A stretch of 64,000 nucleotides of DNA from Nemertoderma westbladi. Its lineage: Eukaryota; Animalia; Xenacoelomorpha. The position numbers and the translations under genes were made by a program. Below the pieces are notes generated by a model. It searched no databases and was not told the origin of the DNA. It saw nothing but the letters and a program-made list of their open reading frames with translations. Each line of letters begins with the position of its first letter. Positions within the stretch are counted from its first letter, which is position 1. Location of the stretch: assembly GCA_032718475.1 (NCBI GenBank), contig JAUCBJ010000816.1, positions 36,476 to 100,475 on the forward strand, written 5' to 3'. This document shows positions 1 to 64,000 of the stretch, in pieces.

Positions 1-975
1 ATTTTCACAAAAAAAAGTTGGTCAAATTTTATCAATTATGACTTTTTCACTAGCTAATATAAAGTACTAGCTAACACAAAATCAAAATTACTAGCTACCA
101 TCTTACTATCAGAGGGTCAAATATTTGTTCTAGAACAAGAAACCTCATGATATAAACCGATAATCACTGATATAATTAATAATTTTTTTTTGAATTTGGG
201 CATATTTACTATACTAATGCCCATTTTAAATACATACTGTACTATCATTATAGCTAGTAAAAAATTAACTAGCTCCATAAAAACACTAGCTACCATATTG
301 TTAAAAAAAGTAAAATCGTTTTATTTTCAAAAAAATACTAGCTAGTAAAAAAACACGGCATTTGTGTACTATGGTATGTATCAGCTAGTATTGAAAATTT
401 TCAAATGACATTTATATTATATTTTCTGGTCTCATCTTTTGATTTTTGTTAATAGCTATTATGTTTATTGTCTACTTAATAATTTATTAGCTAGTGTACT
501 AATTTACTACAGTAATTAGCTACAGTAGGGTAGGCACTATTCAATAAATTATTAGCTAGTCACATTGCGTTTATTCATTAGTTTGGTAGATATTTATTTA
601 GTTGGTTTGATTTTCTATTTGGTTTCTTTGATGACCTTTACAGTTCCATGTCAAAGAAGATACTTTAATTTTAATCTTAGTAAGATTATTTAATAATAGT
701 CCAGAGCCGGCTGATGAGTCCAGAAAATGTTATATTAAAATTTTCAATTTTTGCTTATACATACCATTGTAAAGCCCGGAACTATTACAGTTAAAAGATT
801 ATCGCGCTTGCTGTTACTTTCATTGCATTTTCCAAAATCAATTCCACTTAAAATTATTTTATTATTACAGGAGGCCTATAATGTACATTTAGGCATTTTG
901 TATAGCCTGGATTCAAAACTTTTGATGTTTTGTATATGTTTTTCGTATAATATTCTCTTGTATTTTTTTCGGGAA

Positions 976-2193
976 CAGTTCCGTATGTGCCAACATTTTC
1001 GTTGTTTTTTTTCAACAAATTGTCATGCTCTTTTGTCAGGTTTTTCTCTTGATAAATGTTCTAGAACGTATATTGAGTGTTCTAGAACTTAAAAAAAAAT
1101 GTTCCAGAACATTTTAATTATGAATTTTGAGAAAATAAATTACTTACTCTTAAAAAGAAAATTATTAATAAAGTTGTTCGATTTTAAAATTGTTTATGCT
1201 ATTTTGCCTGCTTTTTTTTTCTATTGGCAAGAGATATAGAACATTTATTAAATGTTCTAGAACATGTACCAAATGTTCTAGAACATTTTTATTATCAATT
1301 TTTAGAGAAAAAAAAAATATTCTAGAATATTTGTTCTTTAAAAAAAAATTATTAAAATGATTGTTTAATTTAAAAAAATTGGAATACAGAACAACTAACC
1401 ATAACGATAGCATTCCAGAACATTTTTTAAAATGTTAGCTAGGGCTAGCTATAGATATAACTATAGACTATAGGCTATATACTATAGGCTATAGCTATAG
1501 ATATAAATTACTAGCTATAATTGTAAATTATTACTTGAGAGGTACATAAAATTACTAGATATATAGGTTAATTGAAAATTATTAATAAAGTTATTCGATT
1601 TTAAAATTGTTTATGCTATTTTGCCTGCTTTTTTTCTATTGGCAAGAGATATAGAACATTTATTAAATGTTCTAGAACATGTACCAAATGTTCTAGAACA
1701 TTTTTATTATCAATTTTTAGAGAAAAAAAAATATTCTAGAATATTTGTTCTTTAAAAAAAAATTATTAAAATGATTGTTTAATTTAAAAAAATTGGAATA
1801 CAGAACAACTAACCATAACGATAACATTCCAGAACATTTTTTAAAATGTTAGCTAGGGCTAGCTATAGATATAACTATAGACTATAGGCTATATACTATA
1901 GGCTATAGCTATAGATATAAATTACTAGCTATAATTGTAAATTATTACTTGAGAGGTACATAAAATTACTAGATATATAGGTTAATTATACAAAAAAGTG
2001 TTAAAAAAACAAAAAAAATAAAATTTTTTAAAAATGTTCTAGAACAAAAAATTATATGTTCTAGAACATTATTTAACAAAAAAATAATTCGAAATATCCT
2101 AGAATACTTCACACTAACATTAATTAAAAAGTAGTATCTAGTAAACTAAACACATTTTAGAGCAAACAGAAAATGTTGGCACATACGGAACTG
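976..2193. mobile_element. Non-autonomous TIR element (Tc1/mariner-like MITE)
   Basis: 25-bp inverted repeats: CAGTTCCGTATGTGCCAACATTTTC (976-1000) and GAAAATGTTGGCACATACGGAACTG (2169-2193). The right flank is TA and the left flank is AA. The interior is AT-rich with many TTCTAGAA palindromes and no credible ORF. Confidence 0.7.
1157..1988. repeat. Tandem duplication, 2 x ~417 bp, inside the MITE
   Basis: GAAAATTATTAATAAAGTT...ATATAGGTTAATT occurs at 1157-1573 and again, nearly identical, at 1574-1988. Confidence 0.9.
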
Positions 2194-3091
2194 TAGTCTT
2201 TTTTTCTATTTAAAATCATTAAAACATTCTAAATCATTAGAATGTCTATCAAAAACGTGGGGATTATTTCTACTCATATTTAAGGCCACGTTCACACTAC
2301 CGAGTCAAAGTCAAAGACAAAGGGAAATAAGTATAGCTAGCAATAATAAATAATAATACATTATATAATATAGTACGTACATAAGGGCATTCTAGAAAAA
2401 ATTAAATTTCATGTGATCGTCCTCTTCAGTCCGTACCACGCGCTGCACATAGTCCCACACCAACTGCAGGCATTTATTTATCCATTGCATTGTGGGCTGT
2501 CTGGGGGTAAGTTTTCGCAACCTCAGAGCGGGATATTAAATGTAAGTCTCCCTTCGCCATAAGATTTTATGTTTGAAAAATTTGAATAGAATTTAAAATC
2601 TAATAAATTTTCGATTCTGCGCGGAAGTATAGAAAAATCACTCCATCCATATCTTTCTCGCTTCATACAGTATATTAATATTGCACCTATTCCGTAAACT
2701 ACAATACTACAGCTGTTTGTCACTGCTCATAATTAATTATTAGGAAATCACGCAATATTTGATGGTGTGATTGATGTGATTATTGGCTCTTACAGTTAAC
2801 ATAGGTTACAATATTATGCAGGTCTTTATTATTTGGGTCTTGGGTCTTTGTTTTGTAGTCACCCTATGCGGGGGCCTATTCGTTGTACCTCACGTCACCA
2901 GTCTAACACAGTTCTGAGTCGACCTGCCGCAGACGTATCATCGGCCAACCAACACTGTCTCCCTCCAGCTCCGACTGATCCACCACCCTTGGGAGAGTCC
3001 TGTGGGTTATTACCCCCTGCCCTCTCTAATGAAAAGGAACAACTTCATGAAATTAGTGGAAAGACATAATTATTTTTTAAATAGATTTTTA

Positions 3092-3348
3092 GGTTCCACC
3101 TTGGTGTAGTGGTTGCATTGAATTCACATCTCCCGTAGGTCGTGGGTTCGATCCTCACATGGGTCAGGGCAGTTTTCGTTTCGACACGAATGCTTTAAAG
3201 GGACCAGTCAGGGCGCATCTCTGCCTTGCATCCTTAAGTGGTAGCTAAATGAGTACTCGAGTTTCCACTGGGGAGGACCACGCTGGAAATAAGTTGTCAG
3301 ACTTTGTGCGTAATCCCTGGCCATGTGGCCAAAGAAAATTTACTTTTA
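3092..3348 (+). mobile_element. tRNA-derived SINE, copy 1
   Basis: Pol III A box TGGTGTAGTGG and B box GGTTCGATCC, central CTCTGCCTTGCATCCTTAAGTGGTAGCTAAATGAGTAC and tail AAATTTACTTTT. A highly similar copy lies at 41474-41750. Confidence 0.85.
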
Positions 3349-3690
3349 TAGATTAGGCGTATTGTTAGAAACAATAAGAATAGAAGAAACAAGAATAATA
3401 TTTGTTTATTTCGTCGATAGACTTTGTGCCAAATACTTCTACTAAACGACTTGGTTTTGGAAATTTGAGGGATCTATTTATTACATTTGATATATCACTT
3501 TCTACTTGTTTACAATTTTTGGTGTATTGTTTGTGAGATGGCTTGAAAATAAAATAATTATTATTGTTGTTGTTGCTGTTGAGACAGGGAGGGGGGGGGG
3601 GGGGGGGGGGGGTGGTGGGGGCTCAAGCCAATTCCATCTGGGTATTACAAAACAAAGAATCAAGACCTGTACAAAACAAAGTGGTAAGTC

Positions 3691-3821
3691 GCGTTAGGTC
3701 CCAAAGAGCGTTAGGTCCCAAGGAGCGTTAGGTCCCAAGGAGTGTTAGGTCCCAAAGAGCGTTTGGTCCCAAAGAGCGTTAGGTCCCAAGGAGCGTTAGG
3801 TCCTAAAGAGCGTTAGGTCCC
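3691..3821. repeat. 17-bp minisatellite (GCGTTAGGTCCCAARGA), ~7.7 units
   Basis: Directly visible tandem units. Confidence 0.9.
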
Positions 3822-4819
3822 ATTGCCATCTAAAGGAGTAGGTTAGTAAAGGAGCAGGTTACAGAGGCGTGATGGGGGGAACCAAAATAATAAACGAATG
3901 TTAACACATGTGTTTGTAAAGTTCTTGAGTCTTTGGTCTTTGTTTTGTACTCACCCATTCCATCTCGGCGAATTAATATCTCGCCTCAAAGTTAAATGAT
4001 CAATTAAGGGTACTTATAATGACACCGTATTCAAACTAACACAGTAACTTAATCTGTAAAGTGCTGCTTGTAGCTTTGCTGTACTGTTTGTATGTACAGT
4101 ATCCCAATACCAGTGGAAAGGAGGAGTTACATTCCCACCATAGTTAGCAATGAAGCTAAAAATAGCTCAATAGGTGACAGACAACACTTCACCTTGTGAG
4201 ATTGGTAGCCACCTCTCTCTGTAATGTGGGGTCATGTTCCCACGGAAGTATCTTGCAGTTTTTCACTCAATAACTAATAAAGTCCGTTGGTACAGTAGCA
4301 AAGCATTAACAAATCAGGGGCGAGCTGCTGTTGATATTAATGGAGACATTACAAATCTACACTATGTAAATTGCTACAATATGATAATGCTAGCTAGTTC
4401 AATAACTTAGTGTACAAGTAAAATGAAGTGAGAACGTGAGCTTGAAACACCGGATGAATAAGATGACGATGATTAATGTTTGCGCCTCTATTAATATTTT
4501 AGTTACTGATTTGAGGCCCTCAATATCTGCGCGCATCAATGTTTTTTCTCTCACTAAATATGTTTGTGTAGGGGACGCACTGCATTGCGGCGCACACCAC
4601 ACCCCCCCCACCCCTTAATGTAAGATAATTTAACCATCTGAATGTACATATAAAATGCGGTTGTAAACGCTACGCCGACAATCTACAACCAACGCAGACA
4701 ACTATTGTTAAAGCTAATTAAAGTTAATTAACAATTGAGAGAAAGGAACAGGTTACAGTGGAAGGTTATACTAACTTCAACTTTTATTAACTCCAAAAAG
4801 ACCAAAAGCAGTTAAACAA

Positions 4820-5525
4820 ACAGTTAACTTTGAAAGTCCTCAGCAAGTCTCTGATCGGATGAGCATAAGCTCAAAAGATGGTATGCTTGAGCATGTGGAT
4901 GACTTCTGTTACCTGGGATCATGGATCCGGAAGTCAGGTGAGGACCTTCGAATACGTAAGGGAAAGGCATGGGCAGCCTAGAATAAGCTTTCCAGGATTT
5001 AGAAGTCACCGAGAATTAATCGGACACTTAAAGTCCGATTATTTAGAGCAGCAGTAGTTCCAGTACTCCTTTATGGGAGTCCATGCTGGGCTCTAACTGC
5101 TGAGGACACCAAATCTCTGGATGGCACATTCACAAGAATGCTACGCCGGGTTCATTGTGTCAAGTACAATGCACACATCTCCAACCAGACACTATATAAC
5201 ATTGGAGGTGTCTCATTGGTTCCCCCAAGCTTGACACTAGAACGAAATCGCCTCTGCTTTGCAGGACATTGCTTTTGCCGTGACGACCAGCCAGTGCATA
5301 ATCTTGTACTTTGGCAGCCTCATGGAGTGAATAAGCATGGTGGACAGCCCATGATTTTTCTGAGACGCATCTTAAAGGACACTGGCCTTGAAGATGCGGA
5401 TGATCTAGCAAATGTCATGGGTGATAGGGAGTTGTGGCGGCGCAATTTTGTCGACAAGCCGGCACAGCATTCTTAAAAATGCAGCTGCAATGCAGCATGC
5501 CGATCCTAGTAGTAGTAGTAGTAGC
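4820..5525 (+). mobile_element. Degenerate 3' fragment of an RTE-clade LINE
   Basis: Broken RT C-terminal remnants (YLGSWI; LDGTFTRMLRRV...RLCFAGHCF) followed by a (TAG)n tail at 5507-5524. Related to the remnant at 41830-42120 and to 40225-40566. Confidence 0.75.
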
Positions 5526-6912
5526 ATCATAGTGGAAGCCAGAACAGCTCTGGAACAATTAAAATTGTTTTGTGCACATCCTGTGCCCGGGCCGGCGCAG
5601 GCACATCCGGGCCGGCGCGTTTCGTCGGCTGTTATCTCTGGAGAGGAAGTTGGGAAAAGATCCCGAGTTGGAAAAGATGTACCGAGAAACTATTAACTCT
5701 TACTTCGAGAACGGGTATGCGTGTTAGACACGGTAAATATATAACTGAGGTACTAGAACTATTTAATGTAGTTAGTTAGGAACATTATAATATTGAAATG
5801 TTTCAATTTTGTTGAATTTTTTTCAATTTTGGACGTATCACTGTGCCGTGTAGTTAGTCAAATAATTTTTTAAAAGTGTAATATTACTAGAAATTATATT
5901 TTGTACATGTAATTTGTAATAACTACAGTATCTATAGCAATTTGTAAATTGTGAGTTTGTGAAATTTTGATTTCGTCAATAAACATAAAGGAAATATACT
6001 TTCAATGCGAGCAAAAAATACTGGCAAATTCATATTAGAGACCAAATTATTCATTCAAACAAAGCTTACAATAGTTTTAGTGCCAAATCGAAAGCTTGAA
6101 GTTTCCAATCTGTTGTGAAAGCTTTTATTCAAAAGCTTTTCTTTTTAAACGATTTAGTATTTGTTAAATCTGATTGTAAAAATTCAAGTCTTGTTATCAA
6201 TACATTATCATTAACATTTCCGATGATATGGATATGATAAAGAAATTAATCAGTTTGCATCGAAACTCTATGAATTGACACTAAACTAATGCTTATTACC
6301 AACAACTACAACATCATAATCCAAGCTATCTCTAATGATGATACCATTCAAGGTTGAGACGAATCAGATGAGGACACAGATGATTGTGATGCCAATCTGT
6401 AGGACCAAACAGTCTCCCTCACTCTCATAGATCGGATCATAGACCGGATCAGATCTATAATCGGCATGCTGGAAGCAGCTGCATTAAGAGTCCTATTCCG
6501 TCAACTTCAAGGCAAGTGTCTTGAGGCGTCTCAAGAAAGCCATGGTCTTCAATTAGTCAGCTGTATACTGCGCTGTACAGTAATATATATAATATTCTGG
6601 AATATTTCGTTTATTTAATGAGTAGCTACGCAATAGTAAAATGACATCAAACTATTAATAGATAAAGAGAACATACAATATTAATATTTATATTAAGTAA
6701 TATATTTCTGAACGAAACTAATAATTATCTTACATATTATTTAGAATCGTTGCAAGGGCAGATTTCCATTGCTACGAACCATTCTAAGGATGAAGAAAAA
6801 CTGCGGTGCGACTGGTGCATTATTGACAACATTTATTTATTAAACAATTTCTTTTAGAACAGTAATTATAATAATAATAAGCATGATATTAACGATAAAA
6901 CTACATAGGGGG

Positions 6913-7058
6913 CCTATTGTACAATAAATAAAATACTTTATTGACCTTTTTGCGCCTCCATCTGTCTTATTTACCAACCTCGCTGCGCTCGGTAGTTTAA
7001 TAACAGATCTCTGGACAAACGGTACAGTAAATAAAGCATATATTTACCGTACAATAGA
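6913..7058. repeat. Short palindromic element
   Basis: Inverted ends CTATTGTAC...GTACAATAG, nested imperfect inverted arms (TTTATTGACC/GGTACAGTAAATAAA; ATCTGTCTTATT/AATAACAGAT) and a GC-rich centre CTCGCTGCGCTCGG. Confidence 0.45.
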
Positions 7059-7669
7059 TACAGTAGTTACTAATTAACGTGTAATGTGTTAGAATATTAA
7101 CGTTCACATATTGATGCTAAGGCTCAGCTCACAGACTTCGTGGCTTGCCCCTTATTATTGAACTACTGTACTTGGGCTACTTCGGTTGGTCACAGTAAGT
7201 ACTGTATGGGATAATAACAACAATAATCCTTAAAAACCTCCTGAAAATTGTTGAAGAACGTGGACAGAGCTGGTACAGTACAATAATGTGCAAATCTATC
7301 TGATTGGTAATTTCATTACCTGTTCTTTTTCAACCCAGTCCACCTTTTTCAAATTTAAAAAGGGTAGATAACAAAGCTGAAAAAGGTGGACATGCTGTGT
7401 GACGCAACTCGCCTGTGATTGGTCTGTCCATTGTCCATGTTTTCTGTGTCCAGTCCACCCTTTTCAAACACCCCCATTTATAGGGCAGTGATTTTTTATG
7501 TCCTTTTTCCTTTTATTTGACTTTTTTGTCCGCCTTTTTTTACGAATTGTGGATAATGACTTTTGTTGTTCCCTTAAATGACTTTTTATGTATGTATTTC
7601 TTCCAACTGTCAGACAACTGATTTATAGACTGTCAGACAGTTGATTTCAACATGCCTGTGCCAAAACAT

Positions 7670-8312
7670 AGTACGTACTAAAAGGTAGAACGATCTATAA
7701 TGGGCTATAACGATCTATAACGGGCTATAACTTTCTATAAACAAGCTATAACCACCTATAACGAGCTATAATATGAAAATTTATATTAAAAAAACGCCCC
7801 TTGGGTGTGTTTAACTTTTGGATTAACACGGTGGTCTGAAAAATACCGCAGGTTAAAAATTAGGGTAGGCCTATCTGCCTATGCCTAATTGATACTGGTA
7901 AGTTTTTTTTATTGGCCTATATTGCTCACTATATTCCTGTATTCTATATCGACCAGAAGCTGACAGCGGATAGCAGGATGGAGGATAGACAGAGAGATAG
8001 GAGACCTCTCCACTGCTGCACTGTCTGATAGTCAGAAAATGCAGTAGGTCTAGCTGTCTAGTGGCTTGCTGACTAATGCAGTAATGACTGATTCCGTGAT
8101 ACCACAAAGATGAAAAGCATTATGGACTAAAAAACCAAATTGCGTAATTAAATTACTGACTAGGAAAATAAATCCATTCTAAAATATGTTTTTTTATTGT
8201 AAATTTTCAGATTATAGCTCGTTATAGGTGGTTATAGCTTGTTATAGGAAGTTATAGCCCGTTATAGATCGTTATAACCCGTTATAGATCGTTCTACCTT
8301 TTAGTACGTACC
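7670..8312. mobile_element. MITE with ~100-bp TIRs and a 9-bp TSD (Mutator/MULE-like)
   Basis: GTACGTACTAAAAGGTAGAACGATCTATAA... (7671-7771) is mirrored at 8211-8311. CCAAAACAT flanks both sides (7661-7669, 8313-8321). It is inserted into a ~60-bp tandem array. Confidence 0.85.
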
Positions 8313-8589
8313 CCAAAACATTCAAAATTTGTTGATTTCTGGACTGTCGGACAGTTGATTTCACTATGCCTGTGCCAAAACAATACAAATTTGTTGATTT
8401 CTTGACTGTCAGACAGTTTAATTTACAATAATTGTGGCAAAACATTCAAAATTTCATGATTTGTAGACTATAAGATAGATTTTCCATACGCGCCAGTGAT
8501 AGAAGACTCTAAATTGAATAGTTTGTGGTTGTTGTCGATAATCAATTACCATATGACGTAGCAAAACACTCTTTTTATAGCCAAAAACT

Positions 8590-9210
8590 ATTACCAATTG
8601 GTGGAAATGAGCAGGTTACAGTACGAAGCAGGCTTTTATAACCAAAACAATAAACGTTCACTTTACCAATTGAGGGAAAGGAGCAGGTTACAGAGGCGGG
8701 TTTTTCTAACCAAAACAATAAATTATCACTTAACTAATTGAGGGAGAGGAGCAGGTTACAGAGGCGGGATTTTCTAACCAAAACAATGAACAGTCACTTT
8801 ACCAAATGAAGGAAAGGAGCAGGTTACTGAGGCGGGCTTTCTAACTAAAACAATAAACGGTCACTTTACCAAATCAGGGAAAGGAGCAGGTTACAGAGGC
8901 GAGATTTTCTAACCAAAACAATAAACGATCACTTAACTAATTCAGAGAAAGGAGCAGGTTACAAAGACGAGATTTTCTATCCAAAACAATAACTTATATA
9001 ATATAATAATATAACAATAACTAAACAATCACTTAACTAATTGAGGGAAAGAGGGAAAGAAGCAGGTTCCAGAGGCAGGCTTTTCTAACCAAAAACAATA
9101 AACGATCTCTTTAGCAATTGGGGAAAGGAGGAGGTTACAGAAACGGAATTTTCTAACCAAAAGAATAAACGATACCACTTTACCAATTGCGGAAAAGGAG
9201 CATTTTACGG
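8590..9210. repeat. ~61-bp tandem array (GGAAAGGAGCAGGTTACAGAGGCGGG...CTAACCAAAACAATAAAC), ~10 units
   Basis: Recurring GAGCAGGTTACAG motif at ~61-bp spacing. Dispersed single units occur near 3850 and 4745. Confidence 0.85.
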
Positions 9211-9749
9211 CGGCATTACTTTACATTCTGTACAGTTGTATATATCCTTATTGGGACAACCTCTTTGCGTTTTAGCTAAAACCGGCCCAATACTTTCGAT
9301 ATCAGTGTGTTTTCGCTATCAAATGGGTAATAAGTAGATTTTTCGAACACATTGTATGTGGACTGATCTGTTAACATTTATAAAAAAAAAATAGTATAAT
9401 GCTACAGTATATAATTCATTCTAAGGCATAGGCTTTATACAACCTACATACAGTACAATAAGCAATACTGCAAAATACTGCTCTAATACTGTAGTACTGG
9501 TACTGATAGCCTAAGAGAACAGCAGTAGAGAAACCGGTAGCATGGAACCTAACCGTAAATTTTTGGCGGACATAAAAAGTAAAAAAAGGATATTATGAGT
9601 GATTTAAACGGACAAGAAAAATTATTGTCATTTTATAGGTTGGAAGGGCATATCGGTGTGAATCCGCTAACAAGGCCCTTTTCGAACTTGCCGCTTCAAT
9701 TTACACTAAAGATACAAACAAACTACTACTGTAAATAGTTATATTCTAC

Positions 9750-9755
9750 TTTATT
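9750..9755 (-). promoter_or_regulatory. Candidate poly(A) signal of the lectin gene
   Basis: AATAAA on the minus strand, ~120 nt downstream of the stop codon at 9877. Confidence 0.4.
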
Positions 9756-9876
9756 TATAATACTATAAGTACAGTAGATTTCCCTTTATGTTTTACTACT
9801 TTCCTATAACCACCGGCGACCGGCGTAATTAGAATCACAGGCAGTTTCTTTCTGGGCAGCCAAAGCAGCAGATGGT

Positions 9877-10065
9877 CTATTGAATTTTAACTTCACAGAG
9901 CGTCAGTGGTTTGCTGTCTGCCTGGAACACGACGACATAGCGACCTTGTTTCCCTTCACAACCGATACTTTGTACAGCAGAAGAATCAGCAGCTCCACAT
10001 AGGTTCCCCATGTTGCTAGCCAAACTTCTGAGGTAGACCTCATCCACACTGTCTACAACAAACAC
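9877..10065 (-). CDS. Tandem F-type lectin, last exon (C-terminal half of F-type lectin domain 2)
   Basis: Acceptor TTCAG|GTG, phase 0. Encodes VFVVD...CGAAD...C.GKQGRYVVVFQ...LTLCEVKIQ-stop, with the GRYV and LxLCEV motifs of F-type lectins. Confidence 0.9.
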   Translation of the reverse strand: MFVVDSVDEVYLRSLASNMGNLCGAADSSAVQSIGCEGKQGRYVVVFQADSKPLTLCEVKIQ

Positions 10066-10291
10066 CTGAATGAGGTAGTAATAAATTGTGTCAATAGTGG
10101 AGTGGTGGTAACAAAGTTTAAAACACCTCTGCAGTTACACAGAATTTATTATTAGAATAACTTACCACTAAAGTAGTACTCTGATCATAATTATCAAGTC
10201 AGATTTTATAACTAGGCTATTTTATTCTATTAAATAAAAATACCATATTCTAGATTGATAGATAGGTTTAAACAATAGAATTAAATATGAT

Positions 10292-10477
10292 TCAACGAAT
10301 AGAATGTTCTTCAAGTATATCGAAGAGGCCTCTATTGTTAGTGGAATCTACAGTTCCTAGGATCGAGGCCGAGTTGCCGATTAGGATGGCTATCAGGAGT
10401 CTTGGCAGCAGGAATCGATGAGACCGGGGTTCCTGTGTTGCTTGTCGAATCTTCCTGCCGACCTCTTTCAGGAATGA
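10292..10477 (-). mobile_element. 3' relic of a CRE/SLACS-type (restriction-like endonuclease) non-LTR retrotransposon
   Basis: Translation SFLKEVGRKIRQATQEPRSHRFLLPRLLIAILIGNSASILGTV matches the CRE-group C-terminal pattern FLxQRLSxAIQRGNAASILGT. Not in the ORF track. Confidence 0.65.
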
Positions 10478-10753
10478 GGTTTTATAACTGTTTCTGATAT
10501 TTCAGACTGTAGAGAATACAGAATCAGTGAGTAGTTTACGTTTCAACTGTGGTATCTGACTCGCAAATTAATTTTTTCTCTAAATGATATATTAGTTAAG
10601 AATTTCATAAAATTGTTTAACCTTTTAATGGGTAAACTTTTAAACTGCAACACTGTAAAAGCTTTTGCGGATATAACAAGTCATTTTTGTCCGCAATTTA
10701 CTGTGTAAGTGTTTTAGCGGACATAACAAGCCATTTCCCCCGCAATGCGCAGT

Positions 10754-11907
10754 TGTTTGCGCTTTTGAAGACCTTTGACAGTTTAACCTGCCAAAATTAG
10801 AATGTCTTTTAGATGATATATATTCTTTAGCTTTATGACGAGTATTTGATACCCTACATTAGCCGAAGCCAGTCTATGCGCAATCATTCACCCGTTGGAT
10901 ATACCCGGGAGACTGAGTTCGGAGCTTAATGATTGATAGTGTAAGCCTACCGTATTATTCGACTGATCGTAATATATAATCTCTGACCAATATTATTCAC
11001 TTTCGGGAAATATTAACAGTTCCTTTTGGACGTGGCGCTCTAAATATGTAAACAGAGTTATGACTTAAACTAGACACAACGAAAAGGCTATAGATTAACG
11101 TATATGGCACATTCTTTAGGAGATGCTTTGTTATCAGTTACAATCATACACAATGCTGCACAATACTGCACACTAATCTGCCGACCTTCACTAAATTTGG
11201 TCACGTATAAAGAGAGCAACAGACAATTTATGTTGGGCATATGAAATAGCATTAGATTCACTTCAAACCACTTAACATACATAGGTCGCAATCGTTTATC
11301 TGTAACCGGTCTCTCTAACCTTTAGTATATCAAGAAGGTGGGGTGTCTGACTATTGATCAGTATTCCGATATAATATTTCATCAACAAATATAACGAATA
11401 ACCAACAGCAAAAGCAGTAATGTAAGATATGAATTGCATAGATATGTATGATAAGATTGTATGTAGGTAGGTCGATTTGATAACAGATATACGTTCTATA
11501 ATTAAGCCTACTAATGTAAAGCTAAAGAATGCTGATATACGTAGGTGCCAAAGGCCGATGTTCTTAGGCTCTAGCAAAAAACATAAACACTGAACTACTG
11601 AGTTTCTGTATACACCTCCAACACAGAGACAAAAAACGCTCTGATTGGTCAACCGAACAACGAGAGAACAAAGAAACAAAGAAACGTCGACGTGGCAATA
11701 TCAGCTGTTAGCCGTCGTCATGGTAGCGACACTGTTTTCAAGAGTATCTAGCTTATTGCGTCACGAGATTGCGGATTATGTTCTCTAAAGTACAAATACA
11801 ATACAAATACATAAGAAATGACTTTTATGTCCTCTAAAACACCAGTACAGCAAGGACACGGCCTTTTTAAGGGAAAATAACCGGTTAATGACGCAAAAGC
11901 TTTTACA
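10754..11907 (-). repeat. 3' LTR of the BEL/Pao element
   Basis: Near-identical to 28190-29318. On the minus strand it starts TGTAAAAGC directly after the purine tract. Confidence 0.95.
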
Positions 11908-11985
11908 CCGCTCCCAGAAAATGGGATTTAAGTCTATAAAATATAACAAATCACAGTTTCTAAAATATAAAAATACTCTAAACAG

Positions 11986-14900
11986 TTAGTCTTTCTTACG
12001 CGGACGGCGTTTACGCAGTTTTTTGAGGCTAGTAAGAGTCCTTTTCTCTTTGGGGCGAGCCACTTTACTAGGAGGGCTGTAACTCCTGGGTGAAGGGTGC
12101 AATACAATTGCATCAGAAGGTTTCGGATTGCGATCGGTATATCCGCCGGTCGAGGTACCTGGTTGATCGATATCAACTTCCGTGGAGCGAGGTCTAACAG
12201 CCTTTAGGGCGCGCCTCAGGACAGCAGCTCCTACGGGTCCTTGACGGGTTGTCTGGGCAATGGCGGTAGGCGGACCGTGGGTGGTAAGAAACTTCCTTGG
12301 TTTAATAGTTCTTTCCAGCTCGCGTTCTCGGGCTCGATATTCGTAGGGCCGTCGAGATACTTCCTGTAACTCAGGGTGCGAGTTGATAAATAAATCGCCA
12401 TACTCAGGGTCTTGACGGATATAATTGATCAAATGGTATGAAGTAATATCGTTAGGATTGACGTTCCTAAGGTATCTTCTAACAAATTTAGTGGAAATAC
12501 ACTCACCAACACGCTTCATTAGCTCGTAACTCGGTACGCGTGTTTTTTGTTCCACAGATGCTAATAAATAAGGATGGAACGCGTAAACTCCCTCGTAAGA
12601 GCGTCCAGGGTAGTATCGATGACGGGACTCACAATGTAAATCCGCGTTCGCTTCCCAAGCTCGAATGTAGCGCAGGGTAATCATTTCATCTACGCTCTCT
12701 AAATCGTGATTAAAGGGGCAATTATAACTGGCATGTCCTTTAAGTTGACAGTGGTGGCATTGAGTCATAAATTGGGGGCAGACTGCAAAAATATGAGAGT
12801 TATTAATTCTGCAATACTCACAATATATCTCCATCATTGGTTGTTCGTGGAAGTAGGAACAGGGTACGTCTGAGTCCATAGGAGTGAAATGGTCTCTCGA
12901 TGCGCATAATCGACAACGTTTTCGAGAAACATAGTTAGCGTGTCGATAATCGTATGCGGTGAGACATTGTGGACCTTGATACCACTCTAAGACGTAGTCG
13001 TTATCGCTGCTCCGGGGCGCTGTAGGTTGAATCGCTTCAGCTTCTAAGCATATTGGTTCGTCTTCCAATTGCATAGCTGAGGTAGGTGCGGCTGTCTCCG
13101 CAAGCGGACCCACTGTCTGAACTTCGACGACAGAATAACCCGTGGGTATTCGGGGTCTTTGTATAACAGATGAGTGCAAGTTCTGTATACAAACGTCCTG
13201 AAAAAGGGCAAATCCCGCGCTGTTTAGCTTCTCCGCCGCTGAGTCTCTCAGGCTGAGTTTGGTCAGAGCGCGGTCCTTGAACTGACTATCAACGTTACGG
13301 AACGGAGTCAGAAAGCGCCTGAAACATTCAAAGCGGATGAATTTATTGTGTTCATCTAGCTTGGCGAGTTTGGTTCCAAGTATTAAGGGATGGGCGCGTA
13401 TGGTACGACTGCACACATCGGCTAGCCAACCGGCAAGTGCTGCGTTTTCAAAGATCGTGTATATAGCTAAGGAGGGACGAAGCGGAACACTCATAAAGCT
13501 ATACACGGCGCCAGGTGCGGTCAATGGTCCATCAAAGTATAAACGAGAATAATGATCTCCGTATACTTGTTGGTAATTTATAGGATTTCCAACCTTGAAA
13601 TTCCATCCGTATTCTTGAAAGGCAAGATGTCCGATGGAGGTTCGTTGTACTTTGGTAATTCCGCTGGGTGTATTGGCATACATAGTGCGGAAGAAACCTC
13701 GGCCTTCTGCCCAAGGAGCAATCAGCTGAGTATCAACGAAGGGGTATGGAATGTTCTCCATATTCCGAAAGTCGTTCTGTAGGTCTCCATAAACAGCTGA
13801 GCCGATTTTAAGGATTCCTTCGTTAAACAGCATCTCGAGCACGGGTTGGGGTAACATCGATCCATCGATACCCATGGCCGGCTTGCGCTCGGTGTCGGTG
13901 ACGTAACGCTGCGCGAGTTCAAATTGTCCATGTCGGAGTTTCTTTTGTATCTCAGTAAGAGTTTCAAAAGAATAATCAATAACGTCGGAACACGCTCGAG
14001 TAAATACGTGGGTAGAACCAGCGAGTCCTCGTATGTGTATCATCCGCGTAGTTCCAAGTTCTCCAACCGGAACGCTACCTTCGTTATCGTAAGTGACAAC
14101 TCCATACATCTCGATAACGTTAAGAGTTTCGTTCCACTCTTTAGTGGCGTTTTCGAGTGTCATTCCCACAGGATGCCACAAGGTAGCACATTCGCTAGCA
14201 TTAGGCAGGTCTTTATACTTTAAATATTGTGTGGTATGTGTTTCCTCATCTCCATATCGTTGTATTCTTTCCTCCTCGAATAACACATCAAGATTCCAGT
14301 GCACTAAACGAGTTTTGATGAATCCATCAAGATTATATGGAGGTATTGTTTCTTTCTCTATTCTGGAAACATTATATGGTTTTCGAAACGAGTTTACTTT
14401 AACTAACTGATCCAGATGTTTCTGCAGTTGTTCGAGTTCGACAAGATCGAGAGGATTTATTAACGGTAGAAACTTCAGACTATGTGTAGGATCTTCCGGT
14501 TTTACCATGTAATATTGTTTGAGATTGACGTAATAAGGGTGATCTTTGATACCATAAAACGAGTCCGGTAAAGGTCTAGCGCGTATGTTTACATCGTGTA
14601 CCATACGACGGACAAGATCTGCTCTATTGTCCGGAGGTTCAACGAGTATACCATCGACACGAGCGGGTTCGATGGGCGGACGCTGCAACAGAGGAGCGTC
14701 GGCGATAAGATCGCGAGATCTTAGGTTGATATCAACCGGTTGGGGTTGTGCCGTCGCAAAAAGTTTGTCTCCGAAATGGGGAACCATCGAGGGATGAAGA
14801 ATGGTTTTAGAGTAGAGATCCGTCATAAGGATTTGCGCTTCGGGTTGAGCTAAAGCCGCTTCTTCTCTCTCATCCAGTTCTATATGTCTCTCCTCGAGCT

Positions 14901-16239
14901 GATTCTCCTCCGCTTGTTGTTGTAGACGCTCATCTAGAAACTCTTGCAAAGAGTAGGTTCGTCCACGTTCGATGTCCTCCTCGAGATTTTGTATTTCTCT
15001 ATCGAACTGGGGTAAAGCTAATTCCTTCACCGCTCGGACTTGTTGCTGCAATTTACGCTTCTCCAAACAATCGTACGTTCCCTTTCCGATTTTCTGCCGA
15101 ATAGCGTCTAATGCATTTCGTACAACGCTCTCTTCGACTTCCGTAACGGGTTGGATAGAGGTGAAGCCGGGACGGTTGTATGGGTTAAACGTTGATATTA
15201 GATGACCACGTCCCAATCCAGCTAGGTAGGGTTGGCGAATGTCTCGTGAGCCTACTACCGGAGTGCCACCGATCAACTGTTCGGGTAACACTAGATCTTT
15301 GAACAGTGAGTACAGTTCGGGAGGATCCGTGATACTATTAGGGTCAAGAGTTTGAGGTCTAACTGAGGAATGCGGAGGTCTGACCGAGTATTCCGGAACT
15401 CTGATCATCGGTTTGTTCAAGGATCGCTTGAGTCGAGCGACCGCAGGGGACACATCGAACAGGTTTCGCTCGAAACTCCCGTAAGTATATCGTGTAAAAC
15501 TGTGTTTAGCGCAACGTCTCCGCGGATGTTTATGTCTTTCCGTTTGCTGATTGGGTCTAGGGCATTCGTCGCAGTAATACCAAAGACGCATGTCCTGCAG
15601 AGGAAACGCGGGTGATCGTTCTCCAGTTTTACAATATTCCTCCATCTGTTCGAAGCTATCTGGGACAACAGGTAGCGGTCGATCAGCGGTAAGATACATC
15701 ATAGTAAAATAGAGTCGTTTGAGTTCTATCATAGGATCATGATGTATACCTTGAGGATATCGAGTTTCGAGATTTTGTTGACTGGCAATATTGAGGTATG
15801 TTTCTCTCAAGAATTCCAGATAATCGTTGAAGTCGTTGCGTTTATCCGGTTCTTCAACGTCTTCTCTTTCGAGTCGGTTTCGAATAGAGTTCTCGTGTTC
15901 TATTCTTGGCTTATCGTTCCGATTCCGTTGGGTATGATATTTAAATAAAACCATTTCCCTTTCGGTATCCACATCGTCCGTATCGTGTAAATCGATAGGG
16001 TGGCCGGTAGTTAAGAAGTCCATATACGTACCATTACGATGCGTATAGCGAGCGGTGAACTTTCTATAGTCCAATTCACGCGTAAGTTGCTCCGGGGACA
16101 TTGGCGGTTCGATATAACGACCATCATCCTCCGTAGTAGTTGGACCAGCGTCGCCGCGTATCAAGCTATCGACAAACGCTTGTAAAGGTAGAGTATATCG
16201 CTCCCTGATGCCAAGATCATCTTCTATCAACTCAGTCAT
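11986..16239 (-). CDS. Accessory 1417-aa protein: DEDDy-like 3'-5' exonuclease domain + CCHC zinc knuckles + basic (NLS-like) C-terminus
   Basis: Uninterrupted ORF. ExoI-like VVTYDNEG (D718/E720), ExoII-like ILKIGSAVYGDL (D819), PFVDTQ, ExoIII-like PLRPSLAIYTIFEN (Y927/E931). CRLC..H, CEYCx5Hx4C and CHHCx4Hx4C at aa ~1109-1174. Tail KKLRKRRPRKKD. A homolog lies at 59960-61802. Confidence 0.85.
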   Translation of the reverse strand: MTELIEDDLGIRERYTLPLQAFVDSLIRGDAGPTTTEDDGRYIEPPMSPEQLTRELDYRKFTARYTHRNGTYMDFLTTGHPIDLHDTDDVDTEREMVLFKYHTQRNRNDKPRIEHENSIRNRLEREDVEEPDKRNDFNDYLEFLRETYLNIASQQNLETRYPQGIHHDPMIELKRLYFTMMYLTADRPLPVVPDSFEQMEEYCKTGERSPAFPLQDMRLWYYCDECPRPNQQTERHKHPRRRCAKHSFTRYTYGSFERNLFDVSPAVARLKRSLNKPMIRVPEYSVRPPHSSVRPQTLDPNSITDPPELYSLFKDLVLPEQLIGGTPVVGSRDIRQPYLAGLGRGHLISTFNPYNRPGFTSIQPVTEVEESVVRNALDAIRQKIGKGTYDCLEKRKLQQQVRAVKELALPQFDREIQNLEEDIERGRTYSLQEFLDERLQQQAEENQLEERHIELDEREEAALAQPEAQILMTDLYSKTILHPSMVPHFGDKLFATAQPQPVDINLRSRDLIADAPLLQRPPIEPARVDGILVEPPDNRADLVRRMVHDVNIRARPLPDSFYGIKDHPYYVNLKQYYMVKPEDPTHSLKFLPLINPLDLVELEQLQKHLDQLVKVNSFRKPYNVSRIEKETIPPYNLDGFIKTRLVHWNLDVLFEEERIQRYGDEETHTTQYLKYKDLPNASECATLWHPVGMTLENATKEWNETLNVIEMYGVVTYDNEGSVPVGELGTTRMIHIRGLAGSTHVFTRACSDVIDYSFETLTEIQKKLRHGQFELAQRYVTDTERKPAMGIDGSMLPQPVLEMLFNEGILKIGSAVYGDLQNDFRNMENIPYPFVDTQLIAPWAEGRGFFRTMYANTPSGITKVQRTSIGHLAFQEYGWNFKVGNPINYQQVYGDHYSRLYFDGPLTAPGAVYSFMSVPLRPSLAIYTIFENAALAGWLADVCSRTIRAHPLILGTKLAKLDEHNKFIRFECFRRFLTPFRNVDSQFKDRALTKLSLRDSAAEKLNSAGFALFQDVCIQNLHSSVIQRPRIPTGYSVVEVQTVGPLAETAAPTSAMQLEDEPICLEAEAIQPTAPRSSDNDYVLEWYQGPQCLTAYDYRHANYVSRKRCRLCASRDHFTPMDSDVPCSYFHEQPMMEIYCEYCRINNSHIFAVCPQFMTQCHHCQLKGHASYNCPFNHDLESVDEMITLRYIRAWEANADLHCESRHRYYPGRSYEGVYAFHPYLLASVEQKTRVPSYELMKRVGECISTKFVRRYLRNVNPNDITSYHLINYIRQDPEYGDLFINSHPELQEVSRRPYEYRARERELERTIKPRKFLTTHGPPTAIAQTTRQGPVGAAVLRRALKAVRPRSTEVDIDQPGTSTGGYTDRNPKPSDAIVLHPSPRSYSPPSKVARPKEKRTLTSLKKLRKRRPRKKD

Positions 16240-17059
16240 ATCTGCTATAAGTTTATCAATATTATAATGAGTTTATATATATTAGGCTAGCGGGCGTCGC
16301 TGCCTACCCCTCTTTTGCCCCCGGACAGTGTAAGATCCTCAGCGCCGATGTACCGTCGTCGCTGTGCTTTCGCCAACGATGTAGCTACACAACGACAACG
16401 ATAACCGGCACAAATCACTTAACTGTCCGTCCCAAAGGCTTAGATGTACTGCAGGTTCTTCTTGGAGAGTTAGGGTTACTTTCACAATTGCGACTCGCTA
16501 CTGTAAACACACCTTAGTAGTAACATTCACCTACAAACGCACAAATTCAACACAACTGCAACAAACTGCACACATTCAGGCCATTTGTCCGTTAGTCAGT
16601 ACCTTCCAGAATGTCAATGTATTTATTATGTATCCTTGGATACTAGCAGTGCGCTATTTATTCCCTATGCTATTCAATGGGGCATGCTTTCTATTGTTCT
16701 TTTAACTCACTTCTAATTCTAGCGTGGTAGTTGCCATGGTGACATTATGGAAAGCTAGCGGTAGAATTAGGGTAATTCTCATGCATACAGATCTGGGATG
16801 CTATTTAATAGTAATTCTTTAATTGTCAATATCCTCTCTATATATGATTTTATGAATTTTATCGGCTATTGACTATGCATTGGAGATTCTCGCACACAAA
16901 TACACTTAATAGAGTGAATCTCCGCTCCCATGATCTATTAATTAATGGAATTTTGGGAATGTTATAAATTGTACAAAATGACAATTTATTAAATTCATTT
17001 AAAGTATGAATTTAAATTTATTCCCGTGAATTTTATTATTTGATGTTAAATAGACACAA

Positions 17060-17326
17060 TTTTATTCCAGAACGTGTCTGGGGACTGGGATCCTTGATTC
17101 TAGGAATTTTGTCCTTTTAAGAGTATCGGTAAGTGCTACGATATCTTAATCGACTAGAATTTTAAAGGATCTGATATTTGACAGATTTTTGTAAATATTA
17201 ATAATTAATATTTAGGATGGGCACCAGTTTATTCCAGAACTTGTCTGGGGACGTTAACCACTGATTCTAGAAATTTGTCTTTCAAGTATATCGGTGGGTG
17301 CCGCGATATCTTAATCGACTAGAATT
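17060..17326. repeat. ~100-bp direct repeat x2 in the pol-accessory spacer
   Basis: TTTATTCCAGAAC.TGTCTGGGGAC...CGATATCTTAATCGACTAGAATT at ~17060-17161 and ~17228-17326. Confidence 0.8.
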
Positions 17327-17879
17327 ACAGATGGTCAAAGGGTTTAACAGATTTATTTTGCGTTATACGCTACTGTTAAAGGGACATCACGCTACTATAT
17401 GTATTATTTAATATACGGTATGAGAGCAATATCGCACGAAGCAATGTCAGTGTGAAGAGGCAAGTCGTTTCCAAGGTCTACCCAGAGCTTGGTTTAGCCG
17501 AGACACGAGGATCTGAACTTTGCATTCCTAATACTCTGCCTACCAATAATACTTGAATATAGTAGTGGCTTCATTGTACTTTAATAAGTACGAAGATTTC
17601 ATCTTACTGTAGTCACGTATTGATAATGTAATACGGGCAGTAAGGAAAGAGAAAAAGAATTATTTCTCGCCGTCGCACTAAATATATAATATACGTAATT
17701 AAATAATAAACGCGAATATATATTGCACTAATCTACTAAATAATCTCTAAAATACCATACTACTAAATAAAATTAAATAAAACGATTAAAATAAAATTAC
17801 ATAATAATACATACATAAATATAAAAATAAAACAAATACAAATATAAAGTAATATGGTCACACACCCACTCCAGCCATT

Positions 17880-20800
17880 TTAAGTTGGGGAGTCCCTAGA
17901 TGTTTGTTGGATTAGGGAGGTGGTCGTGGGAAGAGTATCTTGTCTCCCATAGTTTCCGGAGAGTTCTCTGTCTCTTTCCAGTAAACATAAACGTCCCACC
18001 GGGCGATTGAGCTGCTGCGTCTCGAAGACAATTCCCGGTTTCTTGAAGTTACGTCGCATGACGACGAGTTCTACCGATCGCACCAAACCGTGATCCGAGA
18101 TATGCGTCTCGATTATACGACCTGTCTGCCACCGCTTACGTGGAAGATCCACATCCACAATAAGCACCATGTCTCCGGCGCTGACGTTTTCTTGCTGCGC
18201 AAACCACTTAGTTCGAAGTTGTAGCGTGGGCAGATAATGTTTTTCGAAATGGTCAGCGAAACGACGGGATAACAACTGCATGAGTTGCCAAGTTTGTCGG
18301 CAGTATTCGTCTCCATCTGTGATTTCCGATTGTGGGAGCATGGCTACAGGTTTCTTCAGTAGGAAGTGCGCGGGTGTTAGCGCTTCCAGGGAATCGGGAC
18401 TCGATGAGACTGGCATAAGCGGTCTCTCATTGAGATAGGCGGCGATTTCTTCCATTAACGTCCGCAAAAGTTCGTCGGTGAGATAAGCGCGGCAAGGCAC
18501 TATAAAATGAAATGCTGTCTTCACGCTTCTTATTAATCTCTCCCAACTTCCTCCCCACCAAGGGGCGTCGGCGGCGTTGAAGGTCCAACTAGACGCTGTT
18601 ACTCGTAGTTGGTCGTCCACCTGTCTTTGGTTCCAATCTTTGACGTAAGCTTTGATTTCATTGTTGGCACCAATGAAGTTTGTTCCCTTATCAGATCTCA
18701 TCGTGTTACTAGTGCCAAAGCGAGCGATCTGTCGTCGTAAGCTTAATAGAAAGCTGTTGGTAGATAAATCGTTCACCATATCGAGATGGATGGCTCTACA
18801 AGTCATACAAACAAAGATTACAGATTAAAGATTAGTAAAGGGTGGTTCATAAAAGCTTACTCGTTCCCTAGGTAATTCTGCCTCTCTCTGTGTTAAAGGC
18901 CTACTGAATGCTTTCCTACAGGGTATACAGTTCCTAAGAACTTGGTTCAGAGCTCTACGGGGTTTATAAAAATAATAGCGAGTTCGAATTTCGCTAAGAA
19001 CTCGTTCTCTACCAGCATGATAAAGTTTGCTGTGAACATCTACAATCATCTTGACTTGTATTTCAAGATTTCTAATGAGTATGGGGAACTTAGTATCAAA
19101 GGATAATGGGGCGTTCGTTAATCTTCCTCCAACACGTATCAACCCATCTATCATTGTGCTAGAGAAACGATCCCTTAGGCGCATCTGTGGATTTCTCAAC
19201 AACAGGAAATACTTATCGGAATCTTCATAGCATTGTAAGAGTCTTAGCAACTGTTTGTTGGTTTCTTCATGCTCCTGATAACTGATCTTCTCCTTCAGAA
19301 ACTTGTCGGGTACCTTATATTTAGGGAGATCTTTAATAACATGGACCTGCACTGATATGATTGGAGCGGTATCACCCTTTGTTTTCATCCCAGAGTAGTG
19401 ATGGTGAAAACATCTCTTTAAATATGTAACGGCCTTACAGAGCCGATTCCAAGAACTGTAGTGATGTATCGCTCTCTGCAGGAGAGGTGAGAGTCCTTGC
19501 GAGATGTCAGGTATGCCAGATTTCCAATCCTTATCACGGATTTCCACAACGAGTTTATTTGTGGCTGTGGGTTTCTGATCCAAAGCTTCGTCTCCGGAAG
19601 TATGTAGTACAGACAGATCTACTGTGGGTTTGAATAACTTCGATTTACTCGCCTGAGTTTTAGGTTTGACTTTCTCCGCTCCCTTGGCCTGTCTAATTTC
19701 TGCTGTAGTAAGATGAGGAGGCCATTCTTCTTCTTCTTTGTAAAGGAAGTCGGGTCCAACTAACCAGTCTGGAGTATCTACCAGTTCTTGTGGAGTTGCT
19801 CCCCTGGAAGCGATGTCCGCTGGATTAATCGTTCCGGGGCAATGTCTCCATTGATCCATCGTCGTGCGACTGAGTATAATAGCTACTCTGTTGGTAACGA
19901 AGACGCTGAACTGACAGACTTCATTGGTTATATACTCCAACACGAGTAAAGCGTCGGTCCAATAGACAGTTTTCTCCAGAGGATAGTCGATCTGTTCTGT
20001 TACATTCCGGCCGATGGCTGTAGCGTATAGAGCCGCTTTTAACTCCGCTCGAGGAACTTTCAACTTGTTGTTTATTAATGCCTTAGAGGTAACCAAGGCG
20101 ACTTTAATTCCGTCCGGAGTTTCCACCCTTAGGTAGGCTACTATACCTATTCCCATATCGATGGCTTCTCCAAACACATGGAGTTGATATGAATACGTAG
20201 GGAGAACATGACCAAAGTATGAACGGGAAATTATGAAGTTTTCGATGGCTGGTAGAGAATCTTCCCATTTCATCCACTTCTTTAATAATTCTCCCTTAAG
20301 TGGATCGTCCCATGAGTGGTTTTCAAGCCACATTTGTTGTACTAAACTCCGAGCAATTAATATAACTGGGCTAATAAATCCCAATGGGTCGAAATAAGTG
20401 CTCAGGATACTTAAACATATCCGTTTAGTCCGAACTGGATTATCTCGCTGTTTTAGTTGGAAAAACAGGATATCTCTTTCTGTGTCCCATTTCAAACCAA
20501 GGGTCTTAGTTTCTGGGAGATCATCCTTTATTAGATCTAGGTCTTTTGTTCCTCGATCTTCTACCGGTATCGACTCCAGAAACTCACGGGAGTTGCTGGT
20601 GAATTTAGTTAATCGAAATCCACCTTTCTTTAAGCATTCTACCGTTCCCTTTGCGACCTCAATGGCTTCTTCGACTGATGGAAAGGACTTCAGATTATCG
20701 TCCATGTAGATGTCTCGTTTAATATTGTCGATCACTTCTTTAGAGAAGGTGTCTCGGTTGTCATCCGCAGTGGTGCGTACCACGGAACAGGCGTTTGAAG

Positions 20801-23800
20801 GGCTCGAGATTATCCCAAAGGCTTGGATGGTCATCCAGTACTCCACCGGTTTCTTATTGAGGTCTCCTTCAGGCCACCACAAAAATCGTAGACTATCTCG
20901 ATCCCTATCCAGCGCTTTGACTTGTAAGAACATGCCTTCTATATCTGAGGCGAAAGCAATGGAGTATTGTCTTAACCTTAATAATATTCCCAACAAGGAT
21001 TGGAGTAAGTTGGGTCCGGGCAACAATTCAGAATTAAGGGATTGGCCCATATAGAGGGCGGAGCCGTCGAACACCACTCGTACTTCATGGGGTTTACCGG
21101 GTTTGGGAACGTAATGGTGAGTTAAATAATACGTTCTCTCAGTTATAGGAGTTTCTTCCGGTACTAGCTCCGCATATCCCTTGCTAATAAACTTCTTCAA
21201 CTGTGTTTTATACATTTCTTTAGCTGAAGAATTTGCCGTAAGGCGTCGATGTAGTTGAGCAATTCTTTTCTCTGCCAAAGGTCTGTTGTTAATGAACTTT
21301 GGTTCTCGCTTTCGGAAAGGAAGTCCGATCTCATACCTACCTTGATCTTTAAGAAAACGAGTAGTTGTCGCTTGGATCTGCTTGGCTCTTTCTTCCTCCA
21401 CCGATAGGGCCTTATCGTAGGAGTTGGGCTCTACGACCTCTTGAGTAAAGAATCTCACGGCGTGTTCATCCCGAGTCTTGGCATTATAACGTTCAATGAC
21501 GTCATTAAGCTCGTCGTTATAGTCGTCTCGCTCAGATGGGTGAAGGAGTTGACATAAGTTCACTTGATTTTGCCAAGTCTCGCTTTCCTTAAGGAGATCG
21601 ATGGCATTCTCCTCATCAAAAAGTTGATGTATATCGTCGTTGTCTGAGGAGTATGGAGTTCCCTCAGTTGGATCGTCGAACTCACTGTTCTCAACTTCCC
21701 ATTCTCGCGCTTGGTATACCTGCTCTTTAGGTAATCTTTCCATTAGAGTTCTACGGGAAGGGCCAGTAAAGTACCAACCTACTCTAGTTCTTCCCGCATA
21801 AACTTGTAGAGGTTGCGGTTGAGCAGGTCGTTTCTCTAATGTCTCGAGCGCTTCATGCGCATTTTGACCGATGAGTATTTGCACTCCAGGATAATCTGTC
21901 TGGAATCGAGGTATCTTAAGATGTTGGATGCTCTCATCCTCGTCCCAATTATAAAGGTCTGCTTGAGTAGTAGCGAAGTTCTTTATAGCCACCATTTTCA
22001 CTGACCTTATGCTATGTTCTCCTAGTTCGTCCTGGGGGGTGGACAACGCACCTACATAATAATCTGCTGTTACTGTGGATTTCCAAACTTGCATAATTCC
22101 TGACATGTTTAGCTTAGTTCGGAACTTGGGTTGTCCATCGAATATGTCTTCGGCTAGCTCTTTGTCGATGAATGTTCCTGTACTACCGGAATCAAGGAGG
22201 GCGTTCACTACATAACTCCTTTTTGGTCCGTGGACCCTTACCTGTACCACAGGAAATTCTCTAATCCCTACATTGGAAGTTGGCGCTTTCCAAGATGGTT
22301 GTCGATCAGAAGTAGTTAGAGCGAGGTCAATGTCTGTTTCTTTTTCATAAATGAGTGCTCGATACACTGTGGTATTTATCATGTAACAGGATTCGTTTTC
22401 GTCGGAGAACTCGTCCGTATAGAATCCTTCCATCTCAGATTGATCAGTGTCGTTCACATCACTGAATTGGACATGTAATTCGGAATCACTTACCTGACTC
22501 GGACTATTTCGCTCGAATTCAGTGTGCAACAAGATATGATGTTTCGCACTGCACTTGGTACATCTTGTGTCAGAGTAACAGGTTCGCCGTTGGTGTCCAT
22601 GTCTGAGGCAATTATAACACAACCGCTTGTTCCACATGACTTCACGTCTCTCAGTTAATGATTTCTTTAGAAATTCATCACACATATTTAAGCGATGGGT
22701 CCCATCACATAGCGCACATTTCGGTTTGATGTTACTTACCTTACTCTGAGTAACATTGTGTACACTTGTTTTTTCTTCGGGCTTTCTCACCTGAATTCTC
22801 TTGGGAGACGTAGGAGGAGTTTTTCTTACCTGTTCTCTCCTGTCATTTGTTCGAGACTTGAATTTACTTACCTGATCTTTAGGCATTTTATTTACGTAAT
22901 AAGATCTATCAGTGTCTTTCCCGCTATCTTCTCCTTGAGAAGTCTGGCTTTCGCCATCATCTGTATAACACACTGGTGTTACCTTTCTCCGAGCGACGGG
23001 TTTTTCACTTACCTTGTTTTCCGGTGTCTTCTCTCTGGACAATTTCAGGAGCTGTAATTTCACTTCTCCATCTAGGAATGACATGAGATCAGCCATGGTA
23101 GGGTCTCGTCGTTGTTGTTCCATCATATATAGCACTTTCTTATCCCAGCGTGTACCTACTCCACCCTTCGGTAAAGTAGAAGCCACTGCTCTAATAACCA
23201 TAGCATTCTGATACTCATGAGACTTACCTAGCCAATCTAATTGTCTGCAGATCTCCTGAATCTCATCGGAAAACTCTATAATTCCGCTGCTAATAAACTT
23301 TCGGGGCGCTACCAACTTTGCATACAAATACCCAGCTATATTATTCCTATTACCATACCTGATGTTTAGTGTATCCCAAACTTGTCTTAATCCGTCTGGA
23401 TGTCCAATAAACTTTAACGCCATTAACTTGGGAGATCCTTCCAAGCACTCGATGAGGAATCTAAGTTTCTCTCCATTAGATAGCACAGAGTTCTGTATGT
23501 TATCTTTGTAATATTCATTAAAAGGTAACCATTTCATCTCATCTCCATTGAACTTGACGATCTCTCCCACCTTTACTGCTTGCCGGGCTTCGGTTCTAGC
23601 CATTTGACGCGTAAAACTTTCTTGGGCCATCGTGTTATTTAATATCGAGTTATCGGTATATAAATTTCTCGGATTATGATCCGGTCTATAGGGAATATCA
23701 TTATCAACAGGTCTATAATTACCCTTAATAGGGTTCACTATAGGAGTTTCTACTTCGCTAGCAGTATAGATGCGTGTAGGCTCCACACCTTGCGCATGAG

Positions 23801-26000
23801 ATACTTCAGACCTAACAGGTTGACACATGGTTACAGGGGGTGGTGGTATACCCTTTTGTGCATTTACTAATTTATCGCGTTCTAGCGCGATACTTTGCTG
23901 CACTTCTTGCAACTCTAGCCTACTTTCCCTTACTGTGCCCTTGAATTGCTGAACGGTCTCCTGCATCTGTCCGAGCAGGAGATCCATCCCCCGTCGTCTC
24001 TCATCCACCCATTCAACCGCCGAAGCGGGATTCGCCAACATTGTAGCGGGCGGACGAGGGACAACGGGCGACAAATCATGGATATTTCGCTCGGAGTCCA
24101 GGGCATGAACTGTCTCACGGACTGTTCTGCTGGGCACAGGTAGCTTAGTGCTGTGCAAAGGGAATTGAGAGGTAGGTTCAGGGAGTACAGGTGTCTCTAC
24201 GACCGAAAGGGTGGCTTCGGGAACAGACCTAACTATTTCGGGCTCATCTACTATAGTAGGGAGTCTCTCTATTGTAATTATTTGGTCTGTGGGTTCTGTA
24301 CTACCTAAGTTGGTGTTATTTAGTTGCCTTCTAACAGCTGGAGGCAAATCAGGCAATTTTTGACGGTGGGATGTTCTTTTACGTCTGCTTAGGCGAGATC
24401 GATTTCCTCCGCCTTCAGTGTCGGTGGTATCGCCTTCCTCAGATGATGTATAACCCTGTCTTTTGGGAGTAGATCGATTCATCATCTGCATATTACTAGC
24501 TGTTAACTGTTTATTAAAGTTGTCTTGTCTCTCTTGAAGATTTTCCAACTCTAGTTGGGCAGTCTCTTCAGACGCCTTTCATTCTGCTTCTGCCACTGCA
24601 GCTGCCAAAGCCGCCTTTCTTTCTGCTTCTGCCACTGCAGCTGCCAAGGCCGCTTTTCTTTCTACCTCTGCCACTGCCGCCTTTCTTTCTGCTTCTGCCA
24701 CTGCTGCTGCCGCTGCTTTTCTTTCTGCTTCTGCCACTGCAGCTGCCAAGGCTGCTTTTCTTTCTGCCTCTGCCACTGCCGCTTTTCTTTCTGCTTCTGC
24801 CACTGCTGCTGCCGCTGCTGCTATCTTTCTGTCTTCTATACGTTTTTTCTTTACTTGTTCTTCTTGAACCTTAGTGATGTGGATGCTTTCATCAAATTTA
24901 GCTTGGTTCGCAGCTCTCATATCCACATCGATGGCGTCCAACACACGCTGGGCTCCTTCACTATTAGGGCTAAGTCCGTCCAACCTTCTCCTCAACTCTT
25001 CATCACCTACGAAACGCTGATAGTCTGACAGATAGATGTCAATGGCATCCCTCTTATGCGGTTTCTCTGCCGTCGCTTCACTTTCCACTTGGGAAAAAGT
25101 AGCGTCTGTTGATTCTCCATGGGTTGAGCGCTCCTCCAGCTGAGCTTTCCACTGAGCTGTTCCTTGAACCTGGCGACTCACCCGTTGAAACCAAGTCTTT
25201 ACGGCAACTTGCAACGACGTGTCTTGTCTTCTTTTAGAAGCCTCCTCAAAGGCCGATAAGATTAGCCTAATTCGCAGAATTCTTTCTCTAACTTGATAAA
25301 GCAGTTGTCCCTGCTCTTGAGGTCCTTGAGGTTGTTGAAACAGTTGTTTTTCTACTCGCTCCATAGAGCTGAAGAATCCTTGTGCGTATCCGGCTGCGGA
25401 CCTCTTCCATACAGCTGGATCGATGGTTTCCTTGGCTACTCCCATCCGGTGTATGTCTTCCCAGGCAGCTTCTGATAAATCAAACGGGAGTCCGGGTCCG
25501 GGGAAGTTCCATTGCGACTCGACCATAGACTTCAGTTCTTCCCTTGTGTATCCCTCATAACTATCTTTAGTTGATTGCTTACTTCTCGCCCAATCGATCT
25601 GGTGTTCTTCCACCGCGATCAATAACCTAGTGAGTACGGCTGCAGGAAGGATGAGAAGGGGATCCGAATAAACCGCATCCGTCATCTTTGCTCCGCGCTC
25701 GGGTGTCAGTTCTACAGTATCTTCACTACTGGAGCTGTCGGGCCGCTGAGAAATAAGTTCTTGGCTCGCGGGTTGTTGCTGTTCCGCTGCTTCTTGGTCC
25801 CGCTTGACCTGAGCTCGAGTGCCTATGATAGACCTACGATGTTGGACCAGCCTAGGTTCTGTTATTACTACTGGAGGGATGACCTTCCTCACAGTGGGAG
25901 GTGAACTGAACTTAGGACTAGACGGTTCTACACCTCTATCTGAGTCGCAGATAGTTACATCTAATAAACTGTCTGACAGGTTCTGCTTAGTATCAGACAT
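17880..26000 (-). pseudogene. BEL/Pao gag-pol polyprotein in one reading frame with two disruptions
   Basis: ORFs 24579-26000, 18825-24548 and 17880-18806 share one frame. Gag CALCDGTH..C / CYNCLRHGH..C / CTKCSAKHHILLH, protease ALLDSGS, RT YMDD, RNase H LHVFGEA..WTDA..NPADIASRG, integrase H..H..CIPC, SDKGTNF, WWGGSWERL. In-frame TGA at 24579-24581; stop plus deletion at ~18825. Confidence 0.95.
24582..24825 (-). repeat. Coding tandem repeat (AAAVAEAERKA)n in the Gag N-terminal extension
   Basis: About six Ala-rich, coiled-coil-like units of 30-42 bp. Confidence 0.9.
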
Positions 26001-27344
26001 GTTTGTTTACACAGTTGAATGTCTACTGCTATTACAGTCTAAGTAAGTCTAGTAATTCAGTATTAACTGCTAGCCTAGTAATTAATTACCGATACTGCTA
26101 CTCAGTGTAGCGTGATATATAATATATTAGTATACCGGTATGCTTATAGTATATATAAGTATTATTACAGACTAGTTTATCACAGAATACCGGTAGGTAA
26201 TTTTAGCACAAATATATATAAATATATAATAGGCCTATCGTGGATACCGGTATGCAGTTTACACTTATAGTATATATAATACAAGTATAATTATTAACTA
26301 GAATTAATTACAGAATACCGGTATGATTTCAGCTTAAGTTTATAAAAATAAATATAATAAGCCTATTGGAAATACCGGTATGTCAATTATTTTAGAATAA
26401 TTGAATTTCTGAATTTTAAGGGTTACTTGGTTACTTTAACTTACTTTATTACCGTTATTTAAGCAGTAGTCCAACTGATATTGAGACCTAATTGTGGTAT
26501 GGCAGGCCTACTATTTATAAATCGTTTGAGTTGATTTATAATATATATATACCCGTTTAATGGGTTTTGTCAATGTTTGAAATAAATGTTATTATTTCTG
26601 GGGGAGTCACTACACAAAGTTGTGTGCTCTCAGTGGAGTGCTACTTGTTAGACACTAAAACAAATAATTCTAATTTACCTAAGTTACTTAATACTACAAA
26701 TTACGTACAATTCGGGTTGAGATTACAATCTCTAAATAAACACAAAAATTTAATTACAAATACACAAATACAAATTTTTAGGGTAATTTTACAAGAAGTC
26801 TACTAACCAGCCTAACAAAGGGTTAGAATATCTGGTTATTACAACGGACAGGTTACTACGGTATTTGAAAATAATAAGTAGTAGTAAATATACTGCGTTG
26901 TCCAGATAGGAAAATACCACCGCCTGACGACCTATAACCGTATCGCTATAGGTACTACGTTATGTATCACGGAGTGTCCCTACCTAGAAGTTAATTACCG
27001 CGGTCTACCAGAACCAACGTGCCTATTAACCACTTTACAACACAAATACACTACCTACACACTAATTGCTTTCGGAAAGCACTGTACACTAAACCCTAAA
27101 TTAGGTACAAGTACTTGTACAACAATAATTAGTAGTTAAAAATACTTGAACAGCTAAAAGAACCACGGCATCTGCTGGAGTGACCGGTGCACAAAATCAC
27201 CAGTCTTTACCTACGCCGAGCAGCCCGTATAGTACCGGGGTTAGTTTAACTATAACGGTATGTATAACAAACACAATTACTGTAGGAATAAACTTGGGGA
27301 ATATGAATGTTGCGAATAATCGCATAAACTCTGAATAATAAATA

Positions 27345-27850
27345 TTACGCTACGCGTACAAACCATTCAAACAAAGTGCAGACCAAATACTGACAGACTA
27401 CTATCAAGCCTAAACAAACTACGGTATATGTAGACTCCGAAATGGTTAAGTAGTATGCGTTCTAACCCAGTAGTACGACTTATTCTTTAGATGGGGGTTT
27501 ACCTTACAGCAATGGCTGCCCCTACTTCCTAACCGTTCTTTATCGGACAGATGCTTTACACACACCGAAATTTCCTCAAACCCAACAGCAGCCAGACAAC
27601 TATCCAGCCTACAAATTATCTAAATAAAATTATACGCTACCCGTACAGACTACACAAACAAAGTACAGACCAAACGCCGGCGGATTCCTATCAGGCCTAA
27701 ATAAACCACAGGACATGCAGACTCCGAAATGGTTAAGTAGTATGCGTTCTAACCCAGTAGTACGACTTATTCTTTAGATGGGGGTTTACCTTACAGCAAT
27801 GGCTGCCCCTACTTCCTAACCGTTCTTTATCGGACATACACTCTACATGC
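27345..27850. repeat. ~287-bp direct repeat x2 in the 5' leader of the BEL element
   Basis: AGACTCCGAAATGGTTAAG...CTTTATCGGACA is almost identical at 27432-27549 and 27719-27837; the flanks are more diverged. Confidence 0.9.
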
Positions 27851-28178
27851 ACTGCAATCCGTTCAGACCTAATCAACAGTTAGCCAACAGTCAAGCCTAC
27901 AAATTATCTGTACAATCTGAACAGGCTTACACGCCTTCTGCTCAATACTGGCCTACAAATAAATAAAACTGACAGAAATAAGTAAGCTCCAAAAGAAACA
28001 AGGGGTGTACAGTCCCTAATCTCTTAAACAGCCTACCGGTATACAATACCACAATCGAATAATACTGCTGTACCTGTACTACTGTAGGTACCGGTCCGGA
28101 TGATCAGGCAGTCAGGCCTACTGGTTACCGGTCGACCGGTACTTTCTACTAGATTGCTTACACCGCAATCCAGAAGCA

Positions 28179-28189
28179 ATATCTGTTAT
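28179..28189 (-). other. Non-tRNA primer-binding-site candidate (ATAACAGATAT)
   Basis: Abuts the CA end of the 5' LTR, has no TGG, and is the exact reverse complement of minus-strand LTR nt 28926-28916. Confidence 0.65.
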
Positions 28190-29318
28190 TGATTGCGCTT
28201 TTGAAGACCTTTGACAGTTTAACCTGCCAAAATTAGAATGTCTTTTAGATGATATATATTCTTTAGCTTTATGACGAGTATTTGATACACTACATTAGCC
28301 GAAGCCAGTCTATGCGCAATCATTCACCCGTTGGATATACCCGGGAGACTGAGTTCGGAGCTTAATGATTGATAGTGTAAGCCTACCGTATTATTCGACT
28401 GATCGTAATATATAATCTCTGACCAATATTATTCACTTTCGGGAAATATTAACAGTTCCTTTTGGACGTGGCGCTCTAAATATGTAAACAGAGTTATGAC
28501 TTAAACTAGACACAACGAAAAGGCTATAGATTAACGTATATGGCACATTCTTTAGGAGATGCTTTGTTATCAGTTACAATCATACACAATGCTGCACAAT
28601 ACTGCACACTAATCTGCCGACCTTCACTAAATTTGGTCACGTATAAAGAGAGCAACAGACAATTTATGTTGGGCATATGAAATAGCATTAGATTCACTTC
28701 AAACCACTTAACATACATAGGTCGCAATCGTTTATCTGTAACCGGTCTCTCTAACCTTTAGTATATCAAGAAGGTGGGGTGTCTGACTATTGATCAGTAT
28801 TCCGATATAATATTTCATCAACAAATATAACGAATAACCAACAGCAAAAGCAGTAATGTAAGATATGAATTGCATAGATATGTATGATAAGATTGTATGT
28901 AGGTAGGTCGATTTGATAACAGATATACGTTCTATAATTAAGCCTACTAATGTAAAGCTAAAGAATGCTGATATACGTAGGTGCCAAAGGCCGATGTTCT
29001 TAGGCTCTAGCAAAAAACATAAACACTGAACTACTGAGTTTCTGTATACACCTCCAACACAGAGACAAAAAACGCTCTGATTGGTCAACCGAACAACGAG
29101 AGAACAAAGAAACAAAGAAACGTCAGTATCTAGCTTATCGCGTCACGAGATTGCGGATTATGTCCTCTAAAGTACAAATACAATACAAATACATAAGAAA
29201 TGACTTTTATGTCCTCTAAAACACCAGTACAGCAAGGACACAGCCTTTTTATGCCTAGCAAACCAACTACAGAGTACTTTAAGGGAAAATAACCGTTAAT
29301 GACGCAAAAGCTTTTACA
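28190..29318 (-). repeat. 5' LTR of the BEL/Pao element
   Basis: TG...CA ends, CCAAT box (plus-strand CTGATTGG at ~29077), near-identical to 10754-11907. Confidence 0.95.
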
Positions 29319-30375
29319 GCAGTATAGGTGCTTTAGCGGACATAACAAGCCATTTTTACCGCAATGCGCTTAATACTCTAAATAGATTGTAGTTCAGATG
29401 ACGAAATCTGTCAGCTGATTTACTGTTGATGTGGAACTTCTTTGTTCAGCTCGCTCAGCCAATCAGAGCGATTTTCATTTTATCTTGCACAGAGGCCTAC
29501 GGAAAACCGGGCAATGCATTACGGTCTTTGTTTACCTTTCTGAGCGAGAACAACTGCTTGGAAATTCTTCTGTACTTCTGTGTTGGAAGTTTCAGACTTT
29601 GACCTAAACATCAGAAACATCAGATGGCTTTGATTACAAGAACGTAAAACTATTAACGCGGCACTACGCAACGCGATTCAACTACCGCATCACACCGCAA
29701 TTCATGCATTGCTGCACATGGAACACTGCATAAGTAACACATACTGACTGTTCACTGCATTATATTACTTCTGTTATTAATTATTATGTTGGTGTATATT
29801 GCTGATATATTTGGAGAATACCGATGAATAATCATAAAACCCCCAATCTTCTTGATTACTAAAGGTTAGAGGAACAGGTTTACCGGTAGCAACTGCGACT
29901 TACATTATAGTGGTTTTTGTGTGAATTGAATGCTATTTCATAATCCCTACATGTGTCAGTTGCTATCCTCCTTATATATGATCAAATTCAGTGACGGTCG
30001 GCAGATCAGTGCGCAGTAGTGTGAAGTAGTGTGAAGGTTAATAAAGCATCTCCTAAAGAATGCGCTTTTTACGAAACTCAGTAGCCATCCAGTTGTGACT
30101 TAAAGCGCCACGTCCTAAAGGAACTGTTAATATTTCCCCGAAAGTAAATATATTGTCAGAGATTATATATCAACGATCAATCGAATAATACAGTAGGTCT
30201 ATACTGCAATCACTATCAAAGCATCCGAATCCAGTCTCCCTTAACTGTGGGTGAATGGTCTCGCACAGGCTGGCTTCGGCTGATGTAACTTCAGTACATT
30301 AAATAATTGATATACAAAAAGACAACTAAAATTGGCAGGTTAAACTGCAAAAGGTCTAAAAGCGCGAACAAATAC

Positions 30376-30621
30376 CTTGGCACCTGACAGTTGATCCTGG
30401 CAGCAATCTCCACGGTTGTAGAGTTCCACACTCTCTATAGCTGTTGTGTGAACGAGGTCCACCCACCACCAACTAGGTCCCATACTGTCGGTATGAGTGC
30501 AGGAGTTCCCATCCCAGTTACTGTCTGTGTTACCGTCGTTAGCTCGAGCAGGGGAACCTCCGTCGATTTCCGAATCAGCACCAGTGGGGAGACCAAGTGC
30601 AATGTTTCTTGAAACTTCCAC
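30376..30621 (-). CDS. Tandem F-type lectin exon (end of domain 1 + N-terminal half of domain 2)
   Basis: Acceptor TTTAG|GTG and donor AAG|GTATTT. Encodes VEVSRNIALG...ANDGN...SCTHT...WWWVDL...YNRGDCC...GAK. In-frame joins give LCE|VEV and GAK|VFV. Confidence 0.93.
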
Positions 30622-31504
30622 CTAAATATCGGCAAAAATCGGTAGTGAGTGGGAGGAACCGTTACACCGATCATCTTGTTTGGGAGTAGCCTAAAACTAC
30701 TGTATGTACTATGTACTGTTCGTACAGTTCAGGTTAGTGCAGTGGCGCCATATTTCAACATATTTCCACTAATCCACTATCCAGAAGTCCTATACCACTC
30801 AGATAGAGCTCAAACTGTTGTCATTTGTAACACTAGGCCTACAGTCTACTGTAGAAAAGTAGAAGAAAGTAGAAGTAGAAGAAAAATAATGCAGCCAAAT
30901 CTCGTCGTCATATATGTCTTTATTCAATTTCCATTTTCTCGAATTTAGCTGAATATTTTTTTCTAATTTTTCTAAGAGACGTAGAGAAAGGAATTTTCTA
31001 CGACGCCAAAACATATTTGGATCATAAATATGAAATCATTCAAAGAAAATTTGAATATATATATCGCCATATATATATATATATTCCCCTTATATATATA
31101 ATACTAGATGTATCACTTTTTTTGTGGTTCTTTGGCTACAAATATACAATATATGTATAATGGCACCCTGTGAGCGGATTCAATTCCGCCTCACCAACCC
31201 CAAGGCGCCGAAGACCGAATACAACAGGCCTAAACCCGAACATAAACCAGCAGATCCATTCCTGAGAGTAAGACAGTCGCTACCACATGCGGCCACACAG
31301 GGGGCTACAAGCCCACAGTTAGTTGGGAGTAGGGCCACACCGTGGCAGGGACAGAAAGAAATTAACAACACAAATTAACATAATCCCAACACACCTAGTA
31401 GGCCGAGTCCAGATAACCAAAACACTAAACAGGTAGATATAAACTTACACGCGATACGTGAGGGACTATACAGGGAATGCTACAATCCAGGATTCGAATG
31501 TCAA

Positions 31505-32924
31505 TTGCATAGGGATGGAACCCACAAGACCATGAGTTGCAAGCATTGGCAAGCGTTGCCCAAACAAGATCGTGTAGCCTACGCAGACGCAAACGGACTA
31601 TGTCATCATTGTGTGGTAGAAGGACACAGATCCGGAGAGTGTAGAGAAACAGCGATAGGAGATGACGAGACTGGAGGCCAAACAATGGCTACAAGCACGA
31701 CAGGAGCAAGGAGGAAGAGGAAAGTACTACTCAGGGTAGTACCAGTGAAGATATCAGGAAAGGGCGGTCGATCAGTCACAACATTAATGCTGGTCGACAG
31801 CGGAGCAGCCTTCACGCTGGTGGAGAATTGGGTGGCCGAAGAGATAGGGCTAAAGACGAGGCCGAGTAGGATGGCGGTAACTACCGTCTCAAGTAAAGAT
31901 GAGGTCATGGAGATGACGACGGGGCGGTGCGAGATATCAGCGATTGCACCGGGATGTGACTATGGGGCGACCATAGACCCCATTCAGATCATAGAATCGA
32001 TAAATATAAATGCCAGGAGACCAACTAACATTGAGGTCGAGCAGTACCGGTTCCTGGACGATATCGATTTTTCAATACCGAAGGTGGACGTCTCGAAGGT
32101 ATCCATCATAGTGGGTATGGACTGCCCGACGGCCCACGAAAGAGTACAAACGATCTTCGGGGAAGACAGACAACGGGATCCGACAGCGATTCTCACGCCG
32201 TTCGGATGGACACTTAGCGGCCCAATTAAAACCACGATTCCACACAGGGTGTCGGAGACATCAGGGTGCATGCTACCAGGCACCGTTAAGGATGTAGAGA
32301 AGAGACCAGGGACGGTAGATAAGCTAGACGGGGAAGTAACAGTAAGAGAGTGGGCGGAGGAGAATGGATTTGACGCAGAAGACTTAGAGACAATGGGATG
32401 GAACAAGGGTCCCAGCAAGTATCGGTATGGGGATGGAGAGGAGAGGACGGCGAGATGTCCGGAGGACAACAGTCCAGAGGACTGTCCAGAGGAGTGTCCA
32501 GAGGAGTGTCCAGAGGAGTGTCCAGAGGAGTGTCCAGAGGAGTGTCCGGAAGAGACGCCGGTCCGGTTGAGAGGCATACCCACAAGGGGGAGGTCGAGTA
32601 AGAAGACAGGATGGAGAGGGATAGGATTACTATTGTCCGTTCTGTTTTATCTATTCTTCCGATTTCTTTTCATTCTACCGGCAGGCGAAGACCAGATGAA
32701 GGGTGGCATTTTGCTGCCAGGAGATCAGGAAGTTAAGAAGGCAGCAGAGAGACCCGATTTTAGGGTGGCAGTTGAGGCTACCGAGAGTGGTAGATACATA
32801 CCCCGATGAGGACGGAAGAGTCCGATCGGTGGGGGTGAGAATAGAAAGCAAGATGGGAGTAGAGGAGAGGAAGACCTACAGGAGGGCTGTAGGAAAGTGC
32901 TGCCTAATAGAAGGGGCACCTTAG
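31505..32924 (+). pseudogene. BEL/Pao gag-protease remnant joined to the integrase C-terminus (RT/RH deleted)
   Basis: H...C, CHHCVVEGHRSGEC, VLLRVVPVKI..LVDSGA, TPFGWTLSGP. (CPEE)n 12-bp repeat at 32483-32552. RVVDTYPDEDGRVRSV...RAVGKCCLIE lies in another frame. Confidence 0.85.
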
Positions 32925-33029
32925 AGTTTAGTCGTCCAAATGTTGGACTGAGGGGGGTGGGAATGAGGGCGAGACACCCTTCCTACACAAATATAATTAA
33001 AATAAATAAATAAATAAAATAAAATAATA

Positions 33030-33720
33030 AATAAGTAGAAAGTTAGAAAATTAGTAGTAGTTAGAAAGTTGGCAGAAGTTAGTTGTAGTTATTAGAAAGT
33101 AAGTAGAAGTTAGTAGTCAGATAGTTAGTAGATAGTTAGATAGTAGGTAAGTAAGAAAGTTAGTAGAAGATAGGAAGGTTAGAAGTCAGCGGGTATAGGG
33201 AGTGTGGTATATTGACATGCCACGAGTAGTAGCAGAAGGGTTGTGGGCACCGGAAGCGCCACGTAGAGGTAGTAGCAGAGGGGTTGTGGGCACTGTAAGC
33301 GCCACGTAGAAAGTAGTAGTAGAGGGGTTGTGGGCACCGTAAGCGCCACGTAGATAGAAGAGTAGCAGAGAGTGGTTGTGGGCACCGAAAGCGCCACGTA
33401 GTCAGAGAGTTAGCAGAGGTAGAGAGTTAGTAGAGGTAGAGAGTTAGTAGAGGTAGAGAGTTAGTAGACTTAGAGGAGTCAGAGAGTTAGTAGAGTTAGG
33501 AGTTAGAGAGTAAGAGGGTACATAGTACCGTTAGTAGAGTTAGAGAGCTAGTTAGAGTTGGAGAGTTAGTAGAGAGTAAGAGGGTTAGTAGAATTAGTAT
33601 AGTTAGAAAAGTTAGCAGAGTTAGTAGAGTGAAGTAGTAAGTAAGTAAGTAGTAAGAGAGTTAGATAGTAAGTAGCAAGTAAGATTTAGATAAGGTAGAT
33701 AGAATGATAGCACAGGGGTA
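33030..33720. repeat. Purine-skewed low-complexity region with a ~47-bp tandem repeat x4
   Basis: (AGTTAGTAGAG)-like runs nearly devoid of C. GGTTGTGGGCACCGTAAGCGCCACGTAG occurs four times at 33238-33401. Confidence 0.85.
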
Positions 33721-35849
33721 GCATAAGAGATTAGGGCCTTAGGGAGTGGTAGAGAGTATGAGAGCAGTCCTAAGAGAAGTCTAAAGAGGAGGTGTTGGCG
33801 AGAGAGAATGAGTGGAGTGCAATTCGAATGTGGGGGGGGGGGGGGGGGGGGAGCAGAGTGAAGTTAGAGAGAGTAAGATAGAGCTGAAGTGGAGCTAGTG
33901 AGAAGTCACAGTTCAGAGTGAGAGGGTTTTTAAAATTGTGTGAGGATTCCACAATTGTCTCGAACCGAGACGCCAGATGTCTTGGTGCAACATAGGTTGA
34001 GGTTGCACCAAGAGAGGGTAGTAATATCAGACCCAGAGGGAGCGGCCTGGAAAGCCGACTCCAAGAAAGAGGACTCCACCCCACACCCGATAGTAGATCG
34101 GGTTCCAGCGGAATTGAAGCGCACTCATAGGTGATGCTATCTTCTCACCAGGAAGATAGCATGGGGGGAGTGTGAGCGGATTGAATTCCGCCTCACCAAC
34201 CCCATAAAGTTGGGAAGTTGCGTTTGCAGCAATATTGGGGGATACGAGGTTAATCACAAATTAATCTCGTATCACCCCCAATAACGGGGACAACATATAG
34301 CCCCAAAGAGCCACACAAAGGAGGTTAGAGGTCAAACCGCCTCGAGAAGGGAAGTGACAGCAGCGGGGGGGGGGGGGGGGGGGGAAGCACTCCCACAGAG
34401 ATGGGAGCCGAGAATTAGGTTGTTAGCCAATGAGGGGCGAGGGAGAGCATCCGCTAGGTAGTAAGGCCACAGTAGAGTAGGGGTGAATATATATTATGTT
34501 GCATCCCATTACCGGTCAGTTTGTTTACTCAGTCATTAGTTCACTGCGGACCGGCGACATAGTTCGACCGTCATTGCGGTGCTGCTATACATATTATCCA
34601 TTTTGTTACCGTTATTGCTTCTATGCTATCATTAGTTCATTTATATTATATTATCAGTCAGTCAGTTGAACACCAAACTCAAACCTTTTTACATCCACCT
34701 ATCAGCCTGCTGTGACGCGTAAGGACTCTACCCGGTCGGGATCCCTTGATCCCGTCACACACCCTATGCTGCTCGCATTCTATATTGTGTTTAGAATAAC
34801 CGCTTTCAGTTAAAATTACATTTCCATCATAAATGGTTTAATGTACTCTACCTAACAGCGAAATACAGTACCGTATAATACTGCAGGTAACGATGCCATA
34901 CAGTATTGCTTGCTATATGAAGTACTGTATTTAGGTACTCAAATTGGGTGAGTTTTATGTTACCACTATGTGGTACAACCTGTGACGCGCTGCGCTGTCG
35001 TTCCTTGTCTATCCATGCTATGGAAAAATCTTGTCCAGCAGACCAGCCTCTTAGACCAGTCTCCTCAGCTGCAGGTGTAATCTACAGTTTATAGTGTAGG
35101 GGTCGACCTTTGGCTATGACATTGTACAAGTCGACTCGTCATAAAATATAAACAATCAGGCTACTGTGAATATTGTAAAACCAATAAATCGTGAAGTTGC
35201 CCTTCACATTGAGGTTCTTCAAATGAGATGTTGCATCTACCAACGACGAGTCGAAGACCATTCTAAAATGAGCGAACTGTATGAGAACAATGATCCAGAA
35301 CGGAACCACTGCATTTTACCCGAAATAGAAATGGCCAGCCATTTATACTGCAAAACTTTGCTTGTGGACTATCAAACTAAAGAAAAGTTGAAGAAGTTGT
35401 TCTGTATCTGCCTCGGGCCATTATACAAGAAATTTTTCATCTACAGTAAAAGACATGACCGTGGGGCCTCGCACACATTTAAGTCCAGACGCGCCTTTGG
35501 GTTGTAAAATGAGTGGATCTAGTCATTCGTCCCCTAGCGGTCGACGAATGAACTATAGATATCTGCCTGTTTGAGGAATTTCTAAACATTCCATAGACTA
35601 TGTTTACCAAGCTTGATTCCATTTCATCAAAGTTGTACCGACTTATCAGCGCTCAAACTTTTCGACAACATCGACGACAGACGGATCCACTAATTATACC
35701 CTATTCTCTAAGTCTCACCTGGATTGCACTTCAATTGCATGTCAAAAAGTAAAATCTAAACTTTATCGGCAAACGTACTGTAGAATTCGTATTGCAACCG
35801 CTTGTTACTTTTAAACTATCAAGTTCTGTAAATATAATCCTGTAATCGA

Positions 35850-37990
35850 AGCCATTAGATATTGTACCAGAGTTCTTTGAATCTTAAGCGAACCCAGCAA
35901 TCAAACAGAATTATATTAAGTTTTATTTACATATTGTTAATTAATAGGAGGGACATTTTTTCTGCTCATTTAGTTGAGTTCAAATCGTTGTCACAATTTC
36001 TTTAAAAATCCGTTGTCACAATTTAAGTTTCCCGCACTCAAAAATCAGTACACATTAATGACAAAACCACCGCCGCCACCATGAACATTGGCAAATCACT
36101 GATGATCCCTATACACTAACAACCGCAGTATATGTTAGGCGCTAAAGTTACTATTTCTCCCAGCACTACATAGTATAGTAATCAGTATAGCGAAATTACT
36201 TTTAAAAAAATGTAATATTTTTGGACCTCATGAGTATGCAAAAGGTCAAAAAATAACTATTATCGGTAAAACTACTACGTTGGTAATGCAACCATCTGTA
36301 TACTGGTAAGCTCTAAAGTAATTATCCAATAATCGAAGCCATTTGTATACCGCACCTACAAAGATGATATAGATAAAAATGCAGCCACATTAATATTCAA
36401 TAAATGATTAATTTACTGAACGATGCAGCCATTTTACTTCTTTTACACCGTATTGTATAGGCCAAATCCTTTATTCAAGTGAATCTATGAATTTGCAGCC
36501 AAAATACAACTTCATCATAAACGCTAGGTTCAGGAAATATACCTTAGATATTGTACCGTAGTTCTTTGAATCAGTAAATTCTATTAAGTTTTATGTTTCG
36601 GATGTGAAATGGTAAGATGAGTTCAAATCTGTTGCCAAAATTTATCTAGAGTTTCCCGCACTCAAGAATCAGTACATTAATGACAAAATCACCATGAACA
36701 TCGGCTAATCACTGATGATCCCTATACACAAACAACCACAGTACAGTATGTTGGGAGCTAAAGTTACTATTTCTCATAGCACTACATTATAGTAATCAGA
36801 ATCATTTCTTTCACGAACAAACAAAATGAGTGAGAAAAAATAAAGCCACGAAGATCAAAACAGACACTTTGCAGCAAGTGTATACTGTACTGTTGGTATA
36901 TTTATTTCTCTACATTTTTGCACAGAGAAATGACTCCTTAGGAAACTTTTCTGTTTTAAAAAATGTAATATTTTTGGACCTCATGAGTATGCAAAAGAGC
37001 CAAGAAAATAACTATTATCGGTAAAACTACTACGTTGTTGGTATTGCAACCAACTGTATACTGGTAAGCTCTCAAGTAATTATCCAGTAATCGAAGCCAT
37101 TTGTATACCGCACCTACAAAGGAGATATATATACAAAGAAGATAAAAATGCAGCCACATGAATATTCAATAAATTATTAATTTAATGAACGGTGCAGCCA
37201 TTTTACTTCTTTTACACTGCATTGTAGAGGCCAAATGATTTATTTAAGATTGCAGCAATTTGTAAGTTAAATTGTATATAATTGGATATGAATTTGCAGC
37301 CAAAATACAACTTCTTCATAAACGCTAGGTTCAGGAAATATATCTTAGATATTGTCCCATAGTTCTTTGAATCAGTAAATTCTATAAAGTTTTTTTTTAC
37401 ATGTTGTAAATTAATAGGAAGGACATTGTTTCTGATGTGAAATACAGTAGTAAGCTGAGTTCAAATACAGTATGTTTTCACAATTTTTCTGAAGTTTCCC
37501 CGCTCTCAAGAATCAGTACATTTAATGACAAAATCACCATGAACATTGGCTAATCCCTGATGATCCCTATACACAAACACCACAGTATGTTGGGAGCTAC
37601 AGTTACTATGAACAATGAAGATATTGAAAATGTGCAGCCAATATATTTTTAACTAAATGATTAATTTAATCAGCTGTGCAGCCATTTCCTTCTTATATAC
37701 TGCATTGTATGGTCAGTAATAGGCCAACTCGAATATTCAAAATTGCAGCTATTTGTATGTTAATAGTATAAGGCATGGCTCATAAATTTGCAGCAAAATG
37801 ACACTTCGTTAAAAATCTACCTACAGCAAGATACAGTAGTATTGTAGATACATACTATTCATAGGCTTACATTAAAGTTCAAGTTTATCTTTAATATTGT
37901 CAAATATAGGAGTTAATAGAAGTATGGATATTATAATGTGAAATACTAAGCTGAGTCTAAATATGTTGTCAGCATTCTTATAAGGTTCCC
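35850..37990. repeat. Large-unit tandem array (~690-800 bp, 3 units plus a diverged part)
   Basis: TTAGATATTGT.CC..AGTTCTTTGAATC at ~35856, 36544 and 37345. Shared TGATGATCCCTATACAC and TGCAGCCA blocks. Confidence 0.8.
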
Positions 37991-38792
37991 GTACTAAAAC
38001 AGATTAAAAATAAAAATCGAAATTAAATCACCATTACAAGAAAGACCCCATAATAAAATCTTACATTGGGCGACGGTGTGCCTCTGTATTGATTATTGAT
38101 TGTTAGGCAGAACGATCAACATTGGCAAACAATCAATATTCTTTAAAACGTTAAAACGGACATCGGAAAATAGATGAGGAAATTCCCAAGAAGCAAAAAT
38201 TTCTGGTCGCTGGTGTACTGTACTATGATATTATTATCGTTTTTGACTGATATAAATAATGACAGTCCCTCAATCATTATAATTGACATCGGAAATGATA
38301 ACCCGGGCCAGGAAAACCCAGATATAAATAATCTTAGTTAGGACTTACAATAAGGATACACAACACATCTACTGCAGGCCCCTCCTCCAGTATTCATATC
38401 TTGGTTCTCTCATAACAGTAATACCTAATGCAGTACATACATTAGTTCAAGATTTTATGCAGCCATTGTTGTGAAAATAAGCGGCAGCCAATAAGTCATT
38501 ATTTATACAAGAATATCTATATAATTCAGCAAAATATCTATGTAATTCTCCAAAATATATATATCGAGATAATAATTCACCCAAAAATTTAAATTGCAGC
38601 CACTGTAGTAACCAGGCTTTTTGCAGCCAAATGAATGCGGATGTTTTAGAAAGACCATATGTATATATATACCATATGTATATGTCACTATGTATATATC
38701 ATGATGCAACCAATAAGCCATTATTCATATAATCCATTGACACCACATGCTGCATTGTACATCTATATATATATATATGTATATATTTCTTC

Positions 38793-39062
38793 ATGTATTA
38801 TATTTTTCAATAAATAAATATACACCACTCAGTCACTTAAAAAATATAGCTACTCTTTTGCAAATTTTCGGGTTTACGAAACTCTTATTCATGCATTATG
38901 TGATTTAATCAATTATTATGGTTTTATATTTTTTGCACTAAATTTCTATTTGACATAATGCATGAATAAGGGTTGCGTAAACCCGAAAATTTGCAAAAGA
39001 GTAGCTATATTTTTTAAGTGACAGAGTGGTGTAAATATATTTATTGAAAAATATAATACATA
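38793..39062. mobile_element. Fold-back MITE / long palindrome
   Basis: ~108-bp inverted arms (38793-38900 and 38952-39061) around a ~50-bp spacer. Core TA|CACCACTC...GAGTGGTG|TA. Confidence 0.8.
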
Positions 39063-39309
39063 GATAAATATTTATTTATATTATTATTATATTATATAAT
39101 ATTTATTTATTTATAATATTTATATATACACGTATGGTTGGAGTTGAAAGAGATTTTAAAAGATAATATAGTTTATGTATATATAAGATATATATATATA
39201 TATAATATATATGAATAATAAATATGAATATGTGAATATATAAATGAATATATATTTATTATATATACCGAACTGCCGAATTCCAAAAAAGCATTTAAAG
39301 CATGCCCAA

Positions 39310-40566
39310 TAATAAAGCGAGTGGATTAGATGAAATCCCTGCGGAGGTATGGGAAACAGGAGTGCTAAACAGACCATTGAATGTTTGCAACCGGATGTTA
39401 AAAGGGGAAAAGCCACCACCAATTTAGACTAAAGGTCAACTAAAGCCTCTCCCCAAGATAGGAGACCTCGGTATACCAAAAAACTATCGTGGGATCTGTC
39501 TGCTTGTGGTAGCTGCCAAAATATACAATAAAATGATTCTATATAGGATTAGGCCTCACATAGAGAAGCTACTGCGTAAGAGCCAAAACGGATTTCGACC
39601 AAATAGATCAACAATAGCTCAGATACTTGCACTACGGAGACTGATTGAAGGAATTAAGTCAAAGAATCTCCCCGCAGTCATGACTTTTGTGGACTTCAAG
39701 AAGGCATTCGACTCCATCCATAGAGGTAAAATGCTTGAAATCCTAAGAGCTTGTGAAATACCAGAAGTAATTGTTGCTGGCATTGGATTGTTATATTGTG
39801 ACACAGAAGCACAGGTACTCTCACCAGTTGGTGAAACTGAATTTTTCTCAATCCTGGCTGGCATATCCATGATCCTAGGTACTGGAAGTCGTCGACCTCC
39901 CTTAGTTGATTATTATCAATGGTTGTCAAGTTTCCATCAACATTAAAAGTCTTGAATTCGGTCTTGGTAGCATTTATATGCAATCCAACCTCCTTAGCAG
40001 CCCTCTCCACTTTATTTAGTAGAAGCTGTGCATCTGCTAGCGTATTAGAGAGCAAGGCGATGTCATCCGCAAAGTCGGTGTCTGTGACTGTAGTTGCCGG
40101 ATATCTACTACTGTACTTCTGCGTTTTTGAAGTGTGAATCCCAGATATTCACCCTTTGTGGCCGTCTTCATTGCGTAATCCAGTACAATTACGAATAGTA
40201 ATGGTGCTAATGTGTCACCTTGCACAAGACTACTAAGGGCAGCCCTAAACATCAGCTGGAGACAACACATGACAAACGCCGAGCTTTATGGTACAATACC
40301 ACCTGTATCAACCACCCTCCGTGAACGCAGATTAAGATTCAGTGGGCACTGCTGGCGAAGTAAAGACGAGGTCATACCAGATCTACTTTTCTGGCTACCA
40401 ACTCATGGAAAGCGTAGTCGTGGACGACCGGCCATAACATATATAGATCAACTTGAAAGGGATACTGAACTTGGGAGAAACGAAATTGCGACAACTATTG
40501 AGAATCGGGAATCCTGGAAGGATCTCATTTCCACTGTCCGAGTTCACTCGACCTAGTAGTAGTAAT
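39310..40566 (+). mobile_element. 5'-truncated RTE-clade LINE with an internal inversion
   Basis: Plus strand GLDEIPAEVW..NYRGI..QNGFRPNRST..FVDFKKAFDSI..ILAG to ~39865. Minus strand VQGDTLAPLLF..FADDIALL..FQYLGSWI at 40225-39866. Plus strand TRLLRAALNISW..RLRFSGHC. (TAG)n tail. Confidence 0.9.
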
Positions 40567-41473
40567 ATTAGCCATATTCAGACTGTAACTTTCAGGTTCT
40601 GTCGCAGCCGTATTTGTTTGTTGTTGAATAATATTTGTCGCGGTATCTGGAGAAGGAGCTGCAAAATTTATGTAAAAATTTTCAAAAATTTTCAGTTAAC
40701 TGTTCTGGGAGGAATTCCAATCTAATAATGGGTTGAATATTCAAATTCCATTCCATGTACCGTACGTACCGTACGTACACGTACCGTACATGTGCGCAAG
40801 CGAATCGCAAGCGTAAAACCCAGGCGTATCTGATGTGATTCCCTAGAGTTATGGCCGACTCTTAAAGCAAGCGACCTACTTGAGTTATGTCGCATAAATA
40901 TCGCAACAACTTGCGTTCAGTCGCAAAAAACTTCACTTGCGACTTTCAAGCGTTATGACGCATAAATATCGCAAAAATCTGCTGGTTGTGATTTTCGTGT
41001 AATTTTATACTGAGACTTTCTAGTGACTGATAGATAGATAGATACTGTAGATAGATTTATTTATACATTATGTAAAAACAATAACAAATACACCAAACAA
41101 TGTACCGGTATAAAGGTATTGTCCAACACAACATATAGGATTACCCCTAAAGCTTTGCAGCTTATTTCCAAGGGGGTCCTTTATGTTACTGAAAACATGT
41201 CACTGTGGTTGATTATTCTGTTATTGTATATATGGGCTACAATACCATAAGATGCCTACTTATCTTACATTATAGGCCTACTCTATAGCCTAGACTTAGA
41301 ACATTAGACATTTCTTACTATATGAATCAATACTAGAAATGGTTGATTATATTTTAGATATTAGAATAACCATGATGAACTTTTAACTAATCCCTATAAT
41401 TTTATATTCTTTACAATATATTAATATAATATATATGTAATTGACAGCTATATTAGATAATTCCATGCACAAT

Positions 41474-41750
41474 GGTTCCACCTTGTGTAGTGGTTGCATT
41501 GAATTCACATCTCCCGTAGGTCGTGGGTTCGATCCTCACATGGGCCAGGGCAGTTTTCGTTTAGGCACGAATGCTTTAAAGGGACCAGCCAGGGCGCATC
41601 TCTGCCTTGCATCCTTAAGTGGTAGCTAAATGAGTACTGGAGTTTTCTCTGGGGAGTGAAGTTCTGGGGGGACCGCACTGGAAATAAGTCGTCAGACTTT
41701 GTGCGTAATCCCTGGCCTAGCGGCCGAAGAAAATTTACTTTTTTACTTTT
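41474..41750 (+). mobile_element. tRNA-derived SINE, copy 2
   Basis: Highly similar to 3092-3348, with A/B boxes and a TTTACTTT tail. Confidence 0.85.
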
Positions 41751-41829
41751 AATTCATATTCATCAATTTTATATTTTAAAACAATTTATTGGTCTTTTTG
41801 ATAACTCCAAGAAGACCACAATTTTGACA

Positions 41830-42115
41830 GTTAACTTTGAAAATCCTCAGGAAATGGTGTCTTGAGCATGTGAAACGACTTCTGAACCCCTGGGATCATG
41901 GATCAAGAAGTCAGTTGGGGACCTTCGAATACGTAGGTAAAGGCGTGGACAGCATTGAATGGGCTTTCCAGGATTTGGAAGTCACATAAAATTCATCGGA
42001 AACTTAATGTCCGATTATTTAGAGCAACAGTAGAACCAGTACTCCTATGTGGGAGAGAAGATGCATACAATCTCGCGATTGTCATGGTGGATAGGGAGTT
42101 GTGGCGGCGAAATTT
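41830..42115 (+). mobile_element. Deleted RTE fragment of the 4820-5525 family
   Basis: Shares CTGGGATCATGGATC, GACCTTCGAATACGTA, GTCCGATTATTTAGAGCA and GATAGGGAGTTGTGGCGGCG with 4820-5450. Confidence 0.7.
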
Positions 42116-42324
42116 TATCTATTACTAGCTTAGCATTATTATTGCAGCTGTATTACAGCATGCCAATTTTGGATTGCATGGTGGTGGTACAAGTTTTTAC
42201 AGCCTGCAAACTCATTCTGCAGCTGCATTAGGCCGATTATTGTAATACTGTAGTAATAGATTTACGAAGAGTAATTACGTTTTATATTTGTTTTAGGTTA
42301 TCATAGTGTATTTTGGTAATATTG

Positions 42325-42400
42325 TGGGGCGAGCCACGAAGTTGGCGGAGCCTTAGCGAATTGACACTGTTAGGGGGTGGGTCAATTTATGCAAATAGTT

Positions 42401-42439
<39 letters not shown>

Positions 42440-43600
42440 GTCGTCGTCGTCGTTGTCGTCGTCGTTACGATTTTGACATGCTAATAACTTTGTCGGATTT
42501 AAAGCTGCCAAGTTGAAAATTTGTAGGTATCAATATGAGCAAAAGTTGAGATTTTTGAGAGACTTTCAGACACCATCAGTGCAATGGTCTCCCGCTAGAG
42601 GGCCACATGTCTAAACATTAAAAGCCCTCCCATTTCTTTGCTTTTAATCCGTTTAAGCTGAAACTTGGCAGATATGTATTAGACCATTATCTGTGACTTT
42701 CAAAGGAGGCGAATCCATCTGCAGTTCTCCAGTCTGCCGCTAGAGGGCGAAATGTCCCGAATGTGAAATTATTCTTCCATTTAGTTGTTTATGATCTGAT
42801 TACGCTGAAACTTGTCGTATATGTACTAGATGACATCCTGAGTCTTTGTGTGGATTGTAATCGGTCCGAAGTTTTCCAGTCTGCCGGTAGAGGGCCACAT
42901 GTCTAAACATTAAATGGCCACCCATTTCTTTGCTTTTAATCCGTTTAAGCTGAAACTTGGGAAGTATGTACTAGACCATTAGCTGTAAATTTCAAAGGAG
43001 GCTAATCTGTCTGCAGTTCTCCAGTCTGCCGCTAGAGGGCGAAATGTCCCGAATGTGAAATTATTCTTCCATTTAGTTGTTTATGATCTGATTACGCTGA
43101 AACTTGTCATATATGTACTAGAAGACATCCTAAGTCTTTGTGTGGACAGTAATCGGTCCGGAGTTTTCGAGTCTGCCGCTAGAGGGCGAAATGTAGGAAA
43201 GTGATAACCTTCGCGAATTCCTTGATCTTAATCTATTTAAGCTGAATTTTGGAATATACAGTACCGGTATGTACTAGACCACATGCCTCGTCTTTGTGAG
43301 GAAGGTGATCGATCCGTAGTTCTTTAATATGCCGCTAGAGGGCTAAATGTATGAAAGTGAAAACCTTCCAACATTTCGTTATTTATGATCCGTCAATCGG
43401 AAACTTGGTAGATATGTAATAGACCAAAGGCTGTGGCTTTGTAGGGAAACTAATCCTTCCTTCTTCAGTTACCCAGTCTCCCGCTAGAGGGTTAACGTTT
43501 TCCGGGAAAATCTTCTCCTATGTTTTTATAATCCTTTCGAGTTGATACTTAGCATTAACTCATTTCACGTGCTGCGCGAAGGCCCCACTTCGTGTATTTG
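42325..43600 (+). mobile_element. Helentron-associated (HINE/DINE-1-like) non-autonomous element
   Basis: Subterminal inverted repeat CACGAAGT(T)GG (42336) / CCACTTCGTG (43585). (CGT)n microsatellite 42400-42465. Central array of ~147-bp units (CCGCTAGAGGGC x7) with a dimeric ~294-bp higher order. Confidence 0.65.
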
Positions 43601-43660
43601 TAACCAAGTAACATAAATGGTAACCAAGTAACATAAATGGTAACCAAGTAACATAAATGG
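43601..43660. repeat. 20-bp tandem repeat x3 (TAACCAAGTAACATAAATGG)
   Basis: Three perfect units. Confidence 0.9.
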
Positions 43661-43778
43661 GCACAAAAATAAGCTTCAAATCTTTGGGTGTAAATAAGTT
43701 AATACAAACTCAATATCTCTAAAATAATCAATTAAATAACTAACTGAAAATTTCGACCACTGGAATTCAATAACTTAC

Positions 43779-43958
43779 CTCACACAAATTTAATGGAAGG
43801 CTAGTGGGCTGGTAGAGTACGAGATATCGTCCTCGATTTCCGTTGCAGTTCACGTAGTATACACGTTCATCAGGAGAAGTTATCGTAGCGCAATGGTAAG
43901 CTGCTGTTGTGGCAATGATATTGAGGTCGTTATCGGAATTACTGTCACTTAGGTAAAC
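43779..43958 (-). CDS. Tandem F-type lectin exon (C-terminal half of domain 1)
   Basis: Acceptor TTGCAG|GTT and donor GAG|GTAAGT. Encodes VYLSD...HCATI...CNGNRGRYLVLYQ...LNLCE. Paralogous to exon 10065-9877. Confidence 0.92.
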
Positions 43959-45184
43959 CTGCAAGTAATTAATTACATTTTCATTATAATCCAGTTAATG
44001 ACAAAATTATATGTGTATTCCCTGAAACACTTACTCCCAATGGCAACATACACAACCCACGGAAGTCATTATTTATATCAGCATAGTAAGATACTACAGT
44101 ATGAATAATTAGTCTTATTTTCTCTGGGATTAACTGGCGAGCAAGCGTGCCAACAAGGTCAATGGTAAGCTTTAATACAACAAAATTGATATAAATTTAT
44201 AAGTCTGGCAGTTATATATTACTATAAAGCAGTTTACAGGAAGTACAGTACCAATTCCCATAGAAGTTAACTAACTCCAACTATATGCTCATCATTATCA
44301 GCCGTAATATTCGCTCCATGGTTCTTCTTCTTTTGCGATTAATTACTGGTTACTAGTTACTGGTTACTGGTTACTGGTTATTAATTACCTTAGATACATT
44401 AACGGTATCTTCCAAACCACTATCAACACGAATCTGGACAAGATGGGCAGATAAAATTCTATAATCTTGCATTTCACAAGTGACTGGGAATTTCCCTGTC
44501 TTACAGAAGACCCACTTACCAACCATCAATCATCAACATCAATCAGGTAAGTTTGGATTATGGTCATTTAAGCTTACTTTGATAGTAACAATGTGTTGGC
44601 AAGACCCCTGGATGGCTTCCTATAATCAGCTTACTTTGGAAATACCAGGGTTAGTTGCAAATAGTGAAAAATATCTCAAAGTTAAAAAATAATTCATGAG
44701 GTTATACACAAGTTACTGTAAAAGCTTTTGCGGACATAACAAGTCATTTTTACGCAATGCGCAGAATACTCTAAAATAGCCCTAAAATTATCCCGGACGG
44801 GAAGGAATTAGAACCCAGATGACGAAATCTGTCAGCTGATTCTCTGTGTACAGTGGAAGTTCTTTGTTCTGTCGTATTCAGCCAATCAGAGCAATTTTCA
44901 CTTTATGGCTAACAGAAACCTATGGAAACTCGCGCAATGCATTACGGTCTTTGTTTACTATTTTCTGAGAATCAGAACCAACTCAGGATTCTGTGCTTCT
45001 GTACGGAAGTTTCAGACTTTGGCCAGGCAACATCAGATGGCTTTGGTTATAAGAACGTAAATCTATTAACCCTGAAACACCACCTTGTCATCCAACCTTA
45101 TTTCATACTCAATTCATTTACATAAGTGAATATAAGTGGATATAAGTGAAATAAGTAAACCCTGTTGTAAACCCTAACCATAAA

Positions 45185-47092
45185 ATGTCACTAAATTCGT
45201 GTTATACTGATACTATTAATATTCTACATAGCTGTACATCAAAATTTATTCCTCAAAAAAGGGGTAATTCAATCTCCAATTGCATTCCTGGCTGGAATGA
45301 GTTTGTAAAAGAAAAGCGGGCTGCGGCGCAGGAGGCTTTTCATATTTGGTGCGATCAAGGGCGGCCTAGGTTTGGGCTTGTATGGGAGGTAAAGAAAAAA
45401 ACGGCCGCGCAATTTAAATTGGCTCTCCGAAATTGCAAACGGGAGGAAGGTGCTTTGCGAGCAGATCGCCTAGCGGCTTCTTTTATTAACTCCAGAAAAG
45501 ATTTTTGGAGTTCAATAAAGAAAGCAACAACTATTAAAATGGGTTTAGCAACCTCTGTCGGCTCCGCCCACACTGAGGAAGAAATAGCCGATTTATTCAA
45601 ATCTAATTATTATGATATTTTTAATTCAGTCCCTGTATCTGAAATTGACTCTACTTTTGTGCAGTGTAAGTTTTCTGAATGGGACGGCTCCAATAATGTC
45701 CATATTTCTGCTGATAAGGTGAAAGATGCCATCAACGGTCTGCAGTGTGGAAAGGCTGCCGGGCCTGATGGCATCTTCCCTGAAAGTTATATTTTTGGCG
45801 GTAACCTTTTGCCAGTAATTTTGTGTTTATTGTTCAATTCATTTATAACTCATGGGTTTTTGCCTCAATCGTTAATTAATTCTAGTTTGTTGCCTATTAT
45901 CAAAGATAAAAACGCTAGTATGAGTGAACGTTTGAATTACCGACCCATAGCCAAAGCTACAGCTGGCTCTAAGGTTTTGGAAACGTGTTTGCTTCGGCTC
46001 GTTGCCATGCATTCCAATATATCTGACAACCAGTTTGGTTTTGCAGAGGGCCTAGGTACAGAAATGTGTATTTTTGCCTTAAAACAAACAATTCACTTAT
46101 ATATTAGTAAAGACTCACCTGTGTATACTGCCTTCTTAGACGCCTCGAAAGCGTTTGACCGCGTCAATCATAGTAAACTTTTTCGAAAGCTAATTGAACT
46201 TGGTGTATCTATTGGTATTGTAAGACTCTTGGCCTTTTGGTATTCCCATCAACTAATTTATATTAGCTGGGGTTCTGCTTCTTCCGGTGCATTTTTGGTT
46301 TCAAATGGTGTCCGTCAAGGAAGTTTGCTCAGCCCCCTCTTATTTAACATTTATATGAATGACTTAAGTGTAGAACTCAACAAATCTAATGTTGGTTGTA
46401 AAGTTGGAAAGAGTCTTTTAAATCACTTATTCTACGCAGATGACCTGTGTTTACTGTCGCCGAGTATTTTTGGGTTACGTGCACTAGTCAAGATATGTGA
46501 GCGTTACGGCGCTAAATTTGATATTTTGTTCAATCCACTCAAATCACACTGTTTGTATTTTATGCCCTATCGTTTTCACCGTGCAGGCGACATCTATCTC
46601 AATGGAAAACCGTTAGACTGTGTTAAGCAGGTTTCTTACTTGGGACACATTATAAGCTGTGACCTTTCTGATGAAGCAGACATAAATAAAATTAAATCTT
46701 CTTTATTTTGTCGAGGTAATTTGTTAGTTAGAAATTTCTCTCGGTGTTCTCTTGGTGTTAAACTATGTTTGTTCAAAACTTATTGCTACAGTTTATATTG
46801 CAGCTCTTTGTGGTCTATTTTCCGTGTTCAAACTTTGCGACAAGTGAAAGTAGCCTATAACATGTGTTTTCGTCTGTTGTTTAAATACTCCCGCAGTGAC
46901 GATGCAGACACAATTTTTGTTAATAATAGAGTAAATACCTTTAAGGCCATTATGCGCAAATCTATATTTTCCTTGTTAAATAGAGTAAATAACTCAGGTA
47001 ATACGCTAATTGGTGCTATTATAACTAATTTTTCAGTGAACTCTGTTCTGAAGGATCGGTGGCACAAGGTGCTTGATCCAAGTTTAACGTAA
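45185..47092 (+). CDS. LINE ORF2 reverse transcriptase, 5'-truncated (no endonuclease)
   Basis: IPGWN, KAAGPDGI, NYRPI, NQFGF, FLDASKAFDRV, GVRQGSLLSPLLF, FYADD, YLG. Confidence 0.9.
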   Translation: MSLNSCYTDTINILHSCTSKFIPQKRGNSISNCIPGWNEFVKEKRAAAQEAFHIWCDQGRPRFGLVWEVKKKTAAQFKLALRNCKREEGALRADRLAASFINSRKDFWSSIKKATTIKMGLATSVGSAHTEEEIADLFKSNYYDIFNSVPVSEIDSTFVQCKFSEWDGSNNVHISADKVKDAINGLQCGKAAGPDGIFPESYIFGGNLLPVILCLLFNSFITHGFLPQSLINSSLLPIIKDKNASMSERLNYRPIAKATAGSKVLETCLLRLVAMHSNISDNQFGFAEGLGTEMCIFALKQTIHLYISKDSPVYTAFLDASKAFDRVNHSKLFRKLIELGVSIGIVRLLAFWYSHQLIYISWGSASSGAFLVSNGVRQGSLLSPLLFNIYMNDLSVELNKSNVGCKVGKSLLNHLFYADDLCLLSPSIFGLRALVKICERYGAKFDILFNPLKSHCLYFMPYRFHRAGDIYLNGKPLDCVKQVSYLGHIISCDLSDEADINKIKSSLFCRGNLLVRNFSRCSLGVKLCLFKTYCYSLYCSSLWSIFRVQTLRQVKVAYNMCFRLLFKYSRSDDADTIFVNNRVNTFKAIMRKSIFSLLNRVNNSGNTLIGAIITNFSVNSVLKDRWHKVLDPSLT

Positions 47093-47260
47093 TTATCGTA
47101 TTCGGAATACATTGTTAAATTTCCTTTATTTTCGTATTTGGTGTAATTCTACTTTAATGTGCTGTATTTCTCAAATTTAGTTTAGTTAGTTCTGCCTTGT
47201 ATGTACAATGGATCGTTTGTGTCCGAGATTATAAATAAATAAATAAATAAATAAATAAAT
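45185..47260 (+). mobile_element. 5'-truncated LINE (RTEX-like) with an intact RT frame and (TAAA)n tail
   Basis: 635-aa ORF followed by a short 3' UTR and AAAT repeats at 47233-47260. Inserted in solo LTR B. Clade assignment is tentative. Confidence 0.88.
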
Positions 47261-47906
47261 TTACTATTTTCCTGATAACACATACTGACTGTTCACCGCA
47301 TTATTTTACTTCTGTTTATAGTATTAGTTGTTGTTATATTAATGGATACTGATGTTATATTTGGAGAATACCGATAAATAATCATAAACCCCTCAATCTT
47401 CTTGATTACTGAGGTAAGAGGAATAGAGTTTACCGGTAGCAACTGCGACTTAAATTATAGTGGTTTTGTGTGAATTAAATGCTATTTCATAATCCCTACG
47501 TGTGTCAGTTGCAATCCTCCTATATATGATCAAATTCAGTGGCGGTCGGCAGATTAGTGCGAACTAGTGTAAAGTAGTGTGAAGTAGTGTGAAGTCGTGT
47601 GAAGTAGTGTGAAGGTTACTAAAGCATCTCCTAAAGAATGCGCTATTTACGAAACTCTGTGGCCATCTAGTTGTGATTAGTATAAGTCATAACTCTGTTT
47701 TTATACTTAAAGCGCCACGTCCTAAAGGAACTGTTAATATCCTCCAAGAAAGTAAATATAGTTGTCAGAGATTATATAGTAGCGATCAATCGAATAATAC
47801 AGTAGGTCTACACTGCAATAACTCCCAAGGAATCCGAATCCAGTCTCCCACACCGTGGGTCATACGCCGCGCACGGACTGGCTTCGGCTGATGTAACTTC
47901 AGTACA

Positions 47907-50900
47907 CTAGGTGGGATAAATATTTCTCCATTTGACGCAACACCGCCGCGGCCGCTATGAGGGAGGTGAATACCGCGGCCGCTCCTAAAGCCGCAGGCCA
48001 TCGCTAACTATATAGGTTAACTTGGGATTCTGGGGGACTTTTCGATGAAGGAACTGACCAAATTTTTTTATTTTCTCACCAGGGGAGCGGCTCGGAATTC
48101 TAAGATATTAGCAACTCTAACATTATTAAATCTAACCCTTCGACGGACACGGCGGACAAAAAACCGTCATTTTTTCGACAATTTTAAAAATTTTTTGAAA
48201 GGCGCTCTACAGTGGCTCGAAAAAACCCTAGGTTATTGCTTAGCCGACGCCGGGATACGATAGAAGGGATTAATTAGTGAATTCGTTTTTTTTTCAAAAA
48301 AGATTACCACGCCTTTTTTCCGAAAATGTCCGTCAAAGTTGAAAAAACGGACAAAATGACTTTGCGGGATCCGCTATAACTCGGCTAATATTAATCGTAC
48401 GGGGACGAAAGTAACGCGGTTGGAAAGGGGGAGAGTGGTACTACCTTCGTATCGAATGGGGGTAAGATATTTATTAAAATTTCGGGTGGAAAAAGGGGCT
48501 GTAAATTTGTACGTTTTGTCCGTATTTTTTGGAAAACTTATTTCCGAAATGTTTAATTCGACAACGCGGGTAGGAATCCACTAATTCTTTTATGAAACTC
48601 GTAGAAGACCATTGGGGCTACGTTCCTATCGAATGGGGGTACAAAAAATATGTCGGCAATAGGGGCCAAAAAGGGCCAGAATTTGTAAAGTAGTTTTTAT
48701 CGAATAATTTTTTATTTTTAACTTTAGTTGGTTAAGGTACATTCTATACAGTCAATATCCATACGGGGAATTCAAATATGCTATCGGTTTTGCTCCAAGG
48801 ATGATATTAAAAAAATGAGGGCCACAATTATAATTTCGCGCTTCAAACTTGCTTCGCGGGAAATCGTCTAGCTCGAAAACTACTTAACTTACGGGAGATT
48901 TGTTTACACAGACTTATAGTGCGTTAAATTATCTACCTAACAGCGTTAATCACAGCGCCGGAGGTATTATAAAACTGGAGCGGCAGGCGATCGTGTGAAA
49001 TATAATATTTATAAAAAGGGACGATAATTTTTTTTTTAACAAATCGCTATTCCATTATAATTTAGCGTATTGCGCCAAAAGTACCTGTAAAAAGTATCAA
49101 ATTAACTCCGCTATCTTTTATCTTAACATATATAATTAAAATTACGAATTTTAAGGGTCGAAAAATATCGCGTTATTTTGGCCCTTTTTTTTAATTTTTT
49201 TGGGGCCAAAAATAACCCCTTCTCAAAAGATTAAGAAAAAAATTACGGCAAAGAATATACAAATTTTATTGAATTTGGACCACCAGAACCGAAGTTAGAG
49301 CGATTTTAGTGAAAAAATAAAAATAATTTTTTTTGCAAAAAAATTAAGAATGGTCAGGTCAATATTGGATTTCGAACCCGCGAACTTAGGTTTCATTAAC
49401 GTGACTGATAACCACTAGACTATGTGACCAAGAGAATTTGAAATTTTCGAGTGACTATTTTTAAACATAAATAACTTCGGTTCTACAGGGCCGTTTAATC
49501 TGAAACTTTTTTCATTAGATAGAGGATAGATTGCAGTGTGTGAAATAGGATAAAACTTGGGAAAAGACTTATGTGCACTAAGTGCAAAATGCACTTAAAT
49601 AGTGAACATTTTTCGATATTTCAAACACTATTATTTCCAGTTCTATTCATCGTAGAATGTTATTTTTTGGATTAAAATGTAGTTTGGAAAGATTTCTAAC
49701 TATAATCGTAACATTTGATTAACTTTTTATGTCTATAAAGTGACTTAAAATGCCCATGAATATGGTCCAAAATCGCAAATCCAGATTTATTAAATTGGAT
49801 TTTTGACACTTTTAGCGACTGACACTTGATCATACACCATCGTAGATCGGTAGAGGATAAACATAAGTTTGTTAAATAAGAGCCACCATTACGATCTGCT
49901 AAAGTGCATTTGTATAAATAAGTGTGCAAAAGTGCAAATTTTTTAATAAGGTCAAATTATATAGTATTGGGTTATTTTCTTTGCAGATACTTTATTTTCA
50001 TATTAATATGTTGTTTGAACCTTACTGAGCGCATTAGAGGATATGCGTACAAATAACCGGCCCTTATGAGGCTTCGATTGGGTAAATTAATAAAACATAA
50101 GGTTGTATAGTATAATATTCTAAAAACCAGTGTGATATTAAATGCACTTTAAATAATAAATAGAGATCAAATAACAATTGGACCACACAATTAAAAACTC
50201 GCACAATTTTGTACTTATTATATCGCTTCAAATTAATTCAACAGTGGATATTTGGGGGAAGGGCGAAGTTACAGTGTGCATTCGGGGGAAGTTTGGTGAA
50301 CTGCATTTATGCAGTGAATCCAAACTTCCCCCTTTGATATATCATATACTTAAGACATGCTAGGGTGACGGGGAAATATTTGTTACTGTCACACTTTGCT
50401 TCAATTTATCCTATCCTTTATTATTACCCCAGTCAGATAAGAGATAATAAATCAGTAAAAACCAAACTAAACTGTCTTTCATGCAAACAAATTTCTAACT
50501 AAAGACGGGTGAATGACCATGACCATGGAAATAATTTTAAATATAATCGTATATCAACTCTTTGGGGTGGCTTCCAAGTTAAACCCGAAAACAATTATTT
50601 TGTTACATATATAGTAAATAACGTTGTATGTTCTTCTTCCTCTCATAATAAAATATAAATGAAATATCTCAGATAGCTATGCCCTGTAACATTTCACAAC
50701 CAAAATATTTAAGTGTGAAAAGTGTAGGCCTACCACACTCCGCCCAAACAACCGCAAACGCATAGCCAACAAATTTAACAAAAGGTTATATACATGTTGG
50801 GTTCATGACGATATGAGTGAAAATTGATCGCGTAATATAAAGTAAAAAATTAAGAGACGGGGTGGCTCTCCTCCACTTTCTTACCCAATGGATATGTTGT

Positions 50901-50960
50901 TGTAATAATCTAATATTGGGGCGGCTTTCTCTCGGTAATTGGTAAAGGCTAAAGTCGATT
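47907..50960. mobile_element. ~3-kb non-coding insertion in solo LTR B (probable DNA-transposon derivative or composite)
   Basis: Absent from the equivalent position of solo LTR A (~30298-30310). Begins near TA|CACTAGGTGGG and has repeated ATCGAATGGGGGTA motifs. No matching right TIR was found. Confidence 0.5.
49367..49428 (-). other. tRNA-like (A box/B box) fragment
   Basis: Minus strand reads TAGTCTAGTGGTT...CGCGGGTTCGAAATCC. No convincing acceptor stem, so probably a SINE head or pseudo-tRNA. Confidence 0.4.
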
Positions 50961-51389
50961 TATAAACAAGAGGACAACTAAAATTGGCAGGTTAAACTGC
51001 TGCTAAAGGTCTAAAAGTGCGAACAGTTACCATATTCTTACACAAGTTACCATATTCTTCAGAGCCCTAATATTGCAAAGACCAATGGAAACTGGGAAAA
51101 GTCATTTATGCTTAGGAACCGGTACTTACTACTACTGTAGTCAATGAGGGTGTTGTGGCACTTGAACTCTAACTGTTTTTTGTTATTTTACATTTTTATA
51201 AAAATTAAATATTAAATATAAATAATTAGATATACATTACAAAAATTAAATAATATGCAATGGATTTCATACAAAAGTATAAAAAAGTTAATTATTTTTG
51301 TATGAAATCATTGCGTTTCTTATCAATTAATAGTCTCACACTCTTTCTATTAGGAACGAATCTTTACCAAAATGATCAATTCAACTCAC

Positions 51390-51593
51390 CCCAATTCCGA
51401 CCATCCTATTCGTGCAACAGTCCTGGCGACTGTATAAAGCGACAGCATCCACTCCGGGTCTGTTCTCTCCTAGGTCTACCCACCACCAGTTGGGTGCGAC
51501 ATAGTTAGAATGGATGCAAGAATTATTGTACCAGTTACCATCCCTGTTTCCATCTACTGCCCTACCTGGTGAAGACCCAGCGCCTGAACTTTC
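51390..51593 (-). CDS. Tandem F-type lectin exon (N-terminal half of domain 1); not in the ORF track
   Basis: Acceptor GATAG|GAA and donor GGG|GTGAGT. 68 codons: ESSGAGSSPGRAVDGNRDGNWYNNSCIHSNYVAPNWWWVDLGENRPGVDAVALYSRQDCCTNRMVGIG. Confidence 0.92.
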
Positions 51594-51870
51594 CTATCAA
51601 AGTAATAAAATGTAACAAACGTAATAAATTTATACTTGGTCTATAGTATGTATTATCTCTATTAATACATATCTGATGCATTTCTTGGAAAAACCAGTTT
51701 ATAACAATGACGATTTTATGGGAAAGGTCGAAGGTAAGCTGAACTGTCCGAATTATGTCTGGCCTACCCGAAGATTAAGTTATGTATGCGGCATACTTCG
51801 CGGCATTATTGGCATTCTAGTTTAATTAGAAAACTTATCCTCCTCGGCCTGTAAATCTTGATAAAGTTAC

Positions 51871-54800
51871 TGTTGTGCCAATAAAATTACTAAAGTTACT
51901 GCATACCAGCCATATTGTAAAATGATCAATTGTTACAAACTGATTACAGGATTATATTAATACAAACTCAGGTCCTGACTGATAACTAAACAGCCCAAAT
52001 GTAACAGCACAAACCGTATATACCTAAAACAGTACGCACCCCTGTACACCTACAACACACCAGTAACATGAAGTACCTAGGACGTCTTAGATCCATCTAC
52101 AGTACAAACCATAACCCATCATCTCCCTTTTTTTTTAATTAAAAAAATTGTTGATATTAATAATTATTTCAAATAGAAAAACGGACGACAGGTTTTCTTG
52201 CTCTAACACTCCGCCGAAGAATTGATTTCGGAACTTTATTTTTTTGGAGTGGCCCCAAGGTTTGTGTTGCAATGTATGGAGTTATTATGTCAGAATTATC
52301 CTTCTGGGGACGCAATAATCAGCGATTACGCCGCAGGACTCGGCCAGATGGAAACTTGATATGATAATCACGTTTCTCTCCACGATCTATCACTATTCCA
52401 ACTCTCGACCATCATTTGGATCTTGGATTTTGTACCAAAACCTTTGTTCCAATATCCAACTCTGGTAGGGAACGTGCATTCGCATCATAACGTAATTTAG
52501 CTGATTTAGATGCCCGCCAAGCCCTTTCATCGGATTCTTTCGCATCAATCTGCCATTCTTTATCGAAAGCCCGATAATGTAAAAGGACACAAGAATGGAG
52601 GGGGTGACCAAAAACCATCTGACTTGGAGATCGACCATCTACACGGGGGTATTATGTAATTCTAATAATCCTTTAAGAAATGGTTCGGTATCAATCCTTC
52701 CATTGTCAGCCTTAGCTACTAATTGCTTAATATCTTTAACGGAAACTTCCGCATGTCCATTGGATTGTGGGTACTCGGGCAATGAGGGTACCCACTCAAC
52801 ACCCAAACGGTCTAGAAAATCTCTAAATAATTTTGATGCATACTGAGGACACCCATCAGTTCGAATCCACACAGGAACACCTGTTTGAACAAAATATTCC
52901 TGGATTTTTACAATAACTTGAGCTGCAGTTGTATCCTCAAGCCAACGGGTAACAAAAGGATACCCAGAAAATCTATCTACATACACCATATACATGGATC
53001 CTTCATAGTGGAATAAATCTGATGACACCGATTCAAATATTCGGGACGGAATCAGATCAGAAATTAAGGGCTCCTTTACATTACTAGGAAGCCAAAATTG
53101 GCATTTCTCACATGATTCGGTTATTCGTTTTATCTCATTATCTATCCCGGGCCTATATTACCGATTGCCTGGCCCGACGTCGTATCCGCTCAATACCCTG
53201 ATGAGCAGAATGAAGTTGTAATAAAATATGGTGACATTCAGCTTTAGGGACGATAATACGAGGACCTTTTAGTATAATACCATCTTCCACAGACAGTTCG
53301 TGCCAAACTGACTTAAGTTGCTGAACAAATGGGTTTTTAATTTTATCAGTTTTGAAATCTCCTATAAAAGCTCTGATGATCACTTGATAGTCATCATCTT
53401 TCCTTGCACTTTGTTTCAACCGTTCAATAATTGGGTCTTTATATGACGAATGAGTTCCACCTTTACACGACTTTTCAGTAAGACTTTCGGTGACCGATTG
53501 AAACGTAGCTGCAGCTAAATATTCCACAGTTTCGTCGTCATCATCCTCATCATTTTGTGGATCATCCACCGGCGCCCGAGATAATGCATCTGGTATATAA
53601 TTGGTTTCCCCTTTCTTCCATTTCAGTGTGAAATTATAACCAGATAATTCCATTTTAATGTTCTGGAGGCGTATATTGTCAACCATATTCAGTGTATAAT
53701 TATCCATGATTGACAAAAGTGGTCGGTGATCTGTTATCACCTTGAAATGTTGCAATCCGTAAAGATATATCCGGTATTTATTAACAGCCCATAATATAGC
53801 CAAATCTTCTAATTCCACAGTCGCATAACGGGTTTCACATTCCTTTAAAAACCTCGACCCGCACTGAATTAACTTCCACCCTTCTTCAATATTTCGCCTC
53901 TGCAACAACGCAAATCCCAGCCCTTTAGTTCGGGACGCATCAGTTTCCAAATTAATTTCGGAATTTTTGTCAAAATTCGTTAGAATTGGGGGGTTTGCCA
54001 ATGCTGCTTTTACATTGTTAAATGCTACCTCATGTGTTGGAGACCACATAAATTCATTTTTAACCTTCAGTATATCATGTAAAGGGTTTGCCATCTCACT
54101 AATTTGAAACGAGAATTGCGCCAGCTGTTGCACCACACCCATAAATGACCTCAGATCCTTTCTATTCGTGGAGAAGGGAACTCGGCTAATGCTTTGATCT
54201 CCTCTGGATCTGCATTTATGCCCGAACTTGAAACTATGTAACCCCCAAATTTAACCTCATCACGTGCCAACTTAAATTTCTTAAGATGTATGGTAATACT
54301 AAATTTATTGCAACATTCTAGATTATCGCAAATGCGGCTGATGTGCAATCTGAAATCCTCATCAGCTAGAACCATTCCATCCACTAATCGATGGACACGA
54401 TCCACACCCTCTAGTGCTCTGTCCAGATGAAAATTATATGAATCACCGGTGCTAATAAAGCCCATTGGTGCCCGGTTGAATACGAATCTACCCCAAGGAG
54501 TAATAAAACATGTTAGATCACGTGATTTTGGGTCTAGTAACACTTGCCAATAGGTGGTCTTGGCATCCAGGATACTAAAATATCTAGAGCCTGGTTGAAT
54601 CTCAGATACAACATCTCTAGGCGAACTGCTGGGGTGAACAGTTCGTTCGACCTGATGATTTAAATTAGATAAATCAACACATACTCTTATCCCACCATCT
54701 GGTTTCGGGGCTACTACAAGTGGGTGACACCACTCAGTGGGTCTATCACCAACAGACGCTATGATACCCTTTCAATGTAAATCATCTATTTCAGATTTAA

Positions 54801-57315
54801 CTTCATCACATTTGGCAAAAGGTATTTTCCTGGCAGCATGAATGGCAAAGGGTTTATAATTATCTTTCAAAATTATTTTCATAGACTCCCCAACAACCTC
54901 ACCAGTCATTGATTTTAACTCACTTTTACAATTAAACACTGAAGCATAAACTTCAAACAATTTGTTTTTAACTAAACTTATTTCAGTTTGTGTACGACTA
55001 ACTGGCAAAGATTCAATAAATTCTTGCCTTTCTAAAACGCCAAATATCTTTTTAGAATTAGACAATCGTTTTAGAATCAGACACACCCTGCAAATTGCAT
55101 TGCAGTTTGGTTGCACATTCTGATATTACGTCATCTACAAAGTATCTCGCTGGCAGTGGTCTAGGCCACTGATCATGTATGAGTCTAAGGGACTTACACA
55201 CATCTAATGACAGGTAAAACTCCGAAATTCCCTCACAAATCAGTATTGTTTCGAGAGTTTTTTGGCCTTCCAGTGATATGTATAAAGCAATCTCACCCAA
55301 TTGTACAATAGGTTGATTGTTTATATTAACTAAATTATCACTGGATGGAGGGAGTAAATTTGCTATATCAATGCCCATTTTGTCAATAAAATCTATACCC
55401 GCTACAGTATGATCAGAACCAGTATCAGGTATTTCTGCACAATAATCAATAAAATCTGCACATTTTAAATTAAATCCTTCATGATTCAAACCAACACTAA
55501 GTAATGAATGTTTATTAAATGCACATGAGGCAACACGTATCGATGCGCACATATTGTCATCGTCGTATGACAATGTTTTTACTGCACTAATCCGTTTTGA
55601 GCGACACACACGTGCAAAATGATTTCTTCCTTTACATTTGTTACACAACTGGCCCAACGCAGGGCATTTATCAACGGAATGATGTTTAATGTAACCACAA
55701 TGCAAACACCTTTCCATTACTTCCGGTGTTCCTTTCGATGACGACAGAGTTGGAGACCTATACCTAGAACCCCTGGATTGACTTTGCGAATGGTTCCTTC
55801 GGTACTGCAACCGTCCCCTTGACGCCGCTGCTGATAACGAACTGTCGTTGATTCCAAAACGCGATATCTTCATCCTCTTGGCATGGGCTCGTGCGGCTTC
55901 CTCACTACGACAGAAACGAACAGTTTCTTTATGATTAAGTGCCGGTAATTTTGCCAACAAATCCTGGTGGATTTCTTCATCATGAATACCCACTATTATA
56001 AGGGTTGAGAACCATTCATCTTCGCCCATATCTCTTAGACCTGCTGTCTCTGCAGCTTCGTACAACTACGTATAATAATTATCGAATGACTCCATCTCGT
56101 GTTGCTTGCATGTCATTAATTCCCATCTAACCAAAGCTATATTCTGTTTATCTTTAAGATAGAATTCAAACTTATTTAATACTTCATCCAACGATAAAGC
56201 TGTGTTCTGTGAGACTTCGACCACATAAAGTAGCTTCGACAATAATGTGGGACTGCAGTATCCAAAAAAAGCGGCCACTTGTTCCTCTCTGGGTTATAGA
56301 TGTAGTTTAATTAATTGTCTTGCCGTAATTACTCCAAGCAATACGCCACCGCCTAAACCTTTTAATATCAACGTGCTCGTCTAAAGTTGGAGGTTTGTTC
56401 ACAGAGGCACGCGGAGTGTTATCAGTTTTTGTGTTACCAGTGGAATGGAAATGTGGGCTACTGACAGTTGGCGGCTCAATATGTGGCTCTAGGCTTCTGA
56501 TACCACCGGCTTCAACACTCTCGCTTAATAATATTGTTACCTTATCTTGGATGTAGGTAACCTCGGATGTCATATCTTCATACATAATGTTCTCCACATC
56601 GCAGTCGACCTCAATTAAACTTTCCAACGATTAACCAACTCTTTCGTAGGCCATTTCCAACTTGTCCTTCAAGGCAAGCATATCATTAACCACAGATGGA
56701 GGTCTCTCATCCACTGCCAGAGAACCGATTCTAGACAGTAATGCATCCATCCCATTCCTGAATCGAGTGTAACTGGACTTAAACCCAGCATGACTCTTCT
56801 TCAAACGTGCATTTTCGTCCATTGCTGTATTTTAGTACAGTAGTAGTGTCTTCACAGTAGGCTTACTGGTGTAGGTTTCCGAAGTAGCGTACCGGTACCA
56901 GTCCCGGTCCGGTAGTTATAAAATTACTTACTTTACCCGAGGTTACTGGTACCGCCGTACTGGTACCATAAACAATACAGTAGTACAACGCAATTTCAGT
57001 TAGGTAGGCATGTTGGGCCCTACACTAGGCCTATTATTTAGATGTTCAGTTCAATATATTTCCGAATTCGCAGCGCCATGTTGTGTTGTTGCATACCAGC
57101 CATATTGTAAAATGAATTGTTACAAACTGATTACAGGATTCTATTAATACAAACTCAGGTCCTGACTGATAACTAAACAGCCCAAACATAACAGCACAAA
57201 CCGTATATACCTAAAACAGTACGCACCCCTGTAGCCTATACACCTACAACACACCAGTAACATGAAGTACCTAGGACGTCTTAGATCCCTCTACAGTACA
57301 AACCATAACCCATCA
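51871..57315 (-). mobile_element. Decayed Ty3/Gypsy LTR retrotransposon (Mag-like)
   Basis: LTRs 51871-52121 and 57079-57315, TSD GTTAC (51866-51870, 57316-57320). PBS TGGCGCTGCGAA directly after the 5' LTR; PPT AAAAAAGGGAGA before the 3' LTR. Confidence 0.93.
52200..56822 (-). pseudogene. Gypsy gag-pol with multiple stops and frameshifts
   Basis: Gag CLHCG..H....C-PA....CNKCKGRNHFARVC, protease IPDTGS, RT FITPWGRF..PMG..LVDG (degenerate YxDD), RNase H ETDAS..TDHRPL..DALSR, integrase SDLF..VDRFSG..RTDG..PQSNGHAE. Confidence 0.92.
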
Positions 57316-57740
57316 GTTACTTTATGACTTGTGAGCAAATTTCATTGGGTGGCGCGGGTTTGAAATCGTACCAACGATTCCCAAGTGTATCTCTAGTTGA
57401 ATATCGACCTCCCCTTCGATCACTACCACTCTGGGTTCGACCAGGCTGCTGTTAGAAAACCTGCCGAGGGTTTGAATGGAGCCCAGAGAAGTGACAAACA
57501 AAGAATGGTTTTGTGGTTTGCATTGTATATTGATCTCTAATAACAACTAGTCACACCAACTAAGTTGATGATAACATACCTCACCAATGCAATGATACCA
57601 ATAAAGTTATATCAACTACGTCATAATAAGTCAAATACACCGATAGGGGTTAGGTAATATTTGATATAGAAACTACACGTTTGTGCGGCACGTGAACTTG
57701 ATTAAGTTAGAAATAAGTTCGATTTGGTCTGGAGTCAAAA

Positions 57741-58150
57741 TGTGACAGGATCCCCGAGTTGGCGAGGGAATCCCGACCAGGTTTTGTTGTGGTTCTGATA
57801 CGCGTCGCCGCATGCTAATGGCTGAAGGCTTGGGGCTGAAAGGCCAAAGGCCGATATAATAAACGGAGTTACTGTAATAACTGATTGTTAATATAATGTC
57901 AGATGTATAAATAATGGTAATACAGCACAATAATAGCAGTAATGGCGATGGTTGAAAACCATTTGACTTCTACGCTCAATATAGCCAACTGAGGCACAAC
58001 TAACAGAGTAACGCTTATATATTATTACATGGGATACACATTCCTACCTAGGTGTGGCCTGCCAATGGATGTGTGATAATTGATAGTAAACTGCCCCATC
58101 ATTGGTTGATCTATTCTCTACTGTGGCCCATAACGGACATCACTACAACC
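57741..58150 (-). mobile_element. LTR-like remnant distantly related to the LTR at 34171-34759
   Basis: TGTGACAGGATC...GGGAATCCCGACCAGG...TACGCGTC resembles the reverse complement of 34707-34759. The right boundary is uncertain. Confidence 0.45.
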
Positions 58151-58177
58151 AAAGACTCTCCATAGACCACCATCAAA

Positions 58178-58546
58178 CCAATTGTTTGTGGCTGTCATGG
58201 CAGCACGGCACTACGGCAGTACGGCAACGAGGCATTTTGTTTGTTGTTGTCATAACACTACGGCAATTGTTTGTTGCTGTCACAACACTACGGCAGAACG
58301 GCACTACGGCAACATAGCAATTGTTTGTTGCTGTCACAACACTACGACAATTGTTTGTGGTTGTCACGGCAGCATAGCACTACAGCAGTACGGCAACACA
58401 GCATTTGTTTGTTGATGTCACAACACTGTGGCAATTGTTTGTTGCTGTCACAACACTACGGCAGCACGGCACTACGGCAACACAGCAATTGTTTGTTGCT
58501 GTCACAACACTACGACAATTGTTTGTGGCTGTCACGGCAGCACGGC
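58178..58546. repeat. Compound minisatellite (CAATTGTTTGTTGCTGTCACAACACTACGG plus GCAGCACGGCACTACG units)
   Basis: Alternating 30-bp and ~45-54-bp units. Confidence 0.9.
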
Positions 58547-59959
58547 TGTCGAGGCGTTTATGGGACGCTAACCCGAAGATGCCTAGTAAGCCGTTATGTA
58601 GTTCTTATGAGTGTTGTCAATGCCTTGGGATACCAGCCGCATATAGCAGGAATACTCACGAAAGTGTGGGGGTATATATATTATCTAATATATATATCTT
58701 AACGAGATCTAGAATTAGTTACTGTAAGTATAAGGCCTCAGCACTTACAAACTGCTTCAAAGGGGTACGATAGTTACGTGTAAACTGTTCCGTTATATTG
58801 TGTTGTTGGCTAGTGGATGTACGTATGACTTACATATATCACAGGTAGGACGCTACTTTGCCTAGTGCGTGGTAACCGCACGATTTCCTCGAATCACTTG
58901 CATCGCTGGTAAATAATAGCTACTAGTTGGGAATAATATAACAATATTGTGGACTCACACATTCGCATTAAATGAACCGAATCTTATTACTGACAAGGCG
59001 CACTTACGTTTATCGTGTGGAAATCGAGTTGATTTGATCTTTAGTCCAATATATTCATCAACAAGTAGTGCAAATATAATAGATTGCAAATAATTAGTTG
59101 TTAATGCAAGCAATTAGTTGATAATACAAGTGATTAGGTAAAATATCGTAGGCCACTATAACTAACATGACTTACTAGGCTACAAAATCGAGGTAAATTA
59201 CCTGAGATGTTAATCAAGGTTAAGCCCTGCCCTATAGAGGCTAACAACAGTTATATATGAATACACAATGTTCAGAACAGCCAATAAGACGCAAGAATAC
59301 TGGCTTCGGTAGTTACCAATGAGAGTCCAGTAATACCACAACCGTTGTTAGGCAACAATATAAACAACCTTATGGGCTATTCAATACGTTCGAAGTATAA
59401 ATATTATATGCACTGAAACCGAATAATAACCCAATGAAAATATAAGATTTCTGTATACAGTTAGCATTGGCAGCAAAACCGTTCCCTAAAATCACGTACA
59501 AGTTCCCAACACAATCCAACACAATATGTTAAATGACATAATATTAAGTTTTTTCTAAAATTTACACCGAAAGAGGTATATAAACTTTCAACAATTAAAT
59601 CATGTTGATATCAAAGACTCGTTACATACAATTAAATATAATGAACAATCCAGCTAAGTTAAACGGAGCTAATTATGGTAAGTCAACTTAATCATATAAA
59701 CAATAAGTCCATTAGGTCACTTCCGGTGAAACTAAGCAGGTATTAAACAACTTTCAAATAACACTAGGGTTTAACACATTTACTAATATTCTCTGGGTAC
59801 GTAAGTAAGTAATATGAGTCATATTATCTCTTTAGATACTAATATACTAAATTTCAGTCTTACTATAAGAAATACATATTGTTCATTATTTACAAATATG
59901 ATAGTTTGCAAACAGGTACGGGGATTTTATAAAGTTCGGCAGGCTAACTAATAATAATC

Positions 59960-61768
59960 TTATATTATCGCTTTCGTTTGGGGTGGCATAAAGAGTCGTT
60001 TCCTCCTTTTCGCGGGTGTCGGGGGCGCAGGTAGCGCGAGGTCGTCGCTCGAAATCGTCTCGTCGAGACCCGGGTGCATATCCACTGCATCAGGCGTCGG
60101 AGAACTCGGACAATCAGTATATGTTCCGGTGGAGGTGCCGGGTAAGGACGGGAACTCAGCCAGTCTCGTGGCGCGTGAGTTGGCAGCCGGTCGACGGAAT
60201 CCCGGTTCCAGGGGAGCGGCTAAGCGCTTCCGCATGGCGGTTTGCACTGGTCCGGAGGGGACAGTTTGGGTAGCGGTACCAAATGGAGACTGCTGGCCGA
60301 GGAAAATTCTCGGAGACACAGCGTGTGGGACCAGTCCTTCATGATAAATGTGTTCTTGGAAGGCTCGGTGCTGTGGAAGCAGCTCGGGATGTCTCTCCAG
60401 GAAGTGGGGACCATAAAAGGGGGAGTCTTTAATGAATTTTATTATGTCGTAAGACGTCACATATTTTGGGTGTGTTTCTCGAAGAAAACGTCGGACGAAA
60501 TGGGTGTTGGTGCAGGAAGCTACACGGTTGAGGAGTTCGTAGCTGAGTAGCCAAGCACATCTGACGTCAGTGGCGCAAATAAAAGGAGTCAGGGAATGAC
60601 GAAAGCATTCGAGGTTCAAAAATTTACCAAATTCATTGAGCTTGGCAAGTTGGATTCCAAATAGCAACGGGTGCGTTCTCAATGTACGGCTACATACGTC
60701 CGCAAGCCATCCAGATAACGCTTGGTTTTTGAATATGAGTTACATCGCCAATGAGGGGCGCTAGGGGACACTCATAAACTATACACGGCACCGGGAGCGG
60801 TGAGTGGTCCCTGAAAATAATAGGGTGAATATGCGTCACCATAAACTTGAGAATACGTCTCGCGATCAGTCTCCTTGAAGTTCCAATCGTACTCCTGGAA
60901 GGCGATATGGCCGGAGGAAGTACGATCAACTCAGTTATACGTATTGTTAGCGTTGCGTCAATACATAACTCCGAAGGAGCCGCGAGATTGCGCCCAAGGA
61001 AGGATAACTTAAGTGTCGACGAAGGGATATGGCATATCGTGGACAATAGGAAAATCATCCGTTAAGTCCCGATATATGGCTGAATCGAGTTTGTAGACTG
61101 ATTCATCCAACAGAATGTCTAACACCTGTTACGGTAACAAAGTAGCGTCGATTCCCATAGCCGGGTGTCAGTGTGTGTCATTGACATAAGCCTCCGTTTT
61201 AACAAATTGTTAATGTCTCGCACAGGGTTGATAAGAAGTCAAGGTGGGGAAGGCGCTATTGGTTCGGGGCGAATACCTTTGGGATAATGAGTTTGTTGAG
61301 TTTGGGCCGCCATTATATTTAAATAAGTTTCTCGAAGGAACGTAACTAAGTCCTCAAATTTGGCCGTGTTAACGCTGGTTTCTGCGTCGTCTGTCGACAT
61401 GGCGTCTCGGATGGCGTCTTCCCTGTCCATTCGCGCGGTATCCTCCCGTTGTCTCTGTACATGATAACGCCACATTTCCATGTCTTTTCGCTCATGAACA
61501 TCTTCTGAGTATATAAGATCGTTCGGGTGTCCAGATATGACAAACGGTTTATAAGATCCATCTATATTAGTATACCTGTCCATAAAGGTGTGGTAATGTA
61601 GCCGCTCGGATACCTCTACCGGGGACATTAAAGGTTCCGTATACTGTTGCGGTACTCCAGGTGTCAACAAATCCTCCATCATCTCTCGCATACCTCGACG
61701 ATATTCCTCTGAAAGTTGTTGTCGCTGTATATTGATATTATCCATTGGATCATCATTAGAAGTATCCA
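59960..61768 (-). pseudogene. Decayed, internally deleted paralog of the 1417-aa accessory ORF
   Basis: Collinear peptide blocks: YTEPLMSP/YIEPPMSP, FLRETYLNI (identical), YPKGI/YPQGI, PAMGID, PYPFVDT, RTHPLLFG..LAKL..ECFR..LTPF, SYELL..FVRRFLR..HPEL, PGTSTGTYTD/PGTSTGGYTD. The exonuclease part has several stops. Confidence 0.9.
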
Positions 61769-63216
61769 TTGTTATTATTGTAAGAAACAAATATGTTATC
61801 AATCCAACAAAGGCAAACCAAAGTTAATTATTGTTATAGTTAGTTATCAAGGTTCGCGCGGGTCGGCAATGGCAAGCCGCCCTCTTTCCCCCAGCCTGGC
61901 ACGGACCCGAGCTGCCCCTGGCCACGTTAGCGCCGCTATGCCAATTCCCTATCCAACAGGCGTGGATGAACGGGTGGATGACGCAACGGCTAACACGCAG
62001 GAAAAGCTCGAGGCCGGTCTTATCCAAGGGCTTTTCGTCGGGGTAACCATTATTGCAATGTAATTGCAGTTAGTCAGCAATAAGGCTTCGGTTCGCTACA
62101 GTAAACACACGTGGAGTAGTTGCTATTCATACTGTCATGCAAACTAATGCACACAATATCACAACATGTACCGGTCGACCGGTATGAAGTGTTTATCACA
62201 AATCTACTATTTCCCGAATGTTGATATTAGTTTCCATGGATACTCACCAAATATATTTAAAGATATTAAATTTAGCAAATACGACAAACTCTAGAACTTT
62301 AATAAAAAACAAGGGTTGCGTGAGCGACACACCAGCGTCCCAATGTTCTAAATTAATTATTAATTTATCGAAGATCAACATTCGGTAAATATAGCGGTAG
62401 GATAGGCTATTGCTCATTCATACAGATCTGGGTTTACTGTGATATTATTACGTCATTTACATCATTACGTTATTTTGTTGGTTATTATTTTATTTATTTA
62501 TTTTAATGTAGTGTTTGTCTGTATAGTATCGGTGTTTGTACTATCGGGATATTAATGTCATAATTGAGGGTTGATGATATTAAGTTATTAATAAATAACA
62601 TAATAAAGATTTACGCGATCTGGTGACTTAAACTAAGTTTACTCATCCCTTGGGAGAGAGCCACAAAATGGACCGCGACCGTTCCCATAATGCTCATTAT
62701 TACAGTGACTTGAACGGATTTATGGATGTGATATTGTATTAATCAATATCGAGCTATGTTGGTTCTTGAAGTTTCAAGCCAACTAATTGACATCTCTTAC
62801 TGTACTCTGGCAATTGACAAGAAGCGGGAGTAATAATTAAGACTGTGATTGAGCCGTCATAATACAGTAAGACCAAGGTTTGTTATTGTCATGCGCCATG
62901 TTTAATAATGACTTATCATGACTATTACAATTTATTATAATTTTATTTGTTACTCCCTTTGTACTAGGGTTATTTATACAAGAAGTGGCGGGCCATCTCC
63001 AGAATTTACCCAGAGTTTGGTTTAACCGAAATAAAGGATATGGATTCCGCATTCAATTGTATTATCACCATCATCATACAGTTAAAGGGTTTTGGTTGGC
63101 TGCGCGTCATGTTTAATAATGACTTATTGCAACATGTTATTGATGTTGGGTTCAGGTTTCATGCGTCGTGTGTATAACGGCTTATCATGAACCTCCCATT
63201 AGTATATTCTGGTATG

Positions 63217-63390
63217 TTCTAGAACTGAGATCAAATTTCATGCACTGTGTATAGAACAGTTTATCATGAAATATCTCACAGTCCTATTGTTTATATCATT
63301 TGTTTATAGTTGTTCTAGAACTAAGATCAAGTTTCATGCACCGTGTATAAAACGATTTATCATGAAACATCCCATAGTCCTATTGTTTTT
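63217..63390. repeat. ~95-bp tandem repeat x2 with upstream diverged units
   Basis: TTCTAGAACT.AGATCAA.TTTCATGCAC.GTGTATA...TTTATCATGAAA...AGTCCTATTGTTT occurs twice. Confidence 0.75.
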
Positions 63391-63790
63391 TGGGGACGAA
63401 GCGATACAGGGATAAATTTTGTTAGTGATGTTACTGAATATATGGCATATTTTTGAAAAAGGGGGACTGTGGTTAACGACACATGTCGAGGCGTTTATGG
63501 GAGGCTAACCCGAAGATGCCTAGTAAGCCGTTATGTAGTTCTTATGAGTGTTGTCAATGCCTCGGGATACCTGCCGCATATAGCAGGAACACTCACGAAA
63601 GTGTGGGGGTATATATATATTATCTAATATATAGAAACAATGTGATCCAGTCTCCTATCAAAAATGAAACCTAACTACAAATAAACACTTTAATAACTGC
63701 ACGAATAACTATCCTATATATTAGAAAATACAGGACATTTAGTCGCCGAAAGGGGTAAGTCTACATACTAAATTTGATAAAAATAAAGGG

Positions 63791-64000
63791 TTTCAGGATT
63801 TAAACACTGTACCCGGGGAAACACAGCTCCATCATCAGCAGTGTACTGTGAGTCCCTATCCTATCTAAATACAGCACAGTACCAATTGACCAATATAATA
63901 CAGGAAATGAAACCAAATACTGAAATAGAGTACAGTACAGTACAGTACACTGCTGATGATGGAGCTGTGTTTCCCCGGGTACAGTGTTTAAATCCTGAAA
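63791..64000. repeat. Perfect inverted repeat (at least 59-bp arms); probably a fold-back/MITE running off the window
   Basis: TTTCAGGATTTAAACACTGTACCCGGGGAAACACAGCTCCATCATCAGCAGTGTACTGT (63791-63849) is mirrored at 63942-64000. Confidence 0.85.

Follow-up and report, generated by a model that had tools for sequence, protein, structure and literature searches.

We find that ORF3, a 1417-aa open reading frame in a BEL/Pao retrotransposon of Nemertoderma westbladi, is almost certainly a real accessory gene of that element family, is under purifying selection among the family's copies and, judging from remote sequence homology, very probably contains a domain of DEDDy exonuclease fold at aa 700-950. 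The element was analysed within a window of 64,000 nucleotides (the whole stretch of DNA examined); its features are collected in Table 1.

The element and its third open reading frame

The element comprises 18,565 bp on the minus strand, with TG…CA LTRs and a 5-bp target duplication. Its assignment to BEL/Pao is based on Pfam matches (Peptidase_A17, E 2.6e-33; DUF1759; Integrase_H2C2; DUF5641), and gag-pol runs gag-PR-RT-RNase H-IN, contains Pao-specific Pfam domains and has three Cys/His motifs in its gag part; in the present copy this frame contains two in-frame stops, at 24579 and 18825. The 5' and 3' LTRs differ by 5 mismatches in 1099 aligned columns and by indels of 1, 30 and 54 bp, and a joint of positions 10748 and 29319, with five letters in common, was observed in one contig of run X1 and one of run X3. 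A TGG-type primer-binding site does not directly adjoin the end of the 5' LTR, the first TGG lying 11-17 nt downstream. The initial annotation had called the element giant, a label that does not hold: its inter-LTR region of 16.3 kb falls below the internal length of 20 kb from which elements are termed giant in the available part of PMC6431247.

Table 1. Coordinates of the element, of ORF3 and its parts, and of the related paralog (positions in the window)
Feature	Position	Strand	Basis or remark
5' LTR, TGTA...ATCA	28190..29318 (1129 bp; possibly 6 bp longer, to 28184)	-	LTR comparison
3' LTR, TGTA...AACA	10754..11907 (1154 bp)	-	LTR comparison
Target-site duplication ACTGC, 5' side	29319..29323	-	sequence
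Target-site duplication ACTGC, 3' side	10749..10753	-	sequence
5' leader, 2186 bp, with 290-bp tandem duplication	26004..28189	-	
gag-pol, BEL/Pao, single frame	17880..26003	-	three Cys/His motifs, protease, RT YMDD, RNase H, integrase
AT-rich pol-ORF3 spacer, 1640 bp	16240..17879	-	
Conserved non-coding block 1	17479..17527	-	78% over 49 nt to 63054-63007, E 2e-4
Conserved non-coding block 2	16742..16797	-	80% over 56 nt to 62432-62378, E 3e-8
Conserved non-coding block 3	16495..16521	-	86% over 28 nt to 62120-62093, E 0.009
Predicted unbranched RNA hairpin, 108 nt	16322..16429	-	ends 83 nt upstream of ORF3 ATG
ORF3 accessory gene, 1417 aa, open frame	11986..16239	-	ATG 16239, stop 11986
ORF3 aa 41-170, N-terminal block of no known family	15730..16119	-	paralog match, E 2e-29
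ORF3 aa 222-246, Cys/His cluster C-x2-C-x9-H-x-H-x4-C-x2-H, possible metal site	15502..15576	-	sequence
ORF3 aa 395-465, charged stretch, probably helical or coiled-coil	14845..15057	-	heptad score
ORF3 aa 700-950, RNase D/WRN/EXD-type (DEDDy) exonuclease domain, very probable	13390..14142	-	remote homology
ORF3 aa 1109-1178, three CCHC-type zinc knuckles	12706..12915	-	one divergent (CX2CX4HX9C), two near-canonical
ORF3 aa 1219-1383, C-terminal block	12091..12585	-	kept in paralog
ORF3 basic tail, nuclear-localisation-like	11989..12057	-	by eye
Purine tract GGGAGCGG, likely polypurine tract	11908..11915	-	sequence; adjoins 3' LTR
ORF3 paralog of diverged subfamily, decayed, internally deleted	59960..61769	-	stops, frameshifts, two large deletions

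ORF3 starts 1640 bp after pol ends and finishes 78 bp short of the 3' LTR, co-oriented with gag-pol. The uninterrupted 4.25-kb frame first described between integrase and that LTR is real, and is intronless; its minus-strand location was not given in the first description. Codon usage correlates with that of the element's own gag-pol at r 0.58, versus 0.16 and 0.33 for two other sets of element ORFs. Since the highest value in a 19-residue hydropathy scan is 1.19 and the N-terminus is charged, ORF3 has neither a signal peptide nor a membrane segment, which bears out the earlier statement that it is not env; an env identity was rejected, the signal peptide and the transmembrane anchor both being missing.

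ORF3 is maintained across the family

Contigs cover the element in 30 of 30 bins in each of four runs (140,495 contigs on 19.4 kb in run X1), and one contig of run X4 runs across the spacer and the start of ORF3. Selection was counted on the best-supported 40 of 515 substitutions found between 12400 and 14260 in other copies from the four runs, a count restricted to the variants listed, which favour common ones. Thirty-one of these 40 are silent and nine change a residue, against a neutral expectation of 22-30% silent (p <= 1e-9, omega 0.08-0.13). Of the same best 40 of 515, 19 lie in the aa 700-950 part, and 17 of these are silent. Four indels are listed over this interval, each confined to one contig, and all 12 of the whole-element indels listed (of 230) are non-coding. 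Across the entire element, the best 40 of 3137 substitutions include silent changes at 5 of 6 in ORF3 and 19 of 23 in gag-pol. The evolution of ORF3 among copies is purifying; the neutral pattern that the initial annotation had named as evidence against its proposal was not seen.

A decayed paralog elsewhere in the window matches ORF3 at 41% (aa 41-170), 49% (738-922), 68% (915-980) and 35% (1219-1394) identity. It retains four protein blocks of ORF3 and three collinear upstream blocks, and its upstream DNA aligns to the pol-ORF3 spacer with a local score of 310, versus a maximum of 208 in 40 shuffles; a folding test of block 2 revealed nothing unusual. We infer that ORF3 likely has a separate message, with the spacer as its control region.

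ORF3 might still be a captured host gene or unrelated insert without a role in the element, or aa 700-950 might not be a nuclease. Such a reading could draw on the lack of named homologs among the database matches of ORF3, and on the fact that no pol gene was seen in the window ahead of the paralog. It is opposed by an omega of about 0.1 among copies, the intronless frame, the retention of both ORF3 and the blocks upstream of it in a subfamily that has diverged by about 50%, and the agreement of six types of test (below) on one nuclease family. We consider this explanation very improbable and largely refuted; an unrelated nested insertion missing from other family members, the outcome that had been allowed for, was not what we observed.

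A remote exonuclease domain

The nuclease motifs quoted initially are all present (VVTYDNEG at aa 714, LFNEGILKIGSAVYGDL at 804, PFVDTQ at 833, SIGHLA at 868 and PLRPSLAIYTIFEN at 919), and the RNase D/WRN/EXD-type domain claimed from them is supported remotely, by tests that are individually weak but agree, six kinds leading to one nuclease family. The Pfam search of ORF3 gave no match above cut-off for this domain, and the NCBIfam RNase D model matched at E 0.017. An RNase D HMM ranked ORF3 first of 237 sequences, at 17.0 bits versus a maximum of 4.9 in 1000 shuffles. The sole match among 1.84 billion representatives (E 8.4e-6) was P0002, a 648-aa protein on a 9449-bp ENA contig that forms a singleton cluster. 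A joint profile of ORF3 and P0002 matched a 44-sequence RNase D alignment with an hhalign probability of 93% (E 3.4e-7), and in a whole-genome search it had 24 matches within the 61 genomes for which a PF01612 scan was made as well, 20 of which fell inside PF01612 domains. The best ten Atlas family matches were all in the same family or clan; the best Atlas cluster (PF01612 100%, zf-CCHC 61%) scored 0.89, which is below 0.9 and a lead only. Only the Exo II block (47-51 columns) is significant by itself.

A single-sequence fold of the domain was unsuccessful, at a pLDDT of 30. The seeded AlphaFold model contains three strands (aa 716-724, 730-738 and 741-747), in a region where no RNase D row was aligned, and the top ten Foldseek rows for it were all EXD2 (E 0.013-0.089), a protein outside the seed. 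The model is of poor quality and partly circular (pLDDT 53, 42-52 over the strands; TM <= 0.2), and its best VIA match, at Z 4.7, was an unrelated protease, with RNase D at Z 4.6 (rmsd 4.3, 112 aligned). The fold initially expected for aa 690-950 was not contradicted, and is weakly supported at most.

A candidate active site

From these alignments we propose a putative site composed of D718, E720, D819, Y927 and E931, which reads DEDE. D819 pairs with the invariant aspartate of RNase D wherever an alignment covers it; D718 and E720 fit the D-x-E of P0002 and the predicted three-strand pattern in a register that is not statistically fixed. In a block scan, Exo I and Exo III did not come first against RNase D and came no higher than second against P0002; a profile of the three-strand block picked up neither, and their MAFFT registers differed in most settings tried. 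The canonical Exo III Y-x3-D is missing from ORF3, the best register being Y927-x3-E931, with Glu in P0002 too; the other register, Y912-x3-S916, has no acid there. ORF3 has KIGS where RNase D has K..H, which appears nearer to WRN/EXD2. A Glu at the last ligand would make a canonical DEDDy enzyme less likely, but not an enzyme that works like one, and we predict that the nuclease is probably catalytically active. The paralog keeps the D819 equivalent; its Exo I region is deleted, a stop replaces the Tyr and a Lys the Glu, losses that may be decay after insertion but that lend the proposed site no support.

A further possibility is that ORF3 handles RNA as an adaptor, recognising hairpins of the element and moving its RNA, and that its nuclease fold is nearly or wholly inactive. 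The DEDE site and two long insertions deviate from the standard domain, ORF3 contains a charged, probably helical segment as well as its basic tail, and the sense strand contains very stable predicted hairpins: that upstream of ORF3 (-58.4 kcal/mol, z -7.3, a stability reached by 0 of 200 shuffles; -34.1 on the opposite strand) ranks second in stability among 461 element windows, and another lies in gag at about 24070-23955 (z -6.2). Egalitarian and EXD1 use a nuclease fold for RNA binding, and Rev, like CERV, exports genomic RNA. CERV of Cer1 provides a precedent as an LTR-element export protein in the available part of PMC10309623, and EXD1 is described as inactive (PMC5408684). On the other side, the hairpin at the corresponding place in the paralog is no better than shuffles (z -1.0) and not superimposable on that of the element, and the four ligand positions are all acidic in ORF3 as well as in P0002 despite about 25-30% identity, which metal binding explains more easily. 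We regard the adaptor reading as decidedly unlikely.

Other parts of ORF3 and a proposed function

The Cys/His motifs quoted earlier are likewise present (YCDECP at aa 222; others at 1109, 1140 and 1161), and the reported CxxC..H motif and two CCHC knuckles make up the three CCHC-type knuckles of Table 1, which matched zf-CCHC_3 in Pfam under the cut-off (E 0.0054) and, as a two-sequence profile, HIV-1 nucleocapsid (E 0.003). Pfam found nothing for the cluster at aa 222-246, nor for aa 34-180, in line with the earlier remark that the N-terminal ~700 aa resemble no recognised protein; this half, with a block common to two subfamilies, may be a new domain. Of the coiled coil suggested initially, the charged, proline-free stretch stands, with a weak coiled-coil-type match to NudE (E 0.67-1.3), while the coiled coil itself derives from a crude heptad score.

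We tentatively propose, at somewhat less than an even chance, that ORF3 is a selectively conserved, zinc-knuckle-guided 3'-to-5' exonuclease that would trim replication intermediates of the element itself at their ends. A separate message would arise from the conserved spacer or via splicing; two metal ions would be bound by D718, E720, D819 and E931, Y927 serving as the DEDDy tyrosine; the nucleocapsid-like knuckles would grip single-stranded RNA or DNA; the substrate would come from the element itself, as its primer RNA, its cDNA ends or the 3' terminus of its genomic RNA; and the N-terminal half might localise or oligomerise the protein. The element's own intermediates are suggested as the main substrate because the knuckles are nucleocapsid-like and no TGG primer site directly follows the 5' LTR; this is the more doubtful part of the proposal, possible rather than probable.

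The same nuclease could instead act as a counter-silencing factor, over-trimming or destroying piRNAs, siRNAs or their precursors, or decoying the Nibbler/Mut-7 and EXD1 trimmers. Structure-match rows place Nibbler, EXD1 and QIP in its fold class, the family is very abundant (run X1, above), the basic tail suggests nuclear import, and a silencing role is entertained for rotifer ORF3s in PMC5408684. The rotifer DEDDy families are nonetheless still covered by small RNAs, with no clear link to copy number (PMC5408684), and no PIWI-binding or other small-RNA domain is recognised in ORF3; we judge this role unlikely, if worth keeping in view. The bolder version, in which ORF3 would found an undescribed counter-defence family (an active DEDE-y WRN/EXD-type exonuclease that, jointly with three zinc knuckles and a new 690-aa module, disarms piRNA silencing), has a low probability; if true, it would explain the abundance of the family, and the upstream hairpin would control expression or yield small RNA. 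The gene is intact, the family abundant and a candidate active site at hand, and nuclease activity, substrate and any effect on small RNAs are therefore testable.

Comparison with known systems

Cellular PF01612 enzymes (RNase D, WRN-exo, EXD2, Nibbler/Mut-7 and EXD1) share with ORF3 the Exo II block L..lL.n..i.K...D...f.DTQ, a PL-x6-Y-x3-acid Exo III and, in ORF3 by prediction, the three-strand N-terminal pattern, with EXD2 at the top of the fold search. ORF3 differs from them in its identity of about 20% or less, in Glu at the last ligand and in sequence inserted past strand 3 and again ahead of Exo III; an HRDC domain was not detected in it by Pfam. P0002 has 30% identity to ORF3 over 150 aa of the nuclease, the same D-x-E, D and Y-x3-E, and the same order of nuclease, three knuckles and an aromatic-rich stretch, but is without the 690-aa N-terminal half.

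The initial annotation also names DEDDy accessory ORFs in some nematode Cer elements as reported; the literature searched yielded neither a nematode Cer DEDDy ORF nor a published DEDDy ORF3 in BEL/Pao. The env-bearing belpaoviruses of nematodes (Atlas virus, Cer13) belong to the same retroelement family and carry an extra coding unit after integrase, which in the available part of PMC9094657 is a phlebovirus-like fusion glycoprotein, unlike the membrane-segment-free ORF3.

The rotifer precedent invoked initially is real: DEDDy ORF3s are present in the bdelloid LTR elements Juno and Vesta and are common to Athena/Terminon (Rodriguez, Kenefick and Arkhipova 2017; PMC5408684). Rotifer ORF3s were not among the homology matches of ORF3, and the comparison is by description. 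Both carry a DEDDy domain resembling that of RNase D on an ORF of its own downstream of pol, both lack a membrane segment and have one altered ligand, and in both the activity and role are putative. The carrier here is BEL/Pao, versus the Juno, Vesta, TelKA and Mag clades in PMC5408684; the ligand pattern is DEDE rather than DEED; the protein is 1417 aa long, with three CCHC-type knuckles and an N-terminal half of no known family; and its purifying selection differs from the roughly neutral env/GDSL ORF3s sequenced in that study, in which DEDDy ORF3s were not sequenced. The layout described here would carry the rotifer arrangement over to another retrotransposon group. To the question of what retrotransposon-borne nuclease genes do, which has stood since the 2017 report, it adds a new carrier group, a protein of far greater size and direct evidence that copies evolve under purifying selection, from which we argue that such genes work for the element.

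ORF3 is a gene of a diverse element family

The open reading frame between the integrase and the 3' LTR of the minus-strand BEL/Pao element (ORF3) contains every motif quoted in the initial annotation. As stated there it is not an env gene, a signal peptide and a membrane segment both being absent from its sequence; env-bearing belpaoviruses are described in PMC9094657. Coordinates are collected in the table below.

Coordinates of the element, its accessory gene and neighbouring features
Feature	Position	Strand	Remarks
LTR retrotransposon (BEL/Pao)	29318 to 10754	minus	18,565 bp
gag-pol frame	26003-17880		Pao-specific Pfam domains; interrupted by two stops
ORF3	16239 (ATG) to 11986 (stop)	minus	1417 aa
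TATA-like run	16281		In spacer upstream of ORF3
Conserved block, ORF3 copy	16495-16521	minus	GTGTTTAC
Conserved block, paralog copy	62093-62120	minus	GTGTTTAC
Predicted gag RNA structure	23950-24090	minus	-73 kcal/mol
Tandem repeat in N-terminal part of gag	24562-24870	minus	Ala/Glu-rich
Region searched for primer-binding site	28184-28189 to 28150	minus	Directly after 5' LTR
Flanking LTR, related family	10654-10753 and 29319-30371	plus
Second LTR of that family	44715-47909	plus
Reverse-transcriptase ORF	45155-47092		RVT_1, E 9e-30
Decayed second ORF3 copy (paralog)	61769-59960	minus	35-68% identity in four blocks
150-bp direct repeat	58547-58696 and 63484-63633		93-96%
Piece similar to 5' leader	63760-63730		E 0.012
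Fragmented gypsy-type element	51900-57315	minus	RT, RNase H, integrase zinc finger, knuckle
476-aa ORF	31379-32809	plus	Aspartyl protease domain, E 1.5e-6
Tandem repeats	33226-33668		G-rich

Among sequencing runs whose contigs were compared with the element, five contain the stretch or parts of it. Because contigs from four runs fill all 30 of 30 bins of the element, mostly with 1-10% differences from it, we conclude that it is a member of a diverse multi-copy family (run X1 alone gave 140,495 contigs, a figure not taken as a copy number). Joints within run contigs compared over 10300-29700, at 13065/15870 inside ORF3 (X4, X5) and at 12120/14878 (X1, X3), suggest family members with internal deletions; a further joint, 17704/27613, omits gag-pol and comes from one X4 contig with a short side, and is unreliable.

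Across aa 660-1279, 31 of the 40 best-supported substitutions (from 515) were silent, against an expected 22-30%, giving an omega of ~0.1 that is approximate because counting only the best-supported rows favours common variants. The nuclease domain contributed 19 of these same 40, and 17 were silent. Over the whole element, where 11 of the best-supported 40 substitutions were non-coding and excluded from the silent tally, 5/6 in ORF3 and 19/23 in gag-pol were silent, and the best-supported 12 of 230 indels were all non-coding. The multi-run coverage, the low omega and the blocks conserved in a second copy place ORF3 in the element family and under purifying selection, and it is a genuine family gene; that it is a passenger gene we regard as highly improbable.

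A second copy and conserved upstream sequence

That second copy, a decayed and internally deleted paralog from a diverged subfamily, shares blocks that include aa 41-170 of the otherwise unassigned half of ORF3. Within the window, no pol gene was detected upstream of this copy, and a downstream LTR suspected by eye scored no better than chance (199.5, shuffle maximum 203.5). Because 150-bp direct repeats bracket the paralog and a short piece resembling the first element's 5' leader lies nearby, there are hints that the locus is possibly a derivative that lost gag-pol and kept ORF3.

The 1640-bp spacer upstream of ORF3 holds three conserved non-coding blocks, collinear in the two copies (1288/558/282 nt upstream of ORF3, 1285/663/351 nt upstream of the paralog), together with a TATA-like run. 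In both copies one of the blocks includes GTGTTTAC, a sequence that we take to resemble a forkhead-type binding site. A predicted 108-nt hairpin, far stronger on the sense strand (z -7.3), stops 83 nt before the ORF3 ATG. At the equivalent position the paralog, too, can fold into a long hairpin, no better than its shuffles, and comparison of the two did not demonstrate a common structure; Rfam returned only mir-23 (E 0.29), far under the cut-off. Among 461 windows of the element only one, in gag, exceeds the upstream hairpin in stability. The structure predicted there (z -6.2, 0/200 shuffles as stable) could possibly be a packaging or recoding signal.

A probable exonuclease domain with an altered predicted site

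Residues 700-950 are probably a DEDDy exonuclease domain, as predicted from sequence comparison. The initial annotation's assignment holds for a remote similarity to RNase D/PF01612 at the Exo II motif block, to which significant similarity is restricted, but neither Exo I nor Exo III reaches significance by itself, and Glu stands as the last ligand. The sole match among 1.84 billion representatives was P0002, a 648-aa protein from an ENA contig (E 8.4e-6), with the same nuclease-then-knuckles layout and a PF01612 score of its own of E 0.2. Word-indexed searches with full ORF3 and with the ORF3+P0002 alignment returned no homologs, and P0002 aa 45-270 as query returned only itself. No ORF3 homologs were found in viral, metagenome or prokaryote-genome contigs or phage records, and plasmids gave one match at E 6; these collections hold little animal repeat DNA, so rarity is not implied.

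Profile comparisons point the same way. RNase D in NCBIfam matched the domain at E 0.017, and an ORF3+P0002 profile aligned to a 44-sequence RNase D alignment with 93% probability over 47 columns. An RNase D HMM ranked ORF3 first and P0002 second among 237 sequences, each above 1000/1000 of its own shuffles. Searched blind against 201 bacterial genomes, the ORF3+P0002 profile gave weak matches in 77. A PF01612 scan was made as well for 61 genomes, and there 20/24 profile matches fell inside PF01612 domains. The nearest Atlas cluster, a lead, is a eukaryotic PF01612+CCHC family (score 0.89).

Exo I (D718, E720) and Exo III (Y927, E931) give the best fits to P0002 inside the expected regions and agree with a predicted three-strand start; MAFFT often preferred other registers. 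Another Exo I register, at D755, was rejected, having no D-x-E and a predicted helix after it. The folding alignment (A6) was picked after alternative registers had been seen, and the RNase D fragments in it, which cover the C-terminal half only, make the resulting AlphaFold model (pLDDT 53) partly circular. Its top ten Foldseek matches were all EXD2 (E 0.013-0.089, TM <= 0.21). No VIA match reached a Z of 5, and about half of the 50 matches listed were DEDD-type nucleases as judged by their titles, three presumably so.

Because the last ligand is Glu in ORF3, as it is in P0002, giving a predicted DEDE-y site, catalytic activity cannot be assumed. ORF3 might instead be a non-catalytic RNA adaptor, which we consider unlikely; the proposed acids are kept in the distant relative.

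Putative nucleic acid-binding knuckles and an unassigned half

The CxxC..H and two CCHC knuckles of the initial annotation were found at aa 1109-1178, as three CCHC knuckles of which one is divergent and two are near-canonical; Pfam support is weak, a weak knuckle match being its only result for ORF3. The best PDB match of the two-sequence profile was HIV-1 nucleocapsid (E 0.003). The C-terminal tail is basic. The N-terminal half is, as initially described, without recognisable relatives: aa 1-690 matched nothing credible in Pfam, NCBIfam, PHROGs or PDB sequences, and the best matches, to Rad4/XPC-type proteins (E 0.11-0.13), topoisomerase VI B (E 0.019) and NudE (E 0.67), were judged chance or composition. 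Besides the paralog-conserved block, this half contains a Cys/His cluster and a charged helical stretch.

The element, its insertion site and a possible role for ORF3

The element is bounded by LTRs of 1129 and 1154 bp that start TG and end CA, with ACTGC duplicated at both ends. Since the LTR pair differs by only 5 substitutions over 1099 aligned columns and three indels, insertion was recent. The first gag-pol stop codon lies inside the Ala/Glu-rich tandem repeat. The element is nested ~95 bp into a reverse-oriented LTR of a related family, which opens with the same TGTAAAAGCTTTTGCG and has ~70% identity to the element's own LTR. As these flanks belong to a related repeated LTR, an empty-site joint in run contigs is not proof of insertion polymorphism. 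The second LTR of the related family is split by a reverse-transcriptase ORF; elsewhere, 226-bp direct repeats (94%) flank the gypsy-type element, and the G-rich repeats follow the protease ORF. No standard TGG primer-binding site was found directly after the 5' LTR, and ARAGORN found no tRNA.

The reading we place first, tentatively, is that ORF3 is a knuckle-guided trimmer of the element's own 3' ends, because its knuckles appear nucleocapsid-like, a distant relative appears to retain its acids and priming appears to use a non-standard site. ORF3 would most likely be made from a separate message, its knuckles would grip single-stranded nucleic acid, and its nuclease would shorten the element's primer, genomic RNA or cDNA at the 3' end. 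The initial annotation, whose observation was confirmed and whose interpretation is supported in part only, had also proposed a counter-silencing factor, which we find doubtful and rank between this trimming role and the RNA adaptor.

Comparison with known elements

DEDDy accessory ORFs reportedly occur in some nematode Cer elements. In our literature search no BEL/Pao element was described as carrying an exonuclease ORF; older Cer papers, Repbase and GyDB were outside the scope of the search, and an earlier description is possible. PMC3985635 divides PF01612 into two groups, WRN-type and RNase D/Rrp6-type, and for BEL/Pao takes PF05380 to be the RNase H. The rotifer precedent invoked initially is genuine: the LTR elements Juno and Vesta carry DEDDy ORF3s, with activity there unassayed (PMC5408684), an account repeated in PMC5718144, PMC6431247 and PMC6338049. 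Their site is DEED, whereas that of ORF3 here is predicted to be DEDE-y. Relative to the known DEDDy ORF3s, the features that appear new are the BEL/Pao carrier, a putative DEDE-y domain that leans towards WRN/EXD, the set of three knuckles, the size of the unassigned half and the signs of selection.

Follow-up and report, generated by a model that had tools for sequence, protein, structure and literature searches.

A BEL/Pao retrotransposon without a tRNA primer site that likely self-primes from its own LTR

Background

Self-priming of reverse transcription has been shown for Tf1, in which, according to the passages on priming in PMC7175516 and PMC4600332, the first 11 bases pair and RNase H cuts between bases 11 and 12. 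The Tf1 and Tf2 elements of Schizosaccharomyces pombe, Tj1 and, more broadly, the Tf1/sushi group of Ty3/gypsy are described as lacking a tRNA site, and the 11 nt after the 5' LTR are complementary to the LTR, as in the element reported here. From the same kind of evidence (at least 10 bp of LTR complementarity, 0–5 bp after the LTR), self-priming has been predicted for Tcn1 chromoviruses and for the TAR lineage (Houba, Osr-1) of Ty1/copia (PMC6317226). These are plant and fungal gypsy and copia elements, not BEL/Pao, and the passages that deal with them mention no intron-split primer.

In contrast, the ICTV profile of Belpaoviridae (PMC8742986) describes elements that are primed by a host tRNA and whose replication is poorly understood; their primer site is 18 nt long and fits tRNA-Arg or tRNA-Gly, and their genomes measure 4.2–10 kb. 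The tRNA primer site is descriptive in this profile, and membership rests on pol. In the titles and abstract openings that were searched, we found no report of self-priming in BEL/Pao, and the literature search for an intron-split primer gave no match. The terms PBS and tRNA are absent from the main text of four BEL/Pao papers (PMC6238403, PMC8556966, PMC554778 and PMC3118150), whose supplements may give primer sites.

Architecture of the element

The window (the whole 64-kb stretch of DNA that was analysed) contains a BEL/Pao LTR retrotransposon on the minus strand at 10754-29318, with a span of 18.6 kb:

28190..29318, minus strand: 5' LTR, 1129 nt, TGT...TCA, matching the 3' LTR
24579..26006, minus strand: first gag-region frame, 475 aa, without a Pfam family, its stop in frame with the next frame
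18825..24578, minus strand: gag-pol frame, 1917 aa, with DUF1759, Pao peptidase A17 (Peptidase_A17) and integrase zinc finger (Integrase_H2C2), its stop in frame with the next frame
17880..18824, minus strand: integrase C-terminal frame with DUF5641 (Pfam)
11908..11916, minus strand: polypurine-tract-like GGGAGCGG, preceding the 3' LTR
10754..11907, minus strand: 3' LTR, 1154 nt, TGT...ACA

The stops that split gag-pol lie at 24579-24581 and 18825-18827. Pao-type pol and gag domains are present in the order PR-RT-RH-IN, and the LTR pair is accompanied by the polypurine tract and by a target duplication of 5 bp (ACTGC) that lies outside the two LTRs. The best 120 of 1241 protein matches are all Pao-type, at about 40% identity. 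On this domain content the element is a BEL/Pao member by its pol, for which the databases hold no close relatives, and it is outside the Tf1/sushi group, the pol being that of BEL/Pao and not of a Ty3/gypsy chromovirus.

Like the Belpaoviridae of the ICTV profile (PMC8742986), the element has the order Gag, protease, RT, RNase H and integrase, LTRs within 0.2–1.2 kb and a polypurine tract. However, it differs from them in having no tRNA site, in its length of about twice the ICTV range and in a nuclease-like ORF. The primer site of 18 nt that the profile gives for tRNA-Arg or tRNA-Gly is absent, and no TGG follows the LTR in the element or in contigs of its family.

Within the 2.2-kb leader there is a tandem duplication of 287 nt (27340-27872). 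Where the 5' and 3' LTRs diverge, they do so almost entirely in their first 200 nt (29120-29318 against 11690-11907), which also contain three larger indels; beyond this part only 2 positions differ. ARAGORN found no tRNA gene in the 64-kb window.

The primer slot and its complement in the LTR

Three short features are central to the priming question:

28179..28189, minus strand: primer-binding slot ATAACAGATAT, without TGG, adjoining the LTR directly
28916..28926, minus strand: ATATCTGTTAT, exact complement of the slot and predicted self-primer, LTR nt 393-403
11480..11490, minus strand: identical copy of the 11-mer in the 3' LTR, by sequence match

A sequence-only reading of this DNA had stated that the slot, instead of TGG, comes right after the 5' LTR and that the stretch at 28926-28916 is exactly complementary to it, with pairing that ends at 11 nt, and both statements hold in the letters. 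The 11/11 match at offset 0 falls within the published screen for self-primers (at least 10 bp, 0–5 bp after the LTR, as worded in the relevant passage of PMC6317226). It is contiguous, without a canonical splice junction, and 726 nt separate the LTR site from the LTR end.

In order to estimate chance, the LTR was shuffled with dinucleotides preserved, and the 11-mer was present in 47 of 20,000 shuffles (84 of 20,000 with offsets 0–3). When the rule used for the relatives described below (offsets 0–4) was applied to the element, its score was reached by 9 of 1000 shuffles. For comparison, 643 of 125,722 11-mers of the window (0.5%) have a complement in the preceding 1129 nt, and inside the element the number is 10 of 17,426. 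From the above, the 11-nt match is modestly above chance, unusual for one element but not decisive.

Eight RNA folds were compared. The 11-bp duplex between slot and LTR has an energy of -10.5 kcal/mol, and the helix has high probability in one of the eight folds (RNA from 28926 to 28140), 0.13 in another and 0 in the other six, so that this modelling settles nothing about the helix. The fold features near the LTR end are as follows:

28209..28232, minus strand: predicted hairpin of U5, close to the end of the LTR, its core kept in both solo LTRs (30334, 50986)
28151..28171, minus strand: predicted hairpin within the leader, at 18 nt from the LTR end; its two arms change in other copies

A stem between the U5 end and the leader (28191-28197 with 28164-28170) had also been suggested, and this did not survive: its pairing probability is 0 in all eight folds, and it needs base 28192, at which the 3' LTR and nearly all family contigs carry another letter. 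The hairpin lying wholly within the leader (28171-28151) appears to be the better-supported structure in these models, and changes at 28151/28152 and 28170/28171 occur on one contig and in the depth tables.

It could be argued that the pairing was selected for a structural role of the RNA, in packaging, dimerisation or the control of translation or splicing, or arose here by chance, and that priming happens otherwise. The 0.5% background of similar matches in the window and the unstable folds speak for such a view, but the paired segment always begins 0–4 nt after the LTR end, the place that a primer requires, and there is no tRNA site; we regard this explanation as improbable.

Other copies of the family and the related solo LTRs

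Part of the stretch is contained in 5 of 7 public runs, and four of them (X1, X3, X4 and X5, from four studies, with one run under a second organism label) were compared as contigs. The family is highly repeated, with 12,396 X1 contigs matching the stretch. Copies with a normal TGG primer site, which would speak for a defect of this copy, were looked for and none was present in the contigs of the four runs; in region 28120-28245 these contigs have neither a joint nor a TGG. A slot formed by deletion in this copy was thus rejected, there being no joints and a non-TGG slot family-wide.

Within the slot, no variant reaches 1% at nt 1–7 in the four runs, while nt 8 is altered in 34% (X1), 51% (X3) and 100% (X5) of the depth. 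Further changes, at nt 9–11, occur among the 20 loose ends (of 36) that were read, in one case behind an LTR end of very different sequence. This pattern bears on the idea that a tRNA half or another small RNA of the host primes through the invariant first 7–9 nt of the slot; priming by half-tRNAs is described for certain copia lineages (Osser, Bryco and Bianca; PMC6317226). The constancy of nt 1–7 across copies and two organism labels is in keeping with it, but the variation of nt 8–11 leaves 7 fixed bases and would not favour a fixed host RNA as primer, and the 11/11 match to the LTR is left without an account. The invariance of nt 1–7, even behind a different LTR end, could reflect some other constraint.

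The LTR motifs of the family have no match in viral and metagenome contigs. Matches of one 20-mer (36 bacterial, 1 viral) were set aside as unrelated, being at most 24 nt long.

Two related solo LTRs, of types B and C (the LTR of the element being type A), are present in the window:

10654..30370 (10654-10748 + 29319-30370), plus strand: solo LTR B, host of the element's insertion; one mismatch in its target duplication; no primer site
44717..51025, plus strand: solo LTR C; target duplication GTTAC; a LINE and a second insertion inside; no primer site

Both were considered as 5' LTRs and rejected, as they have target duplications and no internal region; therefore the window has one primer slot only. 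The equivalent sites first proposed in them (TCTGTTAT at ~29770 and TCTGTTT at ~47311) turned out to be misaligned: the homologous sites in the alignment are at 29646-29656 (B) and 45059-45069 (C), and the proposed ones lie ~120 nt further downstream. The homologous sites differ from the element at 4 (B) and 3 (C) of 11 positions. Together the two sites have both letters at position 4, matching the two letters of slot nt 8 (unphased), and letters that pair with slot changes at nt 8 and nt 10 are carried by B and C. They are also changed at positions 7 and 11, for which no slot variant in the contigs compensates. The slots that the B and C sites require were predicted beforehand, and none was found in the contigs, in which B-type LTR ends are hardly covered.

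Similarity among the three LTR types stops one base past the 11-mer site (28915 and 29657), and contig joints cluster at the same two positions, in both LTR types. Such a break would fit a template-switch point, or merely a variable region. In solo LTR C, the LINE lies shortly after the homologous site (RT ORF 45155-47092, with a TAAA-repeat tail), and the second insertion is ~3 kb long. Elsewhere in the window there are remains of another LTR element, with RT and RNase H fragments, at 52639-56065 (minus strand), and a gag/aspartyl-protease fragment at 31379-32809 (plus strand).

Distant BEL/Pao relatives

With an alignment of 39 RT/RNase H sequences as query, the best 80 of 537 metagenome loci were retrieved, and the repeat ends could be examined at 36 of the 80, the remainder having no repeat flanking pol, or a repeat due to overlap in the assembly or to duplication. 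Viral contigs, also searched with RT, contained no relative. An LTR end was called clear when a CA or TA was fixed by a second copy, which was the case at 14 loci (that of L066 was fixed by its sister L079). The 14 relatives form 13 lineages at 72% identity or less, and their RT/RNase H identity to the window element is 38–44%.

None of the 14 has a TGG after the LTR, and all of them pair with their own LTR over 10–15 nt at offsets 0–4. The offset window was enlarged from 0–3 to 0–4 after two misses, within the published 0–5, and L070 was added; at offsets 0–3, 11 of the first 13 relatives pair over 10–15 nt. For each relative the score was reached by 0–9 of 1000 shuffles. When slots and LTRs were swapped between relatives, the mean pairing was 5.4–5.5 nt, compared with 10.4 nt for the own spliced pairs. 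Inside the window element's own family, the changes of slot and LTR site are unphased and in part unmatched; between the relatives, the two differ together. For example, the slot and the contiguous LTR site change together in the sisters L080 and L067, the latter (with a doubtful end) matching over 12 nt.

Most of these pairings (12 of 14) form only across a predicted canonical GT-AG intron in the LTR, and the remaining two are contiguous. The donors of these introns read GTAAG or GTACG, and the acceptors are rich in pyrimidines. In ten spliced relatives that were measured, the acceptor is 93–223 nt from the LTR end. Both forms occur in the sisters L025 and L019, where the site is intron-split and contiguous, respectively. 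Representative cases on metagenome contigs are:

L003:6341-6759: primer site split by an intron, 15 nt
L070:6443-6840: primer site split by an intron, 15 nt
L025:2024-2424: primer site split by an intron, 11 nt
L019:1-300: intron-less sister, 11 nt

Loci with less certain ends gave a mixed result. Of 7 with doubtful repeat ends, 6 pair over at most 8 nt; one of these, L074, whose doubtful end is not CA, has a TGG one base past the repeat end. Four further loci match with an LTR end inferred by eye, which is weaker because the end was picked after looking. A strict scan of 11 loci with the LTR start alone known gave 3 matches (two repeat lineages already counted), with two more by eye; 24-nt rows of the scan are end-of-region artefacts and were ignored. 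At L068:1-320, a 12-nt contiguous LTR match lies by eye 6 nt past a possible LTR end, and it was not counted.

A midpoint-rooted FastTree phylogeny of 58 RT/RNase H sequences places the window element, on a long branch, within the group that contains most of the self-pairing lineages, and the supports for this nesting are 0.95 and 1.0. Priming by a host RNA fits these relatives poorly, as their 14 slots are unrelated to each other and each matches its own LTR, and we consider it the least probable of the explanations weighed here.

Proposed priming mechanism

Taken together, the element likely self-primes in the manner of Tf1 from 28926-28916 of its own LTR, to which we assign a probability of about 0.68 on the sequence comparisons above. 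In the proposed mechanism, transcription would place 28926-28916 at the 5' end of the RNA or close to it, and this LTR stretch would fold back onto the slot. Cleavage on the 3' side of the paired stretch, for which the element's RNase H is the probable enzyme, would then give the primer. At the priming step the element thus likely works like Tf1, from which it differs in its BEL/Pao pol and in the 726-nt distance already given; a Tf1-like start and cut are predicted here. A further difference from Tf1 is that most of the BEL/Pao relatives have an intron-split site.

Where relatives have the intron, splicing would assemble the primer, and the intron would have to be restored by copying from an unspliced 3' LTR. 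Copying a spliced 3' LTR would instead yield intron-less forms, such as L013, L019, L080 and perhaps the window element, whose contiguous site would match, without an intron, the site that splicing creates in most relatives. With moderate confidence, we suggest that a broad BEL/Pao lineage has abandoned tRNA priming, that most of its members splice an LTR intron for the primer, with the spliceosome gating reverse transcription, and that elements like this one are intron-less with the primer ready-made.

The site itself may be questioned. The family could self-prime from another LTR position, either an unfound splice junction or the following block, with the 11-mer at 28926 being partly chance:

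28450..28458, minus strand: rival pairing site, best-conserved LTR block; 6 bp with the slot of this copy, 8 bp + one G-U with the common nt-8 variant

This block is kept in all three LTR types and sits 260 nt from the LTR end, nearer the spacing of the relatives, and the site at 28926 is not intact in B and C. However, the block pairs over only 6 bp with the slot of this copy, while all 14 relatives pair over at least 10 nt, and a search of LTR types A, B and C found no junction of at least 10 nt with a good donor. We therefore rate a different position as unlikely, if less so than the two explanations without self-priming discussed above. Self-priming from the LTR as such, whichever site is used, is highly probable in our estimate.

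The proposal of tRNA-independent priming, as first made from the sequence, is thus upheld in part. Family-wide absence of TGG and the self-pairing of 14 of 14 relatives support it, whereas its arguments from the solo LTRs, the U5-leader stem and a link to the accessory nuclease (below) fell away.

If self-priming is real here, BEL/Pao would be the third superfamily with it, after the demonstration in Tf1 and the predictions in some gypsy and copia lineages in the sources cited. It would bear on the priority of tRNA priming versus self-priming, a question raised in the part of PMC3601003 that treats it, and would account for tRNA-based annotation failing on these elements. Moreover, self-pairing offers a simple rule for locating LTR ends, and the intron-split form would connect the onset of reverse transcription directly with splicing by the host.

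The accessory ORF

Between pol and the 3' LTR, the element has one more large frame:

11986..16272, minus strand: accessory ORF, 1428 aa, after pol, with a DEDDy-type 3'-5' exonuclease-like domain and three CCHC knuckles

The ORF likely encodes a DEDDy-type exonuclease with zinc knuckles. The atlas lead is PF01612 (score 0.92), and Pfam gave no match on the ORF. Among 1.84 billion representatives there are 2 distant relatives at 30% identity, a word search found no homologue, no solved structure matched, and the predicted fold is unusable (pLDDT 34). An exonuclease is also found in some Cer elements of C. elegans.

In the bdelloid LTR elements Juno and Vesta, and in Athena, pol is likewise followed by an additional ORF (ORF3), in which a DEDDy-like domain is combined with Cys-His motifs (PMC5408684). 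They belong to other lineages, and the DEDDy assignment in the window element serves as a lead only.

A link of this nuclease to priming had been considered possible. However, the distance from RT/RNase H to the 3' LTR is 1.8–2.2 kb in the 14 relatives, compared with 8.0 kb in the window element, which leaves them no room for the accessory ORF. Because these relatives self-pair all the same, the accessory nuclease is dispensable for the primer signature.

Follow-up and report, generated by a model that had tools for sequence, protein, structure and literature searches.

A minus-strand accessory-gene relic between direct repeats, probably a deletion derivative of an old BEL/Pao sister lineage

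Features of the locus and of an intact BEL/Pao reference element

The locus studied (58547-63633) lies near the end of the window, i.e., the whole 64,000-nucleotide stretch of DNA analysed, and is bounded by two direct repeats of 150 nt each (58547-58696 and 63484-63633), which differ by four substitutions and one 2-nt gap in 148 aligned nucleotides. Between them, the minus strand carries a diverged paralog of the accessory ORF of a BEL/Pao element, reaching from an ATG at 61769 to a stop at 59960. Such a paralog flanked by direct repeats had been described in an earlier, sequence-only reading of this DNA, and its presence was borne out by tblastn and by the repeat comparison. To the left, the locus adjoins an 84-nt satellite of 4.4 units (58179-58546, no strand assigned), which is cut mid-unit exactly at the TG of the LTR and likely represents the insertion site. 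To the right, it is followed by an unrelated, high-depth repeat (63634-64000, no strand assigned) with a palindrome at 63791-64000, which runs past the window end and is likely a later insertion. Screening against Rfam returned three matches, all far below the gathering score, and no tRNA genes were found.

An intact BEL/Pao element on the minus strand of the same window (10754-29318) was used as reference. It is 18.6 kb in length, features TG..CA LTRs of about 1.15 kb (11907-10754 and 29318-28190) and a 5-nt TSD, and contains gag-pol (26006-17880, minus); the domains Peptidase_A17, DUF1759 and DUF5641 were identified in it. Its pol-to-ORF spacer (16273-17527) is followed by an open accessory ORF of 1428 codons (11986-16272, minus), which is oriented in sense to gag-pol; in its product, an exonuclease is predicted at aa ~700-990, with CCHC knuckles at aa ~1120-1190. 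The reference element is itself enclosed by a solo LTR belonging to the same family.

The broken accessory ORF and its predicted function

The paralog does not represent a single ORF, being distributed over three frames with eight in-frame stops in 599 codons and two frameshifts. Blocks identified by tblastn (E 5e-26 to 2e-67) correspond to aa 52-181 (41%), ~770-991 (48-68%) and 1230-1394 (35%) of the BEL protein, and two large gaps leave aa 182-~770 and 992-1229 without counterpart. The N-terminal part (61257-61769, minus; BEL aa 52-181) is open over 171 codons and obtained neither a Pfam nor an Atlas match. Next comes what is left of the predicted 3'-5' exonuclease domain (60581-61248, minus; BEL aa ~770-991), with all eight stops and one of the frameshifts, and then the C-terminal part (59960-60598, minus; BEL aa 1230-1394), directly upstream of which the zinc-knuckle region (BEL aa 992-1229) is missing. 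Some cassette copies in public sequencing runs retain sequence missing from this locus, as exemplified by a contig from run X5 with ~620 nt extra at the 60598/60581 gap.

Comparison of the two ORFs over 423 codons yielded codon identities of 60/73/35%, a pN of 0.35 and a pS of 0.75, which upholds the earlier claim that the gene is old. Judged from these substitution patterns, the accessory ORF was under purifying selection earlier; in this copy it subsequently died, as shown by its stops, frameshifts and gaps, and is a dead passenger. Eight stops, compared with about one expected from the divergence of the repeat pair, imply that decay preceded the last copying, and the stop excess is significant even at the upper bound of this divergence (P below 0.005). 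However, the clustering of every stop in the exonuclease part suggests a mosaic and weakens this dating argument.

Regarding the function of the intact ORF, 25 of 30 matches in the ESM Atlas belonged to the PF01612 set at 0.92, with 164 shared features, whereas neither Pfam nor PDB provided a match; AlphaFold predictions were of low confidence (pLDDT about 30). The label 'exonuclease' given in the sequence-only reading is therefore moderately supported as a prediction, with the Atlas result in its favour and the missing Pfam match against it. Exonucleases of the DEDDy/RNase D-like family possess three acidic motifs, the first of which would lie at BEL aa 700-770. The paralog lacks the part matching this segment and does not present three acidic motifs in one open frame. 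Homologs of the accessory protein were found neither at E 0.001 nor among longer proteins, while a 50% protein library contained two distant relatives, P0001 (E 1.7e-6) and P0002 (E 5.7e-4), both singletons. P0001 matched PF01612 at E 0.2 and, used as query, recovered itself only. Viral contigs contained no match to the accessory ORF or to BEL pol.

A collinear spacer and the missing gag-pol region

The non-coding stretch upstream of the paralog (61770-63054, minus) is homologous to the pol-to-ORF spacer of the reference element, as detected by blastn (blocks with E 1e-6, 9e-6 and 0.18) and nhmmer (E 4.8e-8 and 5.6e-9). This homology extends over 1.3 kb on the same strand and is collinear, with offsets of 45527-45635 (within 110 nt); together, spacer and ORF form an internal sequence collinear with that of the autonomous BEL element on the same strand. 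The ORF stop is separated from the likely 3' LTR by 394 nt of non-coding sequence (59567-59959, minus), compared with 79 nt in the reference element.

The segment in which leader, gag and pol would join the spacer (63055-63483, no strand assigned) comprises a 96-nt tandem (63215-63388) and a purine run on the plus strand (63455-63467). Contig depth near 63427 was low, with values of 46, 182 and 146 in runs X1-X3. Long loose contig ends were noticed at 63331 and 63368; they may mark a gag-pol junction, but begin with the local tandem unit. Seven BEL and Gypsy gag/pol queries revealed no trace of gag or pol in 58547-64000 (best E 0.07). The earlier statement that no pol remains thus holds between the two repeats, to which the absence of gag-pol applies, while beyond them the window ends after 367 nt.

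It is conceivable, if rather improbable, that the right repeat is an LTR of the same family inserted behind pol, in which case gag-pol and the 5' LTR would be located past the window end and the element would not be pol-less. Transferred by the offset, the BEL pol stop corresponds to 63407-63515, i.e., it falls at the repeat, and the spacer homology ends about there; moreover, the reference element, too, is inserted in a family LTR present as a solo copy, the window stops shortly after the repeat, and no PBS follows the latter. On the other hand, no pol remnant occurs in 58547-64000, and the divergence within the repeat pair (4/148) is lower than that of most family contigs: in X1, 651 of 1497 contigs reach at least 95% to the window, so that the two repeats are closer than most, which fits a co-inserted pair. 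The cassette was found to be multicopy in the public runs and is repeated in the organism. A metagenome scan with the 19-nt LTR end was discarded, since all four loci (4/4) had 63% GC and only 19-21 matching nucleotides, as expected by chance.

Extent and orientation of the likely LTR

A likely 3' LTR of about 1020 nt was delimited on the minus strand (58547-59566), with TG at 59566 and CA at 58547. After ~59573, contig depth drops 5-6 fold in X1 and X2 and 4 fold in X3, and this drop coincides with a minus-strand junction at 59566, CGG/TGTAAA, which is identical to the LTR junction of the reference element. The unit is T-rich on the minus strand, as are both BEL LTRs. The second copy of its last 150 nt (63484-63633, minus) breaks off at an AT tract and likely represents the terminal part of the 5' LTR, whose far end lies beyond the window. 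Both repeat copies begin at TGTCGAGG, and the match of the X5 contig ends at 63485 without continuing into 63468-63483. A solo-LTR reading of 58547-59566 was rejected, since none of the CA dinucleotides up to 60000 is accompanied by a TSD of 4-6 nt. RNA folding of the repeat was not unusual on either strand (z -1.2 to +0.8). No TGG-type tRNA PBS follows 63484 on the minus strand, and the same applies to the 5' LTR of the intact reference element; within the locus, no self-priming match of at least 8 nt was found. Purines account for 7 of the 20 positions before 59566 on the minus strand, ending in CGG, and for 9 of 20 in the reference element, likewise ending in CGG; neither element possesses a clear PPT or the tRNA-Arg/Gly PBS of the BEL/Pao profile.

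Local alignment of the BEL LTR with 58547-59566 on the minus strand scored 62, a value reached by 1/500 and 0/500 shuffles for the two BEL LTRs, respectively, compared with 455/500 for the plus strand. The minus-strand alignment is in register, starting at 206 against 205, and three consecutive blocks lie on the diagonal (415/391, 507/490, 604/548), with none on plus. Global scores were equalled in 0/300 shuffles on minus and 182/300 on plus. For the solo family LTR (29320-30376), global values were 1/200 on minus and 115/200 on plus, while local alignment did not favour minus (36/200 on minus, 13/200 on plus); a third family LTR, available as a piece only, gave nothing (176/200). When 126 window-strand pairs were ranked by local z, 58547-59566 came out ahead of all other stretches from outside the family; by global z, an AT-rich control window (1021, plus) reached 5.8 and was above the 4.8 of this unit. 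Searching the BEL LTR against 58547-59566 with nhmmer gave no match at E 1. Since a pS of 0.75 indicates saturated synonymous sites, barely alignable LTRs are to be expected even within one lineage. Homology to the reference LTR is weak, and on sequence grounds the LTR likely lies on the minus strand. Plus-strand alignments of the upstream region with BEL leader (z 3.1) and spacer (z 3.9) were rejected as AT-rich low-complexity sequence upon inspection.

According to the sequence-only reading, the LTRs would face the plus strand and belong to an unrelated lineage, the cassette being antisense cargo moved between lineages. This interpretation is considered unlikely. It was founded on a purine run plus TG (63455-63469) regarded as PPT and on a TATA-like motif, and it would agree with the failure of blastn and nhmmer to see LTR similarity to BEL as well as with antisense extra ORFs described for plant LTR elements in the available part of one report (PMC7264820). 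The purine run is real, but lies 16 nt from the TGTCGAGG terminus common to both copies, is one of 10 such runs in the window and is not reached by the X5 contig match. The TATA-like AT tract is near-palindromic and aligns with that of the BEL LTR on minus. Furthermore, the sequence following 59566 on plus is not tRNA-like and offers no TGG-type PBS, and the BEL LTR aligns on minus and not on plus. The absence of similarity to the BEL LTRs stands for the 150-nt piece and for blastn and nhmmer; for the 1020-nt unit it gives way to the weak, in-register minus alignment. Spacer, ORF and LTR alignment all point to minus, i.e., to a cassette in sense, and collinear non-coding homology argues for a common lineage instead of a module exchanged between lineages. 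Taken together, the collinear spacer, the LTR alignment and the CGG/TGTAAA junction favour minus-oriented BEL-type LTRs with pol deleted, the very case that the earlier reading had named as its refutation. Equally improbable is a sense cassette whose LTRs were acquired from another lineage by a template switch of spacer and ORF, with the LTR alignment reflecting chance and AT-rich composition: the negative nhmmer search, the control window exceeding the global z and the finding, reported for rotifers in the accessible part of PMC5408684, that different types of retroelement have exchanged DEDDy ORFs speak for it, whereas the three diagonal blocks confined to minus, the LTR end set independently by depth, the alignment in register and the shared junction motif speak against it.

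Proposed origin of the element

With moderate confidence, we propose that 58547-63633 is a non-autonomous element on the minus strand that arose by deletion in an old BEL/Pao sister lineage, carries its gene in sense and was likely copied in trans. The ancestor would have possessed the order LTR-gag-pol-spacer-accessory ORF-LTR, a layout still present in the element at 10754-29318. The two lineages would have parted long ago, with the ORF kept under purifying selection and the LTRs drifting to the edge of detection. In a copy of the sister lineage, leader, gag and pol may have been removed by deletion or template switch, while the spacer was kept; the ORF is probably expressed from the conserved blocks of the latter. 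Subsequently, the ORF would have lost the first exonuclease motif and the zinc knuckles and accumulated stops. An autonomous relative may then have supplied the Gag and Pol with which the LTR-bounded RNA was packaged, reverse-transcribed and inserted into the 84-nt satellite, and another repeat would later have cut the 5' LTR at the AT tract. Movement of a pol-less element in trans fits the data and is an inference from them. Intact copies are predicted to encode an RNase D-like 3'-5' exonuclease, which would be held on RNA by its CCHC knuckles and would most likely trim the ends of element RNA.

A decayed and deleted retrotransposon copy is common; the value of this one lies in providing a second witness for the accessory ORF. 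Since purifying selection retained it in two lineages that parted long ago, the predicted exonuclease-zinc-knuckle protein probably has some function for BEL/Pao elements. Should there be pol-less copies in which the gene is intact, the family would allow testing whether an accessory gene can travel on a satellite element. More doubtful is a helper-dependent family whose sole cargo is the exonuclease-zinc-knuckle gene, intact elsewhere, with the protein supplied in trans to BEL elements; if true, a retrotransposon genome would be divided in two, with gag-pol on one part and the accessory gene on a satellite.

Comparison with known systems

In a literature search, no exonuclease ORF3 was found reported for BEL/Pao. 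An exonuclease domain is reportedly present in nematode Cer elements.

The profile of BEL/Pao (Belpaoviridae) names env as the only third gene and a length of 4-10 kb (PMC8742986), from which the reference element deviates with its 18.6 kb and a non-env third ORF. The locus at 58547-63633 shares spacer, ORF and, weakly, LTR with this element, but lacks gag-pol between its repeats and is thus not autonomous as present in the window. Of the two LTRs expected in BEL/Pao elements (0.2-1.2 kb, bounded by TG..CA), one is likely present in full with 1020 nt, whereas the second copy comprises 150 nt and is cut by another repeat.

Antisense extra ORFs between pol and the 3' LTR, with gag-pol kept, are described for the plant elements Grande, RIRE2 and Retand (PMC7264820, available part); this layout equals the one proposed earlier, whereas the evidence at 58547-63633 favours sense. 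In the LTR elements Juno and Vesta of bdelloid rotifers, ORF3 follows pol and encodes a predicted DEDDy RNase D-like 3'-5' exonuclease whose activity was not demonstrated (PMC5408684). As far as the accessible part of that paper extends, no BEL/Pao carrier of a DEDDy ORF3 is named. The likeness, a separate ORF after pol with a predicted exonuclease, is one by description; the reference element differs in its BEL/Pao carrier and in a 1428-aa product with CCHC knuckles, and the locus at 58547-63633 in its broken ORF. The same portion of the paper describes TelKA2n, a non-autonomous rotifer LTR family in which most of gag-pol is absent and ORF3 is kept (PMC5408684), and which thus sets a precedent for the layout proposed here; its ORF3 is env-like, whereas that at 58547-63633 is a predicted exonuclease and dead.

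The BEL element and a probable decayed relative

The segment 58547-63633, in which a broken minus-strand paralog of the BEL accessory ORF lies between two 150-nt repeats, is likely a decayed, non-autonomous BEL relative carrying its cassette (paralog plus spacer) in sense; its parts are real and their arrangement is ordinary. The surrounding window is repeat-rich eukaryotic DNA and harbors an intact BEL/Pao element (10754-29318, minus) of 18.6 kb with LTRs of ~1.15 kb (5 differences in 1099 aligned nt, 99.5% identical), a 5-nt TSD and Peptidase_A17 (E 3e-33), DUF1759 and DUF5641 in gag-pol. Downstream of pol, a 1.6-kb spacer is followed by an open 1428-codon accessory ORF in sense (11986-16272, minus). 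In this young element (28150-28190 and 11908-11927, minus), a tRNA-type PBS is lacking, the PPT is weak, and strong folding was predicted for LTR end and leader (z -4.1). Immediately behind the pol stop, where the 3' LTR of a cassette-less BEL would begin, a run rich in purines is followed by TG (17860-17880, minus); it may be left over from the element's end before cassette capture. Moreover, a 14-nt perfect palindrome common to the BEL leader (28127) and the paralog's spacer (62170), and present nowhere else in the window, possibly represents an RNA dimerisation or protein-binding site. Two plus-strand solo LTRs of the family were observed: one (10655-10753 and 29320-30376) contains the BEL element in opposite orientation, and the other (44717-45078 and 47276-47909) a LINE-like RT ORF (45155-47092).

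The accessory ORF has no Pfam match and only two relatives, both distant, among 1.8 billion proteins. By language-model features, its residues 680-1000 resemble 3'-5' exonucleases: 25 of 30 hits belong to a PF01612 set (score 0.92), with 164 shared features, slightly below the tool's typical 170. The closest relative, P0001 (30% identity over 150 aa), matches PF01612 at E 0.2, and an alignment of the ORF with both relatives matches CCHC nucleocapsid-type knuckles in the PDB (E 6e-4). The label 'exonuclease' is thus a prediction.

Structure and decay of the paralog

As the sequence-only reading had claimed, the paralog is located on the minus strand (61769-59960); it matches BEL amino acids 52-181, ~770-991 and 1230-1394 and reads in three frames with eight stops in 599 codons. 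The remaining parts of the BEL ORF left no trace in 58547-64000, and the claimed lack of gag and pol was confirmed there with seven queries (best E 0.07). Over 423 ungapped codons, identity to the BEL ORF amounts to 60, 73 and 35% at codon positions 1, 2 and 3, with pN 0.35 and pS 0.75, which indicates that purifying selection acted over a long time and that silent sites are saturated. The eight stops are all confined to 61248-60740, within the exonuclease part (post hoc P about 2e-4); the first 171 codons and the last 259 contain none, and only one stop is expected from the divergence of the repeat pair (P 1e-5; <0.005 at the upper 95% bound). This excess and clustering suggest that the exonuclease part had already died by the time of the last copying event and may have been acquired from an older copy.

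Same-strand similarity to the BEL spacer continues in three non-coding blocks, at 62982-63054 (E 9e-6), 62378-62432 (E 1e-6) and 62093-62244 (E 0.18), and nhmmer joins both spacers in either direction (E 4.8e-8 and 5.6e-9), so that the cassette extends beyond the ORF. Paralog-BEL offsets are confined to 45527-45635, placing the BEL pol stop at 63407-63515, at the right repeat. Based on this position and the collinear spacer, the segment resembles a BEL element reduced to its 3' half, in which an LTR end takes the place expected for the end of pol. The right repeat could instead be a nested LTR of the same family, with pol lying beyond 64000; the BEL element in the window itself sits within a family LTR. 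This alternative, which the pol-stop position also fits, is considered unlikely.

Repeats and orientation

The direct repeats noted previously are genuine: over 148 nt, 58547-58696 and 63484-63633 are separated by 4 substitutions and a single gap. Contigs from three public DNA runs (X1 and X2 together representing two samples' worth, X3 one) cover 30 of 30 bins of 57000-64000. Summed depth in X1, which is not a copy number, reaches 3163-4304 across 58872-59573, drops to 594 in the bin that follows and amounts to 878-1942 across 59808-62615, compared with 46 for a contig identical to the unique flank. The cassette is therefore repeated, and a unit of higher depth terminates around 59573. Close by, at 59566, lies the end of a CA, where the minus-strand junction reads CGG|TGTAAATT, the BEL 3' junction being CGG|TGTAAAAG.

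The resulting 1020-nt unit aligned locally to the BEL LTR on the minus strand with score 62 (dinucleotide shuffling reached this in 1 of 500 trials, and in 0 of 500 for the other BEL LTR), beginning at 206 versus 205, whereas the plus strand scored 31 (455 of 500). Global alignment gave 0 of 300 shuffles on minus and 182 of 300 on plus, and 1 of 200 and 115 of 200 for a 70%-identical family solo LTR. By local z (6.3), the unit ranked first outside known family LTRs among 126 window-strand pairs (next unrelated, 4.3). Nhmmer found no match between unit and BEL LTR, a third family LTR piece showed no similarity, the family solo LTR gave 36 of 200 (minus) and 13 of 200 (plus) locally, and an AT-rich control window at 1021 reached global z 5.8 versus 4.8 for the unit. 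Together, moderate evidence points to BEL-LTR homology, the tests with the BEL LTR agreeing in direction; a sense cassette inside a foreign LTR is accordingly improbable.

An antisense cassette between plus-facing LTRs of an unrelated lineage, as originally proposed from a PPT-like tract and a TATA-like motif, is very doubtful given the minus-strand LTR alignment and the same-strand collinear spacer. Both repeat copies start at TGTCGAGG, the purine run stops 16 nt earlier, and those 16 nt are missing from the left copy, which is joined at TG to a satellite unit cut mid-phase; a contig match from run X5 likewise ends at 63485, leaving 44 contig letters unmatched. Runs of at least 11 purines followed by TG occur ten times in the window, one being the PPT abutting the LTR of a Gypsy-type element (51900-57315, minus; 220-nt LTRs, frameshifted gag-pol) that shows no similarity to the repeats. 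The TATA-like AT tract is near-palindromic and aligns with the BEL LTR AT tract on minus. No PBS was found in either reading, which decides neither orientation since the intact BEL also has none. A further LTR-like repeat (57741-58178, minus) starts exactly at the TG where unique contigs end and is related to 34425-34759 (plus; nhmmer E 6e-6, common terminus).

Other copies of the cassette

A 2122-nt X5 contig carries about 620 nt extra between 60614 and 60322, and an X3 contig departs from the window at 61255 with 70 loose letters, indicating that both paralog gaps are missing from some copies. Two contig forms ~9% unlike the window (X1/X2 and X3) span 61255 by 36 nt, so that this gap is common to at least one other copy. 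From the ORF start block to 61119, lengths of about 440 nt (the 2122-nt X5 contig), 581 (window) and about 2300 (BEL) mark a variable region. Within the two open segments, 12 of 13 places among the 40 of 982 rows listed fall at first or second codon positions, suggesting that the window copy drifted at sites that others keep. Furthermore, an X5 contig (depth 135) matching 63558-63808 and unlike the sequence before 63558 crosses the 63633 junction, so that the junction may also exist at other loci.

Proposed origin and known relatives

The decayed BEL relative probably arose in a sister BEL lineage, in which one copy would have lost leader, gag and pol while retaining LTRs, spacer and accessory gene, and would have been copied by Gag and Pol of an autonomous relative; the gene would then have decayed, and a palindromic repeat would later have cut the 5' LTR. 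The deletion, the trans-mobilisation and the order of events are what we infer. The intact accessory ORF, with its predicted 3'-5' exonuclease and CCHC knuckles, is the better target and more interesting than the relic. An exonuclease domain has reportedly been found in nematode Cer elements. Literature searches yielded no BEL exonuclease ORF, none is described in the available parts of PMC6431247, PMC11662393, PMC3118150, PMC6338049 and PMC9094657, and env is the sole third gene named in the ICTV profile of Belpaoviridae (PMC8742986). In bdelloid rotifers, exonuclease ORF3s are described as shared among different types of retroelement, and one family without pol retains its ORF3 (PMC5408684).
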